DNA of 64,000 nucleotides from NCBI GenBank assembly GCA_965655095.1, contig OZ296651.1:3658001-3722000 (forward strand), read 5' to 3'. A model generated the notes under the pieces. The model saw only the letters and a list, made by a program, of their open reading frames with translations, had not been told where the DNA came from and did no database searches. How positions within the stretch are numbered: position 1 is the stretch's first letter; the number at the start of each line of letters is the position of its first letter. The translations under genes and the position numbers were made by a program. Of this stretch, positions 1 to 64,000 are shown one piece after another. The DNA comes from Haplodiscus bocki. Lineage: Eukaryota.

Positions 1-1586
1 ACAGAACGATTTTGACGCAACAATTATAGGAACAAGAAGTAACTCCAGAAAACACCGAGAAGATCACTCACGGAAGAGAACCAATAAATAACAACAGAAC
101 GATACAAACAATCCCAACAAAGAGGAGAGGCAAGGAGTTCAATACTGCAGAGAAAAGCACAAAACATAGGGTTTCAGTTCATATTTATTAAAAATCATTT
201 CTTCAGAAACACGGGGGAAAACATCATTGAACTCCAAAATGAGCCACCAGTAAAACCAGGATCAAATCGTAAAAGGATCACAAACTGCACAGTGAAATCT
301 TCTACTTCTCACTCGCATTAAACCAGGTGTGTTAGTTTTGCATTAAAAATCAGAAACACCGACCAGAAAGCATCATCAACCTAGACCGAAAACACTCCGA
401 AACAATGCATACCCAAAACACCATGTTCAAGCATCAACAACACCTTTCGCAGTTTCAACTTTGGAGAACGCCAAGATTTCTGAACCAATAAATATATGAA
501 TCAGAATTATGTCCAGGAATCATCAACAAGATCACTCTCGAAAGAGAACCATCAAATACCAACAGAACGAGTTTGACGCAACAATTATAGGAACAAGAAG
601 TAAGTCCAGAAAACACCGAGACGATCACTCACGGAGGAGAACCATTAAATAACAACAGAACGATACAAACAATCCCAACAAAGAGGAGAGGCAAGGAGTT
701 CAATACTGCAGAGAAAAGCACAAAACATAGGGTTTCAGTTCATATTTATTAAAAATCATTTCTTCAGAAACACGGGGGAAAACATCAATGAATTCCAAAA
801 TGAGCCACCAGTAAAACCAGGAACAAATCGTAAAAGGATCTCAAACTGCACAGTGAAATCTTCTACTTCTCACTCGCATTAAACCAGGTGTGTTAGTTTT
901 GCATGAAAAATCAGAAACACGGACCAGAAAGCATCATCAACCTAGACAGAAAACACTCCGAAACAATGCATACCCAAAACACCATGTTCAAGCATCAACT
1001 ACACCTTTCGCAGTTCGAACCGTGAAAAAACGCCAAGATTTATGAAGCAACTTTGTAATTGTCAGTTCTACTTTCGAGAGTGATCATCCCGATGATTTCT
1101 GGATAGGAATCAGAAAAATGTCCAAGAACCAACGAAACGATCAGTCTCGAAAATCAAACCTACAAATACCACCGAAACAAACCGACTGATCGCAACGTAG
1201 CGAGGAGGCATGGGGCGCGATAATTCAAAAAACACGCAAAACAACATCTTCATCGACAATACGCGCTACCAGTGTTACCGGAAAAAAAGGAGATCATAAT
1301 GCACAAAAAAACTTCCTGTTTCTCATTCGTGATGAATCAGGTGTGTTAGGTTTGCATCAAAAATCATAAACACGGACCAAAACTCATCATCAATGGAAAC
1401 TGAAAACACTCCCAAAAATGCATACCAAAAACACCATGTTCAAGCATAAACACACCTTTCGCAGTTTCAACTTTGGAAAAACGCCAAGATTTCTGAAGCA
1501 CTAAATATATGAATCAAACTTTATGGTTGCTACTATATGGTGGCAACAGTGCTACTAGTTAGAAAAAGTAGAATGATCTCATACAG

Positions 1587-4500
1587 CACAGTGGAATCTT
1601 CTATTTCTCACTCGTATTAAATCAGGTTAGTTATATTTGCAACGAAAGTCAGAAACTCGGACCAAAATTCATCATCAACGGAAACCGAAAACACTACGAA
1701 AAAATGCATACCAAAAACACCATGTTCAGGCATAAACTCACCTTTCGCAGTTTCAACTTTGGAGAACGCCAAGATTTCTGAACCAATAAATATATGAAGC
1801 AATTATGTCCAGGAATCATCAACAAGATCACTCTCGAAAGAGAACCATCAAATACCAACAGAACGATTTTGACGCAACAATTATAGGAACAAGAAGTAAG
1901 TCCAGAAAACACCGAGACGATCACTCACGGAAGAGAACCATTAAATAACAACAGAACGATACAAACAATCCCAACAAAGAGGAGAGGCAAGGAGTTCAAT
2001 ACTGCAGAGAAAAGCACAAAACATAGGGTTTCAGTTCATATTTTTCAAAAATCATTTCTTCAAAAACACGGGGGAAAACATCATTGAACTCCAAAATGAG
2101 CCACCAGTAAAACCAGGAACAAATCGTAAAAGGATCTCAAACTGCACAGTGAAATCTTCTACTTCTCACTCGCATTAAACCAGGTGTGTTAGGTTTGCAT
2201 CAAAAATCATAAACACGGACCAAAACTCATCATCAATGGAAACTGAAAACACTCCCAAAAATGCATACCAAAAACACCATGTTCAAGCATAAACACACCT
2301 TTCGCAGTTTCAACTTTGGAAAAACGCCAAGATTTCTGAAGCACTAATTATATGAATCAGACTTTATGGTTGCTACTATATGGTGGCAACAGTGCTACTA
2401 GTTAGAAAAAGTAGAATGATCTCATACAGCACAGTGGAATCTTCTATTTCTCACTCGTATTAAATCAGGTTAGTTATATTTGCAACAAAAGTCAGAAACT
2501 CGGACCAAAACTCATCATCAACGGAAACCGAAAACACTACGAAAAAATGCATACCAAAAACACCATGTTCAGGCATAAACTCACCTTTCGCAGTTTCAAC
2601 TTTGGAGAACGCAAAGATTTCTGAACCAATAAATATATGAATCAGAATTATGTCCAGGAATCATCAACAAGATCACTCTCGAAAGAGAACCATCAAATAC
2701 CAACAGAACGATTTTGACGCAACAATTATAGGAATTATAGGAACAAGAGGTAAGTCCAGAAAACACCGAGACGATCACTCACGGAAGAGAACCATTAAAT
2801 AACAACAGAACTATCCAAACAATCCCAGCAAAGAGGAGAGGCAAGGAGTTCAATACTGCAGAGAAAAGCACAAAACATAGGGTTTCAGTTTACATCTTTT
2901 AAAAATCATTTCTTCAGAAACACGGGGAAAAACATCATTAAAACGCAAAATCAGCCACCAGCAGGAAAAGGTAAAATGATCTTATACTGCACAGTGAAAT
3001 CTTCTACTTCTCACTCGTATTAAATCAGGTCTGTTACATTTGCAACAAAATCCAGACTCGGACCAAAACTCATCATCAACGGAAACCGAAAACACTCCGA
3101 AACAATGCATACCCAAAACACCATGTTCAAGCATTAACCACACCTTTCGCAGTTCGAACCTTGAAAAAACGCCAAGATTTCTGAAGAATTTTTGTCATTG
3201 TCGGTTCTACTCTCGAGTGTGATTATCTCGATGATTTTCTGGATATAGGAATCAGAAAAATGTCCAAGAACCATCGAGACGATCAGTCTCGAAAATCGAA
3301 CCGACAAATACCAACGGAACTAATCGACTGATCGCAAGGTAGCGACGAGGCATGGGTGCGGTAATTCACAGAAACACGGAAAAACAATATCTTCATCGGC
3401 AATACGAGCCACCAGTGTTACCAAAAAAAAAGAAGTAGATCATAATGCACAAAGAAAACTTCCTGTTTCTCATTCGTGATAAATCAGGTGTGTTAGGTTT
3501 GCATCAAAAATCAGAAACACGGACCAAAAAGCATCATCGACGGAGACCAAAACCACACCGAAAAAAAAACATACCAAAATCACCATATTCAGGCATAAAC
3601 ACACCTTTCGCAGTTTCAACTTTCGAAAGAGGCCAAGATTTCTGAAGCACCAATTATATGAATCAAACTTTATGGTTGCTACTATATAGTGGCAACAGTG
3701 CTACTAGTACGAAAAAGTAGAATGATCTCATACTGCACAGTGGAATCTTCTATTTTTCACTCATATTAAATCAGGTTAGTTATATTTGCAACGAAAGTCA
3801 GAAACTCGGATCAAAATTCATCATCAACGGAAACCGAAAACACTACGAAAAAATGCATACCAAAAACACCATGTTCAGGCATAAACTCACCTTTCGCAGT
3901 TTCAACTTTGGAGAACGCCAAGATTTCTGAACCAATAAATATATGAATCAATTATGTCCAGGAATCATCAACAAGATCACTCTCGAAAGAGAACCATCAA
4001 ATACCAACAGAACGATTTTGACGCAACAATTATAGGAACAAGAAGTAAGTCCAGAAAACACCGAGACGATCACTCACGGAAGAGAACCATTAAATAACAA
4101 CAGAACGATACAAACAATCCCAACAAAGAGGAGAGGCAAGGAGTTCAATACTGCAGAGAAAAGCACAAAACATAGGGTTTCAGTTCATATTTTTCAAAAA
4201 TCATTTCTTCAAAAACACGGGGGAAAACATCATTGAACTCCAAAATGAGCCACCAGTAAAACCAGGAACAAATCGTAAAAGGATCTCAAACTGCACAGTG
4301 AAATCTTCTACTTCTCACTCGCATTAAACCAGGTGTGTTAGGTTTGCATCAAAAATCATAAACACGGACCAAAACTCATCATCAATGGAAACTGAAAACA
4401 CTCCCAAAAATGCATACCAAAAACACCATGTTCAAGCATAAACACACCTTTCGCAGTTTCAACTTTGGAAAAACGCCAAGATTTCTGAAGCACTAATTAT

Positions 4501-6437
4501 ATGAATCAGACTTTATGGTTGCTACTATATGGTGGCAACAGTGCTACTAGTTAGAAAAAGTAGAATGATCTCATACAGCACAGTGGAATCTTCTATTTCT
4601 CACTCGTATTAAATCAGGTTAGTTATATTTGCAACAAAAGTCAGAAACTCGGACCAAAACTCATCATCAACGGAAACCGAAAACACTACGAAAAAATGCA
4701 TACCAAAAACACCATGTTCAGGCATAAACTCACCTTTCGCAGTTTCAACTTTGGAGAACGCAAAGATTTCTGAACCAATAAATATATGAATCAGAATTAT
4801 GTCCAGGAATCATCAACAAGATCACTCTCGAAAGAGAACCATCAAATACCAACAGAACGATTTTGACGCAACAATTATAGGAATTATAGGAACAAGAGGT
4901 AAGTCCAGAAAACACCGAGACGATCACTCACGGAAGAGAACCATTAAATAACAACAGAACTATCCAAACAATCCCAGCAAAGAGGAGAGGCAAGGAGTTC
5001 AATACTGCAGAGAAAAGCACAAAACATAGGGTTTCAGTTTACATCTTTTAAAAATCATTTCTTCAGAAACACGGGGAAAAACATCATTAAAACGCAAAAT
5101 CAGCCACCAGCAGGAAAAGGTAAAATGATCTTATACTGCACAGTGAAATCTTCTACTTCTCACTCGTATTAAATCAGGTCTGTTACATTTGCAACAAAAT
5201 CCAGACTCGGACCAAAACTCATCATCAACGGAAACCGAAAACACTCCGAAACAATGCATACCCAAAACACCATGTTCAAGCATTAACCACACCTTTCGCA
5301 GTTCGAACCTTGAAAAAACGCCAAGATTTCTGAAGAATTTTTGTCATTGTCGGTTCTACTCTCGAGTGTGATTATCTCGATGATTTTCTGGATATAGGAA
5401 TCAGAAAAATGTCCAAGAACCATCGAGACGATCAGTCTCGAAAATCGAACCGACAAATACCAACGGAACTAATCGACTGATCGCAAGGTAGCGACGAGGC
5501 ATGGGTGCGGTAATTCACAGAAACACGGAAAAACAATATCTTCATCGGCAATACGAGCCACCAGTGTTACCAAAAAAAAAGAAGTAGATCATAATGCACA
5601 AAGAAAACTTCCTGTTTCTCATTCGTGATAAATCAGGTGTGTTAGGTTTGCATCAAAAATCAGAAACACGGACCAAAAAGCATCATCGACGGAGACCAAA
5701 ACCACACCGAAAAAAAAACATACCAAAATCACCATATTCAGGCATAAACACACCTTTCGCAGTTTCAACTTTCGAAAGAGGCCAAGATTTCTGAAGCACC
5801 AATTATATGAATCAAACTTTATGGTTGCTACTATATAGTGGCAACAGTGCTACTAGTACGAAAAAGTAGAATGATCTCATACTGCACAGTGGAATCTTCT
5901 ATTTTTCACTCATATTAAATCAGGTTAGTTATATTTGCAACGAAAGTCAGAAACTCGGACCAAAATTCATCATCAACGGAAACCGAAAACACTACGAAAA
6001 AATGCATACCAAAAACACCATGTTCAGGCATAAACTCACCTTTCGCAGTTTCAACTTTGGAGAACGCCAAGATTTCTGAACCAATAAATATATGAATCAA
6101 TTATGTCCAGGAATCATCAACAAGATCACTCTCGAAAGAGAACCATCAAATACCAACAGAACGATTTTGACGCAACAATTATAGGAACAAGAAGTAAGTC
6201 CAGAAAACACCGAGACGATCACTCACGGAAGAGAACCATTAAATAACAGAACGATACAAACAATCCCAACAAAGAGGAGACGCAAGGAGTTCAATACTGC
6301 AGAGAAAAGCACAAAAGATAGGGTTTCAGTTCATATTTTTCAAAAATCATTTCTTCAGAAACACGGGGGAAAACATCATTGAACTCCAAAATGAGCCACC
6401 AGTAAAACCAGGAACAAATCGTAAAAGGATCTCAAAC
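1587..6437. repeat. ~2,149-bp 5-monomer higher-order repeat of satellite A (about 2.3 copies)
   Basis: Identical spurious ORFs are offset by exactly 2,149 bp (2596/4745, 3040/5189, 3445/5594). A private 9-bp duplication AATTATAGG-AATTATAGG occurs at 2724 and 4873. Boundaries are approximate. Confidence 0.88.
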
Positions 6438-9400
6438 TGCACAGTGAAATCTTCTACTTCTCACTCGCATTAAACCAGGTGTGTTAGTTTTGCATGAAAA
6501 ATCAGAAACACGGACCAGAAAGCATCATCAACCTAGACCGAAAACACTCCGAAAAAAACATACCAAAATCACCATATTCAGGCATAAACACACCTTTCGC
6601 AGTTTCAACTTTCGAAAGAGGCCAAAATTTCTGAAGCAACAATTGAATGAACCAGAAGTAATTCCACGAATCGCCGAGACGATCACTCTCGAAAGAAAAT
6701 CATTAAATACCAACAGAACGATTCAAACAATCGCAACAAAGCGGGGAGGCAAGGAGTTCAATACTGCAGAGAAAGAAAAGCACAAAACATAGTGTTTAAG
6801 TTTATCTTTTTAAAAACCATTTCTTCAGAAACACGGGGAAAAACATCATTAAACTGCAAAATGAGCCACCAGTGCTACCAGCAAGAAAAGGCAAAATGAT
6901 CTCATACTGCACAGTGGACTCTTCTATTTCTCACTCGTATTAAATCAGGTTTGTTATATTTGCATCAAAATTCAGAAACGCGGACCAAAACTCATCATCA
7001 ACGGAAACCGAAAATACTCCGAAAAAATGCTTACCCGAAACACCATGTTCAAGCATTAACCACACCTTTCGCAGTTCAAACCTTGAAAACGCCAAGATTT
7101 CTGAAGCAACTTTGTAATTGTCGGTTCTACTTTCGAGAGTCATTATCTCGATGATTTTTGGATATGAATCAGAAATATGTCCAAGAACCATCGAGACGCT
7201 CGGTCTCGAAAATCGAACCGACAAATACCAACGAAAAGAATCGATTGATCGCAACATAGCGAGGAGGCATGGGGCGCGATAAATCACAAAAACACGGAAA
7301 AACAACATCTTCATCGGCAATACGAGCCAGCAGTGTTACCAAAAAATGAAGTAGATCATAATGCACAAAGAAAACTTCTTGTTTCTCATTCGTGATAAAT
7401 CAGGTGTGTTAGGTTTGCATCAAAAATCAGAAACACGGACCAAAAAGCATCATCAACGGAGACCAAAACCACTCCGAAAAAAACATACCAAAATCACCAT
7501 ATTCAGGCATAAACACACCTTTCGCAGTTTCAACTTTCGAAAGAGGCCAAAATTTCTGAAGCAACAATTGAATGAACCAGAAGTAATTCCAGGAATCGCC
7601 GAGACGATCACTCTCAAAAGAAAACCATTAAAAACCAACAGAACGATTCAAACAATCGCAACAAAGCGGGGAGGCAAGGCGTTCAATACTGCACAGAAAG
7701 AAAAGCACAAAACATAGGGTTTCAGTTCATATTTTCAAAAATCATTTCTTCAGAAACACGGGGAAAACATCCTTGAACTGCAAAATGAGCCACCAGTGCT
7801 ACCAGCAAGAAAAGGCAAAATGATCTCATACTGCACAGTGGACTCTTCTATTTCTCACTCGTATTAAATCAGGTTTGTTATATTTGCATCAAAATTCAGA
7901 AACACGGACCAAAACTCATCATCAACGGAAACCGAAAATACTCCGAAAAAAGGCATACTTAAAACACCATGTTCAAGCATTAACCACACTTTTCGCAGTT
8001 CGAACCTTGAAAAAACGCCAAGATCTCTGGAAGAACGATTATATGAATCAGAAGTAAGTCCAACAATCATCGAGACGATCAGTCTCGAAAATCGAACCGA
8101 CAAATTCCAACGGAACTAATCGACTGATCGCAACGTAGCGACGAGGCATGGGTGCGGTAAATCACAGAAACACGGAAAAACAATCTTCGTCGGCAATACG
8201 AGCCACCAGTGTTACCAAAAAAAGAAGTAGATCATAATGCACAAAGAAAACTTCCTGTTTCTCATTCGTGATAAATCAGGTGTGTTAGGTTTGCATCAAA
8301 AATCAGAAACAGGGACCAAAAAGCATCATCGACGGAGACCCAAACCACACCGAAAAAAAACATACCAAAATCACCATATTCAGGCATAAACACACCTTTC
8401 GCAGTTTCAACTTTCGAAAGAGGCCAAGATTTCTGAAGCACCAATTATATGAATCAAACTTTATGGTTGCTACTATATGGTGGCAACAGTGCTACTAGTA
8501 CGAAAAAGTAGAATGATCTCATACTGCACAGTGGAATCTTCTATTTTTCACTCGTATTAAATCAGGTTAGTTATATTTGCAACGAAAGTCAGAAACTCGG
8601 ATCAAAATTCATCATCAACGGAAACCGAAAACACTACGAAAAAATGCATACCAAAAACACCATGTTCAGGCATAAACTCACCTTTCGCAGTTTCAACTTT
8701 GGAGAACGCCAAGATTTCTGAACCAATAAATATATGAATCAATTATGTCCAGGAATCATCAACAAGATCACTCTCGAAAGAGAACCATCAAATACCAACA
8801 GAACGATTTTGACGCAACAATTATAGGAACAAGAAGTAAGTCCAGAAAACACCGAGACGATCACTCACGGAAGAGAACCATTAAATAACAACAGAACGAT
8901 ACAAACAATCCCAACAAAGAGGAGACGCAAGGAGTTCAATACTGCAGAGAAAAGCACAAAACATAGGGTTTCAGTTTATAATTTTTAAAAATCATTTCTT
9001 CAGAAACACGGGGGAAAACATCATTGAACTCCAAAATGGGCCACCAGTAAAACCAGGAACAAATCGTAAAAGGATCTCAAACTGCACAGTGAAATCTTCT
9101 ACTTCTCACTCGCATTAAACCAGGTGTGTTAGTTTTGCATGAAAAATCAGAAACACGGACCAGAAAGCATCATCAACCTAGACCGAAAACACTCCGAAAA
9201 AAAGCATACCAAAATCACCATATTCAGGCATAAACACACCTTTCGCAGTTTCAACTTTCGAAAGAGGCCAAAATTTCTGAAGCAACAATTGAATGAACCA
9301 GAAGTAATTCCACGAATCGCCGAGACGATCACTCTCAAAAGAAAACCATTAAATACCAACAGAACGATTCAAACAATCGCAACAAAGCGGGGAGGCAAGG

Positions 9401-11800
9401 AGTTCACTACTGCAGAGAAAGAAAAGCACAAAACATAGTGTTTAAGTTTATCTTTTTAAAAACCATTTCTTCAGAAACATGGGGAAAAACATCATTAAAC
9501 TGCAAAATGAGCCACCAGTGCTACCAGCAAGAAAAGGCAAAATGATCTCATACTGCACAGTGGACTCTTCTATTTCTCACTCGTATTAAATCAGGTTTGT
9601 TATATTTGCATCAAAATTCAGAAACACGGACCAAAACTCATCATCAACGGAAACCGAAAATACTCCGAAAAAATGCATACCCAAAACACCATGTTCAAGC
9701 ATTAACCACACTTTTCGCAGTTCGAACCTTGAAAGAACGCCAAGATTTCTGAAGCAACTTTGTAATTGTCGGTTCTACTTTCGAGAGTCATTATCTCGAT
9801 GATTTTTGGATATGAATCAAAAAAATGTCCAAGAACCATCGAGACGCTCGGTCTCGAAAATCGAACCGACAAATACCAACGAAAAGAATCGATTGATCGC
9901 AACATAGCGAGGAGGCATGGGGCGCGACAAATCACAAAAACACGGAAAAACAACATCTTCATCGGCAATACGAGCCACCAGTGTTACCAAAAAAAAAAGA
10001 AGTAGATCATAATGCACAAAGAAAACTTCCTGTTTCTATTTCGTGATTAATCAGGTGTGTTAGGTTTGCATCAAAAATCAGAAACACGGACCAAAAAGCA
10101 TCATCGACGGAGACCAAAACCACACCGAAAAAAAACATACCAAAATCACCATATTCAGGCATAAACACACCTTTCGCAGGTTCAACTTTGGAAAGAGGCC
10201 AAAATTTCTGAAGCAACAATTGAATGAACCAGAAGTAATTCCAGGAAACGCCGACACGATCACTCTCGAAAGAAAACCATTAAAAACCAACAGAACGATT
10301 CAAACAATCGCAACAAAGCGGGGAGGCAAGGCGTTCAATACTGCACAGAAAGAAAAGCACAAAACATAGGGTTTCAGTTCATATTTTCAAAAATCATTTC
10401 TTCAGAAACACGGGGAAAACATCCTTGAACTGCAAAATGAGCCACCACTGCTACCAGCAAGAAAAAGCAAAATGATCTCATACTGCACAGTGGACTCTTC
10501 TATTTCTCACTCGTATTAAATCAGGTTTGTTATATTTGCATCAAAATTCAGAAACACGGACCAAAACTTATCATCAACGGAAACCGAAAATACTCCGAAA
10601 AAAGGCATACTTAAAACACCATGTTCAAGCATTAACCACACTTTTCGCAGTTCGAACCTTGAAAAAACGCCAAGATCTCTGGAAGAACGATTATATGAAT
10701 CAGAAGTAAGTCCAACAATCATCGAGACGATCAGTCTCGAAAATCGAACCGACAAATACCAACGGAACTAATCGACTGATCGCAACGTAGCAAGGAGGCA
10801 GGGAGCGCGATAATTCACAAAAACACGGAAAAACAACATCTTCATCGGCAAGGCGCGCCACCCGTGTTACCAGAAAAACCAGTAGATCATAATGCACAAA
10901 GAAAACTTCCTGTTTCTCAATCGTGTTAAACCAGGTGTGTTAGGTTCTCATCAAAAATCAAAAAAAGGACCAATATTCATCATCAACGGAAAACGAAAAC
11001 ACTCCGAAAAAACATACCAAATTCACCATATTCAGGCATAAACACACCTTTCGCAGTTTCAACTTTCGAAAGAGGCCAAAATTTCTGAAGCAACAATTGA
11101 ATGAACCAGAAGTAATTCCACGAATCGCCGAGACGATCACTCTCGAAAGAAAATCATTAAATACCAACAGAACGATTCAAACAATCGCAACAAAGCGGGG
11201 AGGCAAGGAGTTCAATACTGCAGAGAAAGAAAAGCACAAAACATAGTGTTTAAGTTTATCTTTTTAAAAACCATTTCTTCAGAAACACGGGGAAAAACAT
11301 CATTAAACTGCAAAATGAGCCACCAGGGCTACCAGCAAGAAAAGGCAAAATGATCTCATACTGCACAGTGGACTCTTCTATTTCTCACTCGTATTAAATC
11401 AGGTTTGTTATATTTGCATCAAAATTCAGAAACACGGACCAAAACTCATCATCAACGGAAACGAAAATACTCCGAAAAAATGCATACCCAAAACACCATG
11501 TTCAAGCATTAACCACACTTTTCGCAGTTCGAACCTTGAAAGAACGCCAAGATTTCTGAAGCAACTTTGTAATTCTCGGTTCTACTTTCGAGAGTGATTA
11601 TCTCGATGATTTCTGGATAGGAGTCAGGAAAATGTCCAAGAACCATCGAGACGATCAGTCTCGGAAATCAAACCGACAAATACCAACGCAACGAATCGAC
11701 TGATAGCAACGTAGCGAGGAGGCATGGGGCGCGATAACTCCTAAAACATTGAAAAACATCTTCATCGGCGAATACGCGCCACCAGTGTTACCAAAAAAAG
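6438..11800. repeat. ~2,650-bp higher-order repeat of satellite A (6-monomer unit, second copy partial and more diverged)
   Basis: ORF offsets 6792/9438, 7320/9968 and 7864/10516 (2,646-2,652 bp). The monomer order 470-455-470-408 is repeated. Confidence 0.75.
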
Positions 11801-13020
11801 AAGTAGATCATAATGCACAAAGAAAACTTCCTGTTTCTCATTCGTGATAAATCAGGTGTATTAGGTTTGCATCAAAAATCAGGAACACGGACCAAAAAGC
11901 ATCATCAACGGAGACCAAAACCACTCCGAAAAAAAACATACCAAAATCACCATATTCAGGCATAAACACACCTTACAGTTTCAATTTTTGGAAAGAGGCC
12001 AAAATTTCTGAAGCAACAACTGAATGAACCAGAAGTATTTCCAGGAATCGCCGAGACGATCACTCTCGAAAGAAAAACATTAAATACCAACAGAACGATT
12101 CAAACAATCGCAACAAAGCGGGGAGGCAAGGAGTTCAATACTGCAGAGAAAAGCACAAAGCATAGGGTTTCAGTGTATATTTTTTAAAAACCATTCCTTC
12201 AGAAACAGGGGGAAAAACATCATAAAAATGCAAAATGAGCCACCAGGAGGAAAAGGTAAAATGATCTCATACTGCACAGTGAAATCTTCTATTTCTCACT
12301 CGTATTAAATCAAGTTTGTTATATTTGCGTCAAAATTCAGAAACTCGGACCAAAACTCATCATCAACGGAAACCGAAAACATCCCAAAAAAATGCTTACC
12401 CAAAACACCATGTTCAAGCCTTAACCACACATTTCGCAGTTCGAACCTTGGAAGAACTGCAAGATTTCTAAAGCAACTTTGTATTTGTCGGTTCTATTTT
12501 CGAGAGTGATCATCTTGATGATTTAGGCACAGGAATCAGAAAAAAGTCCAAGAATCATCACGACGATCACTTTGCAAAATCAAACCGACAAATACCAACG
12601 AAAGGAATCGAAAGATCGCAACGTAGCGAGGAGGCATGGGGCGCGATAATTCACAGAAACACTGAAAACATCTTCATCGGCGAATACGCGCCACCAGTGT
12701 TACCAGAAAAAGAAGTAGATCGTAAGGCACAAACAAAAATTCCTGTTTCTCATTCGTGATAAATCAGGTGTGTTAGGTTTGCATCAAAAATCAGAAACAC
12801 GGACCAAAAAACATCATCAGCGGAGACCGACAACACTCCAAAAAATGCATACCAAAAACATCATGTTCAGGGATAAACACACATTTCGCAATTTCAACTT
12901 CTGAAAAACGCCAAGATTTCTTAAGCAACAATTATATGAATCAGAAGCATGCCCAGGAATCACCAAGAAGATCACTCTCAAAAGAGCACCAACAAATATC
13001 AACAGAACGATTTAAAAAAA

Positions 13021-16000
13021 AATCCAACCATAAACATGCATTTCAACGCGCTAATCTCAGATCTATATTCCTTTCAAAAATCATATGAAACACGGGAAAC
13101 ATCATTAACCGACACAAACTTCTGAGTTGTCACAAAATAAACCCCTAAGACACGAAAACAAGGGCAAAAACAAATGTATTGCACATAAAACTATTTCGAA
13201 GCAAAATTCAGCCGTAGCTCGGTAAGACAGAAAAAAGCAAATATTTCAGAAAAGAGTATCATTCTTATTAGACACACAAAACACCATCACATCTAAATAT
13301 GCTAAAAAAATGGTACTGCCTTCCAGATACCGTCAAATATCGAAGACAACCAAAGATAAAAACAAATTCAGAAATATGGAAAATGACGTCTTACAACACT
13401 ATACCTGAACAAACAATGCATCCCATCATGAAGTGTTTGGATCTCTACTTTCAGCATTTTCCAATGAAACCGGAAAACGTTAGCAACCGACAATTTTCGC
13501 AGAGGTGTCACAAAAATCACCAGTGAAATTATGAAACCCCAGCTGAGTGTCGAAAAATAGTCAACCGAAAAGCCGAAAAGAGGTGGACTAAATGTAAAAT
13601 CGTTTGAAGCAAATTTCAGTAGTGAATCGGTACCCGACAGCAGAAAATGTCAGAATGCCAGGGTAATCATTTTTTTCAATGAAACACGATAAGCACTACC
13701 AAATCTAAAGATGCAAGAAAACTAAACAAAGTACTGCCTTTCAGACAGTTTCAGATATCAAGAACAACCAATCATCCCAAATTCTAGGACATATCTCGAA
13801 GATAAACGTCTCGAAACACCAGCAACCTCGCCAAAAAAGATGCAAGCCATCGTGCAAGAATCAGATCTACACGCATATAAATATTCATAGCAGACACGGG
13901 AAACCTCATCAACCGAGAACCACTGTTACGGAGCCATGAAAAACCCCACTAAAAATGCAAAGCTGAGTGTCCAAAACTAAAATACTAAGAGGCCAGAGAC
14001 AAGCGGTTTACATGTAAACTCCGTTGAAGGAAAAACCAGCCGTATATGGGTAACAGGCAGAAAAACTCAAACAAGATAATACAAAAAAAGACAAAATAAT
14101 TTTCTTAACAAATAAATTTTCATACTACTCTAAAAAGCGTCATCATAGGTAAATATGCTAGACAATCAAACAATCTACTACTTCACAGACACTTAAAGAT
14201 AAAGAACAACCAATGATCCAAATCAAACCAGATATCTGGAAAATGACGTCCAGAAACACAACTAATCTCGACAATAAACACTCATCCTACCGTGAAAAAA
14301 CAGATCTTCACGCTTTTAAAAACTCATATTAAACAGGGGAAACCTCATTAACCGAGAATCATTGCTACGGGGCCATTAAAAACAGCACAAGAAATGCCGC
14401 TCTAACCAAGTGTCGAAAACTAGGCTACGAAAAGGCCAAAAACAAGTGGTTTACATGTAAACTCCGTGAAAGGAAAAACCAGCCGTATACGGGTAACAGA
14501 CAGGAAAATGCAAACATGATATTACAAAAAAAAAGACATTTCTTGACAAAGGAATTTTCATAATCAACACTCAAAGCCTCAACACAGTTAAATATGCTAG
14601 CAAATCAAACAAGGTATAACCTGTCAGACACATCCGATAACAAGAACAACTAAAATCAGAACAATCCAAAAAAAACTTGAAGAACGTCTGGAAACAACAT
14701 CAATCTCAACCATAAACATGCATTTCAACGCGCTAATCTCAGATCTATATTCCATTCAAAAATCAAATGAAACACGGGAAACATCATTAACCGACACAAA
14801 CTTCGGAAATGTCACAAAATAAACCCCTAAGACACGAAAACAAGGGCAAAAACAAATGTATTGCACATACAACTATTTCGAAGCAAAATTCAGCCGTAGC
14901 TCGGTAAGACAGAAAAAAGCAAATACTTCAGAAAAGAGTATCATTCTTATTAGACACACAAAACACCATCACATGTAAATATGCTAAAAAAACATGGTAC
15001 TGCCTTCCAGATACCGTCAAATATCGAAGACAACCAAAGATAAAAACAAATTCAGAAATATGGAAAATGACGTCTTACAACACTATACCTGAACAAAAAA
15101 TGCATCCCATCATGAAGTGTTTGGATCTCTACTTTCATCATTTTCCAATGAACCCGAAAAACCTTAGCAACCGACAACTTTCGGAGAGGGGTCACAAAAA
15201 TAACCAGTAAAATTATGAAACGCCAGCTGAGTGTCGAAAAATAGTCAACGGAAAAGCCGAAAAGAGGTGGACTAAATGTAAAATCGTTTGAAGCAAACTT
15301 CAGTAGTGAATCGGTACCCGACAGCAGAAAATGTCAGAATGCCAGGGTAATCATTTTTTTCAATGAAACACGAAAAAAACTATCAAATCTGAAGATGCAA
15401 GAAAACTAAACAAAGTACTGCCTTTCAGACAGTTTCAGATATCAAGAACAACCAATCATCCCAAATTCTAGGACATATCTCGAAGATAAACGTCTCGAAA
15501 CACCAGCAACCTCGCCAATAAAGATGCAAGCCATCGTGCAAGAATCAGATCTACACGCATATAAATATTCATAACAGACACGGCAAACCTCATCAACCGA
15601 GAACCACTGTTACGGAGCCATGAAAAACCCCACTAAAAACGCAGCGCTGAGTGTCGAAAACTAGATTACTAAGAGGCCAAAAACAAGCGGTTACAAGTAA
15701 ACTCCGTTGGAAAAACCAGCCGTATATGGGTAATAGGCAGAAAAACGCAAACTTGATTACACAAAATTGACAAATTGATTTTCTTAACAAATAAATTTTC
15801 ATAATAAACATTTAAAGCCTCATCATGATAAATATGCTAGCAAATTGAAAAAAAGTACTACCTCTCAGACGACTTCAGATATCAAGAACAACTAATTATC
15901 CAAATCAAACCAGATATCTGGAAAATGACGTCTAGAAACACTACTAATCTTGACAATAAAGCTTCTTCCTATCGTGAAAAAACTAGATATTCACGCTTTT

Positions 16001-19000
16001 AAAAATTCATACTAAACACGGGAGACCTCATTAACAGAGAATCATTGCCACGAATCCATGAAAAACAACACAAAAAAGCAGCTCTAACTGAGCGTCGAAA
16101 ACTAGGCTACCAAAAGGCCAAAAAAATGGTTCACATGTAAACTCCGTTGAAGGAAAAACCAGCCGTATATGGGTAACAGGCAGAAAAATGCAAACATGAT
16201 GTTACTGATGTTAGAAAAAAAAGACATTAATTCTCGTAACAAAGAAAAATTTTCATAATAAACAAGGCATAACCTGTCACGCATTTCAGATATCAAGAAC
16301 AACTAAGTTTCCCGATCAATCCCAAAAAACTCAAAAAAAACGTCTAGAAACAACATCAATCTCAGTCTTCAAGATGCAATTAAACATGCTACTTCCAGAT
16401 CTATATGCTAATCATTATTCATATGAAACACGGAAAACATCATTAACCGACAAAAACTTCGAGTGGTCACAAAATAAACAACTAAAATAAAGCAAAGACG
16501 TCTGAATGTTGAAAAAAGCAATTACAAGGGCAAAAACAAATGTATCCCACATGAAACTCTTTCGACGCAAAATTAAGCAGTAGACCGGTCAGACAGAAAA
16601 ATGCAAACCGTCAGAAGAAATGAGAGAATAAAAATCAATTCAAACACGATAGCACCATCACATGTAAAGATGCCACAAAAAAACAAGGTACTGCCTTTCA
16701 GATACCATCAAATATCGAGTACAATCACTGATAGAAACGAATTCAGAAATCTGGAAAAGGACGTCTTACAACACTAAACCTGAACACAAAAATTCATCCG
16801 ATCATGAAGTGTTTGGATCTATACTTTCATCATTTTCAAATGCAACCCGGGAAACCTTGGCAACTGACAATATTAGCAGAGTGGTCACAAAAAACAGCAG
16901 CAAAATTACTCAACGCCAGCTGAGTGTCGAAAAACAGTCGACCAAGAGGCCGAAAACAGGTGGACTACATGTAAAATCGTTTGAACCAAACTTCAGCAGT
17001 GAATCGGTAGCCGACAGCAGAAAAACGTCAGAATGCCAGGGTAATCATTTTTTTCAATGAAACACGAAAAGCACTATCAAATCTGAAGATGCAAGAAAAC
17101 TAAACAAAGTACTGCCTTTCAGACAGTTTCAGATATCAAGAACAACCAATCATCCCAAATTCTAGGACATATCTCGAAGATAAACGTCTCGAAACACCAG
17201 CAACCTCGCCAATAAAGATGCAAGCCACCGTGCAAAGAATCAGATCTACACGCATATAAATATTCATAGCAGACACGGGAAACCTCATCAACCGAGAACC
17301 ACTGTTACGGAGCCATCAAAAACCCCACTAAAAACGCAGCGCTGAGTGTCGAAAACTAGATTACTAAGAGGCCAAAAACAAGCGGTTACAAGTAAACTCC
17401 GTTGATGGAAAAACCAGCCGTATATGGGTAATAGACAGAAAAACGCAAACTTGATTACACAAAATTGACAAATTGATTTTCTTAACAAATAAATTTTCAT
17501 AATAAACATTTAAAGCCTCATCATGATAAATATGCTAGCAAATTGAAAAAAAGTACTACCTCTCAGACGACTTCAGATATCAAGAACAACTAATTATCCA
17601 AATCAAACCAGATATCTGGAAAATGACGTCTAGAAACACTACTAATCTTGACAATAAAGCTTCTTCCTATCGTGAAAAAACTAGATATTCACGCTTTTAA
17701 AAATTCATACTAAACACGGGAGACCTCATTAACAGAGAATCATTGCCACGAATCCATGAAAAACAACACAAAAAAGCAGCTCTAACTGAGCGTCGAAAAC
17801 TAGGCTACCAAAAGGCCAAAAAATGGTTCACATGTAAACTCCGTTGAAGGAAAAACCAGCCGTATATGGGTAACAGGCAGAAAAATGCAAACATGATGTT
17901 ACTGATGTTAGAAAAAAAAGACATTAATTTTCGTAACAAAGAAAAATTTTCATAATAAACAAGGCATAACCTGTCACGCATTTCAGATATCAAGAACAAC
18001 TAAGTTTCCCGATCAATCCCAAAAAACTCAAAAAAAACGTCTAGAAACAACATCAATCTCAGTCTTCAAGATGCAATTAAACATGCTACTTCCAGATCTA
18101 TATGCTAATCATTATTCATATGAAACACGGAAAACATCATTAACCGACAAAAACTTCGAGTGGTCACAAAATAAACAACTAAAATAAAGCAAAGACGTCT
18201 GAATGTTGAAAAAAGCAATTACAAGGGCAAAAACAAATGTATCCCACATGAAACTCTTTCGACGCAAAATTAAGCAGTAGACCGGTCAGACAGAAAAATG
18301 CAAACCGTCAGAAGAAATGAGAGAATAAAAATCAATTCAAACACGATAGCACCATCACATGTAAAGATGCCACAAAAAAACAAGGTACTGCCTTTCAGAT
18401 ACCATCAAATATCGAGTACAATCACTGATAGAAACGAATTCAGAAATCTGGAAAAGGACGTCTTACAACACTAAACCTGAACACAAAAATTCATCCGATC
18501 ATGAAGTGTTTGGATCTATACTTTCATCATTTTCAAATGCAACCCGGGAAACCTTGGCAACTGACAATATTAGCAGAGTGGTCACAAAAAACAGCAGCAA
18601 AATTACTCAACGCCAGCTGAGTGTCGAAAAACAGTCGACCAAGAGGCCGAAAACAGGTGGACTACATGTAAAATCGTTTGAACCAAACTTCAGCAGTGAA
18701 TCGGTAGCCGACAGCAGAAAAACGTCAGAATGCCAGGGTAATCATTTTTTTCAATGAAACACGAAAAGCACTATCAAATCTGAAGATGCAAGAAAACTAA
18801 ACAAAGTACTGCCTTTCAGACAGTTTCAGATATCAAGAACAACCAATCATCCCAAATTCTAGGACATATCTCGAAGATAAACGTCTCGAAACACCAGCAA
18901 CCTCGCCAATAAAGATGCAAGCCATCGTGCAAGAATCAGATCTACACGCATATAAATATTCATAGCAGACACGGGAAACCTCATCAACCGAGAACCACTG

Positions 19001-22000
19001 TTACGGAGCCATGAAAAACCCCACTAAAAACGCAGCGCTGAGTGTCGAAAACTAGATTACTAAGAGGCCAAAAACAAGCGGTTACAAGTAAACTCCGTTG
19101 ATGGAAAAACCAGCCGTATATGGGTAATAGACAGAAAAACGCAAACTTGATTACACAAAATTGACAAATTGATTTTCTTAACAAATAAATTTTCATAATA
19201 AACATTTAAAGCCTCATCATGATAAATATGCTAGCAAATTGAAAAAAAGTACTACCTCTCAGACGACTTCAGATATCAAGAACAACTAATTATCCAAATC
19301 AAACCAGATATCTGGAAAATGACGTCTAGAAACACTACTAATCTTGACAATAAAGCTTCTTCCTATCGTGAAAAAACTAGATATTCACGCTTTTAAAAAT
19401 TCATACTAAACACGGGAGACCTCATTAACAGAGAATCATTGCCACGAATCCATGAAAAACAACACAAAAAAGCAGCTCTAACTGAGCGTCGAAAACTAGG
19501 CTACCAAAAGGCCAAAAAAATGGTTCACATGTAAACTCCGTTGAAGGAAAAACCAGCCGTATATGGGTAACAGGCAGAAAAATGCAAACATGATGTTACT
19601 GATGTTAGAAAAAAAAGACATTAATTTTCGTAACAAAGAAAAATTTTCATAATAAACAAGGCATAACCTGTCACGCATTTCAGATATCAAGAACAACTAA
19701 GTTTCCCGATCAATCCCAAAAAACTCATAAAAAACGTCTAGAAACAACATCAATCTCAGTCTTCAAGATGCAATTAAACATGCTACTTCTAGATCTATAT
19801 GCTAATCATTATTCATATGAAACACGGAAAACATCATTAACCGACAAAAACTTCGAGTGGTCACAAAATAAACAACTAAAATAAAGCAAAGACGTCTGAA
19901 TGTTGAAAAAAGCAATTACAAGGGCAAAAACAAATGTATCCCACATGAAACTCTTTCGACGCAAAATTAAGCAGTAGACCGGTAAGACAGAAAAATGCAA
20001 ACCGTCAGAAGAAATGAGAGAATAACAATCAATTCAAACACGATAGCACCATCACATGTAAAGATGCCACAAAAAAACAAGGTACTGCCTTTCAGAAACC
20101 ATCAAATATCGAGTACAATCACTGATAGAATCGAATTCAGAAATCTGGAAAAGGACGTCTTACAACACTAAACCAGAACACAAAAACTCATCCGATCATG
20201 AAGTGTTTGGATCTATACTTTCATCATTTTCAAATGCAACCCGGGAAACCTTGGCAACTGACAATATTAGCAGAGTGGTCACAAAATACAGCAGTAAAAT
20301 TACTCAACGCCAGCTGAGTGTCGAAAAACAGTCGACCAAGAGGCCGAAAACAGGTGGACTACATGTAAAATCGTTTGAACCAAACTTCAGCAGTGAATCG
20401 GTAGTCGACAGCAGAAAAACGTCAGAATGTAATGGTAATCACATTTTATATAAAACACGAAAAGCACCATCAAACGTAAAGATGCAAGAAAACTGAAAGT
20501 ACTGCCTTTCAGACAGTTTCAGATGTCAAGACCAAACAATCATCCGAAATTCCAGCACATATCTAGAAGATGACGTCTAAAACACCACCAATCTCGACAA
20601 AAAAGATTCATCCCATCGTGAAAAAACCAGCTTTCACGCTTTTAAAAATTCATATTAAACACGGGAAACCTCATTAAACGAGAATCATTGCTACGAGCCA
20701 TGAAAAACAACACAAAAGATGCAGCTGTCAACTGACTGTCGAAAGCTAGGCTACCAAGAGGCCAAAAACAAGTGGTAAACAAGTAAACTCCGTTGCAGGA
20801 AAAACCAGCCGTATATGGGTAACCGGCAGAAAAACGCAGGCATGATGTTACAAAAACAGACAATATTTTCTCAACAATTAGATTTTCTCAATAAACAATC
20901 AAAGCCTCAACATAGTTGAATATGCTAGCAAATCAAACAAGGTATAACCTGTAAGACACTTCAGATAACAGGAAAAACTAATTATCCAAATCAAACCAGC
21001 TATCTGGAAAAAAACGTCTAGAAACAACATCAATCTCAACCGTAAACATGCATTCCAACGCGATAATTTCAGATCTATATGCCATTCATTATTCACAAGG
21101 AACACGGGAAACATCATTATCCGACACAAACTTCTGAGTTGTCACAAAATAAACCCCTAAGACACGAAAACAAGGGCAAAAACAAATGTATTGCACATAC
21201 AACTATTTCGAAGCAAAATTCAGCCGTAGCTCGGTAAGACAGAAAAAAGCAAATATTTCAGAAAAGAGTATCATTCTTATTAGACACACAAAACACCATC
21301 ACATGTAAATATGCTAAAAAAACATGGTACTGCCTTCCAGATACCGTCAAATATCGAAGACAAGCAAAGATAAAAACAAATTCAGAAATATGGAAAGTGA
21401 CGTTTTACAACACTATACCTGGACAAAAAATGCATCCCATCATGAAGTGTTTGGATCTATACTTTCATCATTTTCAGATGCAACCCGGGAAACCTTGGCA
21501 ACTGACAATATTAGCAGAGTGGTCACAAAATACAGCAGTAAAATTACTCAACGCCAGCTGAGTGTCGAAAAATAGTCGACCAAGAGGCCGAAAACAGGTG
21601 GACTACATGTAAAATCGTTTGAACCAAACTTCAGCAGTGAATCGGTAGCCGACAGCAGAAAAACGTCAGAATGCCAGGGTAATCATTTTTTTCAATGAAA
21701 CACGAAAAGCACTATCAAATCTGAAGATGCAAGAAAACTAAACAAAGTACTGCCTTTCAGACAGTTTCAGATATCAAGAACAACCAATCATCCCAAATTC
21801 TAGGACATATCTCGAAGATAAACGTCTCGAAACACCAGCAACCTCGCCAATAAAGATGCAAGCCACCGTGCAAAGAATCAGATCTACACGCATATAAATA
21901 TTCATAGCAGACACGGGAAACCTCATCAACCGAGAACCACTATTACGGAGCCATCAAAAACCCCACTAAAAACGCAGCGCTGAGTGTCGAAAACTAGATT

Positions 22001-25000
22001 ACTAAGAGGCCAAAAACAAGCGGTTACAAGTAAACTCCGTTGATGGAAAAACCAGCCGTATATGGGTAATAGACAGAAAAACGCAAACTTGATTACACAA
22101 AATTGACAAATTGATTTTCTTAACAAATAAATTTTCATAATAAACATTTAAAGCCTCATCATGATAAATATGCTAGCAAATTGAAAAAAAGTACTACCTC
22201 TCAGACGACTTCAGATATCAAGAACAACTAATTATCCAAATCAAACCAGATATCTGGAAAATGACGTCTAGAAACACTACTAATCTTGACAATAAAGCTT
22301 CTTCCTATCGTGAAAAAACTAGATATTCACGCTTTTAAAAATTCATACTAAACACGGGAGACCTCATTAACAGAGAATCATTGCCACGAATCCATGAAAA
22401 ACAACACAAAAAAGCAGCTCTAACTGAGCGTCGAAAACTAGGCTACCAAAAGGCCAAAAAATGGTTCACATGTAAACTCCGTTGAAGGAAAAACCAGCCG
22501 TATATGGGTAACAGGCAGAAAAATGCAAACATGATGTTACTGATGTTAGAAAAAAAAGACATTAATTTTCGTAACAAAGAAAAATTTTCATAATAAACAA
22601 GGCATAACCTGTCACGCATTTCAGATATCAAGAACAACTAAGTTTCCCGATCAATCCCAAAAAACTCAAAAAAAACGTCTAGAAACAACATCAATCTCAG
22701 TCTTCAAGATGCAATTAAACATGCTACTTCCAGATCTATATGCTAATCATTATTCATATGAAACACGGAAAACATCATTAACCGACAAAAACTTCGAGTG
22801 GTCACAAAATAAACAACTAAAATAAAGCAAAGACGTCTGAATGTTGAAAAAAGCAATTACAAGGGCAAAAACAAATGTATCCCACATGAAACTCTTTCGA
22901 CGCAAAATTAAGCAGTAGACCGGTCAGACAGAAAAATGCAAACCGTCAGAAGAAATGAGAGAATAAAAATCAATTCAAACACGATAGCACCATCACATGT
23001 AAAGATGCCACAAAAAAACAAGGTACTGCCTTTCAGATACCATCAAATATCGAGTACAATCACTGATAGAAACGAATTCAGAAATCTGGAAAAGGACGTC
23101 TTACAACACTAAACCTGAACACAAAAATTCATCCGATCATGAAGTGTTTGGATCTATACTTTCATCATTTTCAAATGCAACCCGGGAAACCTTGGCAACT
23201 GACAATATTAGCAGAGTGGTCACAAAAAACAGCAGCAAAATTACTCAACGCCAGCTGAGTGTCGAAAAACAGTCGACCAAGAGGCCGAAAACAGGTGGAC
23301 TACATGTAAAATCGTTTGAACCAAACTTCAGCAGTGAATCGGTAGCCGACAGCAGAAAAACGTCAGAATGCCAGGGTAATCATTTTTTTCAATGAAACAC
23401 GAAAAGCACTATCAAATCTGAAGATGCAAGAAAACTAAACAAAGTACTGCCTTTCAGACAGTTTCAGATATCAAGAACAACCAATCATCCCAAATTCTAG
23501 GACATATCTCGAAGATAAACGTCTCGAAACACCAGCAACCTCGCCAATAAAGATGCAAGCCATCGTGCAAGAATCAGATCTACACGCATATAAATATTCA
23601 TAGCAGACACGGGAAACCTCATCAACCGAGAACCACTGTTACGGAGCCATGAAAAACCCCACTAAAAACGCAGCGCTGAGTGTCGAAAACTAGATTACTA
23701 AGAGGCCAAAAACAAGCGGTTACAAGTAAACTCCGTTGATGGAAAAACCAGCCGTATATGGGTAATAGACAGAAAAACGCAAACTTGATTACACAAAATT
23801 GACAAATTGATTTTTTTAACAAATAAATTTTCATAATAAACATTTAAAGCCTCATCATGATAAATATGCTAGCAAATTGAAAAAAAGTACTACCTCTCAG
23901 ACGACTTCAGATATCAAGAACAACTAATTATCCAAATCAAACCAGATATCTGGAAAATGACGTCTAGAAACACTACTAATCTTGACAATAAAGCTTCTTC
24001 CTATCGTGAAAAAACTAGATATTCACGCTTTTAAAAATTCATACTAAACACGGGAGACCTCATTAACAGAGAATCATTGCCACGAATCCATGAAAAACAA
24101 CACAAAAAAGCAGCTCTAACTGAGCGTCGAAAACTAGGCTACCAAAAGGCCAAAAAAATGGTTCACATGTAAACTCCGTTGAAGGAAAAACCAGCCGTAT
24201 ATGGGTAACAGGCAGAAAAATGCAAACATGATGTTACTGATGTTAGAAAAAAAAGACATTAATTTTCGTAACAAAGAAAAATTTTCATAATAAACAAGGC
24301 ATAACCTGTCACGCATTTCAGATATCAAGAACAACTAAGTTTCCCGATCAATCCCAAAAAACTCAAAAAAAACGTCTAGAAACAACATCAATCTCAGTCT
24401 TCAAGATGCAATTAAACATGCTACTTCTAGATCTATATGCTAATCATTATTCATATGAAACACGGAAAACATCATTAACCGACAAAAACTTCGAGTGGTC
24501 ACAAAATAAACAACTAAAATAAAGCAAAGACGTCTGAATGTTGAAAAAAGCAATTACAAGGGCAAAAACAAATGTATCCCACATGAAACTCTTTCGACGC
24601 AAAATTAAGCAGTAGACCGGTAAGACAGAAAAATGCAAACCGTCAGAAGAAATGAGAGAATAACAATCAATTCAAACACGATAGCACCATCACATGTAAA
24701 GATGCCACAAAAAAACAAGGTACTGCCTTTCAGAAACCATCAAATATCGAGTACAATCACTGATAGAATCGAATTCAGAAATCTGGAAAAGGACGTCTTA
24801 CAACACTAAACCAGAACACAAAAACTCATCCGATCATGAAGTGTTTGGATCTATACTTTCATCATTTTCAAATGCAACCCGGGAAACCTTGGCAACTGAC
24901 AATATTAGCAGAGTGGTCACAAAAAACAGCAGCAAAATTACTCAACGCCAGCTGAGTGTCGAAAAACAGTCGACCAAGAGGCCGAAAACAGGTGGACTAC

Positions 25001-28000
25001 ATGTAAAATCGTTTGAACCAAACTTCAGCAGTGAATCGGTAGCCGACAGCAGAAAAACGTCAGAATGCCAGGGTAATCATTTTTTTCAATGAAACACGAA
25101 AAGCACTATCAAATCTGAAGATGCAAGAAAACTAAACAAAGTACTGCCTTTCAGACAGTTTCAGATATCAAGAACAACCAATCATCCCAAATTCTAGGAC
25201 ATATCTCGAAGATAAACGTCTCGAAACACCAGCAACCTCGCCAATAAAGATGCAAGCCATCGTGCAAGAATCAGATCTACACGCATATAAATATTCATAG
25301 CAGACACGGGAAACCTCATCAACCGAGAACCACTGTTACGGAGCCATGAAAAACCCCACTAAAAACGCAGCGCTGAGTGTCGAAAACTAGATTACTAAGA
25401 GGCCAAAAACAAGCGGTTACAAGTAAACTCCGTTGATGGAAAAACCAGCCGTATATGGGTAATAGACAGAAAAACGCAAACTTGATTACACAAAATTGAC
25501 AAATTGATTTTCTTAACAAATAAATTTTCATAATAAACATTTAAAGCCTCATCATGATAAATATGCTAGCAAATTGAAAAAAAGTACTACCTCTCAGACG
25601 ACTTCAGATATCAAGAACAACTAATTATCCAAATCAAACCAGATATCTGGAAAATGGCGTCTAGAAACACTACTAATCTTGACAATAAAGCTTCTTCCTA
25701 TCGTGAAAAAACTAGATATTCACGCTTTTAAAAATTCATACTAAACACGGGAGACCTCATTAACAGAGAATCATTGCCACGAATCCATGAAAAACAACAC
25801 AAAAAAGCAGCTCTAACTGAGCGTCGAAAACTAGGCTACCAAAAGGCCAAAAAAATGGTTCACATGTAAACTCCGTTGAAGGAAAAACCAGCCGTATATG
25901 GGTAACAGGCAGAAAAATGCAAACATGATGTTACTGATGTTAGAAAAAAAAGACATTAATTTTCGTAACAAAGAAAAATTTTCATAATAAACAAGGCATA
26001 ACCTGTCACGCATTTCAGATATCAAGAACAACTAAGTTTCCCGATCAATCCCAAAAAACTCAAAAAAAACGTCTAGAAACAACATCAATCTCAGTCTTCA
26101 AGATGCAATTAAACATGCTACTTCTAGATCTATATGCTAATCATTATTCATATGAAACACGGAAAACATCATTAACCGACAAAAACTTCGAGTGGTCACA
26201 AAATAAACAACTAAAATAAAGCAAAGACGTCTGAATGTTGAAAAAAGCAATTACAAGGGCAAAAACAAATGTATCCCACATGAAACTCTTTCGACGCAAA
26301 ATTAAGCAGTAGACCGGTAAGACAGAAAAATGCAAACCGTCAGAAGAAATGAGAGAATAACAATCAATTCAAACACGATAGCACCATCACATGTAAAGAT
26401 GCCACAAAAAAACAAGGTACTGCCTTTCAGAAACCATCAAATATCGAGTACAATCACTGATAGAATCGAATTCAGAAATCTGGAAAAGGACGTCTTACAA
26501 CACTAAACCAGAACACAAAAACTCATCCGATCATGAAGTGTTTGGATCTATACTTTCATCATTTTCAAATGCAACCCGGGAAACCTTGGCAACTGACAAT
26601 ATTAGCAGAGTGGTCACAAAATACAGCAGTAAAATTACTCAACGCCAGCTGAGTGTCGAAAAACAGTCGACCAAGAGGCCGAAAACAGGTGGACTACATG
26701 TAAAATCGTTTGAACCAAACTTCAGCAGTGAATCGGTAGTCGACAGCAGAAAAACGTCAGAATGTAATGGTAATCACATTTTATATAAAACACGAAAAGC
26801 ACCATCAAACGTAAAGATGCAAGAAAACTGAAAGTACTGCCTTTCAGACAGTTTCAGATGTCAAGACCAAACAATCATCCGAAATTCCAGCACATATCTA
26901 GAAGATGACGTCTAAAACACCACCAATCTCGACAAAAAAGATTCATCCCATCGTGAAAAAACCAGCTTTCACGCTTTTAAAAATTCATATTAAACACGGG
27001 AAACCTCATTAAACGAGAATCATTGCTACGAGCCATGAAAAACAACACAAAAGATGCAGCTGTCAACTGACTGTCGAAAGCTAGGCTACCAAGAGGCCAA
27101 AAACAAGTGGTAAACAAGTAAACTCCGTTGCAGGAAAAACCAGCCGTATATGGGTAACCGGCAGAAAAACGCAGGCATGATGTTACAAAAACAGACAATA
27201 TTTTCTCAACAATTAGATTTTCTCAATAAACAATCAAAGCCTCAACATAGTTGAATATGCTAGCAAATCAAACAAGGTATAACCTGTAAGACACTTCAGA
27301 TAACAGGAAAAACTAATTATCCAAATCAAACCAGCTATCTGGAAAAAAACGTCTAGAAACAACATCAATCTCAACCGTAAACATGCATTCCAACGCGATA
27401 ATTTCAGATCTATATGCCATTCATTATTCACAAGGAACACGGGAAACATCATTATCCGACACAAACTTCTGAGTTGTCACAAAATAAACCCCTAAGACAC
27501 GAAAACAAGGGCAAAAACAAATGTATTGCACATACAACTATTTCGAAGCAAAATTCAGCCGTAGCTCGGTAAGACAGAAAAAAGAAAATATTTCAGAAAA
27601 GAGTATCATTCTTATTAGACACACAAAACACCATCACATGTAAAAATGCTAAAAAAAAATATGGTACTGCCTTCCAGATACCGTCAAATATCGAAGACAA
27701 GCAAAGATAAAAACAAATTCAGAAATATGGAAAGTGACGTTTTACAACACTATACCTGGACAAAAAATGCATCCCATCATGAAGTGTTTGGATCTATACT
27801 TTCATCATTTTCAGATGCAACCCGGGAAACCTTGGCAACTGACAATATTAGCAGAGTGGTCACAAAATACAGCAGTAAAATTACTCAACGCCAGCTGAGT
27901 GTCGAAAAATAGTCGACCAAGAGGCTGAAAACAGGTGGACTACATGTAAAATCGTTTGAACCAAACTTCATCAGTGAATTGGTAGCCGACAGCAGAAAAA

Positions 28001-31000
28001 CGTCAGAATGTAATGGTAATCACATTTTATATAAAACACGAAAAGCACCATCAAACGTAAAGATGCAAGAAAACTGAAAGTACTGCCTTTCAGACAGTTT
28101 CAGATGTCAAGACCAAACAATCATCCGAAATTCCAGCACATATCTAGAAGATGACGTCTAAAAACAACACCAATCTCGACAAAAAAGATTCATCCCATCG
28201 TGAAAAAATCAGCGTTCACGCTTTCAAAAATTCATATTAAACACGGGAAACCTCATTAAACGAGAATCATTGCTACGAGCCATGAAAAACAACACAAAAA
28301 ATGCAGCTGTCAACTGACTGTCGAAAGCTAGGCTACCAAGAGGCCAAAAACAAGTGGTAAACAAGTAAACTCCGTTGCAGGAAAAACCAGCCGTATATGG
28401 GTAACCGGCAGAAAAACGCAGGCATGATGTTACAAAAACAGACAATAATTTTCTCAACAATTAGATTTTCTCAATAAACAATCAAAGCCTCAACATAGTT
28501 GAATATGCTAGCAAATCAAACAAGGTATAACCTGTAAGACACTTCAGATAACAGGAAAAACTAATTATCCAAATCAAACCAGCTATCTGGAAAAAAACGT
28601 CTAGAAACAACATCAATCTCAACCATAAACATGCATTCCAACGCGATAATTTCAGATCTATATGCCATTCATTATTCACAAGGAACACGGGAAACATCAT
28701 TATCCGACACAAACTTCTGAGTTGTCACAAAATAAACCCCTAAGACACGAAAACAAGGGCAAAAACAAATGTATTGCACATACAACTATTTCGAAGCAAA
28801 ATTCAGCCGTAGCTCGGTAAGACAGAAAAAAAGAAAATATTTCAGAAAAGAGTATCATTCTTATTAGACACACAAAACACCATCACATGTAAAAATGCTA
28901 AAAAAAATATGGTACTGCCTTCCAGATACCGTCAAATATCGAAGACAAGCAAAGATAAAAACAAATTCAGAAATATGGAAAGTGACGTTTTACTACACTA
29001 TACCTGGACAAAAAATGCATCCCATCATGAAGTGTTTGGATCTATACTTTCATCATTTTCAGATGCAACCCGGGAAACCTTGGCAACTGACAATATTAGC
29101 AGAGTGGTCACAAAAAACAGCAGCAAAATTACTCAACGCCAGCTGAGTGTCGAAAAACAGTCGACCAAGAGGCCGAAAACAGGTGGACTACATGTAAAAT
29201 CGTTTGAACCAAACTTCAGCAGTGAATCGGTAGCCGACAGCAGAAAAATGTCAGAATGCCAGGGTAATCATTTTTTTCAATGAAACACGAAAAACACTAT
29301 CAAATCTAAAGATGCAAGAAAACTAAAAGTACTGCGTTTCAGACAGTTTCAGATATCAAGAACAACCAATCATCCCAAATTCTAGGACATATCTCGAAGA
29401 TAAACGTCTCGAAACAGCAGCAACCTCGCCAATAAAGATGCAAGCCACCGTGCAAGAATCAGATCTACACGCATATAAATATTCATAACAGACACGGAAA
29501 ACCTCATCAACCGAGAACCACTGCTACGGAGCCATGAAAAACCCCACTAATAACGCAGCGCTGAGTGTCGAAAACTAGATTACTAAGAGGCCAAAAACAG
29601 GCGGTTACAAGTAAACTCCATTGATGGAAAAACCAGCCGTATATGGGTAACAGGCAGAAAAATTCAAACATGATAATACAAAAAATGACAACAATTTTCT
29701 TAACAAATAAATTTTGATACTACTCTAAAAAGGCTCATCATAGGTAAATATGCTAGACAATCAAACAATCTACTACTTCAGACACTCACAGATATCAAGA
29801 ACAACCAATGATCCAAATCAAACCAGATATCTGGAAAATGACGTCCAGAAACACAACTAATCTCGACAATAAACACTCATCCTACCGTGAAAAAAAAACA
29901 GATCTTCACGCTTTTAAAAACTCATATTAAACAGGGGAAACCTCATTAACCGAGAATCATTGCTACGGTGCCATTAAAAACAACACAAAAAATGCCGCTC
30001 TAACCAAGTGTCGAAAACTAGGCTACGAAAAGGCCAAAAACAAGTGGTTTACATGTAAACTCCGTGAAAGGAAAAACCAGCCGTATACGGGTAACAGACA
30101 GGAAATAGCCAACATGATATTACAAAAAAAAAAGACATTTCTTGACAAAAGAATTTTCATATTACACTCAAAGCCTCAACACAGTTAAATATGCTAGCAT
30201 TAAATATGCTAGCAAATCAAACAAGGTATAACCTGTCAGACACATCAGATAACAAGAACAACTAAAATCAGAACAATCCAAAAAAACTTTAAAAGAACGT
30301 CTGGAAACAACATCAATCTCAACCATAAACATACATTTCAACGCGCTAATCTCAGATCTATATTCCATTCAAAAATCATATGAAACACGGGAAACATCAT
30401 TAACCGACACAAACTTCTGAGTTGTCACAAAATAAACCCCCAAGACACGAAAACAACGGCAAAATCAAATGTATTGCACAAAAAACTATATCGAAGCAAA
30501 ATTCAGCCGTAGCTCGGTAAGACAGAAAAAAGCAAATACTTCAGAAAAGAGTATCATTCTTATTAGACACACAAAACACCATCACATGTAAATATGCTAA
30601 AAAAACATGGTACTGCCTTCCAGATACCGTCAAATATCGAAGACAACCAAAGATAAAAACAAATTCAGAAATATGGAAAATGACGTCTTACAACACTATA
30701 CCTGAACAAAAAATGCATCCCATCATGAAGTGTTTGGATCTCTACTTTCATCATTTTCCAATGAACCCGAAAAACCTTAGCAACCGACAACTTTCGGAGA
30801 GGGGTCACAAAAATAACCAGTAAAATTATGAAACGCCAGCTGAGTGTCGAAAAATAGTCAACGGAAAAGCCGAAAAGAGGTGGACTAAATGTAAAATCGT
30901 TTGAAGCAAACTTCAGTAGTGAATCGGTACCCGACAGCAGAAAATGTCAGAATGCCAGGGTAATCATTTTTTTCAATGAAACACGAAAAAAACTATCAAA

Positions 31001-31931
31001 TCTGAAGATGCAAGAAAACTAAACAAAGTACTGCCTTTCAGACAGTTTCAGATATCAAGAACAACCAATCATCCCAAATTCTAGGACATATCTCGAAGAT
31101 AAACGTCTCGAAACACCAGCAACCTCGCCAATAAAGATGCAAGCCATCGTGCAAGAATCAGATCTACACGCATACAAATATTCATAACAGACACAGGAAA
31201 CCTCATCAACCGAGAACCACTGCTACGGAGCCATGAAAAACCCCACTAAAAACGCAGCGCTGAGTGTCGAAAACTAGATTACTAAGAGGCCAAAAACAAG
31301 CGGTTACAAGTAAACTCCGTTGATGGAAAAACCAGCCGTATATGGGTAACAGGCAGAAAAATTCAAACATGATGATACAAAAAATGACACGACAAGTTTC
31401 TTAACAAATAAATTTTCATACTACTCTAAAAAGCCTCATCATAGGTAAATATGCTAGACAATCAAACAATCTACTACTTCAGACACTCACAGATATCAAG
31501 AACAACTAATGATCCAAATCAAACCAGATATCTGGAAAATGACGTCTAGAAACACAACTAATCTCGACAATAAACACTCATCCTACCGTAAAAAAAACAG
31601 ATCTTCACGCTTTTAAAAACTCATATTAAACAGGGGAAACCTCATTAACCGAGAATCATTGCTACGGGGCCATTAAAAACAACACAAAAAATGCCGCTCT
31701 AACCAAGTGTCGAAAACTACGCTACGAAAAGGCCAAAAACAAGTGGTTTACATGTAAACTCCGTGAAAGGAAAAACCAGCCGTATACGGGTAACAGACAG
31801 GAAAATGCAAACATGATATTACAAAAAAAAGACATTTCTTGACAAAAGAATTTTCATAATATTACGCTCAAAGCCTCAACACAGTTAAATATGCTAGCAT
31901 TAAATATGCTAGCAAATCAAACAAGGTATAA
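13021..31931. repeat. Satellite family B, left arm (monomers ~380-440 bp; 4-monomer ~1,697-bp HOR, 3-monomer ~1,248-bp unit, 4,638/6,335-bp superperiods)
   Basis: The motifs AAACACGGGAAACMTCATYAACCGA, GAGTGTCGAAAA, ACATGTAAA and TTCAGATATCAAGAAC recur about every 420 bp. ORF offsets are 16809/18506/20203 (1,697), 17288/21926 (4,638), 20203/26538 and 20642/26977 (6,335), and 27234/28482 (1,248). Confidence 0.95.
31928..31931 (+). repeat. Target-site duplication ATAA (left copy; right copy at 35630-35633)
   Basis: The empty site in sister monomers is ACAAGGT-ATAA-CCTGTCAG (e.g. ~30221-30239). Here the left flank ends ACAAGGT-ATAA and the right flank starts ATAA-CCTGTCAG. Confidence 0.7.
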
Positions 31932-32003
31932 ACAAATAAATAAATAAATAAACATTTTATTATTCTGGAAAAAATATCCAAAATACAAAGACACACTACA
32001 CCT
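31932..32003 (-). other. LINE 3' UTR: small stem-loop, AATAAA and (TTTA)n microsatellite tail
   Basis: The minus strand reads ...TTTTGGA TATTTTT TCCAGAA TAATAAAATG TTTATTTATTTATTTATTTGT. The stem (31983-31963) has one G:U pair. Short-repeat tails are typical of CR1/L2-group elements. Confidence 0.75.
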
Positions 32004-34619
32004 TTACAAAAAGTACACTCCCAAGCATCTGTTGGGGAAAATGCGGTGAGTACGACCTGCAATTGACGGCGGATGCCGATCTCTCAGGTGGGTACTTGCA
32101 TAATCAGTTCTTGATGGAATGAGGCTGTGAAGTGGGTGCTGGGGGTACTTGAGGCACTTGTTGAGCAGACGCTGATCTCTGTCAATGGAAACTGAATGGA
32201 TATCCTTGAATTCGTCGATAATTCCAAGGTGAACACATCTCCTTTGCAAAGAGTCAATGCGATTCAATTCTGTGTTAGATACTGATGCATATGCTTCAAT
32301 CCCATATATCAGTGTGGATAGAATGAACGCATTGTACAGTCTAGATAACTCAAGCTTATTGTAACCAAGGCGCTTAAGCTTCAGAAGAAGATATACATTA
32401 CGTCTGGCTTTGGATATCAAGTAATTAATATGGTTGCTCAGGGACATTGTGTTCGACACCATTATACCAACGATGTTCATTTCGGTAACTCTGGTAACAT
32501 CGGGAAACGCTGAAGGCAAAATAGTGTTTCTTGAAAGTTTGATCACTAATTCTTTCGATTTCGAACAGTTGAGGACGAATCCGTTGTTGTAGCACCAGTT
32601 TTTCACAAAGTCTAGCACTTTTTCAGCATCGTCGTCACCATTTTTGCCAGCACAGCAAGGATAGTTATCATCCGCAAATTTAACTAAGCTGTTTCGTAGA
32701 GTAAGCTCCGAAGGAAGCATAAATGATAGAGTAGATATATTGAAATATTTGGGGCCCCCAACAGTCCCTTGAGGAACGCCTTGATTAATACTAAGCCACT
32801 GCGAAGGTTTGCCGTTGCTAACAACTTTCTGTTGTCGGTCGCGCAAGAAGCTTGCAATCCAGCAAACAATGTTCGGATCCGCTCCAATATTGTTAAGGGA
32901 ACTCACAATTAATTGATGGCTAACTCTGTCAAAGGCTTTAGATAAATCTAATGAAATAATTCTGACGTAATCATAATTGTTTTCTTTATAGCATTGGATA
33001 ATATTCTGCACCTTAACAACCATTGTAGATGTTGAACCGTGTTGACGAAACCCAAACTGACTGCTGTCTAGCTTCCAATGATATAAATCGGATATAAAGA
33101 ATCTATCGACAAGTCTTTCAAAGATTCGGGCTACAACAGGAGTTATTGACATTGGACGTAAGCTATCTATCCGCGGAGGTGTCGTCTTCGGAAGAGGTGT
33201 AACAATAGCACGCTTCCAAATCGCAGGAAAAATTCCTTGCCTCAAACTTTCGTTAAAGATAACATGGACAACAGGAGTGAGTATATGAGCAAATTCTCGG
33301 AATACATACCAAGGTATGTTGTCACTACCACAAGCGGTACGACTGACTGACGACAATCCATAGTAAACTTGGTGTAATGATAAGCTCGGTGTATCTTTCA
33401 ATTTCAGTGCAGGAGTTTCTGGTAGTTTGTAATTAGAAGTGGTGCAAATATCTGCGAACATTTGGTTTATTGAGTTAACATCAAACTCGAGAGGAATAGT
33501 TGTTGGCCTTTGTTTACCAATGTAATTCTTGGTTTTATTCCACCATAACTTTGTGCCAATTTTCTGTTCGTTATGCTTTGTGTTGTCTATAATTAAGTTG
33601 CCGATTCGTTTGCTGAGTAACTCAACTTCATGCCATCGCTGATGCCGAACAAGACGTTGCTTCCGCTTCAAGAGTGTCTTTATAAGTGGTGTCATGTAAG
33701 TAGGGTCGCGAGATTTGATCGTTACTTGCTTCTCAGGGCAGGCAGTATTAAGTGCACTTTGGAGAATTTCTGTAAGTTGTTCTGTAGCCGCATTGATATC
33801 ACTGTTTGCTAATTGCGCGACGCTTTGGAAGTCAGTAGTACACAGCATGCTGTGCAGCAATTGCATATTTCTGGCTCTACAGTCCCGCAAAAGTTTCACC
33901 TGCCTTGTACTGGGTAATCTTTCACGGGGCGAACATACAATTCCGAAGTGATCAGTTTTGAATGTCATCTTTGTGAGGAGTATGTCGTCATAATAATATG
34001 GATGAGACGTAAACACGTAATCCAATACACTCCGTTCTCTAGTATTTCTGGTGTTAAGGGAACATAGCGACGTACTTCCGAGTAACTTAGATACTGGGAA
34101 TGTATTGAAATCGCCAGCAACCACCACAATTCTATGATCCGTATTATCAAGAAATGTATCGCACGTAGATGTGATGTGTTCAAGTAAGTCGGCTTGTTTA
34201 GTAGTTGACATGTCAGGCGGTACATAAATACAACATAGCAATAAGGGACGTTTGGCGTATACCTGAAGCCATAGATTTTCGAAGACTTCCGACTGTTCCG
34301 GATATTTCTGAATACATCTGACGTTTTTGTGAGTGTATATACAAACTCCTCCACCAGAAGATTTTTGAGAATTTAATGCAGTGCGGTCTGAGCGGTAACA
34401 GTCGAAGCCTGGGATACAAGAGAACCCATCTATAATCTCACTAGTAAACCAGGTTTCAGTAACAAAGCAAATATCTATGTCCAACGATGATAATTCAGCA
34501 GCTAAAAGCGACAATGCAATGTCTTTTTTCAGCGATCTACCATTGGTGAGCAGTAATTTAGGAACAGAGATATAAGTTGGTGCAACTGTTGGAGTTGATG
34601 TCGATGTGGGCTGAGATAG
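32004..34619 (-). CDS. LINE ORF2: apurinic-like endonuclease (APE/EEP) + reverse transcriptase, ~871 aa open frame (the track's 836-aa call starts at an internal TTG, 34514)
   Basis: APE motifs: LLTNGRSL (upstream of the called start), FVTETW, YRSDR, GGGVCIY, IYVPP, AGDFN, VLDYVF, TDH. RT motifs: GSDNIP, WKRAIVTPLPK, RPMSIT, QFGFR, LDLSKAFDRV, GVPQG, FADD, LNCSKS. The C-terminus contains HPLH. The frame is uninterrupted. Confidence 0.96.
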   Translation of the reverse strand, partial: LSQPTSTSTPTVAPTYISVPKLLLTNGRSLKKDIALSLLAAELSSLDIDICFVTETWFTSEIIDGFSCIPGFDCYRSDRTALNSQKSSGGGVCIYTHKNVRCIQKYPEQSEVFENLWLQVYAKRPLLLCCIYVPPDMSTTKQADLLEHITSTCDTFLDNTDHRIVVVAGDFNTFPVSKLLGSTSLCSLNTRNTRERSVLDYVFTSHPYYYDDILLTKMTFKTDHFGIVCSPRERLPSTRQVKLLRDCRARNMQLLHSMLCTTDFQSVAQLANSDINAATEQLTEILQSALNTACPEKQVTIKSRDPTYMTPLIKTLLKRKQRLVRHQRWHEVELLSKRIGNLIIDNTKHNEQKIGTKLWWNKTKNYIGKQRPTTIPLEFDVNSINQMFADICTTSNYKLPETPALKLKDTPSLSLHQVYYGLSSVSRTACGSDNIPWYVFREFAHILTPVVHVIFNESLRQGIFPAIWKRAIVTPLPKTTPPRIDSLRPMSITPVVARIFERLVDRFFISDLYHWKLDSSQFGFRQHGSTSTMVVKVQNIIQCYKENNYDYVRIISLDLSKAFDRVSHQLIVSSLNNIGADPNIVCWIASFLRDRQQKVVSNGKPSQWLSINQGVPQGTVGGPKYFNISTLSFMLPSELTLRNSLVKFADDNYPCCAGKNGDDDAEKVLDFVKNWCYNNGFVLNCSKSKELVIKLSRNTILPSAFPDVTRVTEMNIVGIMVSNTMSLSNHINYLISKARRNVYLLLKLKRLGYNKLELSRLYNAFILSTLIYGIEAYASVSNTELNRIDSLQRRCVHLGIIDEFKDIHSVSIDRDQRLLNKCLKYPQHPLHSLIPSRTDYASTHLRDRHPPSIAGRTHRIFPNRCLGVYFL

Positions 34620-34622
34620 TCA
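34617..34622 (-). promoter_or_regulatory. Candidate stop-codon readthrough signal TGA-CTA between ORF1 and ORF2
   Basis: Plus-strand TAGTCA reads TGACTA on the minus strand. It is the only stop between the ORF1 C-terminal frame and ORF2 (34622-34514 = 108, in frame). UGA-CUA is an established leaky-stop context. Confidence 0.7.
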
Positions 34623-34823
34623 CGATAGATCTACTTCCGATGTAACATCTTTGCCGTCAACATACAATCTCAAGCTTCTAACCTTTATGCGTCGTGAGTC
34701 AGTACCGCTGTTTATCAATTCCCGCCGATGACGTAGCAGTGTGTTTTCAATTTTTATTTGGGAAGGTGAAAGGCCTCGCGAAAGAAACACACGGTCCTTA
34801 AAGTCTTTCAGTAGGTAGGCTTT
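34620..34823 (-). pseudogene. Frameshifted C-terminal part of ORF1 (67 codons, +1 frame), ending at TGA 34622-34620
   Basis: Manual translation gives KAYLLKDFKDRVFLSRGLSPSQIKIENTLLRHRRELINSGTDSRRIKVRSLRLYVDGKDVTSEVDLS*. This resembles the LINE ORF1 C-terminal domain pattern (VFI..DL[ST].....L...R......G......L.V.G). It is in the same frame as ORF2. Confidence 0.82.
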
Positions 34824-35529
34824 AGACTTTTCTCATCTCCCACTCATTCTGGCATGTCACTAAGATCGTACGAGGACGGTCTATACCTTTTTCTTTCTTC
34901 ATTTGACCAAGTCGCTTGATGTTGGTGAAGCTCGTTGAAGTTCCCAAAAATTCGAAAATTTCCTTAACTGAGTTCTCTTCGGCCGACATGATTTCTTCAG
35001 ATCTTCTGTTTGTTGATTCCTTTACACCATCAATGCGAATTTGGCGTGGGTAATCCTCATTGTTGCTTCGTAGATCCGTTTGAGGCGGGGTGTGTGAATG
35101 GGCAATTCGTGGTTGTTGCTGTAAACTAGTCGAAATTTCCAATATTGAAGATTTAATTTCTTTGAGAGAATTCTCAAGTTGCTGGGGTAGCCCGTCATTC
35201 GATACGACTTCGGCCTGTTGCATCTTCTTTTGTTGAGAAAGTGATTCCGTGAGAAGAGCTTTAAGCGCTTTGGGATTCTTAGTTAGTACTTGCAACTGTT
35301 CTTCAACTCGTTCCTCGCTGAGAGCGAGAAGCTCAGCTATAGTTGGTATATTTCCAAGTACCTTGATTTTGGAGAACGGTACCTTGGTATCGAAGCGATC
35401 AGGCCATCCTTGATAGTGCACCAGTGCCTCGTTGTTAGATGCAAAAGTCTCTAATATCTTTGCTGGATAGTAGCGGTTGTCTTGAAGATCGATGGCGCTA
35501 ACCAACTGGCCCGATTTCCAGTCTGTCAT
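34822..35529 (-). CDS. LINE ORF1 (N-terminal 235 aa): Tudor-knot/chromo-barrel-like domain, coiled coil, RRM-like region; cut short by a frameshift
   Basis: ATG in GCTGCCATGA context. Residues 4-56 read W..GQLVSAID....YYPAKIL...LVHYQGWPDRFD..V...I. Heptad-like segments follow (LENSLKEIKSSILEISTSL), then the L1/CR1 ORF1-type motifs IRIDGVKE, KRLG and RPRTILV. Confidence 0.88.
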   Translation of the reverse strand: MTDWKSGQLVSAIDLQDNRYYPAKILETFASNNEALVHYQGWPDRFDTKVPFSKIKVLGNIPTIAELLALSEERVEEQLQVLTKNPKALKALLTESLSQQKKMQQAEVVSNDGLPQQLENSLKEIKSSILEISTSLQQQPRIAHSHTPPQTDLRSNNEDYPRQIRIDGVKESTNRRSEEIMSAEENSVKEIFEFLGTSTSFTNIKRLGQMKKEKGIDRPRTILVTCQNEWEMRKV

Positions 35530-36299
35530 GGCAGCAGATTATCACCGGGGTTGTTCACTCGGTACCCCACCGGGCCATGCTCTGAAACTATTTAATAAGT
35601 TTATCACAACAATTAGGCTGTCACAACAAATAACCTGTCAGACACATCAGATAACAAGAACAACTAAAATCAGAACAATCCAAAAAAACTTTAAAAGAAC
35701 GTCTGGAAAGGACATCAATCTCAACCATAAACATGCATTTCAACGCGCTAATCTCAGATCTATATTCCATTCAAAAATCATATGAAACACGGGAAACATC
35801 ATTAACCGACACAAACTTCTGAGTTGTCACAAAATAAACCCCTAAGACACGAAAACAACGGCAAAATCAAATGTATTGCACATAAAACTATTTCGAAGCA
35901 AAATTCAGCCGTAGCTCGGTAAGACAGAAAAAAGCAAATATTTCAGAAAAGTATCATTCTTATTAGACACACAAAACACCATCACATGTAAATATGCTAA
36001 AAAACATGGTACTGCCTTCTAGATACCGTCAAATATCGAAGACAACCAGAGATAAAAACAAATTCAGAAATATGGAAAATGACGTCTTACAACACTATAC
36101 CTGAACAAAAAATGCATCCCATCACGAAGTGTTTGGATCTCTACTTTCATCATTTTCCAATGAACCCGAAAAACCTTAGCAATCCACAACTTTCGCAGAG
36201 GGGTCACAAAAATCACCAGTAAAATTATGAAACGCCAGCTGAGTGTCGAAAAATAGTCAACCGAAAAGCCGAAAAGAGGTGGACTAAATGTAAAATCGT

Positions 36300-39200
36300 T
36301 TGAAGCAAACTTCAGTAGTGAATCGGTACCCGACAGCAGAAAATGTCAGAATGCCAGGGTAATCATTTTTTTCAATGAAACACGAAAAACACTATCAAAT
36401 CTAAAGATGCAAGAAAACTAAAAGTACTGCGTTTCAGACAGTTTCAGATATCAAGAACAACCAATCATCCCAAAGTCTAGGACATATCTCGAAGATAAAC
36501 GTCTCGAAACACCAGCAACCTCGCCTATAAAGATGCAAGCCATCGTGCAAGAATCAGATCTACACGCATATAAATATTCATAACAGACACGGGAAACCTC
36601 ATCAACCGAGAACCACTGCTACGGAGCCATGAAAAACCCCACTAAAAACGCAGCGCTGAGTGTGGAAAACTAGATTACTAAGAGGCCAAAAACAAGCGGT
36701 TACAAGTAAACTCCGTTGATGGAAAAACCAGCCGTATATGGGTAACAGCCAGAAAAATTCAAACATGATAATACAAAAAAAAGACAAAATAATTTTCTTA
36801 ACAAATAAATTTTCATACTACTCTAAAAAGCCTCATCATAGGTAAAAATGATAGACAATCAAACAATCTACTACTTCAGACACTCACAGATATCAAGAAC
36901 AACCAATGATCCAAACCAAACCAGATATCTGGAAAATGACGTCCAGAAACACAACTAATCTCGACAATAAACACTCATCCTACCGTGAAAAAAAAACAGA
37001 TCTTCACGCTTTTAAAAACTCATATTAAACAGGGGAAACCTCATTAACCGAGAATCATTGCTACGGGGCCATTAAAAACAACACAAAAATTGCCGCTCTA
37101 ACCAAGTGTCGAAAACTAGGCTACGAAAAGGCCAAAAACAAGTGGTTTACATGTAAACTCCGTGAAAGGAAAAACCAGCCGTATACGGATAACAGACAGG
37201 AAAATGCAAACATGATATTACAAAAAAAGACATTTCTTGACAAAGGAATTTTCATAATATTACACTCAAAGCCTCAACACAGTTAAATATGCTAGCATTA
37301 AATATGCTAGCGAATCAAACAAGGTATAACCTGTCAGACACATCAGATAACAAGAACAACTAAAATCAGAACAATCCAAAAAAAACTTAAAGAACGTCTG
37401 GAAACAACATCAATCTCAACCAAAAACATGCATTTCAACGCGCTAATCTCAAATCTATATTCCATTCAAAAATCATATGAAACACGGGAAACATCATTAA
37501 CCGACACAAACTTCTGAGTTGTCACAAAATAAACCCCTAAGACACGAAAACAACGGCAAAATCAAATGTATTGCACATAAAACTATTTCGAAGCAAAATT
37601 CAGCCGTAGCTCGGTAAGACAGAAAAAAGCAAATATTTCAGAAAAGAGTATCATTCTTATTAGACACACAAAACACCATCACATGTAAATATGCTAAAAA
37701 ACATGGTACTGCCTTCCAGATACCGTCAAATATCGAAGACAACCAAAGATAAAAACAAATTCAGAAATATGGAAAATGACGTCTTACAACACTATACCTG
37801 AACAAAAAATGCATCCCATCATGAAGTGTTTGGAACTCTACTTTCATCATTTTCCAATGAATCCGAAAAACGTTAGCAACCGACAACTTTCGCAGAGGTG
37901 TCGCAAAAATCACCAGTAAAATTATGAAACGCCAGCTGAGTGTCGAAAAATAGTCAACCGAAAAGCCGAAAAGAGGTGGACTAAATGTAAAATCGTTTGA
38001 AGCAAACTTCAGTAGTGAATCGGTACCCGACAGCAGAAAATGTCAGAATGCCAGGGTAATCATTTTTTTCAATGAAACACGAAAAACACTATCAAATCTA
38101 AAGATGCAAGAAAACTAAAAGTACTGCGTTTCAGACAGTTTCAGATATCAAGAACAACCAATCATCCCAAATTCTAGGACATATCTCGAAGATAAACGTC
38201 TCGAAACACCAGCAACCTCGCCAATAAAGATGCAAGCCATCGTGCAAGAATCAGATCTACACGCATATAAATATTCATAACAGACACGGGAAACCTCATC
38301 AACCGAGAACCACAGCTACGGAGCCATGAAAAACCCCACTAAAAACGCAGCGCTGAGTGTCGAAAACTAGATTACTAAGAGGCCAAAAACAAGCGGTTAC
38401 AAGAAAACTCCGTTGATGTAAAAACAAGCCGTATATGGGCAAGAGGCAGAAAAACGCAAACTGGATTATACAAAATTGACAAATTGATTTTCTTAACAAA
38501 TAAATTTTCATATTAAACATTTAAAGCCTCATCATGATAAATACGCTAGCAAATTAAAAAAAGTACTACCTCTCAGACGACTTCAGATATCAAGAACAAC
38601 TAATTATCCAAATCAAACCAGATATCTGGAAAATGACGTCTAGAAACACTACTAATCTTGACAATAAAGCTTCTTCCTATCGTGAAAAAACTAGATATTC
38701 ACGCTTTTAAAAATTCATACTAAACACGGGAAACCTCATTAACAGAGAATCATTGCCACGGATCCATGAAAAACAACACAAAAAAGCAGCTCTAACTGAG
38801 CGTCGAAAACTAGGCTACCAAAAGGCCAAAAAAATGGTTCACATGAAAACTCCGTTGAAGGAAAAACCAGCCGTATATGGGTAACAGGCAGAAAAATGCA
38901 AACATGATGTTACGGATGTTAGAAAAAAAAGACATTGATTTTCGTAACAAAGAAAAAATTTTAAGGTAAACAAGGCATAACCTGTCACGCATTTCAGATA
39001 TCAAGAACAACTAAGTTTCCAGAACAATCCAAAAAAACTCAAAAAAAAACGTCTAGAAACAACATCAATCTCAGTCTTCAAGATGCAATTCAACATGCTA
39101 CTTCCAGATCTATATGCAAATCATTATTCATATGAAACACGAAAAACATCATTAACCGACAAAAACTTCGAGTGGTCAAAAAATAAACAACTAAAACAAA

Positions 39201-42200
39201 GCAAAGACGTCTGAATGTTGAAAAAAGCAATTACAAGGGCAAAAACAAATGTATTCCACAAGAAACTCTTTCGAAGCAAAATTAAGCAGTAGACCGGTAA
39301 GACAGAAAAATGCAAACCGTCAGAAGAAATGAGAGAATAACAATCAATTCAAACACGAGAGCACCATCACATGAAAAGATGCCACAAAAAAACAAGGTAC
39401 TGCCTTTCAGATACCGTCAAATATCGAGTAAAATCATTGGTAGAAACGAATTCAGAAATCTGGAAAAGGACGTCTTACAACACTAAGCCTGAACACAAAA
39501 ATTCATCCGATCATGAAGTGTTTGGATCTATACTTTCATCATTTTCAAATGCAACCCGGGAAACCTTGGCAACCGACAATATTAGCAGAGTGGTCACAAA
39601 ATACAGCAGTAAAATTACTCGACGCCAGCTGAGTGTCGAAAACTAGTCGACCAAGAGGCCAAAAACAGGTGGACTACATGTAAAATCGTTTGAAGCAAAC
39701 TTCAGTGGTGAATCGGTACCCGACAGCAGAAAATGTCAGAATGCCAGGGTAATCATTTTTTTCAATGAAACACGAAAAACACTATCAAATCTGAAGATGC
39801 AAGAAAACTAAAAGTACTGCGTTTCAGACAGTTTCAGATATCAAGAACAACCAATCATCCCAAAGTCTAGGACATATCTCGAAGATAAACGTCTCGAAAC
39901 ACCAGCAACCTCGCCTATAAAGATGCAAGCCATCGTGCAAGAATCAGATCTACACGCATATAAATATTCATAACAGACACGGGAAACCTCATCAACCGAG
40001 AACCACTGCTACGGAGCCATGAAAAACCCCACTAAAAACGCAGCGCTGAGTGTGGAAAACTAGATTACTAAGAGGCCAAAAACAAGCGGTTACAAGTAAA
40101 CTCCGTTGATGGAAAAACCAGCCGTATATGGGTAACAGCCAGAAAAATTCAAACATGATAATACAAAAAAAAGACAAAATAATTTTCTTAACAAATAAAT
40201 TTTCATACTACTCTAAAAAGCCTCATCATAGGTAAAAATGCTAGACAATCAAACAATCTACTACTTCAGACACTCACAGATATCAAGAACAACCAATGAT
40301 CCAAATCAAACCAGATATCTGGAAAATGACGTCCAGAAACACAACTAATCTCGACAATAAACACTCATCCTACCGTGAAAAAAAAACAGATCTTCACGCT
40401 TTTAAAAACTCATATTAAACAGGGGAAACCTCATTAACCGAGAATCATTGCTACGGGGCCATTAAAAACAACACAAAAATTGCCGCTCTAACCAAGTGTC
40501 GAAAACTAGGCTACGAAAAGGCCAAAAACAAGTGGTTTACATGTAAACTCCGTGAAAGGAAAAACCAGCCGTATACGGATAATAGACAGGAAAATGCAAA
40601 CATGATATTACAAAAAAAAGACATTTCTTGACAAAGGAATTTTCATAATATTACACTCAAAGCCTCAACACAGTTAAATATGCTAGCATTAAATATGCTA
40701 GCGAATCAAACAAGGTATAACCTGTCAGACACATCAGATAACAAGAACAACTAAAATCAGAACAATCCAAAAAAAACTTAAAGAACGTCTGGAAACGACA
40801 TCAATCTCAACCATAAACATGCATTTCAACGCGCTAATCTCAAATCTATATTCCATTCAAAAATCATATGAAACACGGGAAACATCATTAACCGACACAA
40901 ACTTCTGAGTTGTCACAAAATAAACCCCTAAGACACGAAAACAACGGCAAAATCAAATGTATTGCACATAAAACTATTTCGAAGCAAAATTCAGCCGTAG
41001 CTCGGTAAGACAGAAAAAAGCAAATATTTCAGAAAAGAGTATCATTCTTATTAGACACACAAAACACAATCACATGTAAATATGCTAAAAAACATGGTAC
41101 TGCCTTCCAGATACCGTCAAATATCGAAGACAACCAAAGATAAAAACAAATTCAGAAATATGGAAAATGACGTCTTACAACACTATACCTGAACAAAAAA
41201 TGCATCCCATCATGAAGTGTTTGGAACTCTACTTTCATCATTTTCCAATGAATCCGAAAAACGTTAGCAACCGACAACTTTCGCAGAGGTGTCGCAAAAA
41301 TCACCAGTAAAATTATGAAACGCCAGCTGAGTGTCGAAAAATAGTCAACCGAAAAGCCGAAAAGAGGTGGACTAAATGTAAAATCGTTTGAAGCAAACTT
41401 CAGTAGTGAATCGGTACCCGACAGCAGAAAATGTCAGAATGCCAGGGTAATCATTTTTTTCAATGAAACACGAAAAACACTATCAAATCTAAAGATGCAA
41501 GAAAACTAAAAGTACTGCGTTTCAGACAGTTTCAGATATCAAGAACAACCAATCATCCCAAATTCTAGGACATATCTCGAAGATAAACGTCTCGAAACAC
41601 CAGCAACCTCGCCAATAAAGATGCAAGCCATCGTGCAAGAATCAGATCTACACGCATATAAATATTCATAACAGACACGGGAAACCTCATCAACCGAGAA
41701 CCACAGCTACGGAGCCATGAAAAACCCCACTAAAAACGCAGCGCTGAGTGTCGAAAACTAGATTACTAAGAGGCCAAAAACAAGCGGTTACAAGAAAACT
41801 CCGTTGATGTAAAAACAAGCCGTATATGGGCAAGAGGCAGAAAAACGCAAACTGGATTACACAAAATTGACAAATTGATTTTCTTAACAAATAAATTTTC
41901 ATATTAAACATTTAAAGCCTCATCATGATAAATACGCTAGCAAATTAAAAAAAGTACTACCTCTCAGACGACTTCAGATATCAAGAACAACTAATTATCC
42001 AAATCAAACCAGATATCTGGAAAATGACGTCTAGAAACACTACTAATCTTGACAATAAAGCTTCTTCCTATCGTGAAAAAACTAGATATTCACGCTTTTA
42101 AAAATTCATACTAAACACGGGAAACCTCATTAACAGAGAATCATTGCCACGGATCCATGAAAAACAACACAAAAAAGCAGCTCTAACTGAGCGTCGAAAA

Positions 42201-43080
42201 CTAGGCTACCAAAAGGCCAAAAAAATGGTTCACATGAAAACTCCGTTGAAGGAAAAACCAGCCGTATATGGGTAACAGGCAGAAAAATGCAAACATGATG
42301 TTACGGATGTTAGAAAAAAAAGACATTAATTTTCGTAACAAAGAAAAAATTTTAAGGTAAACAAGGCATAACCTGTCACGCATTTCAGATATCAAGAACA
42401 ACTAAGTTTCCAGAACAATCCAAAAAAACTCAAAAAAAAACGTCTAGAAACAACATCAATCTCAGTCTTCAAGATGCAATTCAACATGCTACTTCCAGAT
42501 CTATATGCAAATCATTATTCATATGAAACACGAAAAACATCATTAACCGACAAAAACTTCGAGTGGTCAAAAAGTAAACCACTAAAACAAAGCAAAGACG
42601 TCTGAATGTTGAAAAAAGCAATTACAAGGGCAAAAACAAATGTATTCCACAAGAAACTCTTTCGAAGCAAAATTAAGCAGTAGACCGGTAAGACAGAAAA
42701 ATGCAAACCGTCAGAAGAAATGAGAGAATAACAATCAATTCAAACACGAGAGCACCATCACATGAAAAGATGTTACAAAAAAACAAGGTACTGCCTTTCA
42801 GATACCGTCAAATATCGAGTAAAATCATTGGTAGAAACGAATTCAGAAATCTGGAAAAGGACGTCTTACAACACTAAGCCTGAACACAAAAATTCATCCG
42901 ATCATGAAGTGTTTGGATCTATACTTTCATCATTTTCAAATGCAACCCGGGAAACCTTGGCAACCGACAATATTAGCAGAGTGGTCACAAAATACAGCAG
43001 TAAAATTACTCGACGCCAGCTGAGTGTCGAAAACTAGTCGACCAAGAGGCCAAAAACAGGTGGACTACATGTAAAATCGT
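36300..43080. repeat. ~3,391-bp 8-monomer HOR, two copies
   Basis: ORF offsets 36602/39992, 38299/41690, 38810/42201, 39124/42515 and 39371/42762 (3,390-3,391 bp). Boundaries are approximate. Confidence 0.85.
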
Positions 43081-43099
43081 TTGAAACAAACTTCAGCAG

Positions 43100-46000
43100 T
43101 GAATCGGTAGCCGACAGCAGAAAAACGTCAGAATGTAATGGTAATCACATTTTATATAAAACACGAAAAGCACCATCAAACGTAAAGATGCAAGAAAACT
43201 GAAAGTACTGCCTTTCAGACAGTTTCAGATGTCAAGAATAAACAATCATCCGAAAGTCCAGCACATATCTAGAAGATGACGTCTAGAAACACCACCAATC
43301 TCGACAAATAAGATTCATCCCATCGTGAAAAAACCAGCTTTCACGCTTTTAAAAATTCATATCAAACACGGGAAACCTCATTAAAACGAGAATCATTGCT
43401 ATGAGCCATGAAAAACAACACAAAAAATGCAGCTGCCAACTGACTGTCGAAAGCTAGGCTACCAAGAGGCCAAAAACAAGTGGTAAACATGTAAACTCCG
43501 TTGAAGGAAAAACCAGCCGTATATGGGTAACCGGCAAAAAAACGCAGGCATGATGTTACAAAAACAGACAATAATTTTCTCAACAATTAGATTTTCACAA
43601 TAAACAATCAAAGCCTCAACATAGTTGAATATGCTAGCAAATCAAACAAGGTATAACCTGTCAGACACTTCAGATATCAGGAAAAACTAATTATCCAAAT
43701 CAAACCAGCTATCTGGAAAAAAACGTCTAGAAACAACATCAATCTCAACCATAAACATGCATTCCAACGCGATAATTTCAGATCTATATGCCATTCATTA
43801 TTCACATGGAACACGGGAAACATCATTAACCGACACAAACTTCTGAGTTGTCAAAAAAACAAACCGCTAAGATACAGCAACGCTAAGAGAATATTGAAAA
43901 AAAACGAAAACAAGAGCAAAAACAAATGTATTCCACATGAAACTCTTTCGAAGCAAAATTAAGGCGTAGATCGGTAAGACAGAAAAATGCAATCACGTCA
44001 GAAGAAACGACAGAATAACGATCAATTCAAACACGATAGCATCATCACATGAAAACATGCCACGGAAAAAACAAGGTACTGCTTTTCAGATACCGTCAAA
44101 TATCGAGTACAATCATTGGTAGAAACGAATTCAGAAATCTGGAAAAGGACGTCTCACAACACTAAAACTGAACACAAAAATTCATCCGATCATTAAGTGT
44201 TTGGATCTATACTTTAATCATTTTCAACACACATCATTCAACATCGTTCACAACACTAAACCTGAACACAAAAATTCATCCGATCATGAAGTGTTTGGAT
44301 CTATACTTTCATCATTTTCAAATGAAACCCGGGAAACCTTGGCAACCGACAATATTAGCAGAGTGTTCACAAAATACAGCAGTAAAATTACTCAACGCCA
44401 ATTGAGTGTCGAAAAATAGTCGACCAAGAGGCCGAAAACAGGTGGACTACATGTGAAATCGTTTCAACCAAACTTCAGCAGTGAATCGGTAGCCGACAGA
44501 AAAAAACGTCAGAATGTAATGGTAATCACTTTTTATATAAAACACGAAAAGCACCATCAAACGTAAAGATGCAAGAAAACTGAAAGTACTGCCTTTCAGA
44601 CAATTTCAGATGTCAAGAATAAACAATCATCCGAAATTCCAGCACATATCTAGAAGATGACGTCTAGAAACACCACCAATCTCGACAAATAAGATTCATC
44701 CCATCGTGAAAAAACCAGCTTTCACGCTTTTAAAAATTCATATTAAACACGGGAAACCTCATTAAAACGAGAATCATTGCTACGAGCCATGAAAAACAAC
44801 ACAAAAAATGCAGCTGCCAACTGACTGTCGAAAGCTAGGCTACCAAGAGGCCAAAAACAAGTGGTAAACATGTAAACTCCGTTGAAGGAAAAACCAGCCG
44901 TATATGGGTAACCGGCAGAAAAACGCAGGCATGATGTTACAAAAACAGACAATAATTTTCTCAACAATTAGATTTTCACAATAAACAATCAAAGCCTCAA
45001 CATAGTTGAATATGCTAGCAAATCAAACAAGGTATAACCTGTCAGACACTTCAGATATCAGGAAAAACTAATTATCCAAATCAAACCAGCTATCTGGAAA
45101 AAAACGTCTAGAAACAACATCAATCTCAACCATAAACATGCATTCCAACGCGATAATTTCAGATCTATATGCCATTCATTATTCACATGGAACACGGGAA
45201 ACATCATTAACCGACACAAACTTCTGAGTTGTCAAAAAAACAAACCGCTAAGATACAGCAACGCTAAGAGAATATTGAAAAAAAAAACGAAAACAAGAGC
45301 AAAAACAAATGTATTCCACATGAAACCTTTCGAAGCAAAATTAAGGCGTAGATCGGTAAGACAGAAAAATGCAATCACGTCAGAAAAAACGACAGAATAA
45401 CGATCAATTCTAACACGATAGCATCATCACATGAAAAGATGCCACGGAAAAAACAAGGTACTGCCTTTCAGATACCGTCAAATAGCGAGAACAATCATTG
45501 GTAGAAACGAATTCAGAAATCTGGAAAAGGACGTCTCACAACACTAAAACTGAACACAAAAATTCATCCGATCATTAAGTGTTTGGATCTATACTTTAAT
45601 CATTTTCAACACACATCATTCAACATCGTTCACAACACTAAACCTGAACACAAAAATTCATCCGATCATGAAGTGTTTGGATCTATACTTTCATCATTTT
45701 CAAATGAAACCCGGGAAACCTTGGCAACCGACAATATTAGCAGAGTGGTCACAAAATACAGCAGTAAAATTACTCAACGCCAATTGAGTGTCGAAAAATA
45801 GTCGACCAAGAGGCCGAAAACAGGTGGACTACATGTGAAATCGTTTCAACCAAACTTCAGCAGTGAATCGGTAGCCGACGGAAAAAAACGTCAGAATGTA
45901 AGGGTAATCACTTTTTATATAAAACACGAAAAGCACCATCAAACGTAAAGATGCAAGAAAACTGAAAGTACTGCCTTTCAGACAATTTCAGATGTCAAGA

Positions 46001-49000
46001 ATAAACAATCATCCGAAATTCCAGCACATATCTAGAAGATGACGTCTAGAAACACCACCAATCTCGACAAATAAGATTCATCCCATCGTGAAAAAACCAG
46101 CTTTCACGCTTTTAAAAATTCATATTAAACACGGGAAACCTCATTAAAACGAGAATCATTGCTACGAGCCATGAAAAACAACACAAAAAATGCAGCTGCC
46201 AACTGACTGTCGAAAGCTAGGCTACCAAGAGGCCAAAAACAAGTGGTAAACATGTAAACTCCGTTGAAGGAAAAACCAGCCGTATATGGGTAACCGGCAG
46301 AAATACGCAGGCATGATGTTACAAAAACAGACAATAATTTTCTCAACAATTAGATTTTCACAATAAACAATCAAAGCCTCAACATAGTTGAATATGCTAG
46401 CAAATCAAACAAGGTTATAACCTGTCAGACACTTCAGATATCAGGAAAAACTAACTATCCAAATCAAACCAGCTATCTGGAAAAAAACGTCTAGAAACAA
46501 CATTAATCTCAACCATAAACATGCATTCCAACGCAATAATTTCAGATCTATATGCCATTCATTATTCACATGGAACACGGGAAACATCATTAACCGACAC
46601 AAACTTCTGAGTTGTCAAAAAAACAAACCGCCAAGATACAGCAACGCTAAGAGAATATTGAAAAAAAAAACGAAAACAAGAGCAAAAACAAATGTATTCC
46701 ACATGAAACTCTTTCGAAGCAAAATTAAGGCGTAGATCGGTAAGACAGAAAAATGCAATCACGTCAGAAGAAACGACAGAATAACGATCAATTCAAACAC
46801 GATAGCATCATCACATGAAAAGATGCCACGAAAAAAAACAAGGTACTGCCTTTCAGATACCGTCAAATATCGAGTACAATCATTGGTAGAAACGAATTCA
46901 GAAATCTGGAAAAGGACGTCTCACAACACTAAAACTGAACACAAAAATTCATCCGATCATTAAGTGTTTGGATCTATACTTTAATCATTTTCAACACACA
47001 TCATTCAACATCGTTCACAACACTAAACCTGAACACAAAAATTCATCCGATCATGAAGTGTTTGGATCTATACTTTCATCATTTTCAAATGAAACCCGGG
47101 AAACCTTGGCAACCGACAATATTAGCAGAGTGGTCACAAAATACAGCAGTAAAATTACTCAACGCCAATTGAGTGTCGAAAAAAAGTCGACCAAGAGGCC
47201 GAAAACAGGTGGACTACATGTGAAATCGTTTCAACCAAACTTCAGCAGTGAATCGGTAGCCGACAGAAAAAAACGTCAGAATGTAATGGTAATCACTTTT
47301 TATATAAAACACGAAAAGCACCATCAAACGTAAAGATGCAAGAAAACTGAAAGTACTGCCTTTCAGACAATTTCAGATGTCAAGAAAAAACAATCATCCG
47401 AAAGTCCAGCACATATCTAGAAAATGACGTCTAGAAACACCACCAATCTCGACAAATAAGATTCATCCCATCGTGAAAAAACCAGCTTTCACGCTTTTAA
47501 AAATTCATATTAAATACGGGAAACCTCATTAAAACGAGAATCATTGCTACGAGCCACGAAAAACAACACAAAAAATGCAGCTGTCAACTGACTGTCGAAA
47601 GCTAGGCTACCAAGAGGCCAAAAACAAGTGGTAAACATGTAAACTCCATTGAAGTAAAAACCAGCCGTATATGGGTAACCGTCAGAAAAACGCAGTCAAG
47701 ATGTTACAAAAAAAACATTCACTTTGTTAACAAATAAAGTTTCATAAAAAACACTCAAGTCTCAACATAGTTGAATGTGCTAGCAAATCAAACAAGGCAC
47801 AACCTGTCAGACACTTCAGATAGGAAGAACAAATACGTTCCCAGGAGAATCCAAAAAAAATGAAAAAAAAAACGTCTGGAAACAACATCAATCTCAGTCT
47901 TCAAGATGCAATTCAACATGCTACTTTCAGATCTATATGCTAATCATTATTCATATGAAACACGGAAAACATCATTAACCGACAAAAACTTCGAGTGGTC
48001 ACAAAATAAACCACTAAAATAAAGCAAAGACGTCTGAATGTTGAAAAAAGCAATTACAAGGGCAAGAACAAATGTATTCCACATGAAACTCTTTCGAAGC
48101 AAAATTAAGCAGTAGACCGGTAAGACAGAAAAATGCAAACCGTCAGAAGAAATGAGAGAATAACAATCAATTGAAACACGATAGCACCATCACATGTAAA
48201 GATGCCACAAAAAAACAAGGTACTGCCTTTCAGATACCTTCAAATATCGAGTACAATCATTGATAGAAACGAATTCAGAAATCTGGAAAAGGACGTCTTA
48301 CAACAGTAAACCTGAACACAAAAAATCATCCGATCATGAAGTGTTTGGATCTATACTTTCATCATTTTCAAATGCAACCCGGGAAACCTTGGCAACTGAC
48401 AATATTAGCAGAGTGGTCACAAAATACAGCAGTAAAATTACTCAACGCCAGCTGAGTGTCGAAAAAAAGGCCACCAAGAGGCCAAAAACAAGTGGTATAC
48501 ATGTAAACTCCGTCGAAGGAAAAACCATCCGTATATGGGTAACCGGCAGAAAAACGCAGGCATGATGTTACAAAAACAGACAATAATTTTCTCAACAATT
48601 AGATTTTCTCAATAAACAATCAAAGCCTCAACATAGTTGAATATGCTAGCAAATCAAACAAGGTATAACCTGTCAGACACTTCAGATATCAGGAAAAACT
48701 AATTATCCAAATCAAACCAGCTATCTGGAAAAAAAACGTCTAGAAACAACATCAATCTCAACCATAAACATGCATTCCAACGCGATAATTTCAGATCTAT
48801 ATGCCATTCATTATTCACATGGAACACGGGAAACATCATTAACCGACACAAACTTCTGAGTTGTCAAAAAAACAAACCACTAAAATAAAGCAAAGACGTC
48901 TGAATGTTGAAAAAAGCAAGTACAAGGGCAAAAACAAACGTATTCCACAAGAAACTCTTTCGAAGCAAAATTAGGCCGTAGATCGGTAAGACAGAAAAAT

Positions 49001-52000
49001 GCAAACCGTCAGAAGAAATGAGAGAATAACAATCAATTGAAACACGATAGCACCATCACATGTAAAGATGCCACAAAAAAACAAGGTACTGCCTTTCAGA
49101 TACCGTCAAATATCGATTACAATCATTGATGGAAACGAATTCAGAAATCTGGAAAAGGACGTCTTACAACACTAAACCTGAACACAAAAATTCATCCGAT
49201 CATGAAGTGTTTGGATCTATACTTTCATCATTTTCAAATGAAACCCGGGAAACCTTGGCAACCGACAATATTAGCAGAGTGGTCACAAAATACAGCAGTA
49301 AAATTACTCAACGCCAATTGAGTGTCGAAAAATAGTCGACCAAGAGGCCGAAAACAGGTGGACTACATGTGAAATCGTTTCAACCAAACTTCAGCAGTGA
49401 ATCGGTAGCCGACAGAAAAAAATGTCAGAATGTAATGGTAATCACTTTTTATATAAAACACGAAAAGCACCATCAAACGTAAAGATGCAGGAAAACTGAA
49501 AGTACTGCCTTTCAGACAATTTCAGATGTCAAGAATAAACAATCATCCGAAAGTCCAGCACATATCTAGAAAATGACGTCTAGAAACACCACCAATCTCG
49601 ACAAATAAGATTCATCCCATCGTGAAAAAACCAGCTTTCACGCTTTTAAAAATTCATATTAAATACGGGAAACCTCATTAAAACGAGAATCATTGCTACG
49701 AGCCATGAAAAACAACACAAAAAATGCAGCTGTCAACTGACTGTCGAAAGCTAGGCTACCAAGAGGCCAAAAACAAGTGGTAAACATGTAAACTCCTTTG
49801 AAGGAAAAACCAGCCGTATATGAGTAACCGTCAGAAAAACGCAGTCAAGATGTTACAAAAAAAACATTCACTTTGTTAACAAATAAAGTTTCATAAAAAA
49901 CACTCAAGTCTCAACATAGTTGAATGTGCTAGCAAATCAAACAAGGCACAACCTGTCAGACACTTCAGATAGGAAGAACAACTACGTTCCCAGGAGAATC
50001 CAAAAAAAATGAAAAAAAAACGTCTGGAAACAACATCAATCTCAGTCTTCAAGATGCAATTCAACATGCTACTTTCAGATCTATATGCTAATCATTATTC
50101 ATATGAAACACGGAAAACATCATTAACCGACAAAAACTTCGAGTGGTCACAAAATAAACCACTAAAATAAAGCAAAGACGTCTGAATGTTGAAAAAAGCA
50201 ATTACAAGGGCAAGAACAAATGTATTCCACATGAAACTCTTTCGAAGCAAAATTAAGCAGTAGACCGGTAAGACAGAAAAATGCAAACCGTCAGAAGAAA
50301 TGAGAGAATAACAATCAATTGAAACACGATAGCACCATCACATGTAAAGATGCCACAAAAAAACAAGGTACTGCCTTTCAGATACCTTCAAATATCGAGT
50401 ACAATCATTGATAGAAACGAATTCAGAAATCTGGAAAAGGACGTCTTACAACAGTAAACCTGAACACAAAAAATCATCCGATCATGAAGTGTTTGGATCT
50501 ATACTTTCATCATTTTCAAATGCAACCCGGGAAACCTTGGCAACTGACAATATTAGCAGAGTGGTCACAAAATACAGCAGTAAAATTACTCAACGCCAGC
50601 TGAGTGTCGAAAAAAAGGCCACCAAGAGGCCAAAAACAAGTGGTATACATGTAAACTCCGTCGAAGGAAAAACCATCCGTATATGGGTAACCGGCAGAAA
50701 AACGCAGGCATGATGTTACAAATACAGACAATAATTTTCTCAACAATTAGATTTTCACAATAAACAATCAAAGCCTCAACATAGTTGAATATGCTAGCAA
50801 ATCAAACAAGGTATAACCTGTCAGACACTTCAGATATCAGGAAAAACTAATTATCCAAATCAAACCAGCTATCTGGAAAAAAACGTCTAGAAACAACATC
50901 AATCTCAACCATAAACATGCATTCCAACGCGATAATTTCAGATCTATATGCCATTCATTATTCACATGGAACACGGGAAACATCATTAACCGACACAAAC
51001 TTCTGAGTTGTCAAAAAAACAAACCGCTAAGATACAGCAACGCTAAGAGAATATTGAAAAAAAAACGAAAACAAGAGCAAAAACAAATGTATTCCACATG
51101 AAACTCTTTCGAAGCAAAATTAAGGCGTAGATCGGTAAGACAGAAAAATGCAATCACGTCAGAAGAAACGACAGAATAACGATCAATTCAAACACGATAG
51201 CATCATCACATGAAAAGATGCCACGGAAAAAACAAGGTACTGCCTTTCAGATACCGTCAAATATCGAGTACAATCATTGGTAGAAACGAATTCAGAAATC
51301 TGGAAAAGGACGTCTCACAACACTAAAACTGAACACAAAAATTCATCCGATCATTAAGTGTTTGGATCTATACTTTAATCATTTTCAACACACATCATTC
51401 AACATCGTTCACAACACTAAACCTGAACACAAAAATTCATCCGATCATGAAGTGTTTGGATCTATACTTTCATCATTTTCAAATGAAACCCGGGAAACTT
51501 TGGCAACCGACAATATTAGCAGAGTGGTCACAAAAAACAGCAGTAAAATTACTCAACGCCAATTGAGTGTCGAAAAATAGTCGACCAAGAGGCCGAAAAC
51601 AGGTGGACTACATGTGAAATCGTTTCAACCAAACTTCAGCAGTAAATCGGTAGCCGACAGAAAAAAACGTCAGAATGTAATGGTAATCACTTTTTATATA
51701 AAACACGAAAAGCACCATCAAACGTAAAGATGCAAGAAAACTGAAAGTACTGCCTTTCAGACAATTTCAGATGTCAAGAATAAACAATCATCCGAAAGTC
51801 CAGCACATATCTAGAAGATGACGTCTAGAAACACCACCAATCTCGACAAATAAGATTCATCCCATCGTGAAAAAACCAGCTTTCACGCTTTTAAAAATTC
51901 ATATTAAACACGGGAAACCTCATTAAAACGAGAATCATTGCTACGAGCCATGAAAAACAACACAAAAAATGCAGCTGTCAACTGACTGACGAAAGCTAGG

Positions 52001-55000
52001 CTACCAAGAGGCCAAAAACAAGTGGTAAACATGTAAACTCCGTTGAAGGAAAAACCAGCCGTATATGGGTAACCGGCAGAAAAACGCAGGCATGATGTTA
52101 CAAAAACAGACAATAATTTTCTCAACAATTAGATTTTCACAATAAACAATCAAAGCCTCAACATAGTTGAATACGCTAGCAAATCAAACAAGGTATAACC
52201 TGTCAGACACTTCAGATATCAGGAAAAACTAATTATCCAAATCAAACCAGCTATCTGGAAAAAAAACGTCTAGAAACAACATCAATCTCAACCATAAACA
52301 TGCATTCCAACGCAATAATTTCAGATCTATATGCCATTCATTATTCACATGGAACACGGGAAACATCATTAACCGACACAAACTTCTGAGTTGTCAAAAA
52401 AACAAACCGCCAAGATACAGCAACGCTAAGAGAATATTGAAAAAAAAACGAAAACAAGAGCAAAATCAAATGTATTCCACATGAAACTCTTTCGAAGCAA
52501 AATTAGGGCGTAGATCGGTAGGACAGAAAAATGCAATCACGTCAGAAGAAACGACAGAATAACAATCAATTCAAACACGATAGCATCATCACATGAAAAG
52601 ATGCCACGGAAAAAACAAGGTACTGCCTTTCAGATACCGTCAAATATCGAGTATAATCATTGGTAGAAACGAATTCAGAAATCTGGAAAAGGACGTCTCA
52701 CAACACTAAAACTGAACACAAAAATTCATCCGATCATTAAGTGTTTGGATCTATACTTTAACCATTTTCAACACACATCATTCAACATCGTTCACAACAC
52801 TAAACCTGAACACAAAAATTCATCCGATCATGAAGTGTTTGGATCTATACTTTCATCATTTTCAAATGAAACCCGGGAAACCTTGGCAACCGACAATATT
52901 AGCAGAGTGGTCACAAAATACAGCAGTAAAAATACTCAACGCCAATTGAGTGTCGAAAAATAGTCGACCAAGAGGCCGAAAACAGGTGGACTACATGTGA
53001 AATCGTTTCAACCAAACTTCAGCAGTAAATCGGTAGCCGACAGTAAAAAAACGTCAGAATGTAATGGTAATCACTTTTTATATAAAACACGAAAAGCACC
53101 ATCAAACGTAAAGATGCAAGAAAACTGAAAGTACTGCCTTTCAGACAATTTCAGATGTCAAGAATAAACAATCATCCGAAAGTCCAGCACATATCTAGAA
53201 GATGACGTCTAGAAACACCACCAATCTCGACAAATAAGATTCATCCCATCGTGAAAAAACCAGCTTTCACGCTTTTAAAAATTCATATTAAACACGGGAA
53301 ACCTCATTAAAACGAGAATCATTGCTACGAGCCATGAAAAACAACACAAAAAATGCAGCTGTCAACTGACTGTCGAAAGCTAGGCTACCAAGAGGCCAAA
53401 AACAAGTGGTAAACATGTAAACTCCGTTGAAGGAAAAACCAGCCGTATATGGGTAACCGGCAGAAAAACGCAGGCATGATGTTACAAAAACAGACAATAA
53501 TTTTCTCAACAATTAGATTTTCACAATAAACAATCAAAGCCTCAACATAGTTGAATACGCTAGCAAATCAAACAAGGTATAACCTGTCAGACACTTCAGA
53601 TATCAGGAAAAACTAATTATCCAAATCAAACCAGCTATCTGGAAAAAAAACGTCTAGAAACAACATCAATCTCAACCATAAACATGCATTCCAACGCAAT
53701 AATTTCAGATCTATATGCCATTCATTATTCACATGGAACACGGGAAACATCATTAACCGACACAAACTTCTGAGTTGTCAAAAAAACAAACCGCCAAGAT
53801 ACAGCAACGCTAAGAGAATATTGAAAAAAAAAACGAAAACAAGAGCAAAAACAAATGTATTCCACATGAAACTCTTTCGAAGCAAAATTAAGGCGTAGAT
53901 CGGTCAGACAGAAAAATGCAATCACGTCAGAAGAAACGACAGAATAACGATCAATTCAAACACGATAGCATCATCACATGAAAAGATGCCACGAAAAAAA
54001 CAAGGTACTGCCTTTCAGATACCGTCAAATATCGAGTACAATCATTGGTAGAAACGAATTCAGAAATCTGGAAAAGGACGTCTCACAACACTAAAACTGA
54101 ACACAAAAATTCATCCGATCATTAAGTGTTTGGATCTATACTTTAATCATTTTCAACACACATCATTCAATATAGTTCACAACACTAAACCTGAACACAA
54201 AAATTCATCCGATCATGAAGTGTTTGGATCTATACTTTCATCATTTTCAAATGAAACCCGGGAAACCTTGGCAACCGACAATATTAGCAGAGTGGTCACA
54301 AAATACAGCAGTAAAATTACTCAACGCCAATTGAGTGTCGAAAAATAGTCGACCAAGAGGCCGAAAACAGGTGGACTACATGTGAAATCGTTTCAACCAA
54401 ACTTCAGCAGTGAATCGGTAGCCGACAGAAAAAAACGTCAGAATGTAATGGTAATCACTTTTTATATAAAACACGAAAAGCACCATCAAACGTAAAGATG
54501 CAAGAAAACTGAAAGTACTGCCTTTCAGACAATTTCAGATGTCAAGAATAAACAATCATCCGAAAGTCCAGCACATATCTGGAAGATGACGTCTAGAAAC
54601 ACCACCAATCTCGACAAATAAGATTCATCCCATCGTGAAAAAACCAGCTTTCACGCTTTTAAAAATTCATATCAAACACGGGAAACCTCATTAAAACGAG
54701 AATCATTGCTACGAGCCATGAAAAACAACACAAAAAATGCAGCTGTCAACTGACTGTCGAAAGCTAGGCTACCAAGAGGCCAAAAACAAGTGGTAAACAT
54801 GTAAACTCCGTTGAAGGAAAAACCAGCCGTATATGGGTAACCGTCAGAAAAACGCAGTCAAGATGTTACAAAAAAAACATTCACTTTGTTAACAAATAAA
54901 GTTTCATAAAAAACACTCAAGCCTCGACATAGTTGAATGTGCTAGCAAATCAAACAAGGCACAACCTGTCAGACACTTCAGATAGGTAGAACAACTACGT

Positions 55001-56300
55001 TCCCAGGAGAATCCAAAAAAAATGAAAAAAAAAAACGTCTGGAAACAACATCAATCTCAGTCTTCAAGATGCAATTCAACATGCTACTTTCAGATCTATA
55101 TGCTAATCATTATTCATATGAAACACGGAAAACATCATTAACCGACAAAAACTTCGAGTGGTCACAAAAAAAACCACTAAAATAAAGCAAAGACGTCTGA
55201 ATGTTGAAAAAAGCAATTACAAGGGCAAGAACAAATGTATTCCACATGTAACTCTTTCGAAGCAAGATTAAGCAGTAGACCGGTAAGACAGAAAAATGCA
55301 AACCGTCAGAAGAAATGAGAGAATAACAATCAATTGAAACACGATAGCACCATCACATGTAAAGATGCCACAAAAAAACAAGGTACTGCCTTTCAGATAC
55401 CTTCAAATATCGAGTACAATCATTGATAGAAACGAATTCAGAAATCTGGAAAAGGACGTCTTACAACACTAAACCTGAACACAAAAAATCATCCGATCAT
55501 GAAGTGTTTGGATCTATACTTTCATCATTTTCAAATGCAACCCGGGAAACCTTGGCAACTGACAATATTAGCAGAGTGGTCACAAAATACAGCAGTAAAA
55601 TTACTCAACGCCAGCTGAGTGTCGAAAAATAGTCGACCAAGAGGCCGAAAACAGGTGGACTACATGTAAAATCGTTTGAACCAAACTTCAGCAGTGAATC
55701 GGTAGCCGACAGAAGAAAAACGTCAGAATGTAATGGTAATCATATTTTATATAAAACACGAAAAGCACCATCAAACGTAAAGATGCAAGGAAAACTGAAA
55801 GTACTGCCTTTCAGACAGTTTCAGATGTCAAGAACAAACAATCATCCGAAATTCCAGCACATATCTAGAAGATGACGTCTAGAAACACCACCAATCTCGA
55901 CAAAAAAAAAAGATTCATCCCATCGTGAAAAAACCAGATTTCACGCTTTTAAAAATTCATATTAAACACGGGAAACCTCATTAAAACGAGAATCATTGCT
56001 ACGAGCCATGAAAAACAACACAAAAAATGCAGCTGTCAACTGACTGTCGAAAGCTAGGCTACCAAGAGGCCAAAAACAAGTGGTAAACATGTAAACTCCG
56101 TTGAAGGAAAAACCATCCGTATATGGGTAACCGGCAGAAAAACGCAGTCATGATGTTACAAAAACAGACAATAATTTTCTCAACAATTAGATTTTCTCAA
56201 TAAACAATCAAAGCCTCAACATAGTTGAATATGCTATCAAATCAAACAAGGGACAATCTGTCAGACAATTCAGATAGGAAGAACAACTAAGTTCCCAGGA
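43100..56300. repeat. Domain of ~1,383-bp 3-monomer units and ~2,148-bp units nested in a ~7,162-bp superperiod
   Basis: Offsets 43362/44743/46125, 44201/45583/46968 and 51362/52745/54130 (~1,383); 47947/50095 and 48260/50408 (2,148); 44201/51362, 46968/54130 and 47947/55110 (7,161-7,163). Confidence 0.85.
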
Positions 56301-59300
56301 GAATCCAAAAAAATGGAAAAAAATGTCTAGAAACAACATCAATCTCAATTTTGAAGATGGAATTCAGCGTGCTACTTTCAGATCTATATGCTAATCATTA
56401 TTCATATGAAACACGGAAAACATCATTAACCGACAAAAACTTCGATTGGTCACAAAATAAACCACTAAAATAAAGCAAAGTCGTCTGAACGTTAAAGAAA
56501 CAATTACAAGGGCAAAAACAAATGTATTCCACATGAAACTCTTTCGAAGCAAAATTAGCCGTAGATCGGTAAGACAGAAAAATGCAAACACGTCAGAATA
56601 AATGACAGAATAACAATCATATTAAACACGAAAGCATCATCACATGTGAAGAAGCTACAGAAAAAAACAAGGTACTGCCTTCCAGATACCGTCAAATATC
56701 AGATATCGAGTACAATCATTGATAGAAACGAATTCAGAAATCTGGAAAAGGACGTCTTACAACACTAAACCTGAACACAAAAAATCATCCGATCATGAAG
56801 TGTTCGGATCTAAACTTTCACTATTTTCAAATTAAACCCGGAAAACTTTAGCAACCGACAACATTCGCAGAGGGGTCACAAAATACAGCAGTAAAACCAC
56901 GCAACGCCAGCTGAGTGTCGAAAAAAAGTCAACCAAAACCCCCGAAAAGAGGTGGACTACATGTAAAATCGTTTGAAGCAAACTTCAGCAGTGAATCGGT
57001 TCCCGACAGGAAAAAACGTCAGAATGTAATGGTAATCATTTTTTATATGAAACACGAAAAGCACCATCAAATTGAAAGATGCAAAAAAACTAAACAAAGT
57101 ACTGCCTTTCAGACAGTTTCAGATGTCAAGAACAAACAATCATCAGAAATTCCAGCACATATCTAGAAGACGAGGTCTAGAAACACCACCAATATCGACT
57201 ACAAAGACTCATCTTATCGTGAAAAAACCAGATTTTCACGCTTTCAGAAATTCATATAAAACACTGGAAACCTCATTAACCGAGAACATTTGCTACGAGC
57301 TATGAAAAATAACACAAAAAGTGCAGCTGTAACTTAGTGTCGAAAACTAGGCTACCAAGAGGCCAAAAACAAGTGGTTTACATGCAAACTTCGTTGAAGG
57401 AAAAACCAGCCGTATATGGGTAACCGGCAGAAACACGCAGTCATGATGTTACAAAAAAAAACATTCAATTTGTTAAAAAACAAAGTTTCATAAAAAACAC
57501 TCAAAGCCTCAACATAGTTCAAAGTGCTAGCAAATCAAACAAGGTAAAACCTGTCAGACACTTCAGATATCAAGAACACCCTAATTATCCAAATCAAACC
57601 AGATATCTGGAAAATGACGTCCAGAAACATCACCAATCTCGACAAAGACTCATCTCATCGTGAAAAAAACCAGAATTTCACGCTTTCAGAAATTCATAAT
57701 AAACAAGGGAAACCTCATTAACCGAGAACACTTGCTACGAGCTATGAAAAACAACACAAAAATGCATCACTAACTGAGTGTCGAAAACTAGGCTACCAAG
57801 AGGCCAAAAACAAGTGGTTTACATGTAAACTTCGTTGAAGGAAAAACCAGCCGTATATGGGTAACCGGCAGAAACACGCAGTCATGATGTTACAAAAAAA
57901 ACATTCACTTTGTTAACAAACAAAGTTTCATAAAAAAACACTCAAAGCCTCAACATAGTTGAAAGTGCTAGCAAATCAAACAAGGTATAACCTGTCAGAC
58001 ACTTCAGATATCAAGAACACCCTAATTATCCAAATCAAACCAGATATCTGGAAAATGACGTCCAGAAACACCACCAATCTCGACAAAGACTCATCTCATC
58101 GTGAAAAAAACCAGAATTTCACGCATTCAGAAATTCATAATAAACAAGGGAAACCTCATTAACCGAGAACACTTGCCACGAGCTATGAAAAAAACAACAC
58201 AAAAATGCAGCAGTAACTGAGTGTCGAAAACTAGGCTACCAAGAGGCCAAAAACAAGTGGTTTACATGTAAACTCCGATGAAGGAGAAACTAGCCGTATA
58301 TGGGTAACAGGCAGAAACACGCAAACATGATAATACAAAAATGAGTAACAGGCAGAAACACGCAAACATGATAATACAAAAATGACAAATTAAACTTTTT
58401 AACAAATAAGTTTTCATAATAAACACTCAAAGCATCATCATAGGTAAATATGCAAGAAAATTGAACAAGATACCTCTCAGACACCTTCAGTTATCAAGAA
58501 CAACTAAATATCCAAAAAAGTCCCACAAACTGGGAAAAAACGTCTAGAAACAACATCAATCTCAAGCAAAAAGATGCATCTAATCGTGTCACTTTCAGAT
58601 CTATATGCTAGTCATTATTCCCATGAAACACGGATAACATAACTTCATTAACCGACAAAAACTACTGAGTTGTCACAAAAAACCACAAAGAAAAAACGAC
58701 AAAAGCGGAATTTTGAAAAAAAAAACAATTACAAGGGAAAAAACAAATTTATTGCTCCCTTAAAGCAGAAATCAGCCTTAGATCGGTACTAGACGGAAAA
58801 ATGCAAACAAGTCAGAAAAACGATAGTAACAATCATATTAGACACGCAAAGCATCATCACATGTAAAGAGGCTACAGAAAAGAAGGTACTGCCCTTCAGA
58901 AGCCTCAGCTATCAAGAACGACCAATGAGCCCAATCAAACCAGATATCTGGAAAATGACGTCTAGAAACACCACCAATCTCGACAATGAGGATGCAAGCC
59001 ATCGTGCAAGAATCCGATCTACAAGCTTAGAATTATTCACAAAACACGGGAACCCTCATTAACCGAGCATCATTGCTCCGGTCCCAAAAAAACACCACTA
59101 AAAATACAGCATTAACTGCGTGTCGAAAACTAGACTACCAAGAGGCCAAAAACAAGTGGTATACATGTAAACTCCGTCGAAGGAAAAACCAGCCGTATAT
59201 GGGTAACCGGCAGAAAAACGCAGTCATGATGTTACAAAAAAAACATTCACTTTGTTAACAAATAAAGTTTCATAAAAAACACTCAAAGCCTCAACATAGT

Positions 59301-62300
59301 TGAATAAGCTAGCAAATCAAACAAGGCACAACCTGTCAGACATTTCAGATAGGAAGATCAACTAAGTTCCCAGGAGAATCCAAAAAAAATGAAAAAAAAA
59401 ACGTCAAGAAACAACATCAATCTCAATTTTGAAGATGGAATTCAACGTGCTACCTTCAGATCTATATGCTAATCATTATTCATATGAAACACGGAAAACA
59501 TCATTAACCGACAAAAACTTCGAGTGGTCACAAAATAAACCACTAAAACAAAGCAAAGACGTCTGAATGTTGAAAAAAGCAATTACAAGGGCAAAAACAA
59601 ATGTATTCCACATGAAACTCTTTCGAAGCAAAAATAAGCAGTAGACGGGTAAGACAGAAAAATGCAAACCGTCAGAAGAAATGAGAGAATAGCAATCAAT
59701 TCAAACGCGATAGCATCATCACATGTAAAGATGCCACAAAAAAACAAGGTACTGCCTTTCAGATACCGTCAAATATCGAGTACAATCATTGATAGAAACG
59801 AATTCAGAAATCTGGAAAAGGACGTCTTACAACACTAAACCTGAACACAAAAAATCATCCGATCATGAAGTGTTTGGATCTAAACTTTCACTATTTTCAA
59901 ATTAAACCCGGAAAACTTTAGCAACCGACAATATTCGCAGATGGGTCACAAAATACAGCAGTAAAACCACGCAACGCCAGCTGAGTGTCGAAAAAAAGTC
60001 AACCAAAACCCCGAAAAGAGGTGGACTACATGTAAAATCGTTTGAAGCAAACTTCAGCAGTGAATCGGTTCCCGACAGGAAAAAACGTCAGAATGTAATG
60101 GTAATCATTTTTTATATGAAACACGAAAAGCACCATCAAATTGAAAGATGCAAAAAAACTAAACAAAGTACTGCCTTTCAGACAGTTTCAGATGTCAAGA
60201 ACAAACAATCATCAGAAATTACAGCACATATCTAGAAGACGAGGTCTAGAAACACCACCAATATCGACTACAAAGACTCATCTTATCGTGAAAAAACCAG
60301 ATTTTCACGCTTTCAGAAATTCATATAAAACACTGGAAACCTCATTAACCGAGAACATTTGCTATGAGCTATGAAAAATAACACAAAAAGTGCAGTTGTA
60401 ACTGAGTGTCGAAAACTAGGCTACCAAGAGGCCAAAAACAAGTGGTTTACATGCAAACTTCGTTGAAGGAAAAACCAGCCGTATATGGGTAACCGGCAGA
60501 AACACGCAGTCATGATGTTACAAAAAAACATTCACTTTGTTAAAAAACAAAGTTTCATAAAAAACACTCAAAGCCTCAACATAGTTGAAAGTGCTAGCAA
60601 ATCAAACAAGGTAAAACCTGTCAGACACTTCAGATATCAAGAACACCCTAATTATCCAAATCAAACCAGATATCTGGAAAATGACGTCCAGAAACATCAC
60701 CAATCTCGACAAAGACTCATCTCATCGTGAAAAAAAACCAGAATTTCACGCTTTCAGAAATTCATAATAAACAAGGGAAACCTCATTAACCGAGAACACT
60801 TGCTACGAGCTATGAAAAACAACACAAAATGCATCAGTAACTGAGTGTCGAAAACTAGGCTACCAAGAGGCCAAAAACAAGTGGTTTACATGTAAACTTC
60901 GTTGAAGGAAAAACCAGCCGTATATGGGTAACCGGCAGAAACACGCAGTCATGATGTTACAAAAAAAACATTCACTTTGTTAACAAACAAAGTTTCATAA
61001 AAAAACACTCAAAGCCTCAACATAGTTGAAAGTGCTAGCAAATCAAACAAGGTATAACCTGTCAGACACTTCAGATATCAAGAACATCCTAATTATCCAA
61101 ATCAAACCAGATATCTGGAAAATGACGTCCAGAAACACCACCAATCTCGACAAAGACTCATCTCATCGTGAAAAAAAACCAGAATTTCACGCTTTCAGAA
61201 ATTCATAATAAACAAGGGAAACCTCATTAACCGAGAACACTAGCCACGAGCTATGAAAAAAACAACACAAAAATGCAGCAGTAACTGAGTGTCGAAAACT
61301 AGGCTACCACGAGGCCAAAAACAAGTGGTTTACATGTAAACTCCGTTGAAGGAGAAACTAGCCGTATATGGGTAACAGGCAGAAACACGCAAACATGATA
61401 ATACAAAAATGACAAATTAAACTTTTTAACAAATAAGTTTTCATAATAAACACTCAAAGCATCATCATAGGTAAATATGCAAGAAAATTGAACAAGATAC
61501 CTCTCAGACACCTTCAGTTATCAAGAACAACTAAATATCCAAAAAAGTCCCACAAACTGGGAAAAAAAACGTCTAGAAACAACATCAATCTCAAGCAAAA
61601 AGATGCATCTAATCGTGTCACTTTCAGATCTATATGCTAGTCATTATTCCCATGAAACACGGATAACTTCATTAACCGACAAAAACTACTGAGTTGTCAC
61701 AAAAAACCACAAAGAAAAAACGACAAAAGCGGAATTTTGAAAAAAAAAACAATTACAAGGGCAAAGAAAATTTATTGCTCCCTTAAAGCAGAAATCAGCC
61801 TTAGATCGGTACTAGACGGAAAAATGCAAACAAGTCAGAAAAACGATAGTAACAATCATATTAGACACGCAAAGCATCATCACATGTAAAGAGGCTACAG
61901 AAAAGAAGGTACTGCCCTTCAGAAGCCTCAGCTATCAAGAACGACCAATGAGCCCAATCAAACCAGATATCTGGAAAATGACGTCTAGAAACACCACCAA
62001 TCTCGACAATGAGGATGCAAGCCATCGTGCAAGAATCCCATCTACAAGCTTAGAATTATTCACAAAACACGGGAACCCTCATTAACCGAGCATCATTGCT
62101 CCGGTCCCAAAAAAACACCACTAAAAATACAGCATTAACTGCGTGTCGAAAACTAGACTACCAAGAGGCCAAAAACAAGTGGTATACATGTAAACTCCGT
62201 CGAAGGAAAAACCAGCCGTATATGGGTAACCGGCAGAAAAACGCAGTCATGATGTTACAAAAAAACATTCACTTTGTTAACAAATAAAGTTTCATAAAAA

Positions 62301-62900
62301 ACACTCAAAGCCTCAACATAGTTGAATAAGCTAGCAAATCAAACAAGGCACAACCTGTCAGACATTTCAGATAGGAAGATCAACTAAGTTCCCAGGAGAA
62401 TCCAAAAAAAATGAAAAAAAAACGTCAAGAAACAACATCAATCTCAATTTTGAAGATGGAATTCAACGTGCTACCTTCAGATCTATATGCTAATCATTAT
62501 TCATATGAAACACGGAAAACATCATTAACCGACAAAAACTTCGAGTGGTCACAAAATAAACCACTAAAACAAAGCAGACGTCTGAATGTTGAAAAAAGCA
62601 ATTACAAGGGCAAAAACAAATGTATTCCACATGAAACTCTTTCGAAGCAAAAATAAGCAGTAGACGGGTAAGACAGAAAAATGCAAACCGTCAGAAGAAA
62701 TGAGAGAATAGCAATCAATTCAAACGCGATAGCATCATCACATGTAAAGATGCCACAAAAAAACAAGGTACTGCCTTTCAGATACCGTCAAATATCGAGT
62801 ACAATCATTGATAGAAACGAATTCAGAAATCTGGAAAAGGACGTCTTACAACACTAAACCTGAACACAAAAATTCATCCGATCATGAAGTGTTTGGATCT
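56300..62900. repeat. ~3,020-3,070-bp 7-monomer HOR with more divergent monomers, about two copies
   Basis: Offsets 57072/60141, 57959/61026 and 59073/62096. A distinctive monomer containing GCAGAAATCAGCCTTAGATCGGTACTAGACGG occurs only at ~58765 and ~61788. Confidence 0.8.
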
Positions 62901-64000
62901 ATACTTTCATCATTTTCAAATGCAACCCGGGAAACCTTGGCAACTGACAATATTAGCAGAGTGGTCACAAAATACAGCAGTAAAATTACTCAACGCCAGC
63001 TGAGTGTCGAAAAGTAGTCGACCAAGAGGCCGAAAACAGGTGGACTACATGTAAAATCGTTTGAACCAAACTTCAGCAGTGAATCGGTAGCCGACAGCAG
63101 AAAAACGTCAGAACGGAATGGTAATCACATTTTATATAAAACACGAAAAGCACCATCAAACGTAAAGATGCAAGAAATCTGAAAGTACTGCCTTTCAGAC
63201 AGTTTCAGATGTCAAGAACAAACAATCATCCGAAATTCCAGCACATATCTAGAAGATGACGTCTAGAAACACCACCAATCTCGACAAATAAGATTCATCC
63301 CATCGTGAAAAAACCAGCTTTCACGCTTTTAAAAAATCATATAAAACACGGGAAACCTCATTAAACGAGAATCATTGCTACGACCCATGAAAAACAACAC
63401 AAAAAATGCAGCTGTCAACTGAATGTCGAAAGGTAGGCTACCAAGAGTCCAAAAACAAGTGGTATACATGTAAACTCCGTTGAAGGAAAAATCAGCCGTA
63501 TATGGGTGACCGGCAGAAAAACGCAGGCATGATGTTACAAAAACAGACAATAATTTTCTCAACAATTAGATTTTCACAATAAACAATCAAAGCCTCAACA
63601 TAGTTGAATATGCTAGCAAATCAAACAAGGTATAACCTGTCAGACACTTCAGATATCAGGAAAAACTAATTATCCAAATCAAACCAGCTATCTGGAAAAA
63701 AAACGTCTAGAAACAACATCAATCTCAACCATAAACATGCATTCCAACGCGATAATTTCAGATCCATATGCCATTCATTATTCACATGGAACACAGGAAA
63801 CATCAATAACCGACACAAACTTCTGAGTTGTCAAAAAATCAAACCGCTAAGATACAGCAACGCTAAGAGAATATTGAAAAAAAAACGAAAACAAGAGCAA
63901 AAACAAATGTATTCCACATGAAACTCTTTCGAAGCAAAATTAGGGCGTAGATCGGTAGGACAGAAAAATGCAATCACGTCAGAAGAAACGACAGAATAAC

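Follow-up and report, generated by a model that had tools for sequence, protein, structure and literature searches.

A conserved in-frame TGA-CTA separates ORF1 from ORF2 in an animal LINE group and points to probable programmed stop-codon readthrough

A decayed copy of a young LINE

The window analysed here is a stretch of 64,000 nt from Haplodiscus bocki (assembly GCA_965655095.1, contig OZ296651.1, positions 3,658,001 to 3,722,000), and on its minus strand lies a copy, now decayed, of an APE-type LINE that is young and low in copy number. The family comprises at least 16 copies on eight chromosome-scale contigs, at 96–98% identity (about 97%). Similarity between the window and the family copies L002–L015 begins at about 35613-35629, which places a common 5′ end near 35619, while the read contigs of the family begin at 31962. 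Near-identical copies, a defined 5′ end and a simple-repeat (TTTA)n 3′ tail identify the element as a dispersed LINE, and a single ORF in which both Pfam Exo_endo_phos and RVT_1 exceed their cut-offs identifies it as APE-type. The (TTTA)n tail, the lack of an RNase H domain and the existence of relatives with PHD and 2A modules suggest a reverse transcriptase (RT) on the CR1/L2 side. The features of the window copy, all on the minus strand, are:

35530..35619, minus strand: 5′ UTR of about 90 nt (blastn of the window against L002–L015)
34822..35529, minus strand: ORF1 from its ATG as read in the window copy, 235 codons, ending at a premature TAA (34824-34822; ORF reading)
34827..34829, minus strand: site of a 5-bp deletion (GTTAT, coding strand), private to the window copy, which shifts the ORF1 frame (16-copy alignment and read contigs)
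34623..34832, minus strand: last 70 codons of ORF1, the C-terminal domain, ...IKVRSLRLYVDGKDVTSEVDLS, sharing the frame of ORF2 (aligned with four other lineages)
34617..34622, minus strand: TGA (34622-34620) and CTA (34619-34617), the ORF1 stop in a type II readthrough context (sequence and lineage comparison)
34545..34616, minus strand: Ser/Thr/Pro-rich linker, codons +2 to +25 past the stop (SQPTSTSTPTVAPTYISVPKLLLT; sequence)
34002..34544, minus strand: AP-endonuclease domain with the catalytic Asn (codon +26) at its start, followed by ETW and GGGV (Pfam Exo_endo_phos, aa 28-206, E 2e-6)
34209..34211, minus strand: earliest ATG in the ORF2 frame (codon +137, VPPDM), past the catalytic motifs of the endonuclease
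32544..33191, minus strand: reverse transcriptase domain (Pfam RVT_1, aa 477-692, E 3e-24)
32004..34619, minus strand: frame of ORF2, open for 871 sense codons after the ORF1 stop and closed by TAA-AGG (32006-32004; ORF reading)
31930..32003, minus strand: short 3′ UTR with the terminal (TTTA)n microsatellite tail, beyond which the flank is satellite-like

As read in the window, ORF1 opens with a weakly chromo-barrel/Tudor-like N-terminus, continues into a coiled coil and is cut short once the RRM-like module has begun. The GTTAT is missing from the window copy only, being present in the 14 other copies that cover the site and in the read contigs, and the deletion causes the ATG frame to end after 235 codons. 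An earlier note on this DNA had envisaged an ORF1–ORF2 fusion of about 1,170 aa. The size holds for undeleted copies, for which a product of 304 + 1 + 871 = 1,176 aa is predicted, but the window copy itself cannot make the fusion, since the 5-bp deletion breaks its ORF1. The note had also placed a putative chromatin reader in ORF1, and we retain it as a candidate, as the N-terminal Pfam matches (MSL3_chromo-like, E 0.006; Tudor-knot, E 0.026) are both sub-threshold.

A Pfam search of ORF1 for the Transposase_22 RRM/CTD gave no match, and in an Atlas feature search with ORF1 the Transposase_22 and Tnp_22_dsRBD clusters appeared at just 0.84–0.87, which we treat as a lead only. Word-based protein searches with ORF1, used singly or as a profile, returned the same family only; more distant relatives were retrieved by exhaustive profile search. 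The RRM+CTD module of ORF1 is matched by more than 3,000 clusters (50% identity) in public data.

The ORF1–ORF2 junction within the family

Read on the minus strand, the C-terminus of ORF1 (...VDGKDVTSEVDLS) runs into TGA (34622-34620), then CTA (34619-17), TCT and CAG, and the ORF1 frame resumes past the stop as LSQPTSTSTPTVAPTYISVPKLLLTNGRSLKK... for 871 codons up to the TAA at 32006-32004. The minus-strand sequence therefore bears out the earlier reading of ...SEVDLS-TGA followed by CTA TCT CAG, and with it the statement that a single TGA separates ORF1 from an APE and RT frame that stays open in the same phase. Also upheld is the claim that ORF2 has no early start, as its first ATG, at +137 (VPPDM), lies past the Asn of TNGRSL (+26), ETW and GGGV, beyond both the catalytic Asn and the catalytic Glu. 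The linker of this family (family A below) is without ATG, and its in-frame CTG at +23 has a poor initiation context.

All 16 family copies carry the TGA and 15 of them carry TGA CTA TCT, while the frame relation between ORF1 and ORF2 is intact in 14 of 16, the other two having linker indels. Both frames are open in four copies. Read contigs from four runs cover the junction and show no difference there; since these contigs agree and every copy has the TGA, the TGA-CTA is not an assembly slip. Variants that copies share within the linker are few, with one synonymous TCA/TCG change in nine copies and one Ser-to-Phe change in two.

A stop codon of this kind could be recoded in ways other than readthrough, as UGA is both the selenocysteine codon and the codon most often reassigned, and a stop may also be removed by splicing or editing. 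We consider this family of explanations extremely unlikely. No SECIS element or other Rfam family was detected in 31000-36500 at E values up to 1, and one in-frame TGA in about 1,176 codons, together with an ORF2 that ends at TAA, indicates that the code is not reassigned. A mini-intron was also considered and rejected: family A has just one GT...AG pair around the stop, and its length of 13 nt is not divisible by three, while family B lacks a GT at this place.

The junction across diverged lineages

To the window family (lineage A) we added other lineages with the same ORF1 type, giving 12 diverged lineages, with A–E found in this genome and F–L in other assemblies or runs, seven in all. Of these foreign loci, six (G–L) were drawn from the match list of the profile search with their junctions unseen at the time of choice, and the census within this genome covered 76 loci together with the coordinates of CTD and APE matches. 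The sampled lineages are far apart: N-termini of ORF2 are 23–41% identical among lineages A–F, ORF1 is 20–39% identical to that of lineage A in four other lineages, and lineage F has no DNA match in this genome. The N-terminal module of ORF1 varies as well, being Tudor-like in the window family and a PHD in lineages B and E.

Despite this divergence, ORF1 ends in TGA-C in 12 of 12 lineages, with TGA-CTA in ten and TGA-CAR-YYA in two; the two non-CTA lineages have TGA-CAA-CCA and TGA-CAG-TCA, both of which fit the type I CAR-YYA motif. Among 11 lineage representatives, the six positions of TGACTA are kept in 11, 11, 11, 11, 9 and 10, whereas none of 42 flanking positions in the same representatives is kept in more than 8 of 11. 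The lineages share ancestry, so that these counts are not independent trials and the argument lies in the comparison of retention with saturated flanks; read in this way, the retention of TGACTA exceeds chance. The frame behaves similarly. ORF2 is in the frame of ORF1 in all 11 lineages in which ORF2 is visible, and 9 of 10 further pairs of CTD and APE matches are in phase. ORF1 tails are 7–27 residues long and linkers 9–25 codons, and the flanks cannot be aligned; since these lengths vary while the frame holds in 11 of 11, many indels must have occurred, all kept in phase. Conservation of frame and of TGACTA, which the earlier note had proposed to examine in family copies and related elements, is thus found at both levels (14 of 16 copies in frame; TGA-CTA in 10 of 12 lineages; 11 of 11 lineages in frame), the junction showing neither a sense codon nor an ATG and the frame relation being preserved.

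One possible view of such a junction is that ORF2 is never translated from its own RNA, the elements being either ORF1-only passengers mobilised in trans or simply dead, with TGA-CTA a relic. The broken window copy would fit, as would the many copies with stops or frameshifts in every family, and the element was found in no public RNA run, the four runs that hold it being DNA-like contig sets. Even so, the full 871 codons are open in five of the 16 young family A copies, with APE and RT domains kept. With lineages 23–41% identical, an untranslated sequence would not be expected to keep its frame open, in phase and complete with domains, nor would the junction hexamer survive. We therefore regard this explanation as very unlikely.

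A stronger contender is termination followed by reinitiation, or non-AUG initiation, in which ribosomes restart at an AUG or near-cognate codon a few codons past the UGA and produce a separate ORF2 protein. This kind of mechanism is accepted for other LINEs, having been demonstrated for SART1, at UAAUG, and proposed for human L1 (PMC5972666, PMC3894237). In lineages E, F, J and L (4 of 11) an in-frame AUG is present 3–8 codons past the stop, directly before the endonuclease, and in family A the CTG at +23 could serve. In the remaining seven of 11 lineages, A (the window family), B, C, D, H, I and K, the catalytic Asn is reached without any AUG. A near-cognate start for ORF2 was tried and rejected, as CUA does not count among the near-cognate start codons and the lineages share none of these at a fixed place. 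There is no stop-start overlap, the first AUG of the window family comes only at +137, and reinitiation past an ORF of about 300 codons is inefficient unless a dedicated signal is present (PMC3894237). A restart also leaves unexplained why ORF1 and ORF2 agree in phase in 11 of 11 lineages although indels are many, and why TGA-CTA or TGA-CAR-YYA is retained while the flanks drift. On balance we judge reinitiation or non-AUG initiation unlikely, though it is the alternative to which we give the most weight.

As a contrast group we used relatives whose ORF1 fails to match the A2 ORF1 profile, and their junctions are arranged differently. In L078 the junction reads TGA-AAT, with an in-frame TAA three codons on and an AUG of its own, while L081 has TAA-TAA and ORFs in different frames. 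L077 (Paramuricea clavata; DIELNPGP) and L082 (GDIELNPGP) have an N-terminal 2A peptide, whereas the 2A motif D(V/I)ExNPGP was looked for near the N-terminus of ORF2 in the window element and is absent. The 2A-bearing L077 and L082 are direct relatives of the window LINE. One relative encodes 2A-PHD-APE-RT as a single 866-aa product, so that covalent joining of a reader to the enzyme appears viable in this group.

Readthrough as a candidate route to ORF2

Neither in the window family nor in the larger set of LINEs with the same ORF1 RRM+CTD module does ORF2 have its own initiation codon, the qualification being the AUG 3–8 codons past the stop in lineages E, F, J and L. Programmed UGA readthrough is probably the best reading of the junction, and with a single in-frame TGA-CTA (or TGA-CAR-YYA) in every sampled relative, APE and RT would most likely be made as a rare fusion to ORF1. 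From this layout and its conservation we infer that readthrough occurs, how frequent it is, and what becomes of the fusion and what it does. Ribosomes translating ORF1 would mostly terminate at the UGA and yield abundant ORF1 protein. The UGA-CUA, or UGA-CAR-YYA in two lineages, would act as a weak termination context in which a near-cognate tRNA decodes the UGA on a minority of ribosomes, probably about one to a few percent. These ribosomes would then cross the short, unconserved linker into the endonuclease and the reverse transcriptase, and their product in the window family would be a protein of about 1,176 aa made up of ORF1, linker, APE and RT. How often the stop leaks would determine the ratio of ORF1 to ORF2, as readthrough does for Gag and Gag-Pol in gammaretroviruses, and through its ORF1 part the enzyme may stay bound to its own template RNA, coated in ORF1 protein.

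We know of no LINE that has a protease, and of no animal LINE for which an ORF1–ORF2 fusion of 135 kDa has been reported; our literature search likewise found no report of stop-codon readthrough in an animal LINE. Outside animals, Noma et al. in 2000 are said to have described Arabidopsis ATLN LINEs with an in-frame amber codon between the ORFs. In Paramecium, UGA is the only stop codon. The germline LINEs of Paramecium Group 3 are similar to the window LINE in having ORF1 and ORF2 in the same frame, with readthrough proposed from consensus sequences, but they belong to a ciliate and have a zinc-finger ORF1, and the accessible portion of that report describes no conserved context and no experimental test (PMC5405496).

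The signal itself has good precedent. UGA-CUA is the type II signal of alphaviruses (Sindbis, O'nyong-nyong) and of PSIV, where it likewise lies directly before the polymerase-containing part (PMC13517186), and in human cells readthrough amounts to 1.5% with UGA-CUA alone and to as much as 31% with UGA-CUAG (PMC4132726), in agreement with the earlier statement that UGA-CUA is a leaky stop in alphaviruses and animal genes. The vertebrate genes OPRL1, OPRK1, MAPK10 and AQP4, with UGA-CUAG, show that a short motif alone can drive readthrough (PMC4132726), although their C-terminal extensions are short, whereas the extension in the LINE is a whole 871-aa enzyme and the window family has CTA-T rather than CTA-G. 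CTAG is present in lineages H, I and K, extended in I and K to CTAGGC, CUAGGC being among the best readthrough contexts (PMC13517186). Unlike the LINE, alphaviruses and PSIV are RNA viruses, most of which add an extended 3′ stem-loop. Folding the RNA 3′ of the stop, a check proposed in the earlier note, gave no structure in six lineages: 80- and 150-nt folds scored z values of −0.7 to +1.2 against dinucleotide shuffles, with nothing stable or conserved. The level of readthrough would therefore depend on the hexamer alone and could be low. A close parallel in strategy is Moloney MLV gag-pol, in which the polymerase is made only as a minor fusion to the structural or RNA-binding protein encoded upstream, by reading one in-frame stop and the leak sets the stoichiometry. 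It differs in being an LTR element with a protease and in using UAG-GGA with an H-type pseudoknot (type III; PMC13517186), where the window LINE is a non-LTR element with UGA-CUA, no detected 3′ structure and no protease.

How ORF2 is translated from a bicistronic LINE RNA is a long-standing open question. SART1 (UAAUG coupling), human L1 (unconventional termination-reinitiation) and the 2A 'StopGo' LINEs also obtain a low-level second cistron from one RNA, but they produce a separate ORF2 protein, and Zorro3 starts at the first ORF2 ATG (PMC1965478). A 2013 review of how LINE proteins are made names reinitiation, IRES and 2A, with readthrough absent from it (PMC3894237), and LINE ORF2 translation is also the subject of a further review (PMC3708506). 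Beside the recorded mechanisms of reinitiation, IRES, stop-start coupling and 2A (PMC3894237), readthrough would be a fifth and retrovirus-like one, bringing a strategy of the Gag-Pol type to non-LTR elements and extending the UGA-CUA rule beyond vertebrates and viruses. Gene callers began ORF2 81 and 101 codons too late in two such elements, and if the fusion exists they would mis-start ORF2 in these elements systematically.

The broadest form of the proposal is that the whole animal LINE group with the ORF1 RRM+CTD module expresses APE and RT only as a fusion, through context-driven UGA readthrough, and that this fusion co-assembles with free ORF1 protein on its own RNA and joins an N-terminal Tudor-like or PHD reader to the integration machinery. 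We hold this wider claim to be evenly balanced. Were it true, ORF2 would be joined physically to ORF1 with its variable Tudor/PHD module, which would bear on cis-preference, the ORF1:ORF2 ratio and target choice, and the co-assembly just described would account for cis-preference as well as stoichiometry.

Junction and copies of the window element

The window element is a LINE copy in which ORF2 lies in the same frame as the end of ORF1. Its features are as follows (+n counts codons after the ORF1 stop TGA).

~35619 to ~31930, minus strand: LINE copy, from the onset of similarity to other copies (5′ end) to a (TTTA)n tail (3′ end)
35529, minus strand: ORF1 start ATG
34622-34620, minus strand: ORF1 stop TGA, directly after C-terminal residues ...LYVDGKDVTSEVDLS and followed by CTA TCT CAG
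ORF1 stop to TAA 32006-32004, minus strand: ORF2 frame, 871 open codons, in the frame of the ORF1 C-terminus
Residues 28-206 of the ORF2 frame: AP-endonuclease (APE; Pfam)
Residues 477-692 of the ORF2 frame: reverse transcriptase (RT; Pfam)
34211-34209, minus strand: first in-frame ORF2 ATG, codon +137

The earlier note had described TGA-CTA, an in-frame ORF2 and a late first methionine at the junction, all of which proved correct on re-reading. The ATG at +137 sits 3′ of the catalytic Asn (+26, TNGRSL), ETW and GGGV, and ORF2 itself ends in TAA-AGG. For the ORF1 N-terminus, described there as a putative chromatin reader, Pfam matches were sub-threshold only, as they were for the PHD-like N-termini of lineages B and E.

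The window family (lineage A) has at least 16 copies in the 1.5 Gb genome, at 96-98% identity; TGA closes ORF1 in 16 of 16, and both frames are open in four. Read contigs match the window at this stop with no difference. In the junction alignment, 5 bp between 34827 and 34829 are missing from the window copy and present in all 14 other copies spanning the site, and contigs from four public runs carry the same five extra letters there. Because of this deletion, the ATG frame of the window copy stops at TAA 34824-34822 after 235 codons, and the ORF2 phase is shared only by the final 70 codons of its ORF1. A copy free of the deletion has a 304-aa ORF1, so the proposed fusion of ~1,170 aa would come to 304+1+871 = 1,176 aa there, while the ORF1 frame of the window copy is broken. 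One family-A copy (L051, G000:C4:56862329-56865928 in the window's genome) has a duplication inside ORF2, with the segment starting ...CRARNMQLLHSML... repeated, and its open frame is accordingly given as 1,762 aa.

Over the element's first ~39 nt (35581-35619), overlapped by a 17-bp repeat TCACAACAAATAACCTG at 35604-35640, read-contig depth is 21,000-106,000 versus 100-1,400 over the remainder, and many contigs diverge on either side, indicating that this short piece is also part of a far more abundant repeat. A 15-bp doublet TTAAATATGCTAGCA flanks the LINE on both sides (30185-30214, 31885-31914, 37283-37311), the flank at 31440-31500 is similar in sequence to 31880-31920, and the LINE is embedded in a long-period tandem or satellite-like array.

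Retention of stop, context and frame

As family-A copies differ by 3% and carry little information on selection, diverged relatives were needed. Genome searches that took the ORF1 C-terminal domain or the endonuclease as query gave four additional lineages, B to E, whose endonucleases are 23-30% identical to that of the window element; ORF1 identity to lineage A is 20-39% in the four lineages compared (B, C, E, F), and ORF1 is 294, 326 and 262 aa long in B, C and E. Throughout A to E, a single TGA closes ORF1 and the endonuclease continues in the same frame. Nine of ten further adjacent domain-match pairs from the same searches are in phase, judged from coordinates alone. A decayed lineage-E copy (L064, G000:C9:47371482-47375027) has GGA (Gly) where the junction TGA is expected, and several upstream stops in ORF1.

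Lineage F (L079/L080) was reached from another assembly through an ORF2 word search and has no DNA match in the window's genome. Its 12,750-bp contig (ENA ERZ25071281), labelled circular, consists of ~2,966-bp units repeated head to tail, each comprising ORF1 (213 aa), TGA-CTA and a truncated ORF2 of 481-487 aa. When the ORF1 RRM+CTD module served as the profile in an exhaustive search, 3,124 cluster representatives matched (E ≤ 0.001), and the best 150 of them are all short, ORF1-sized proteins. Seven matches were chosen blind to the junction and their DNA retrieved; one belongs to lineage C and six are new lineages, G to L, with the endonuclease in phase wherever ORF2 is visible.

Table. ORF1-ORF2 junctions
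Lineage A (window family): TGA CTA TCT; first in-frame ATG +137
Lineage B: TGA CTA TTT; first in-frame ATG +36
Lineage C: TGA CTA ATA; first in-frame ATG +85
Lineage D: TGA CTA ACT; first in-frame ATG +161
Lineage E: TGA CAA CCA; first in-frame ATG +8
Lineage F: TGA CTA TAC; ORF2 in phase
L083 (lineage C, another assembly): TGA CTA ATA
L084 (blind pick): TGA CTA, where the contig ends
L085 (blind pick): TGA CTA GCA
L086 (blind pick): TGA CTA GGC
L087 (blind pick): TGA CAG TCA
L088 (blind pick, decayed copy): TGA CTA GGC; additional in-frame TAG 3 codons downstream
L089 (blind pick): TGA CTA CTT

Conservation of frame and of TGACTA, for which the earlier note had looked to relatives, is borne out: ORF2 is in the ORF1 frame in 11/11 lineages with a visible ORF2, and TGA-C is found in 12/12, followed as CTA in 10/12 and as CAR-YYA in 2/12. 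By position, TGACTA is retained in 11, 11, 11, 11, 9 and 10 of 11 representatives, versus at most 8/11 at every flanking position. The ORF1 tail beyond the conserved LYVDG motif ranges from 7 to 27 residues among lineages and the linker from 9 to 25 codons, so many indels have happened, every one of them phase-preserving. The lineages are related by descent, and the argument is therefore one of retention, not of independent origin.

Probable readthrough and other possible routes to ORF2

In Sindbis, O'nyong-nyong and PSIV, readthrough takes place in the UGA-CUA context (type II), and the type I motif, that of TMV, is CAR-YYA; saturation mutagenesis gave >15% readthrough with CUAGGC-derived contexts (PMC13517186). 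In human cells, readthrough was 1.5% with UGA-CUA alone and up to ~31% with UGA-CUAG (PMC4132726). Retention of either canonical leaky context at the ORF1 stop, strict conservation of phase, and the lack of an AUG ahead of the catalytic Asn in 7 of 11 lineages favour programmed readthrough, and on this comparative evidence the junction is probably a Gag-Pol-like UGA leak. Most ribosomes would stop at the UGA to give the ORF1 protein, and a minor share would pass it to give ORF1-linker-APE-RT. ORF2 might instead be produced by reinitiation, IRES entry or non-AUG initiation, and the four lineages with an in-frame AUG 3-8 codons past the stop might use reinitiation too; however, none of these routes constrains frame or hexamer, and they leave the observed pattern unpredicted. 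If readthrough operates, its level may be modest, since no RNA structure was found 3′ of the stop in six lineages. No SECIS or other Rfam element was found around the window element (31000-36500). A search of public RNA runs did not turn up the element, and the four runs that contain it are contig sets with DNA-like behaviour.

Gene callers begin ORF2 at the first ATG, 81 (L085:1599) and 101 (L086:1506) codons past the TGA in two of the blind-picked loci, with loss of the endonuclease catalytic motifs. Public protein sets probably mis-annotate ORF2 of this LINE group.

Recoding in relatives and precedents

Relatives reached through ORF2, whose ORF1 has no match to the ORF1 profile, served as a contrast group.

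L078: ORF1 ends TGA-AAT, and another stop, TAA, follows in frame three codons on; ORF2 has its own AUG
L081: TAA-TAA; ORF1 and ORF2 in different frames
L077 (Paramuricea clavata, GCA_902702795.2), 2495-2830: 2A peptide DIELNPGP opening a single ORF
L082, 4001-4300: 2A peptide GDIELNPGP opening a single ORF, in the order 2A-PHD-APE-RT

ORF2 of the two 2A-bearing relatives is 25-29% identical to that of the window element, and the same LINE neighbourhood thus probably employs two different recoding devices.

In Arabidopsis ATLN LINEs, an in-frame amber codon separates the ORFs. The nearest precedent is that of Paramecium Group 3 LINEs, for which the authors proposed readthrough from ORFs sharing a frame (PMC5405496), as those of lineages A-F and H-L do. 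Zorro3 relies on the first ORF2 ATG (PMC1965478), and readthrough is absent from the mechanisms listed in a 2013 review of LINE protein biogenesis (PMC3894237). Our literature search turned up no paper describing readthrough for an animal LINE. The mechanism and the element class are each already known; what appears to be new, as judged from sequence, is the conserved, motif-defined use of readthrough throughout an animal LINE group.

What the first reader, a model, noticed from the sequence alone, without database searches (positions are those of the whole stretch)
35362..35529. LINE ORF1 begins with a Tudor-knot/chromo-barrel-like chromatin-reader domain, in an element sitting inside satellite DNA
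Seen: ORF1 residues 4-56 (WKSGQLVSAIDLQDNRYYPAKILETFASNNEALVHYQGWPDRFDTKVPFSKIK) show the Y.AKIL...HY.GW...[WYF]D..V pattern. Established: this pattern characterises the Royal-family chromo-barrel/Tudor-knot domains of Eaf3/MRG15, MSL3, MOF/Esa1 and PHF20, several of which read methyl-lysine through an aromatic cage. The equivalent positions here (Y21, Y39, W42, F46) are all aromatic. The accessory domains usually described at LINE ORF1 N-termini are PHD, zinc finger or esterase, and chromodomain-guided targeting is best known from Ty3/gypsy chromovirus integrases. I do not recall this domain as a described LINE ORF1 module, but I cannot check novelty. Inference: a captured histone-mark reader could steer the LINE RNP to heterochromatic or centromeric satellite. 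RNA binding, reported for some chromo-barrels, is the alternative.
Basis: partly seen in the sequence, partly recalled or inferred. Interest (0 to 1): 0.92.

Follow-up and report, generated by a model that had tools for sequence, protein, structure and literature searches.

The report
Coral LINE whose ORF1 carries Tudor
A young, low-copy jumping gene (LINE) in a coral genome starts its first protein with a Tudor-type domain, the kind that reads methyl marks on histones, where its relatives carry a PHD or zinc finger. This is a new variant of a known theme, and the data neither show nor exclude that the domain steers the element into satellite DNA.

Summary
ORF1 (window 34822-35529, minus strand) begins with a roughly 55-residue Royal-family Tudor domain.

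- **Sequence evidence:** Pfam hits are below threshold. A search of 1.84 billion proteins gives 65 significant hits; the ten best were scanned and all are Tudor/MBT/chromo-barrel proteins.
- **Fold evidence:** an alignment-based AlphaFold model (pLDDT 84) matches PHF20L1, TDRD3, PHF1 and MRG15 Tudor and chromo-barrel structures (TM 0.74, Z about 10).
- **Binding pocket:** aligned to PHF20L1 Tudor1, the methyl-lysine pocket is nearly complete (D14, Y21, Y39, W42, F46; L15 replaces the first Tyr).
- **The element:** a 3,698-bp LINE with a 4-bp target-site duplication, inserted into a 1.4-1.7-kb satellite. This copy's ORF1 is frameshifted.
- **The family:** about 22 copies, 14 full-length, 0.6-2.8% ORF1 divergence, 13 with intact ORF1.
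- **The module is exchangeable:** related LINEs carry a PHD finger, a Cys-rich finger or nothing at the same position. No Tudor was found in 132 related ORF1/ORF2 proteins or in the searched literature.
- **Satellite steering is unproven:** 4 of 14 copies lie in or beside four different tandem arrays, but the genome background is unknown.

The scan noted the same ORF1 type on another piece of this genome (s1-381291). Verdict: a new variant of a known kind.

The parts
31932..35629 (-). Whole LINE copy, 3,698 bp
   Evidence: blastn against 13 other copies sets the common ends. The exact ends come from comparison with uninterrupted satellite monomers.
35630..35633 (.). Target-site duplication (ATAA on the + strand) at the element's 5' side
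   Evidence: Empty sites at 40717-40720 and 37326-37329 carry the 4 bp once.
31928..31931 (.). Target-site duplication at the element's 3' side
35530..35629 (-). Short 5' UTR (about 100 nt) with a 7-codon upstream ORF
   Evidence: Most copies start within 16 bp of this point; four start 60 bp further in. Sequence read.
35356..35520 (-). Tudor (Royal-family) domain, ORF1 residues 4-58. Pocket positions: D14, L15, Y21, Y39, W42, F46
   Evidence: Pocket mapping from the HMMER alignment to PHF20L1 Tudor1 and that protein's published cage.
35119..35340 (-). Predicted long helices (coiled-coil region), ORF1 residues about 64-137
   Evidence: Single-sequence AlphaFold secondary structure at low confidence. 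Aligns with the ORF1 of related LINEs.
34825..35052 (-). Conserved ORF1 core (alpha/beta, RRM-like by topology), residues about 160-235
   Evidence: The region shared with other LINE ORF1 families in this genome and elsewhere. No Pfam family matches.
34822..35529 (-). ORF1 as it stands in this copy: 235 codons, cut short by a 5-nt deletion at codons 235-236
   Evidence: The other 13 full-length copies have 303-304 codons.
34620..34821 (-). Out-of-frame remainder of ORF1 and its original TGA stop (34620-34622), followed by CTA
32004..34619 (-). ORF2 frame (871 codons plus stop), with no ATG before the endonuclease. In intact copies it is in the same frame as ORF1, behind a single TGA
34002..34508 (-). 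Apurinic-type endonuclease domain
   Evidence: Pfam Exo_endo_phos, E 1.5e-5, 25.3 bits against a cut-off of 24.5.
32544..33191 (-). Reverse transcriptase domain
   Evidence: Pfam RVT_1, E 3e-24.
31932..32003 (-). 3' UTR with AATAAA (31956-31961) and a short (TTTA)n tail. Other copies end in (TTA)n or (TTTG)n
1..31931 (.). Host satellite, period about 1.4-1.7 kb with higher-order structure (left of the insertion)
35630..64000 (.). Host satellite (right of the insertion)

Best explanation
This is one damaged copy of a young, low-copy APE-type LINE of the CR1/L2-like group, in what appears to be a coral genome. Its ORF1 protein has a domain-swapped N-terminus. Sister families carry a PHD finger, a small Cys-rich finger or nothing ahead of the coiled coil; this family carries a single Tudor domain of the PHF20L1-Tudor1/MBT/chromo-barrel kind. 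Shown here: the fold, the homology, the position of the module, its restriction to this family, and the real insertion with a target-site duplication. Inferred: the pocket looks able to hold a mono- or di-methylated lysine. It keeps the Asp and four of the five aromatic residues of PHF20L1 Tudor1, and the fifth is Leu, a change that in PHF20L1 keeps ligand binding and opens the cage. The most likely role is therefore the one proposed for the PHD module in related LINEs: tethering the ORF1p-RNA particle to methyl-marked chromatin or a methylated protein at the integration step. ORF2 has no ATG and follows ORF1 in frame after TGA-CTA. If the stop is read through, some molecules would join Tudor, ORF1, endonuclease and reverse transcriptase in one chain, so a tether would act directly on the integration machinery. 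The mark is unknown, and the data do not show a preference for satellite.
For: Domain identity. Pocket residues: the alignment read against the PHF20L1 cage (Y24, Y29, F47, W50, Y54 and D23) and the Y24L mutant data. The best PDB sequence hit is that Y24L mutant. Module position and exchange: in-genome ORF1 relatives match only residues about 60-235. The L021/L025 family has a PHD finger at the same place (Pfam E 5.5e-6, above threshold). L059 from another sample has a PHD (E 5e-5) and L058 a Cys-rich N-terminus. Restriction to this family: exactly 14 genomic matches to the domain, all in this family. A Tudor profile finds nothing at E<=1 in 12 ORF1 and 120 ORF2 homologues. None of the 65 Tudor relatives has ORF1-core or RT similarity. 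A working element family: 13 of 14 ORF1 copies are intact. Two of six fully sampled copies keep both frames open. ORF1 divergence is 0.6-2.8%. Variants shared by two or more copies are 8 synonymous to 4 non-synonymous, p 0.003-0.009 against neutrality. In-frame TGA-CTA junction in 13 copies.
Against: There is no binding, expression or integration-site experiment. No RNA run holding the element was found. Pfam scores are below the gathering thresholds. The fold equally resembles methyl-arginine readers (TDRD3, SMN, SPF30) and nucleic-acid-binding relatives. Recent work finds that the PHF20L1 Tudors bind nucleosomal DNA and lose methyl selectivity there. Selection on the Tudor codons alone cannot be shown: 7 synonymous against 16 non-synonymous variants, nearly all singletons. 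With about 22 copies, insertion-site statistics are weak. The RT clade was not placed on a reference tree.
Confidence: 0.5

Rival explanations
1. The Tudor domain is a protein adaptor for methyl-arginine or another protein ligand, for example dimethyl-arginine tails of PIWI or Sm proteins. It would place the LINE particle in a cytoplasmic or nuclear granule, or interfere with silencing, rather than read chromatin.
For: The top structural matches by Z-score are the methyl-arginine readers TDRD3, SPF30 and SMN (Z 10.5-9.3). SMN Tudor is also among the weak sequence hits.
Against: The HY-x-G-W...F-D signature and the best sequence hits are of the PHF20L1/MBT/chromo-barrel type. From my memory of the SMN sequence (a lead, not a test), the first cage Trp of SMN aligns with Asp14 here, and SMN's Asn is Asp.
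Confidence: 0.15
2. The domain is an extra nucleic-acid-binding module that helps ORF1p grip RNA or target DNA. It would have no mark specificity.
For: The Pfam Tudor-knot family is named for RNA binding. PHF20L1 tandem Tudors bind nucleosomal DNA with high affinity. A PWWP domain bound to ssDNA is among the fold matches. ORF1 proteins are RNA chaperones.
Against: The pocket residues used for methyl-lysine are kept, which would not be needed for backbone binding. Sister families place a PHD finger, not an RNA-binding module, at this position.
Confidence: 0.15
3. One reading: the reader domain steers integration specifically into heterochromatic or centromeric satellite.
For: Four of 14 full-length copies lie in or within 20 bp of long tandem arrays: this window, a 291-bp satellite, 587/750-bp arrays and 115-121-bp arrays. 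These are four unrelated repeat families. If satellite makes up 10% or less of the genome, this is a mild excess (binomial p about 0.04 at 10%, my calculation).
Against: Ten of 14 copies show no tandem array in the 6-8 kb examined on one side. None shares this window's satellite. Satellites are noted often in this genome (129 of 2,264 scan notes matched the words satellite or centromere), so the background may be high. Young transposon copies survive better in gene-poor repeats without any targeting.
Confidence: 0.12
4. The domain is a recently acquired passenger with no role in the element's life cycle.
For: The family is very young and small. Purifying selection on the Tudor codons alone is not demonstrable.
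Against: The domain provides the ORF1 start codon and is intact in 12 of 14 copies, one having lost the start codon and one carrying W42K. ORF1 as a whole shows an excess of synonymous shared variants. The closest outside Tudor sequences are only 30-40% identical, so the capture predates the present burst. All pocket residues are retained.
Confidence: 0.08

Closest known systems
PHD-finger ORF1 of CR1/L2-lineage LINEs (Metcalfe & Casane 2014, PMC4120745; first noted by Kapitonov & Jurka 2003, from memory)
   Same: A small histone-reader-type module sits at the N-terminus of ORF1, ahead of the coiled-coil/RRM core. It is variably present among related families and is interpreted as domain shuffling, with a proposed but untested role in targeting chromatin. 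Sister families of this element carry exactly that PHD module.
   Different: The module here is a beta-barrel Tudor, not a zinc-binding PHD finger. Tudor is not among the ORF1 domains listed in that survey of 448 elements (RRM, CCHC, CTD, esterase, PHD, coiled coil).
Transposon captures of chromatin-reader domains (Grau-Bove et al., bioRxiv 10.1101/2021.11.30.470311)
   Same: That survey found 823 gene models joining transposon and chromatin domains. They include several retrotransposon classes with PHD or Chromo readers in cnidarians, and tethering or evasion was proposed.
   Different: The text names Chromo, PHD, SNF2_N and SET fusions. Tudor is mentioned only for host gene families, not for transposon fusions. 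The supplementary tables were not checked.
Chromoviruses (Ty3/gypsy integrase chromodomain, e.g. MAGGY)
   Same: A Royal-superfamily reader is carried by a retroelement, with shown targeting of H3K9me chromatin (cited).
   Different: The element class is different (LTR), as are the protein (integrase C-terminus) and the Royal subfamily (classical chromodomain). No targeting is shown here.
PHF20L1 / PHF20 Tudor1
   Same: It is the best sequence and Foldseek match, with the same HY/F-x-x-W...Y/F-D motif. The pocket Asp and four of five aromatic positions are conserved. A Nematostella protein with an N-terminal Tudor, one cluster member of which is named C2H2-type, is among the significant hits.
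   Different: Identity is only 22-28%. The domain is single here, not a tandem pair with PHD and AT-hook. The first cage Tyr is Leu. Glu56 and Trp57 of PHF20L1 are Thr48 and Lys49 here.
ORF1-dependent targeting in site-specific LINEs (Dictyostelium TRE5-A ORF1p with TFIIIB; silkworm SART1 ORF1p), from memory
   Same: There is precedent that ORF1p, not only the endonuclease, can direct where a LINE lands.
   Different: Those act through protein partners or the packaging of specific RNAs, not through a histone-reader fold.

Membership tests
Royal superfamily, Tudor-type barrel (Pfam Tudor clan) | Significant sequence similarity to known members | tested here: met
   65 hits at E<=1e-3 in 1.84 billion proteins. 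The ten best all carry Tudor/MBT/Tudor-knot/MSL3-chromo domains above Pfam thresholds. All 31 weak PDB hits are Royal domains.
Royal superfamily, Tudor-type barrel (Pfam Tudor clan) | Score above a Pfam family's gathering threshold | tested here: not met
   Best is MSL3_chromo-like at 20.2 bits (cut-off 28), then Tudor-knot at 17.3 bits (cut-off 20.8).
Royal superfamily, Tudor-type barrel (Pfam Tudor clan) | Five-strand SH3-like beta-barrel of about 55 residues | tested here: met
   AlphaFold with alignment A1: pLDDT 83.8, strands at 9-14, 19-29, 34-39, 48-51 and 55-57. Foldseek TM 0.72-0.78, rmsd 1.1-1.8 A. VIA-align Z up to 10.5. Caveat: the alignment used for the model consists of Tudor relatives.
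Royal superfamily, Tudor-type barrel (Pfam Tudor clan) | Aromatic cage (3-5 aromatic residues) at the barrel mouth | tested here: met
   By alignment to PHF20L1 Tudor1: Y21, Y39, W42 and F46 are aromatic, D14 matches D23, and L15 replaces Y24. The cage geometry in the model was not inspected because no coordinates are on hand.
Royal superfamily, Tudor-type barrel (Pfam Tudor clan) | Binding of a methylated lysine or arginine | not testable with these tools
   Needs peptide arrays, ITC or NMR.
Tudor-knot / chromo-barrel subfamily (Eaf3/MRG15, MSL3, MOF/Esa1) | Closest relatives by sequence and structure are chromo-barrels | tested here: inconclusive
   The best Pfam rows are these two families, both sub-threshold. 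The best PDB sequence and Foldseek matches are PHF20L1/PHF20 Tudor1, TDRD3 and SMN. MSL3 and MRG15 follow at rank 23 and beyond with rmsd 2.2-2.7 A.
APE-type non-LTR retrotransposon (LINE) | ORF2 with apurinic-like endonuclease followed by reverse transcriptase | tested here: met
   Exo_endo_phos 25.3 bits (cut-off 24.5); RVT_1 86.3 bits.
APE-type non-LTR retrotransposon (LINE) | Dispersed copies with a common 3' end, 5' truncations, target-site duplication and a simple-repeat or A-rich tail | tested here: met
   22 copies share the 3' end, 14 are full-length and several are 5'-truncated. This copy has a 4-bp TSD. Tails are (TTTA)n, (TTA)n or (TTTG)n. TSDs of six other copies were not evident by eye.
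CR1/L2 lineages of the Jockey superfamily | Placement of the RT on a reference tree (for example RTclass1) | not tested
   No reference set is on hand. The assignment rests on relatives with PHD-type ORF1, which the literature reports for the CR1 and L2 lineages, and on microsatellite-like tails.
Chromatin-targeted retroelements (chromovirus-like tethering) | Insertion bias towards a defined chromatin state | tested here: inconclusive
   4 of 14 copies are in or beside tandem arrays. There is no background estimate and there are no chromatin maps.

The most novel reading that the evidence does not exclude
The Tudor is a working methyl-lysine reader. It tethers the LINE particle, and through UGA readthrough a Tudor-ORF1-endonuclease-RT fusion, to a particular chromatin mark enriched on tandem repeats. 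That would make this the first LINE shown to use a Royal-family reader to choose where it lands, a natural parallel to chromovirus integrases that arose by swapping out a PHD finger.
Probability: 0.2. Interest if true: 0.8.

Novelty: new variant of a known kind. Interest (0 to 1): 0.55.

Why it matters
The 2014 survey says it found no functional study of the PHD domain in LINEs. This coral genome holds sister families with a Tudor, a PHD, a small zinc finger or no module on the same ORF1 scaffold. The Tudor family is young, with intact copies. That makes a natural swap series for asking whether ORF1 modules bias LINE integration towards particular chromatin. The Tudor pocket is close enough to a well-studied human reader to make specific, mutable predictions. 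It also adds the Tudor fold to the list of chromatin domains captured by transposons in cnidarians.

Tried and rejected
- **Single-sequence AlphaFold of the whole ORF1** was too poor to use for fold search (pLDDT 49).
- **Word-based homologue search with ORF1** found only the family itself.
- **Donor search:** the domain alone finds only the 14 family copies at E<=1 in this genome, so no donor gene was identified. The closest outside Tudors, from molluscs and Nematostella, are 28-40% identical.
- **ORF1 core:** no Pfam family. The protein-atlas look-alikes are unnamed arthropod clusters at 0.87, a lead only.
- **Satellite targeting** could not be properly tested. A control with another LINE family through the look-up of encoding contigs gave one locus from a different sample. 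The 3.5-kb loci of other LINE families lie mostly inside those elements and are not a fair control (0.6% tandem).
- **Target-site duplications** of six other copies were not evident by eye, and their flanks share no motif, so sequence-specific insertion is unlikely.
- **Selection on the Tudor codons alone** is not significant: 7 synonymous against 16 non-synonymous variants. pN/pS is 0.1-0.2 against two copies from a second assembly, but on 3-5 synonymous and 2 non-synonymous differences, and one of those copies looks like the same locus as a genome copy.
- **Expression:** no holder of the element is on record as RNA.
- **Complex prediction** was not used, because no protein partner is claimed.
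- **Literature:** five searches found no LINE ORF1 with a Tudor or chromo-barrel domain (one search was for PHF20L1). This library does not hold Repbase or Dfam.
Full report
**What is at the coordinates.** Window 35362-35529 is the start of a 235-codon ORF on the minus strand (34822-35529) whose product begins MTDWKSGQLVSAIDLQDNRYYPAKIL. The next ORF downstream on that strand has an apurinic-type endonuclease and a reverse transcriptase (RVT_1, E 3e-24). The ORF is therefore the ORF1 of a LINE.

**Is the N-terminus a Royal-family domain?**

Pfam alone leaves the question open. On residues 1-60, MSL3_chromo-like scores E 6e-4 and Tudor-knot E 4.6e-3, both under their curated cut-offs. Tudor_3, MBT and SMN_Tudor follow behind. 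Four further lines settle it.

- **Solved structures by sequence.** Against the sequences of solved structures, all 31 hits up to E 10 are Tudor, MBT or chromo-barrel domains. PHF20L1 Tudor1 comes first.
- **Large protein library.** phmmer of residues 1-62 against 1.84 billion representative proteins gives 65 hits at E<=1e-3, most with two to thirteen matched stretches each. The ten best carry repeated Tudor, MBT, Tudor-knot and MSL3-chromo domains above Pfam thresholds.
- **Predicted fold.** An alignment of 61 matched stretches has the consensus G..V.A.D....WYPA.I...HY.GW....DEW. With it, AlphaFold gives a five-strand barrel at mean pLDDT 83.8. The single-sequence model reached only 49.
- **Fold comparison.** Foldseek matches the model to PHF20L1 Tudor1 (TM 0.74, rmsd 1.4 A over 58 residues), TDRD3, SMN and PHF20, then MSL3 and MRG15. 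VIA-align gives Z 10.5 to 9 for TDRD3, SPF30, PHF1, PHF19, MRG15 and SGF29.

The language-model look-alikes point the same way but are below the level that counts. The domain is best called a single Tudor of the PHF20L1/MBT/chromo-barrel group. It is not specifically a Tudor-knot.

**The pocket.** Published structures put the methyl-lysine of DNMT1 K142me1 and of H3K36me1 in a PHF20L1 Tudor1 cage. The cage is made of Y24, Y29, F47, W50 and Y54, with D23 hydrogen-bonding the ammonium. In the HMMER alignment these positions fall as follows:

| PHF20L1 Tudor1 | This ORF1 |
|---|---|
| D23 | D14 |
| Y24 | L15 |
| Y29 | Y21 |
| F47 | Y39 |
| W50 | W42 |
| Y54 | F46 |
| E56 | T48 |

The one non-aromatic position is the change made in the Y24L mutant. 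That mutant keeps ligand affinity and shifts the cage to its open form, and it is the top PDB sequence hit. An Asp in the cage is the feature tied to lower methylation states. This is inference from alignment, because I could not inspect model coordinates.

**The element and its family.**

- **Boundaries.** blastn against other copies bounds the element. Comparison with uninterrupted satellite monomers fixes it at 31932-35629 (3,698 bp). A 4-bp duplication (ATAA) flanks it, and empty sites lie at 40717-40720 and 37326-37329.
- **Satellite context.** The whole window is a satellite with a 1.4-1.7-kb period. This copy is therefore a true retrotransposition into an existing array.
- **Copy number.** The assembly (1.5 Gb) holds exactly 14 matches to the domain, all 95-100% identical and all in this family. 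It holds 22 matches to the element's 3' end. Most copies are therefore full-length.
- **Age and integrity.** ORF1 copies differ by 0.6-2.8%. Thirteen of 14 have an ORF1 of 303-304 codons. The window copy has a 5-nt deletion at codons 235-236 and stops early.
- **ORF1-ORF2 junction.** In the 13 intact copies ORF1 ends in TGA followed by CTA. ORF2 continues in the same frame without an ATG ahead of the endonuclease. Another first-stage note on this window (s1-366657) raised this as possible readthrough.
- **Open frames.** Of six copies sampled end to end, two keep both frames open for their full length.
- **Tails.** The 3' tails vary between (TTTA)n, (TTA)n and (TTTG)n.
- **Host.** The element occurs in runs labelled coral or coral-reef metagenome. 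The nearest named ORF2 relative is from the octocoral Paramuricea clavata. The host is probably a coral.

**The Tudor is an exchangeable module.** Other LINE ORF1 families in this genome match only residues about 60-235.

| Relative | N-terminal module ahead of the coiled coil |
|---|---|
| L016 (in genome, 33-34% identical in the full-ORF1 alignments) | none |
| L021/L025/L028 (in genome) | PHD finger (Pfam 26.8 bits, cut-off 24) |
| L058 (ORF2 37% identical, other sample) | Cys-rich N-terminus |
| L059 (ORF2 30% identical, other sample) | PHD (E 5e-5) |

A profile search with eight ORF1 sequences found 11 further proteins outside this family. Several of them begin with CxxC...CxxC motifs and none has a Tudor. 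A Tudor profile built from alignment A1 finds nothing at E<=1 among 12 ORF1 and 120 ORF2 homologues. None of the 65 Tudor relatives resembles the ORF1 core or the RT. This is the modular pattern described for CR1/L2 ORF1, with a fold not on that paper's list.

**Selection.** Among the 14 copies, variants seen in only one copy are 31 synonymous to 55 non-synonymous, roughly neutral decay. Variants shared by two or more copies are 8 to 4, an excess of synonymous change (p 0.003-0.009). ORF1 has thus been under constraint along the active lineage. For the 60 Tudor codons alone the counts are too small (7 to 16). One copy carries W42K and one has lost the start codon.

**Satellite targeting.** None of the other 13 full-length copies lies in this window's satellite. 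A fuller tandem-repeat scan of the one long flank available per copy shows three of them within 0-20 bp of long arrays:

- a 291-bp satellite;
- 587/750-bp arrays, confirmed on a second assembly;
- 115-121-bp arrays.

One further copy has a small 123-bp repeat 205 bp away. Nine show nothing. Counting the window, four of 14 copies are in four unrelated satellites. That would be a mild excess if arrays make up 10% of the genome or less. Satellites are noted often in this genome. Better survival of insertions in repeats would give the same picture. Flanks share no sequence motif.

**Mechanism.** The fold, the pocket residues, the module's position, its restriction to this family and a recently active family are shown. 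The rest is inferred. The module most likely does what the PHD module is proposed to do in related LINEs: tether the ORF1p-RNA particle to methyl-marked chromatin or a methylated protein at integration. If the TGA is read through, it would do so as part of the ORF2 chain itself. Rivals that the data cannot exclude are methyl-arginine or protein binding (the fold matches TDRD3, SMN and SPF30 equally well), plain nucleic-acid binding (PHF20L1 Tudors bind nucleosomal DNA), and a passenger domain.

**Novelty.** PHD modules in LINE ORF1 and captures of Chromo and PHD readers by transposons, cnidarian ones in particular, are published. I found no paper describing a Tudor or chromo-barrel in a LINE ORF1. 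Repbase, Dfam and the supplementary tables of the capture survey were not searched. The scan itself noted the same ORF1 type on another piece of this genome (s1-381291), most likely another copy of this family. I rate it a new variant of a known kind. It is of moderate interest, mainly as a natural module-swap series for testing what ORF1 reader modules do.

Noticed in passing
window 34620-34622 and the same junction in loci L002-L014: In 13 of 14 copies ORF1 ends in TGA followed by CTA. ORF2 continues in the same frame with no ATG before the endonuclease, so ORF2 must be made by readthrough, reinitiation or a non-AUG start. The window copy has lost the shared frame through its 5-nt deletion.
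   Followed up: partly
window 35530-35629 (minus strand): The 5' UTR is only about 100 nt and contains a 7-codon upstream ORF. Four copies start about 60 bp further in, leaving a UTR of about 30 nt.
   Followed up: no
L047:3725-8349 (copy at C4:56.86 Mb): This copy carries a 4-fold tandem duplication of an 891-899-bp internal piece of ORF2. The reading frame stays open across it (1,095 codons).
   Followed up: no
3' ends of copies in L046, L048, L052, L053, L055 and window 31932-31952: The 3' tail differs between copies: (TTTA)n, (TTA)n or (TTTG)n after the same AATAAA-containing end. This suggests that template-independent or slippage synthesis makes the tail.
   Followed up: partly
window 1-64000: The host satellite changes its repeat structure along the window. 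Periods are about 1.7 kb with 95% identical alternate units at 16-27 kb, about 1.38 kb at 43.7-54.7 kb, and a 441-bp sub-repeat at 57.2-62.4 kb. It carries a repeated 91-codon ORF (for example 39371-39646 and 42762-43037), probably without meaning.
   Followed up: no
L064 (ENA ERZ26859043, contig ctg85801): A copy in a second assembly has three residue differences in the Tudor region, including a lost start codon. I could not match this pattern to any of the 14 domain copies in the window's assembly. It sits next to an LTR retrotransposon (rve, RVT_1) and may be a polymorphic insertion.
   Followed up: partly
L058:130-1020 (Logan ERR12075130): The ORF1 of a related LINE starts with a Cys/His-rich stretch (C-x4-C-x2-C ... 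C-x-C-C ... H-x3-H-C ... C-x2-C) that no Pfam model recognises. It may be a divergent PHD or another zinc module at the same position.
   Followed up: no
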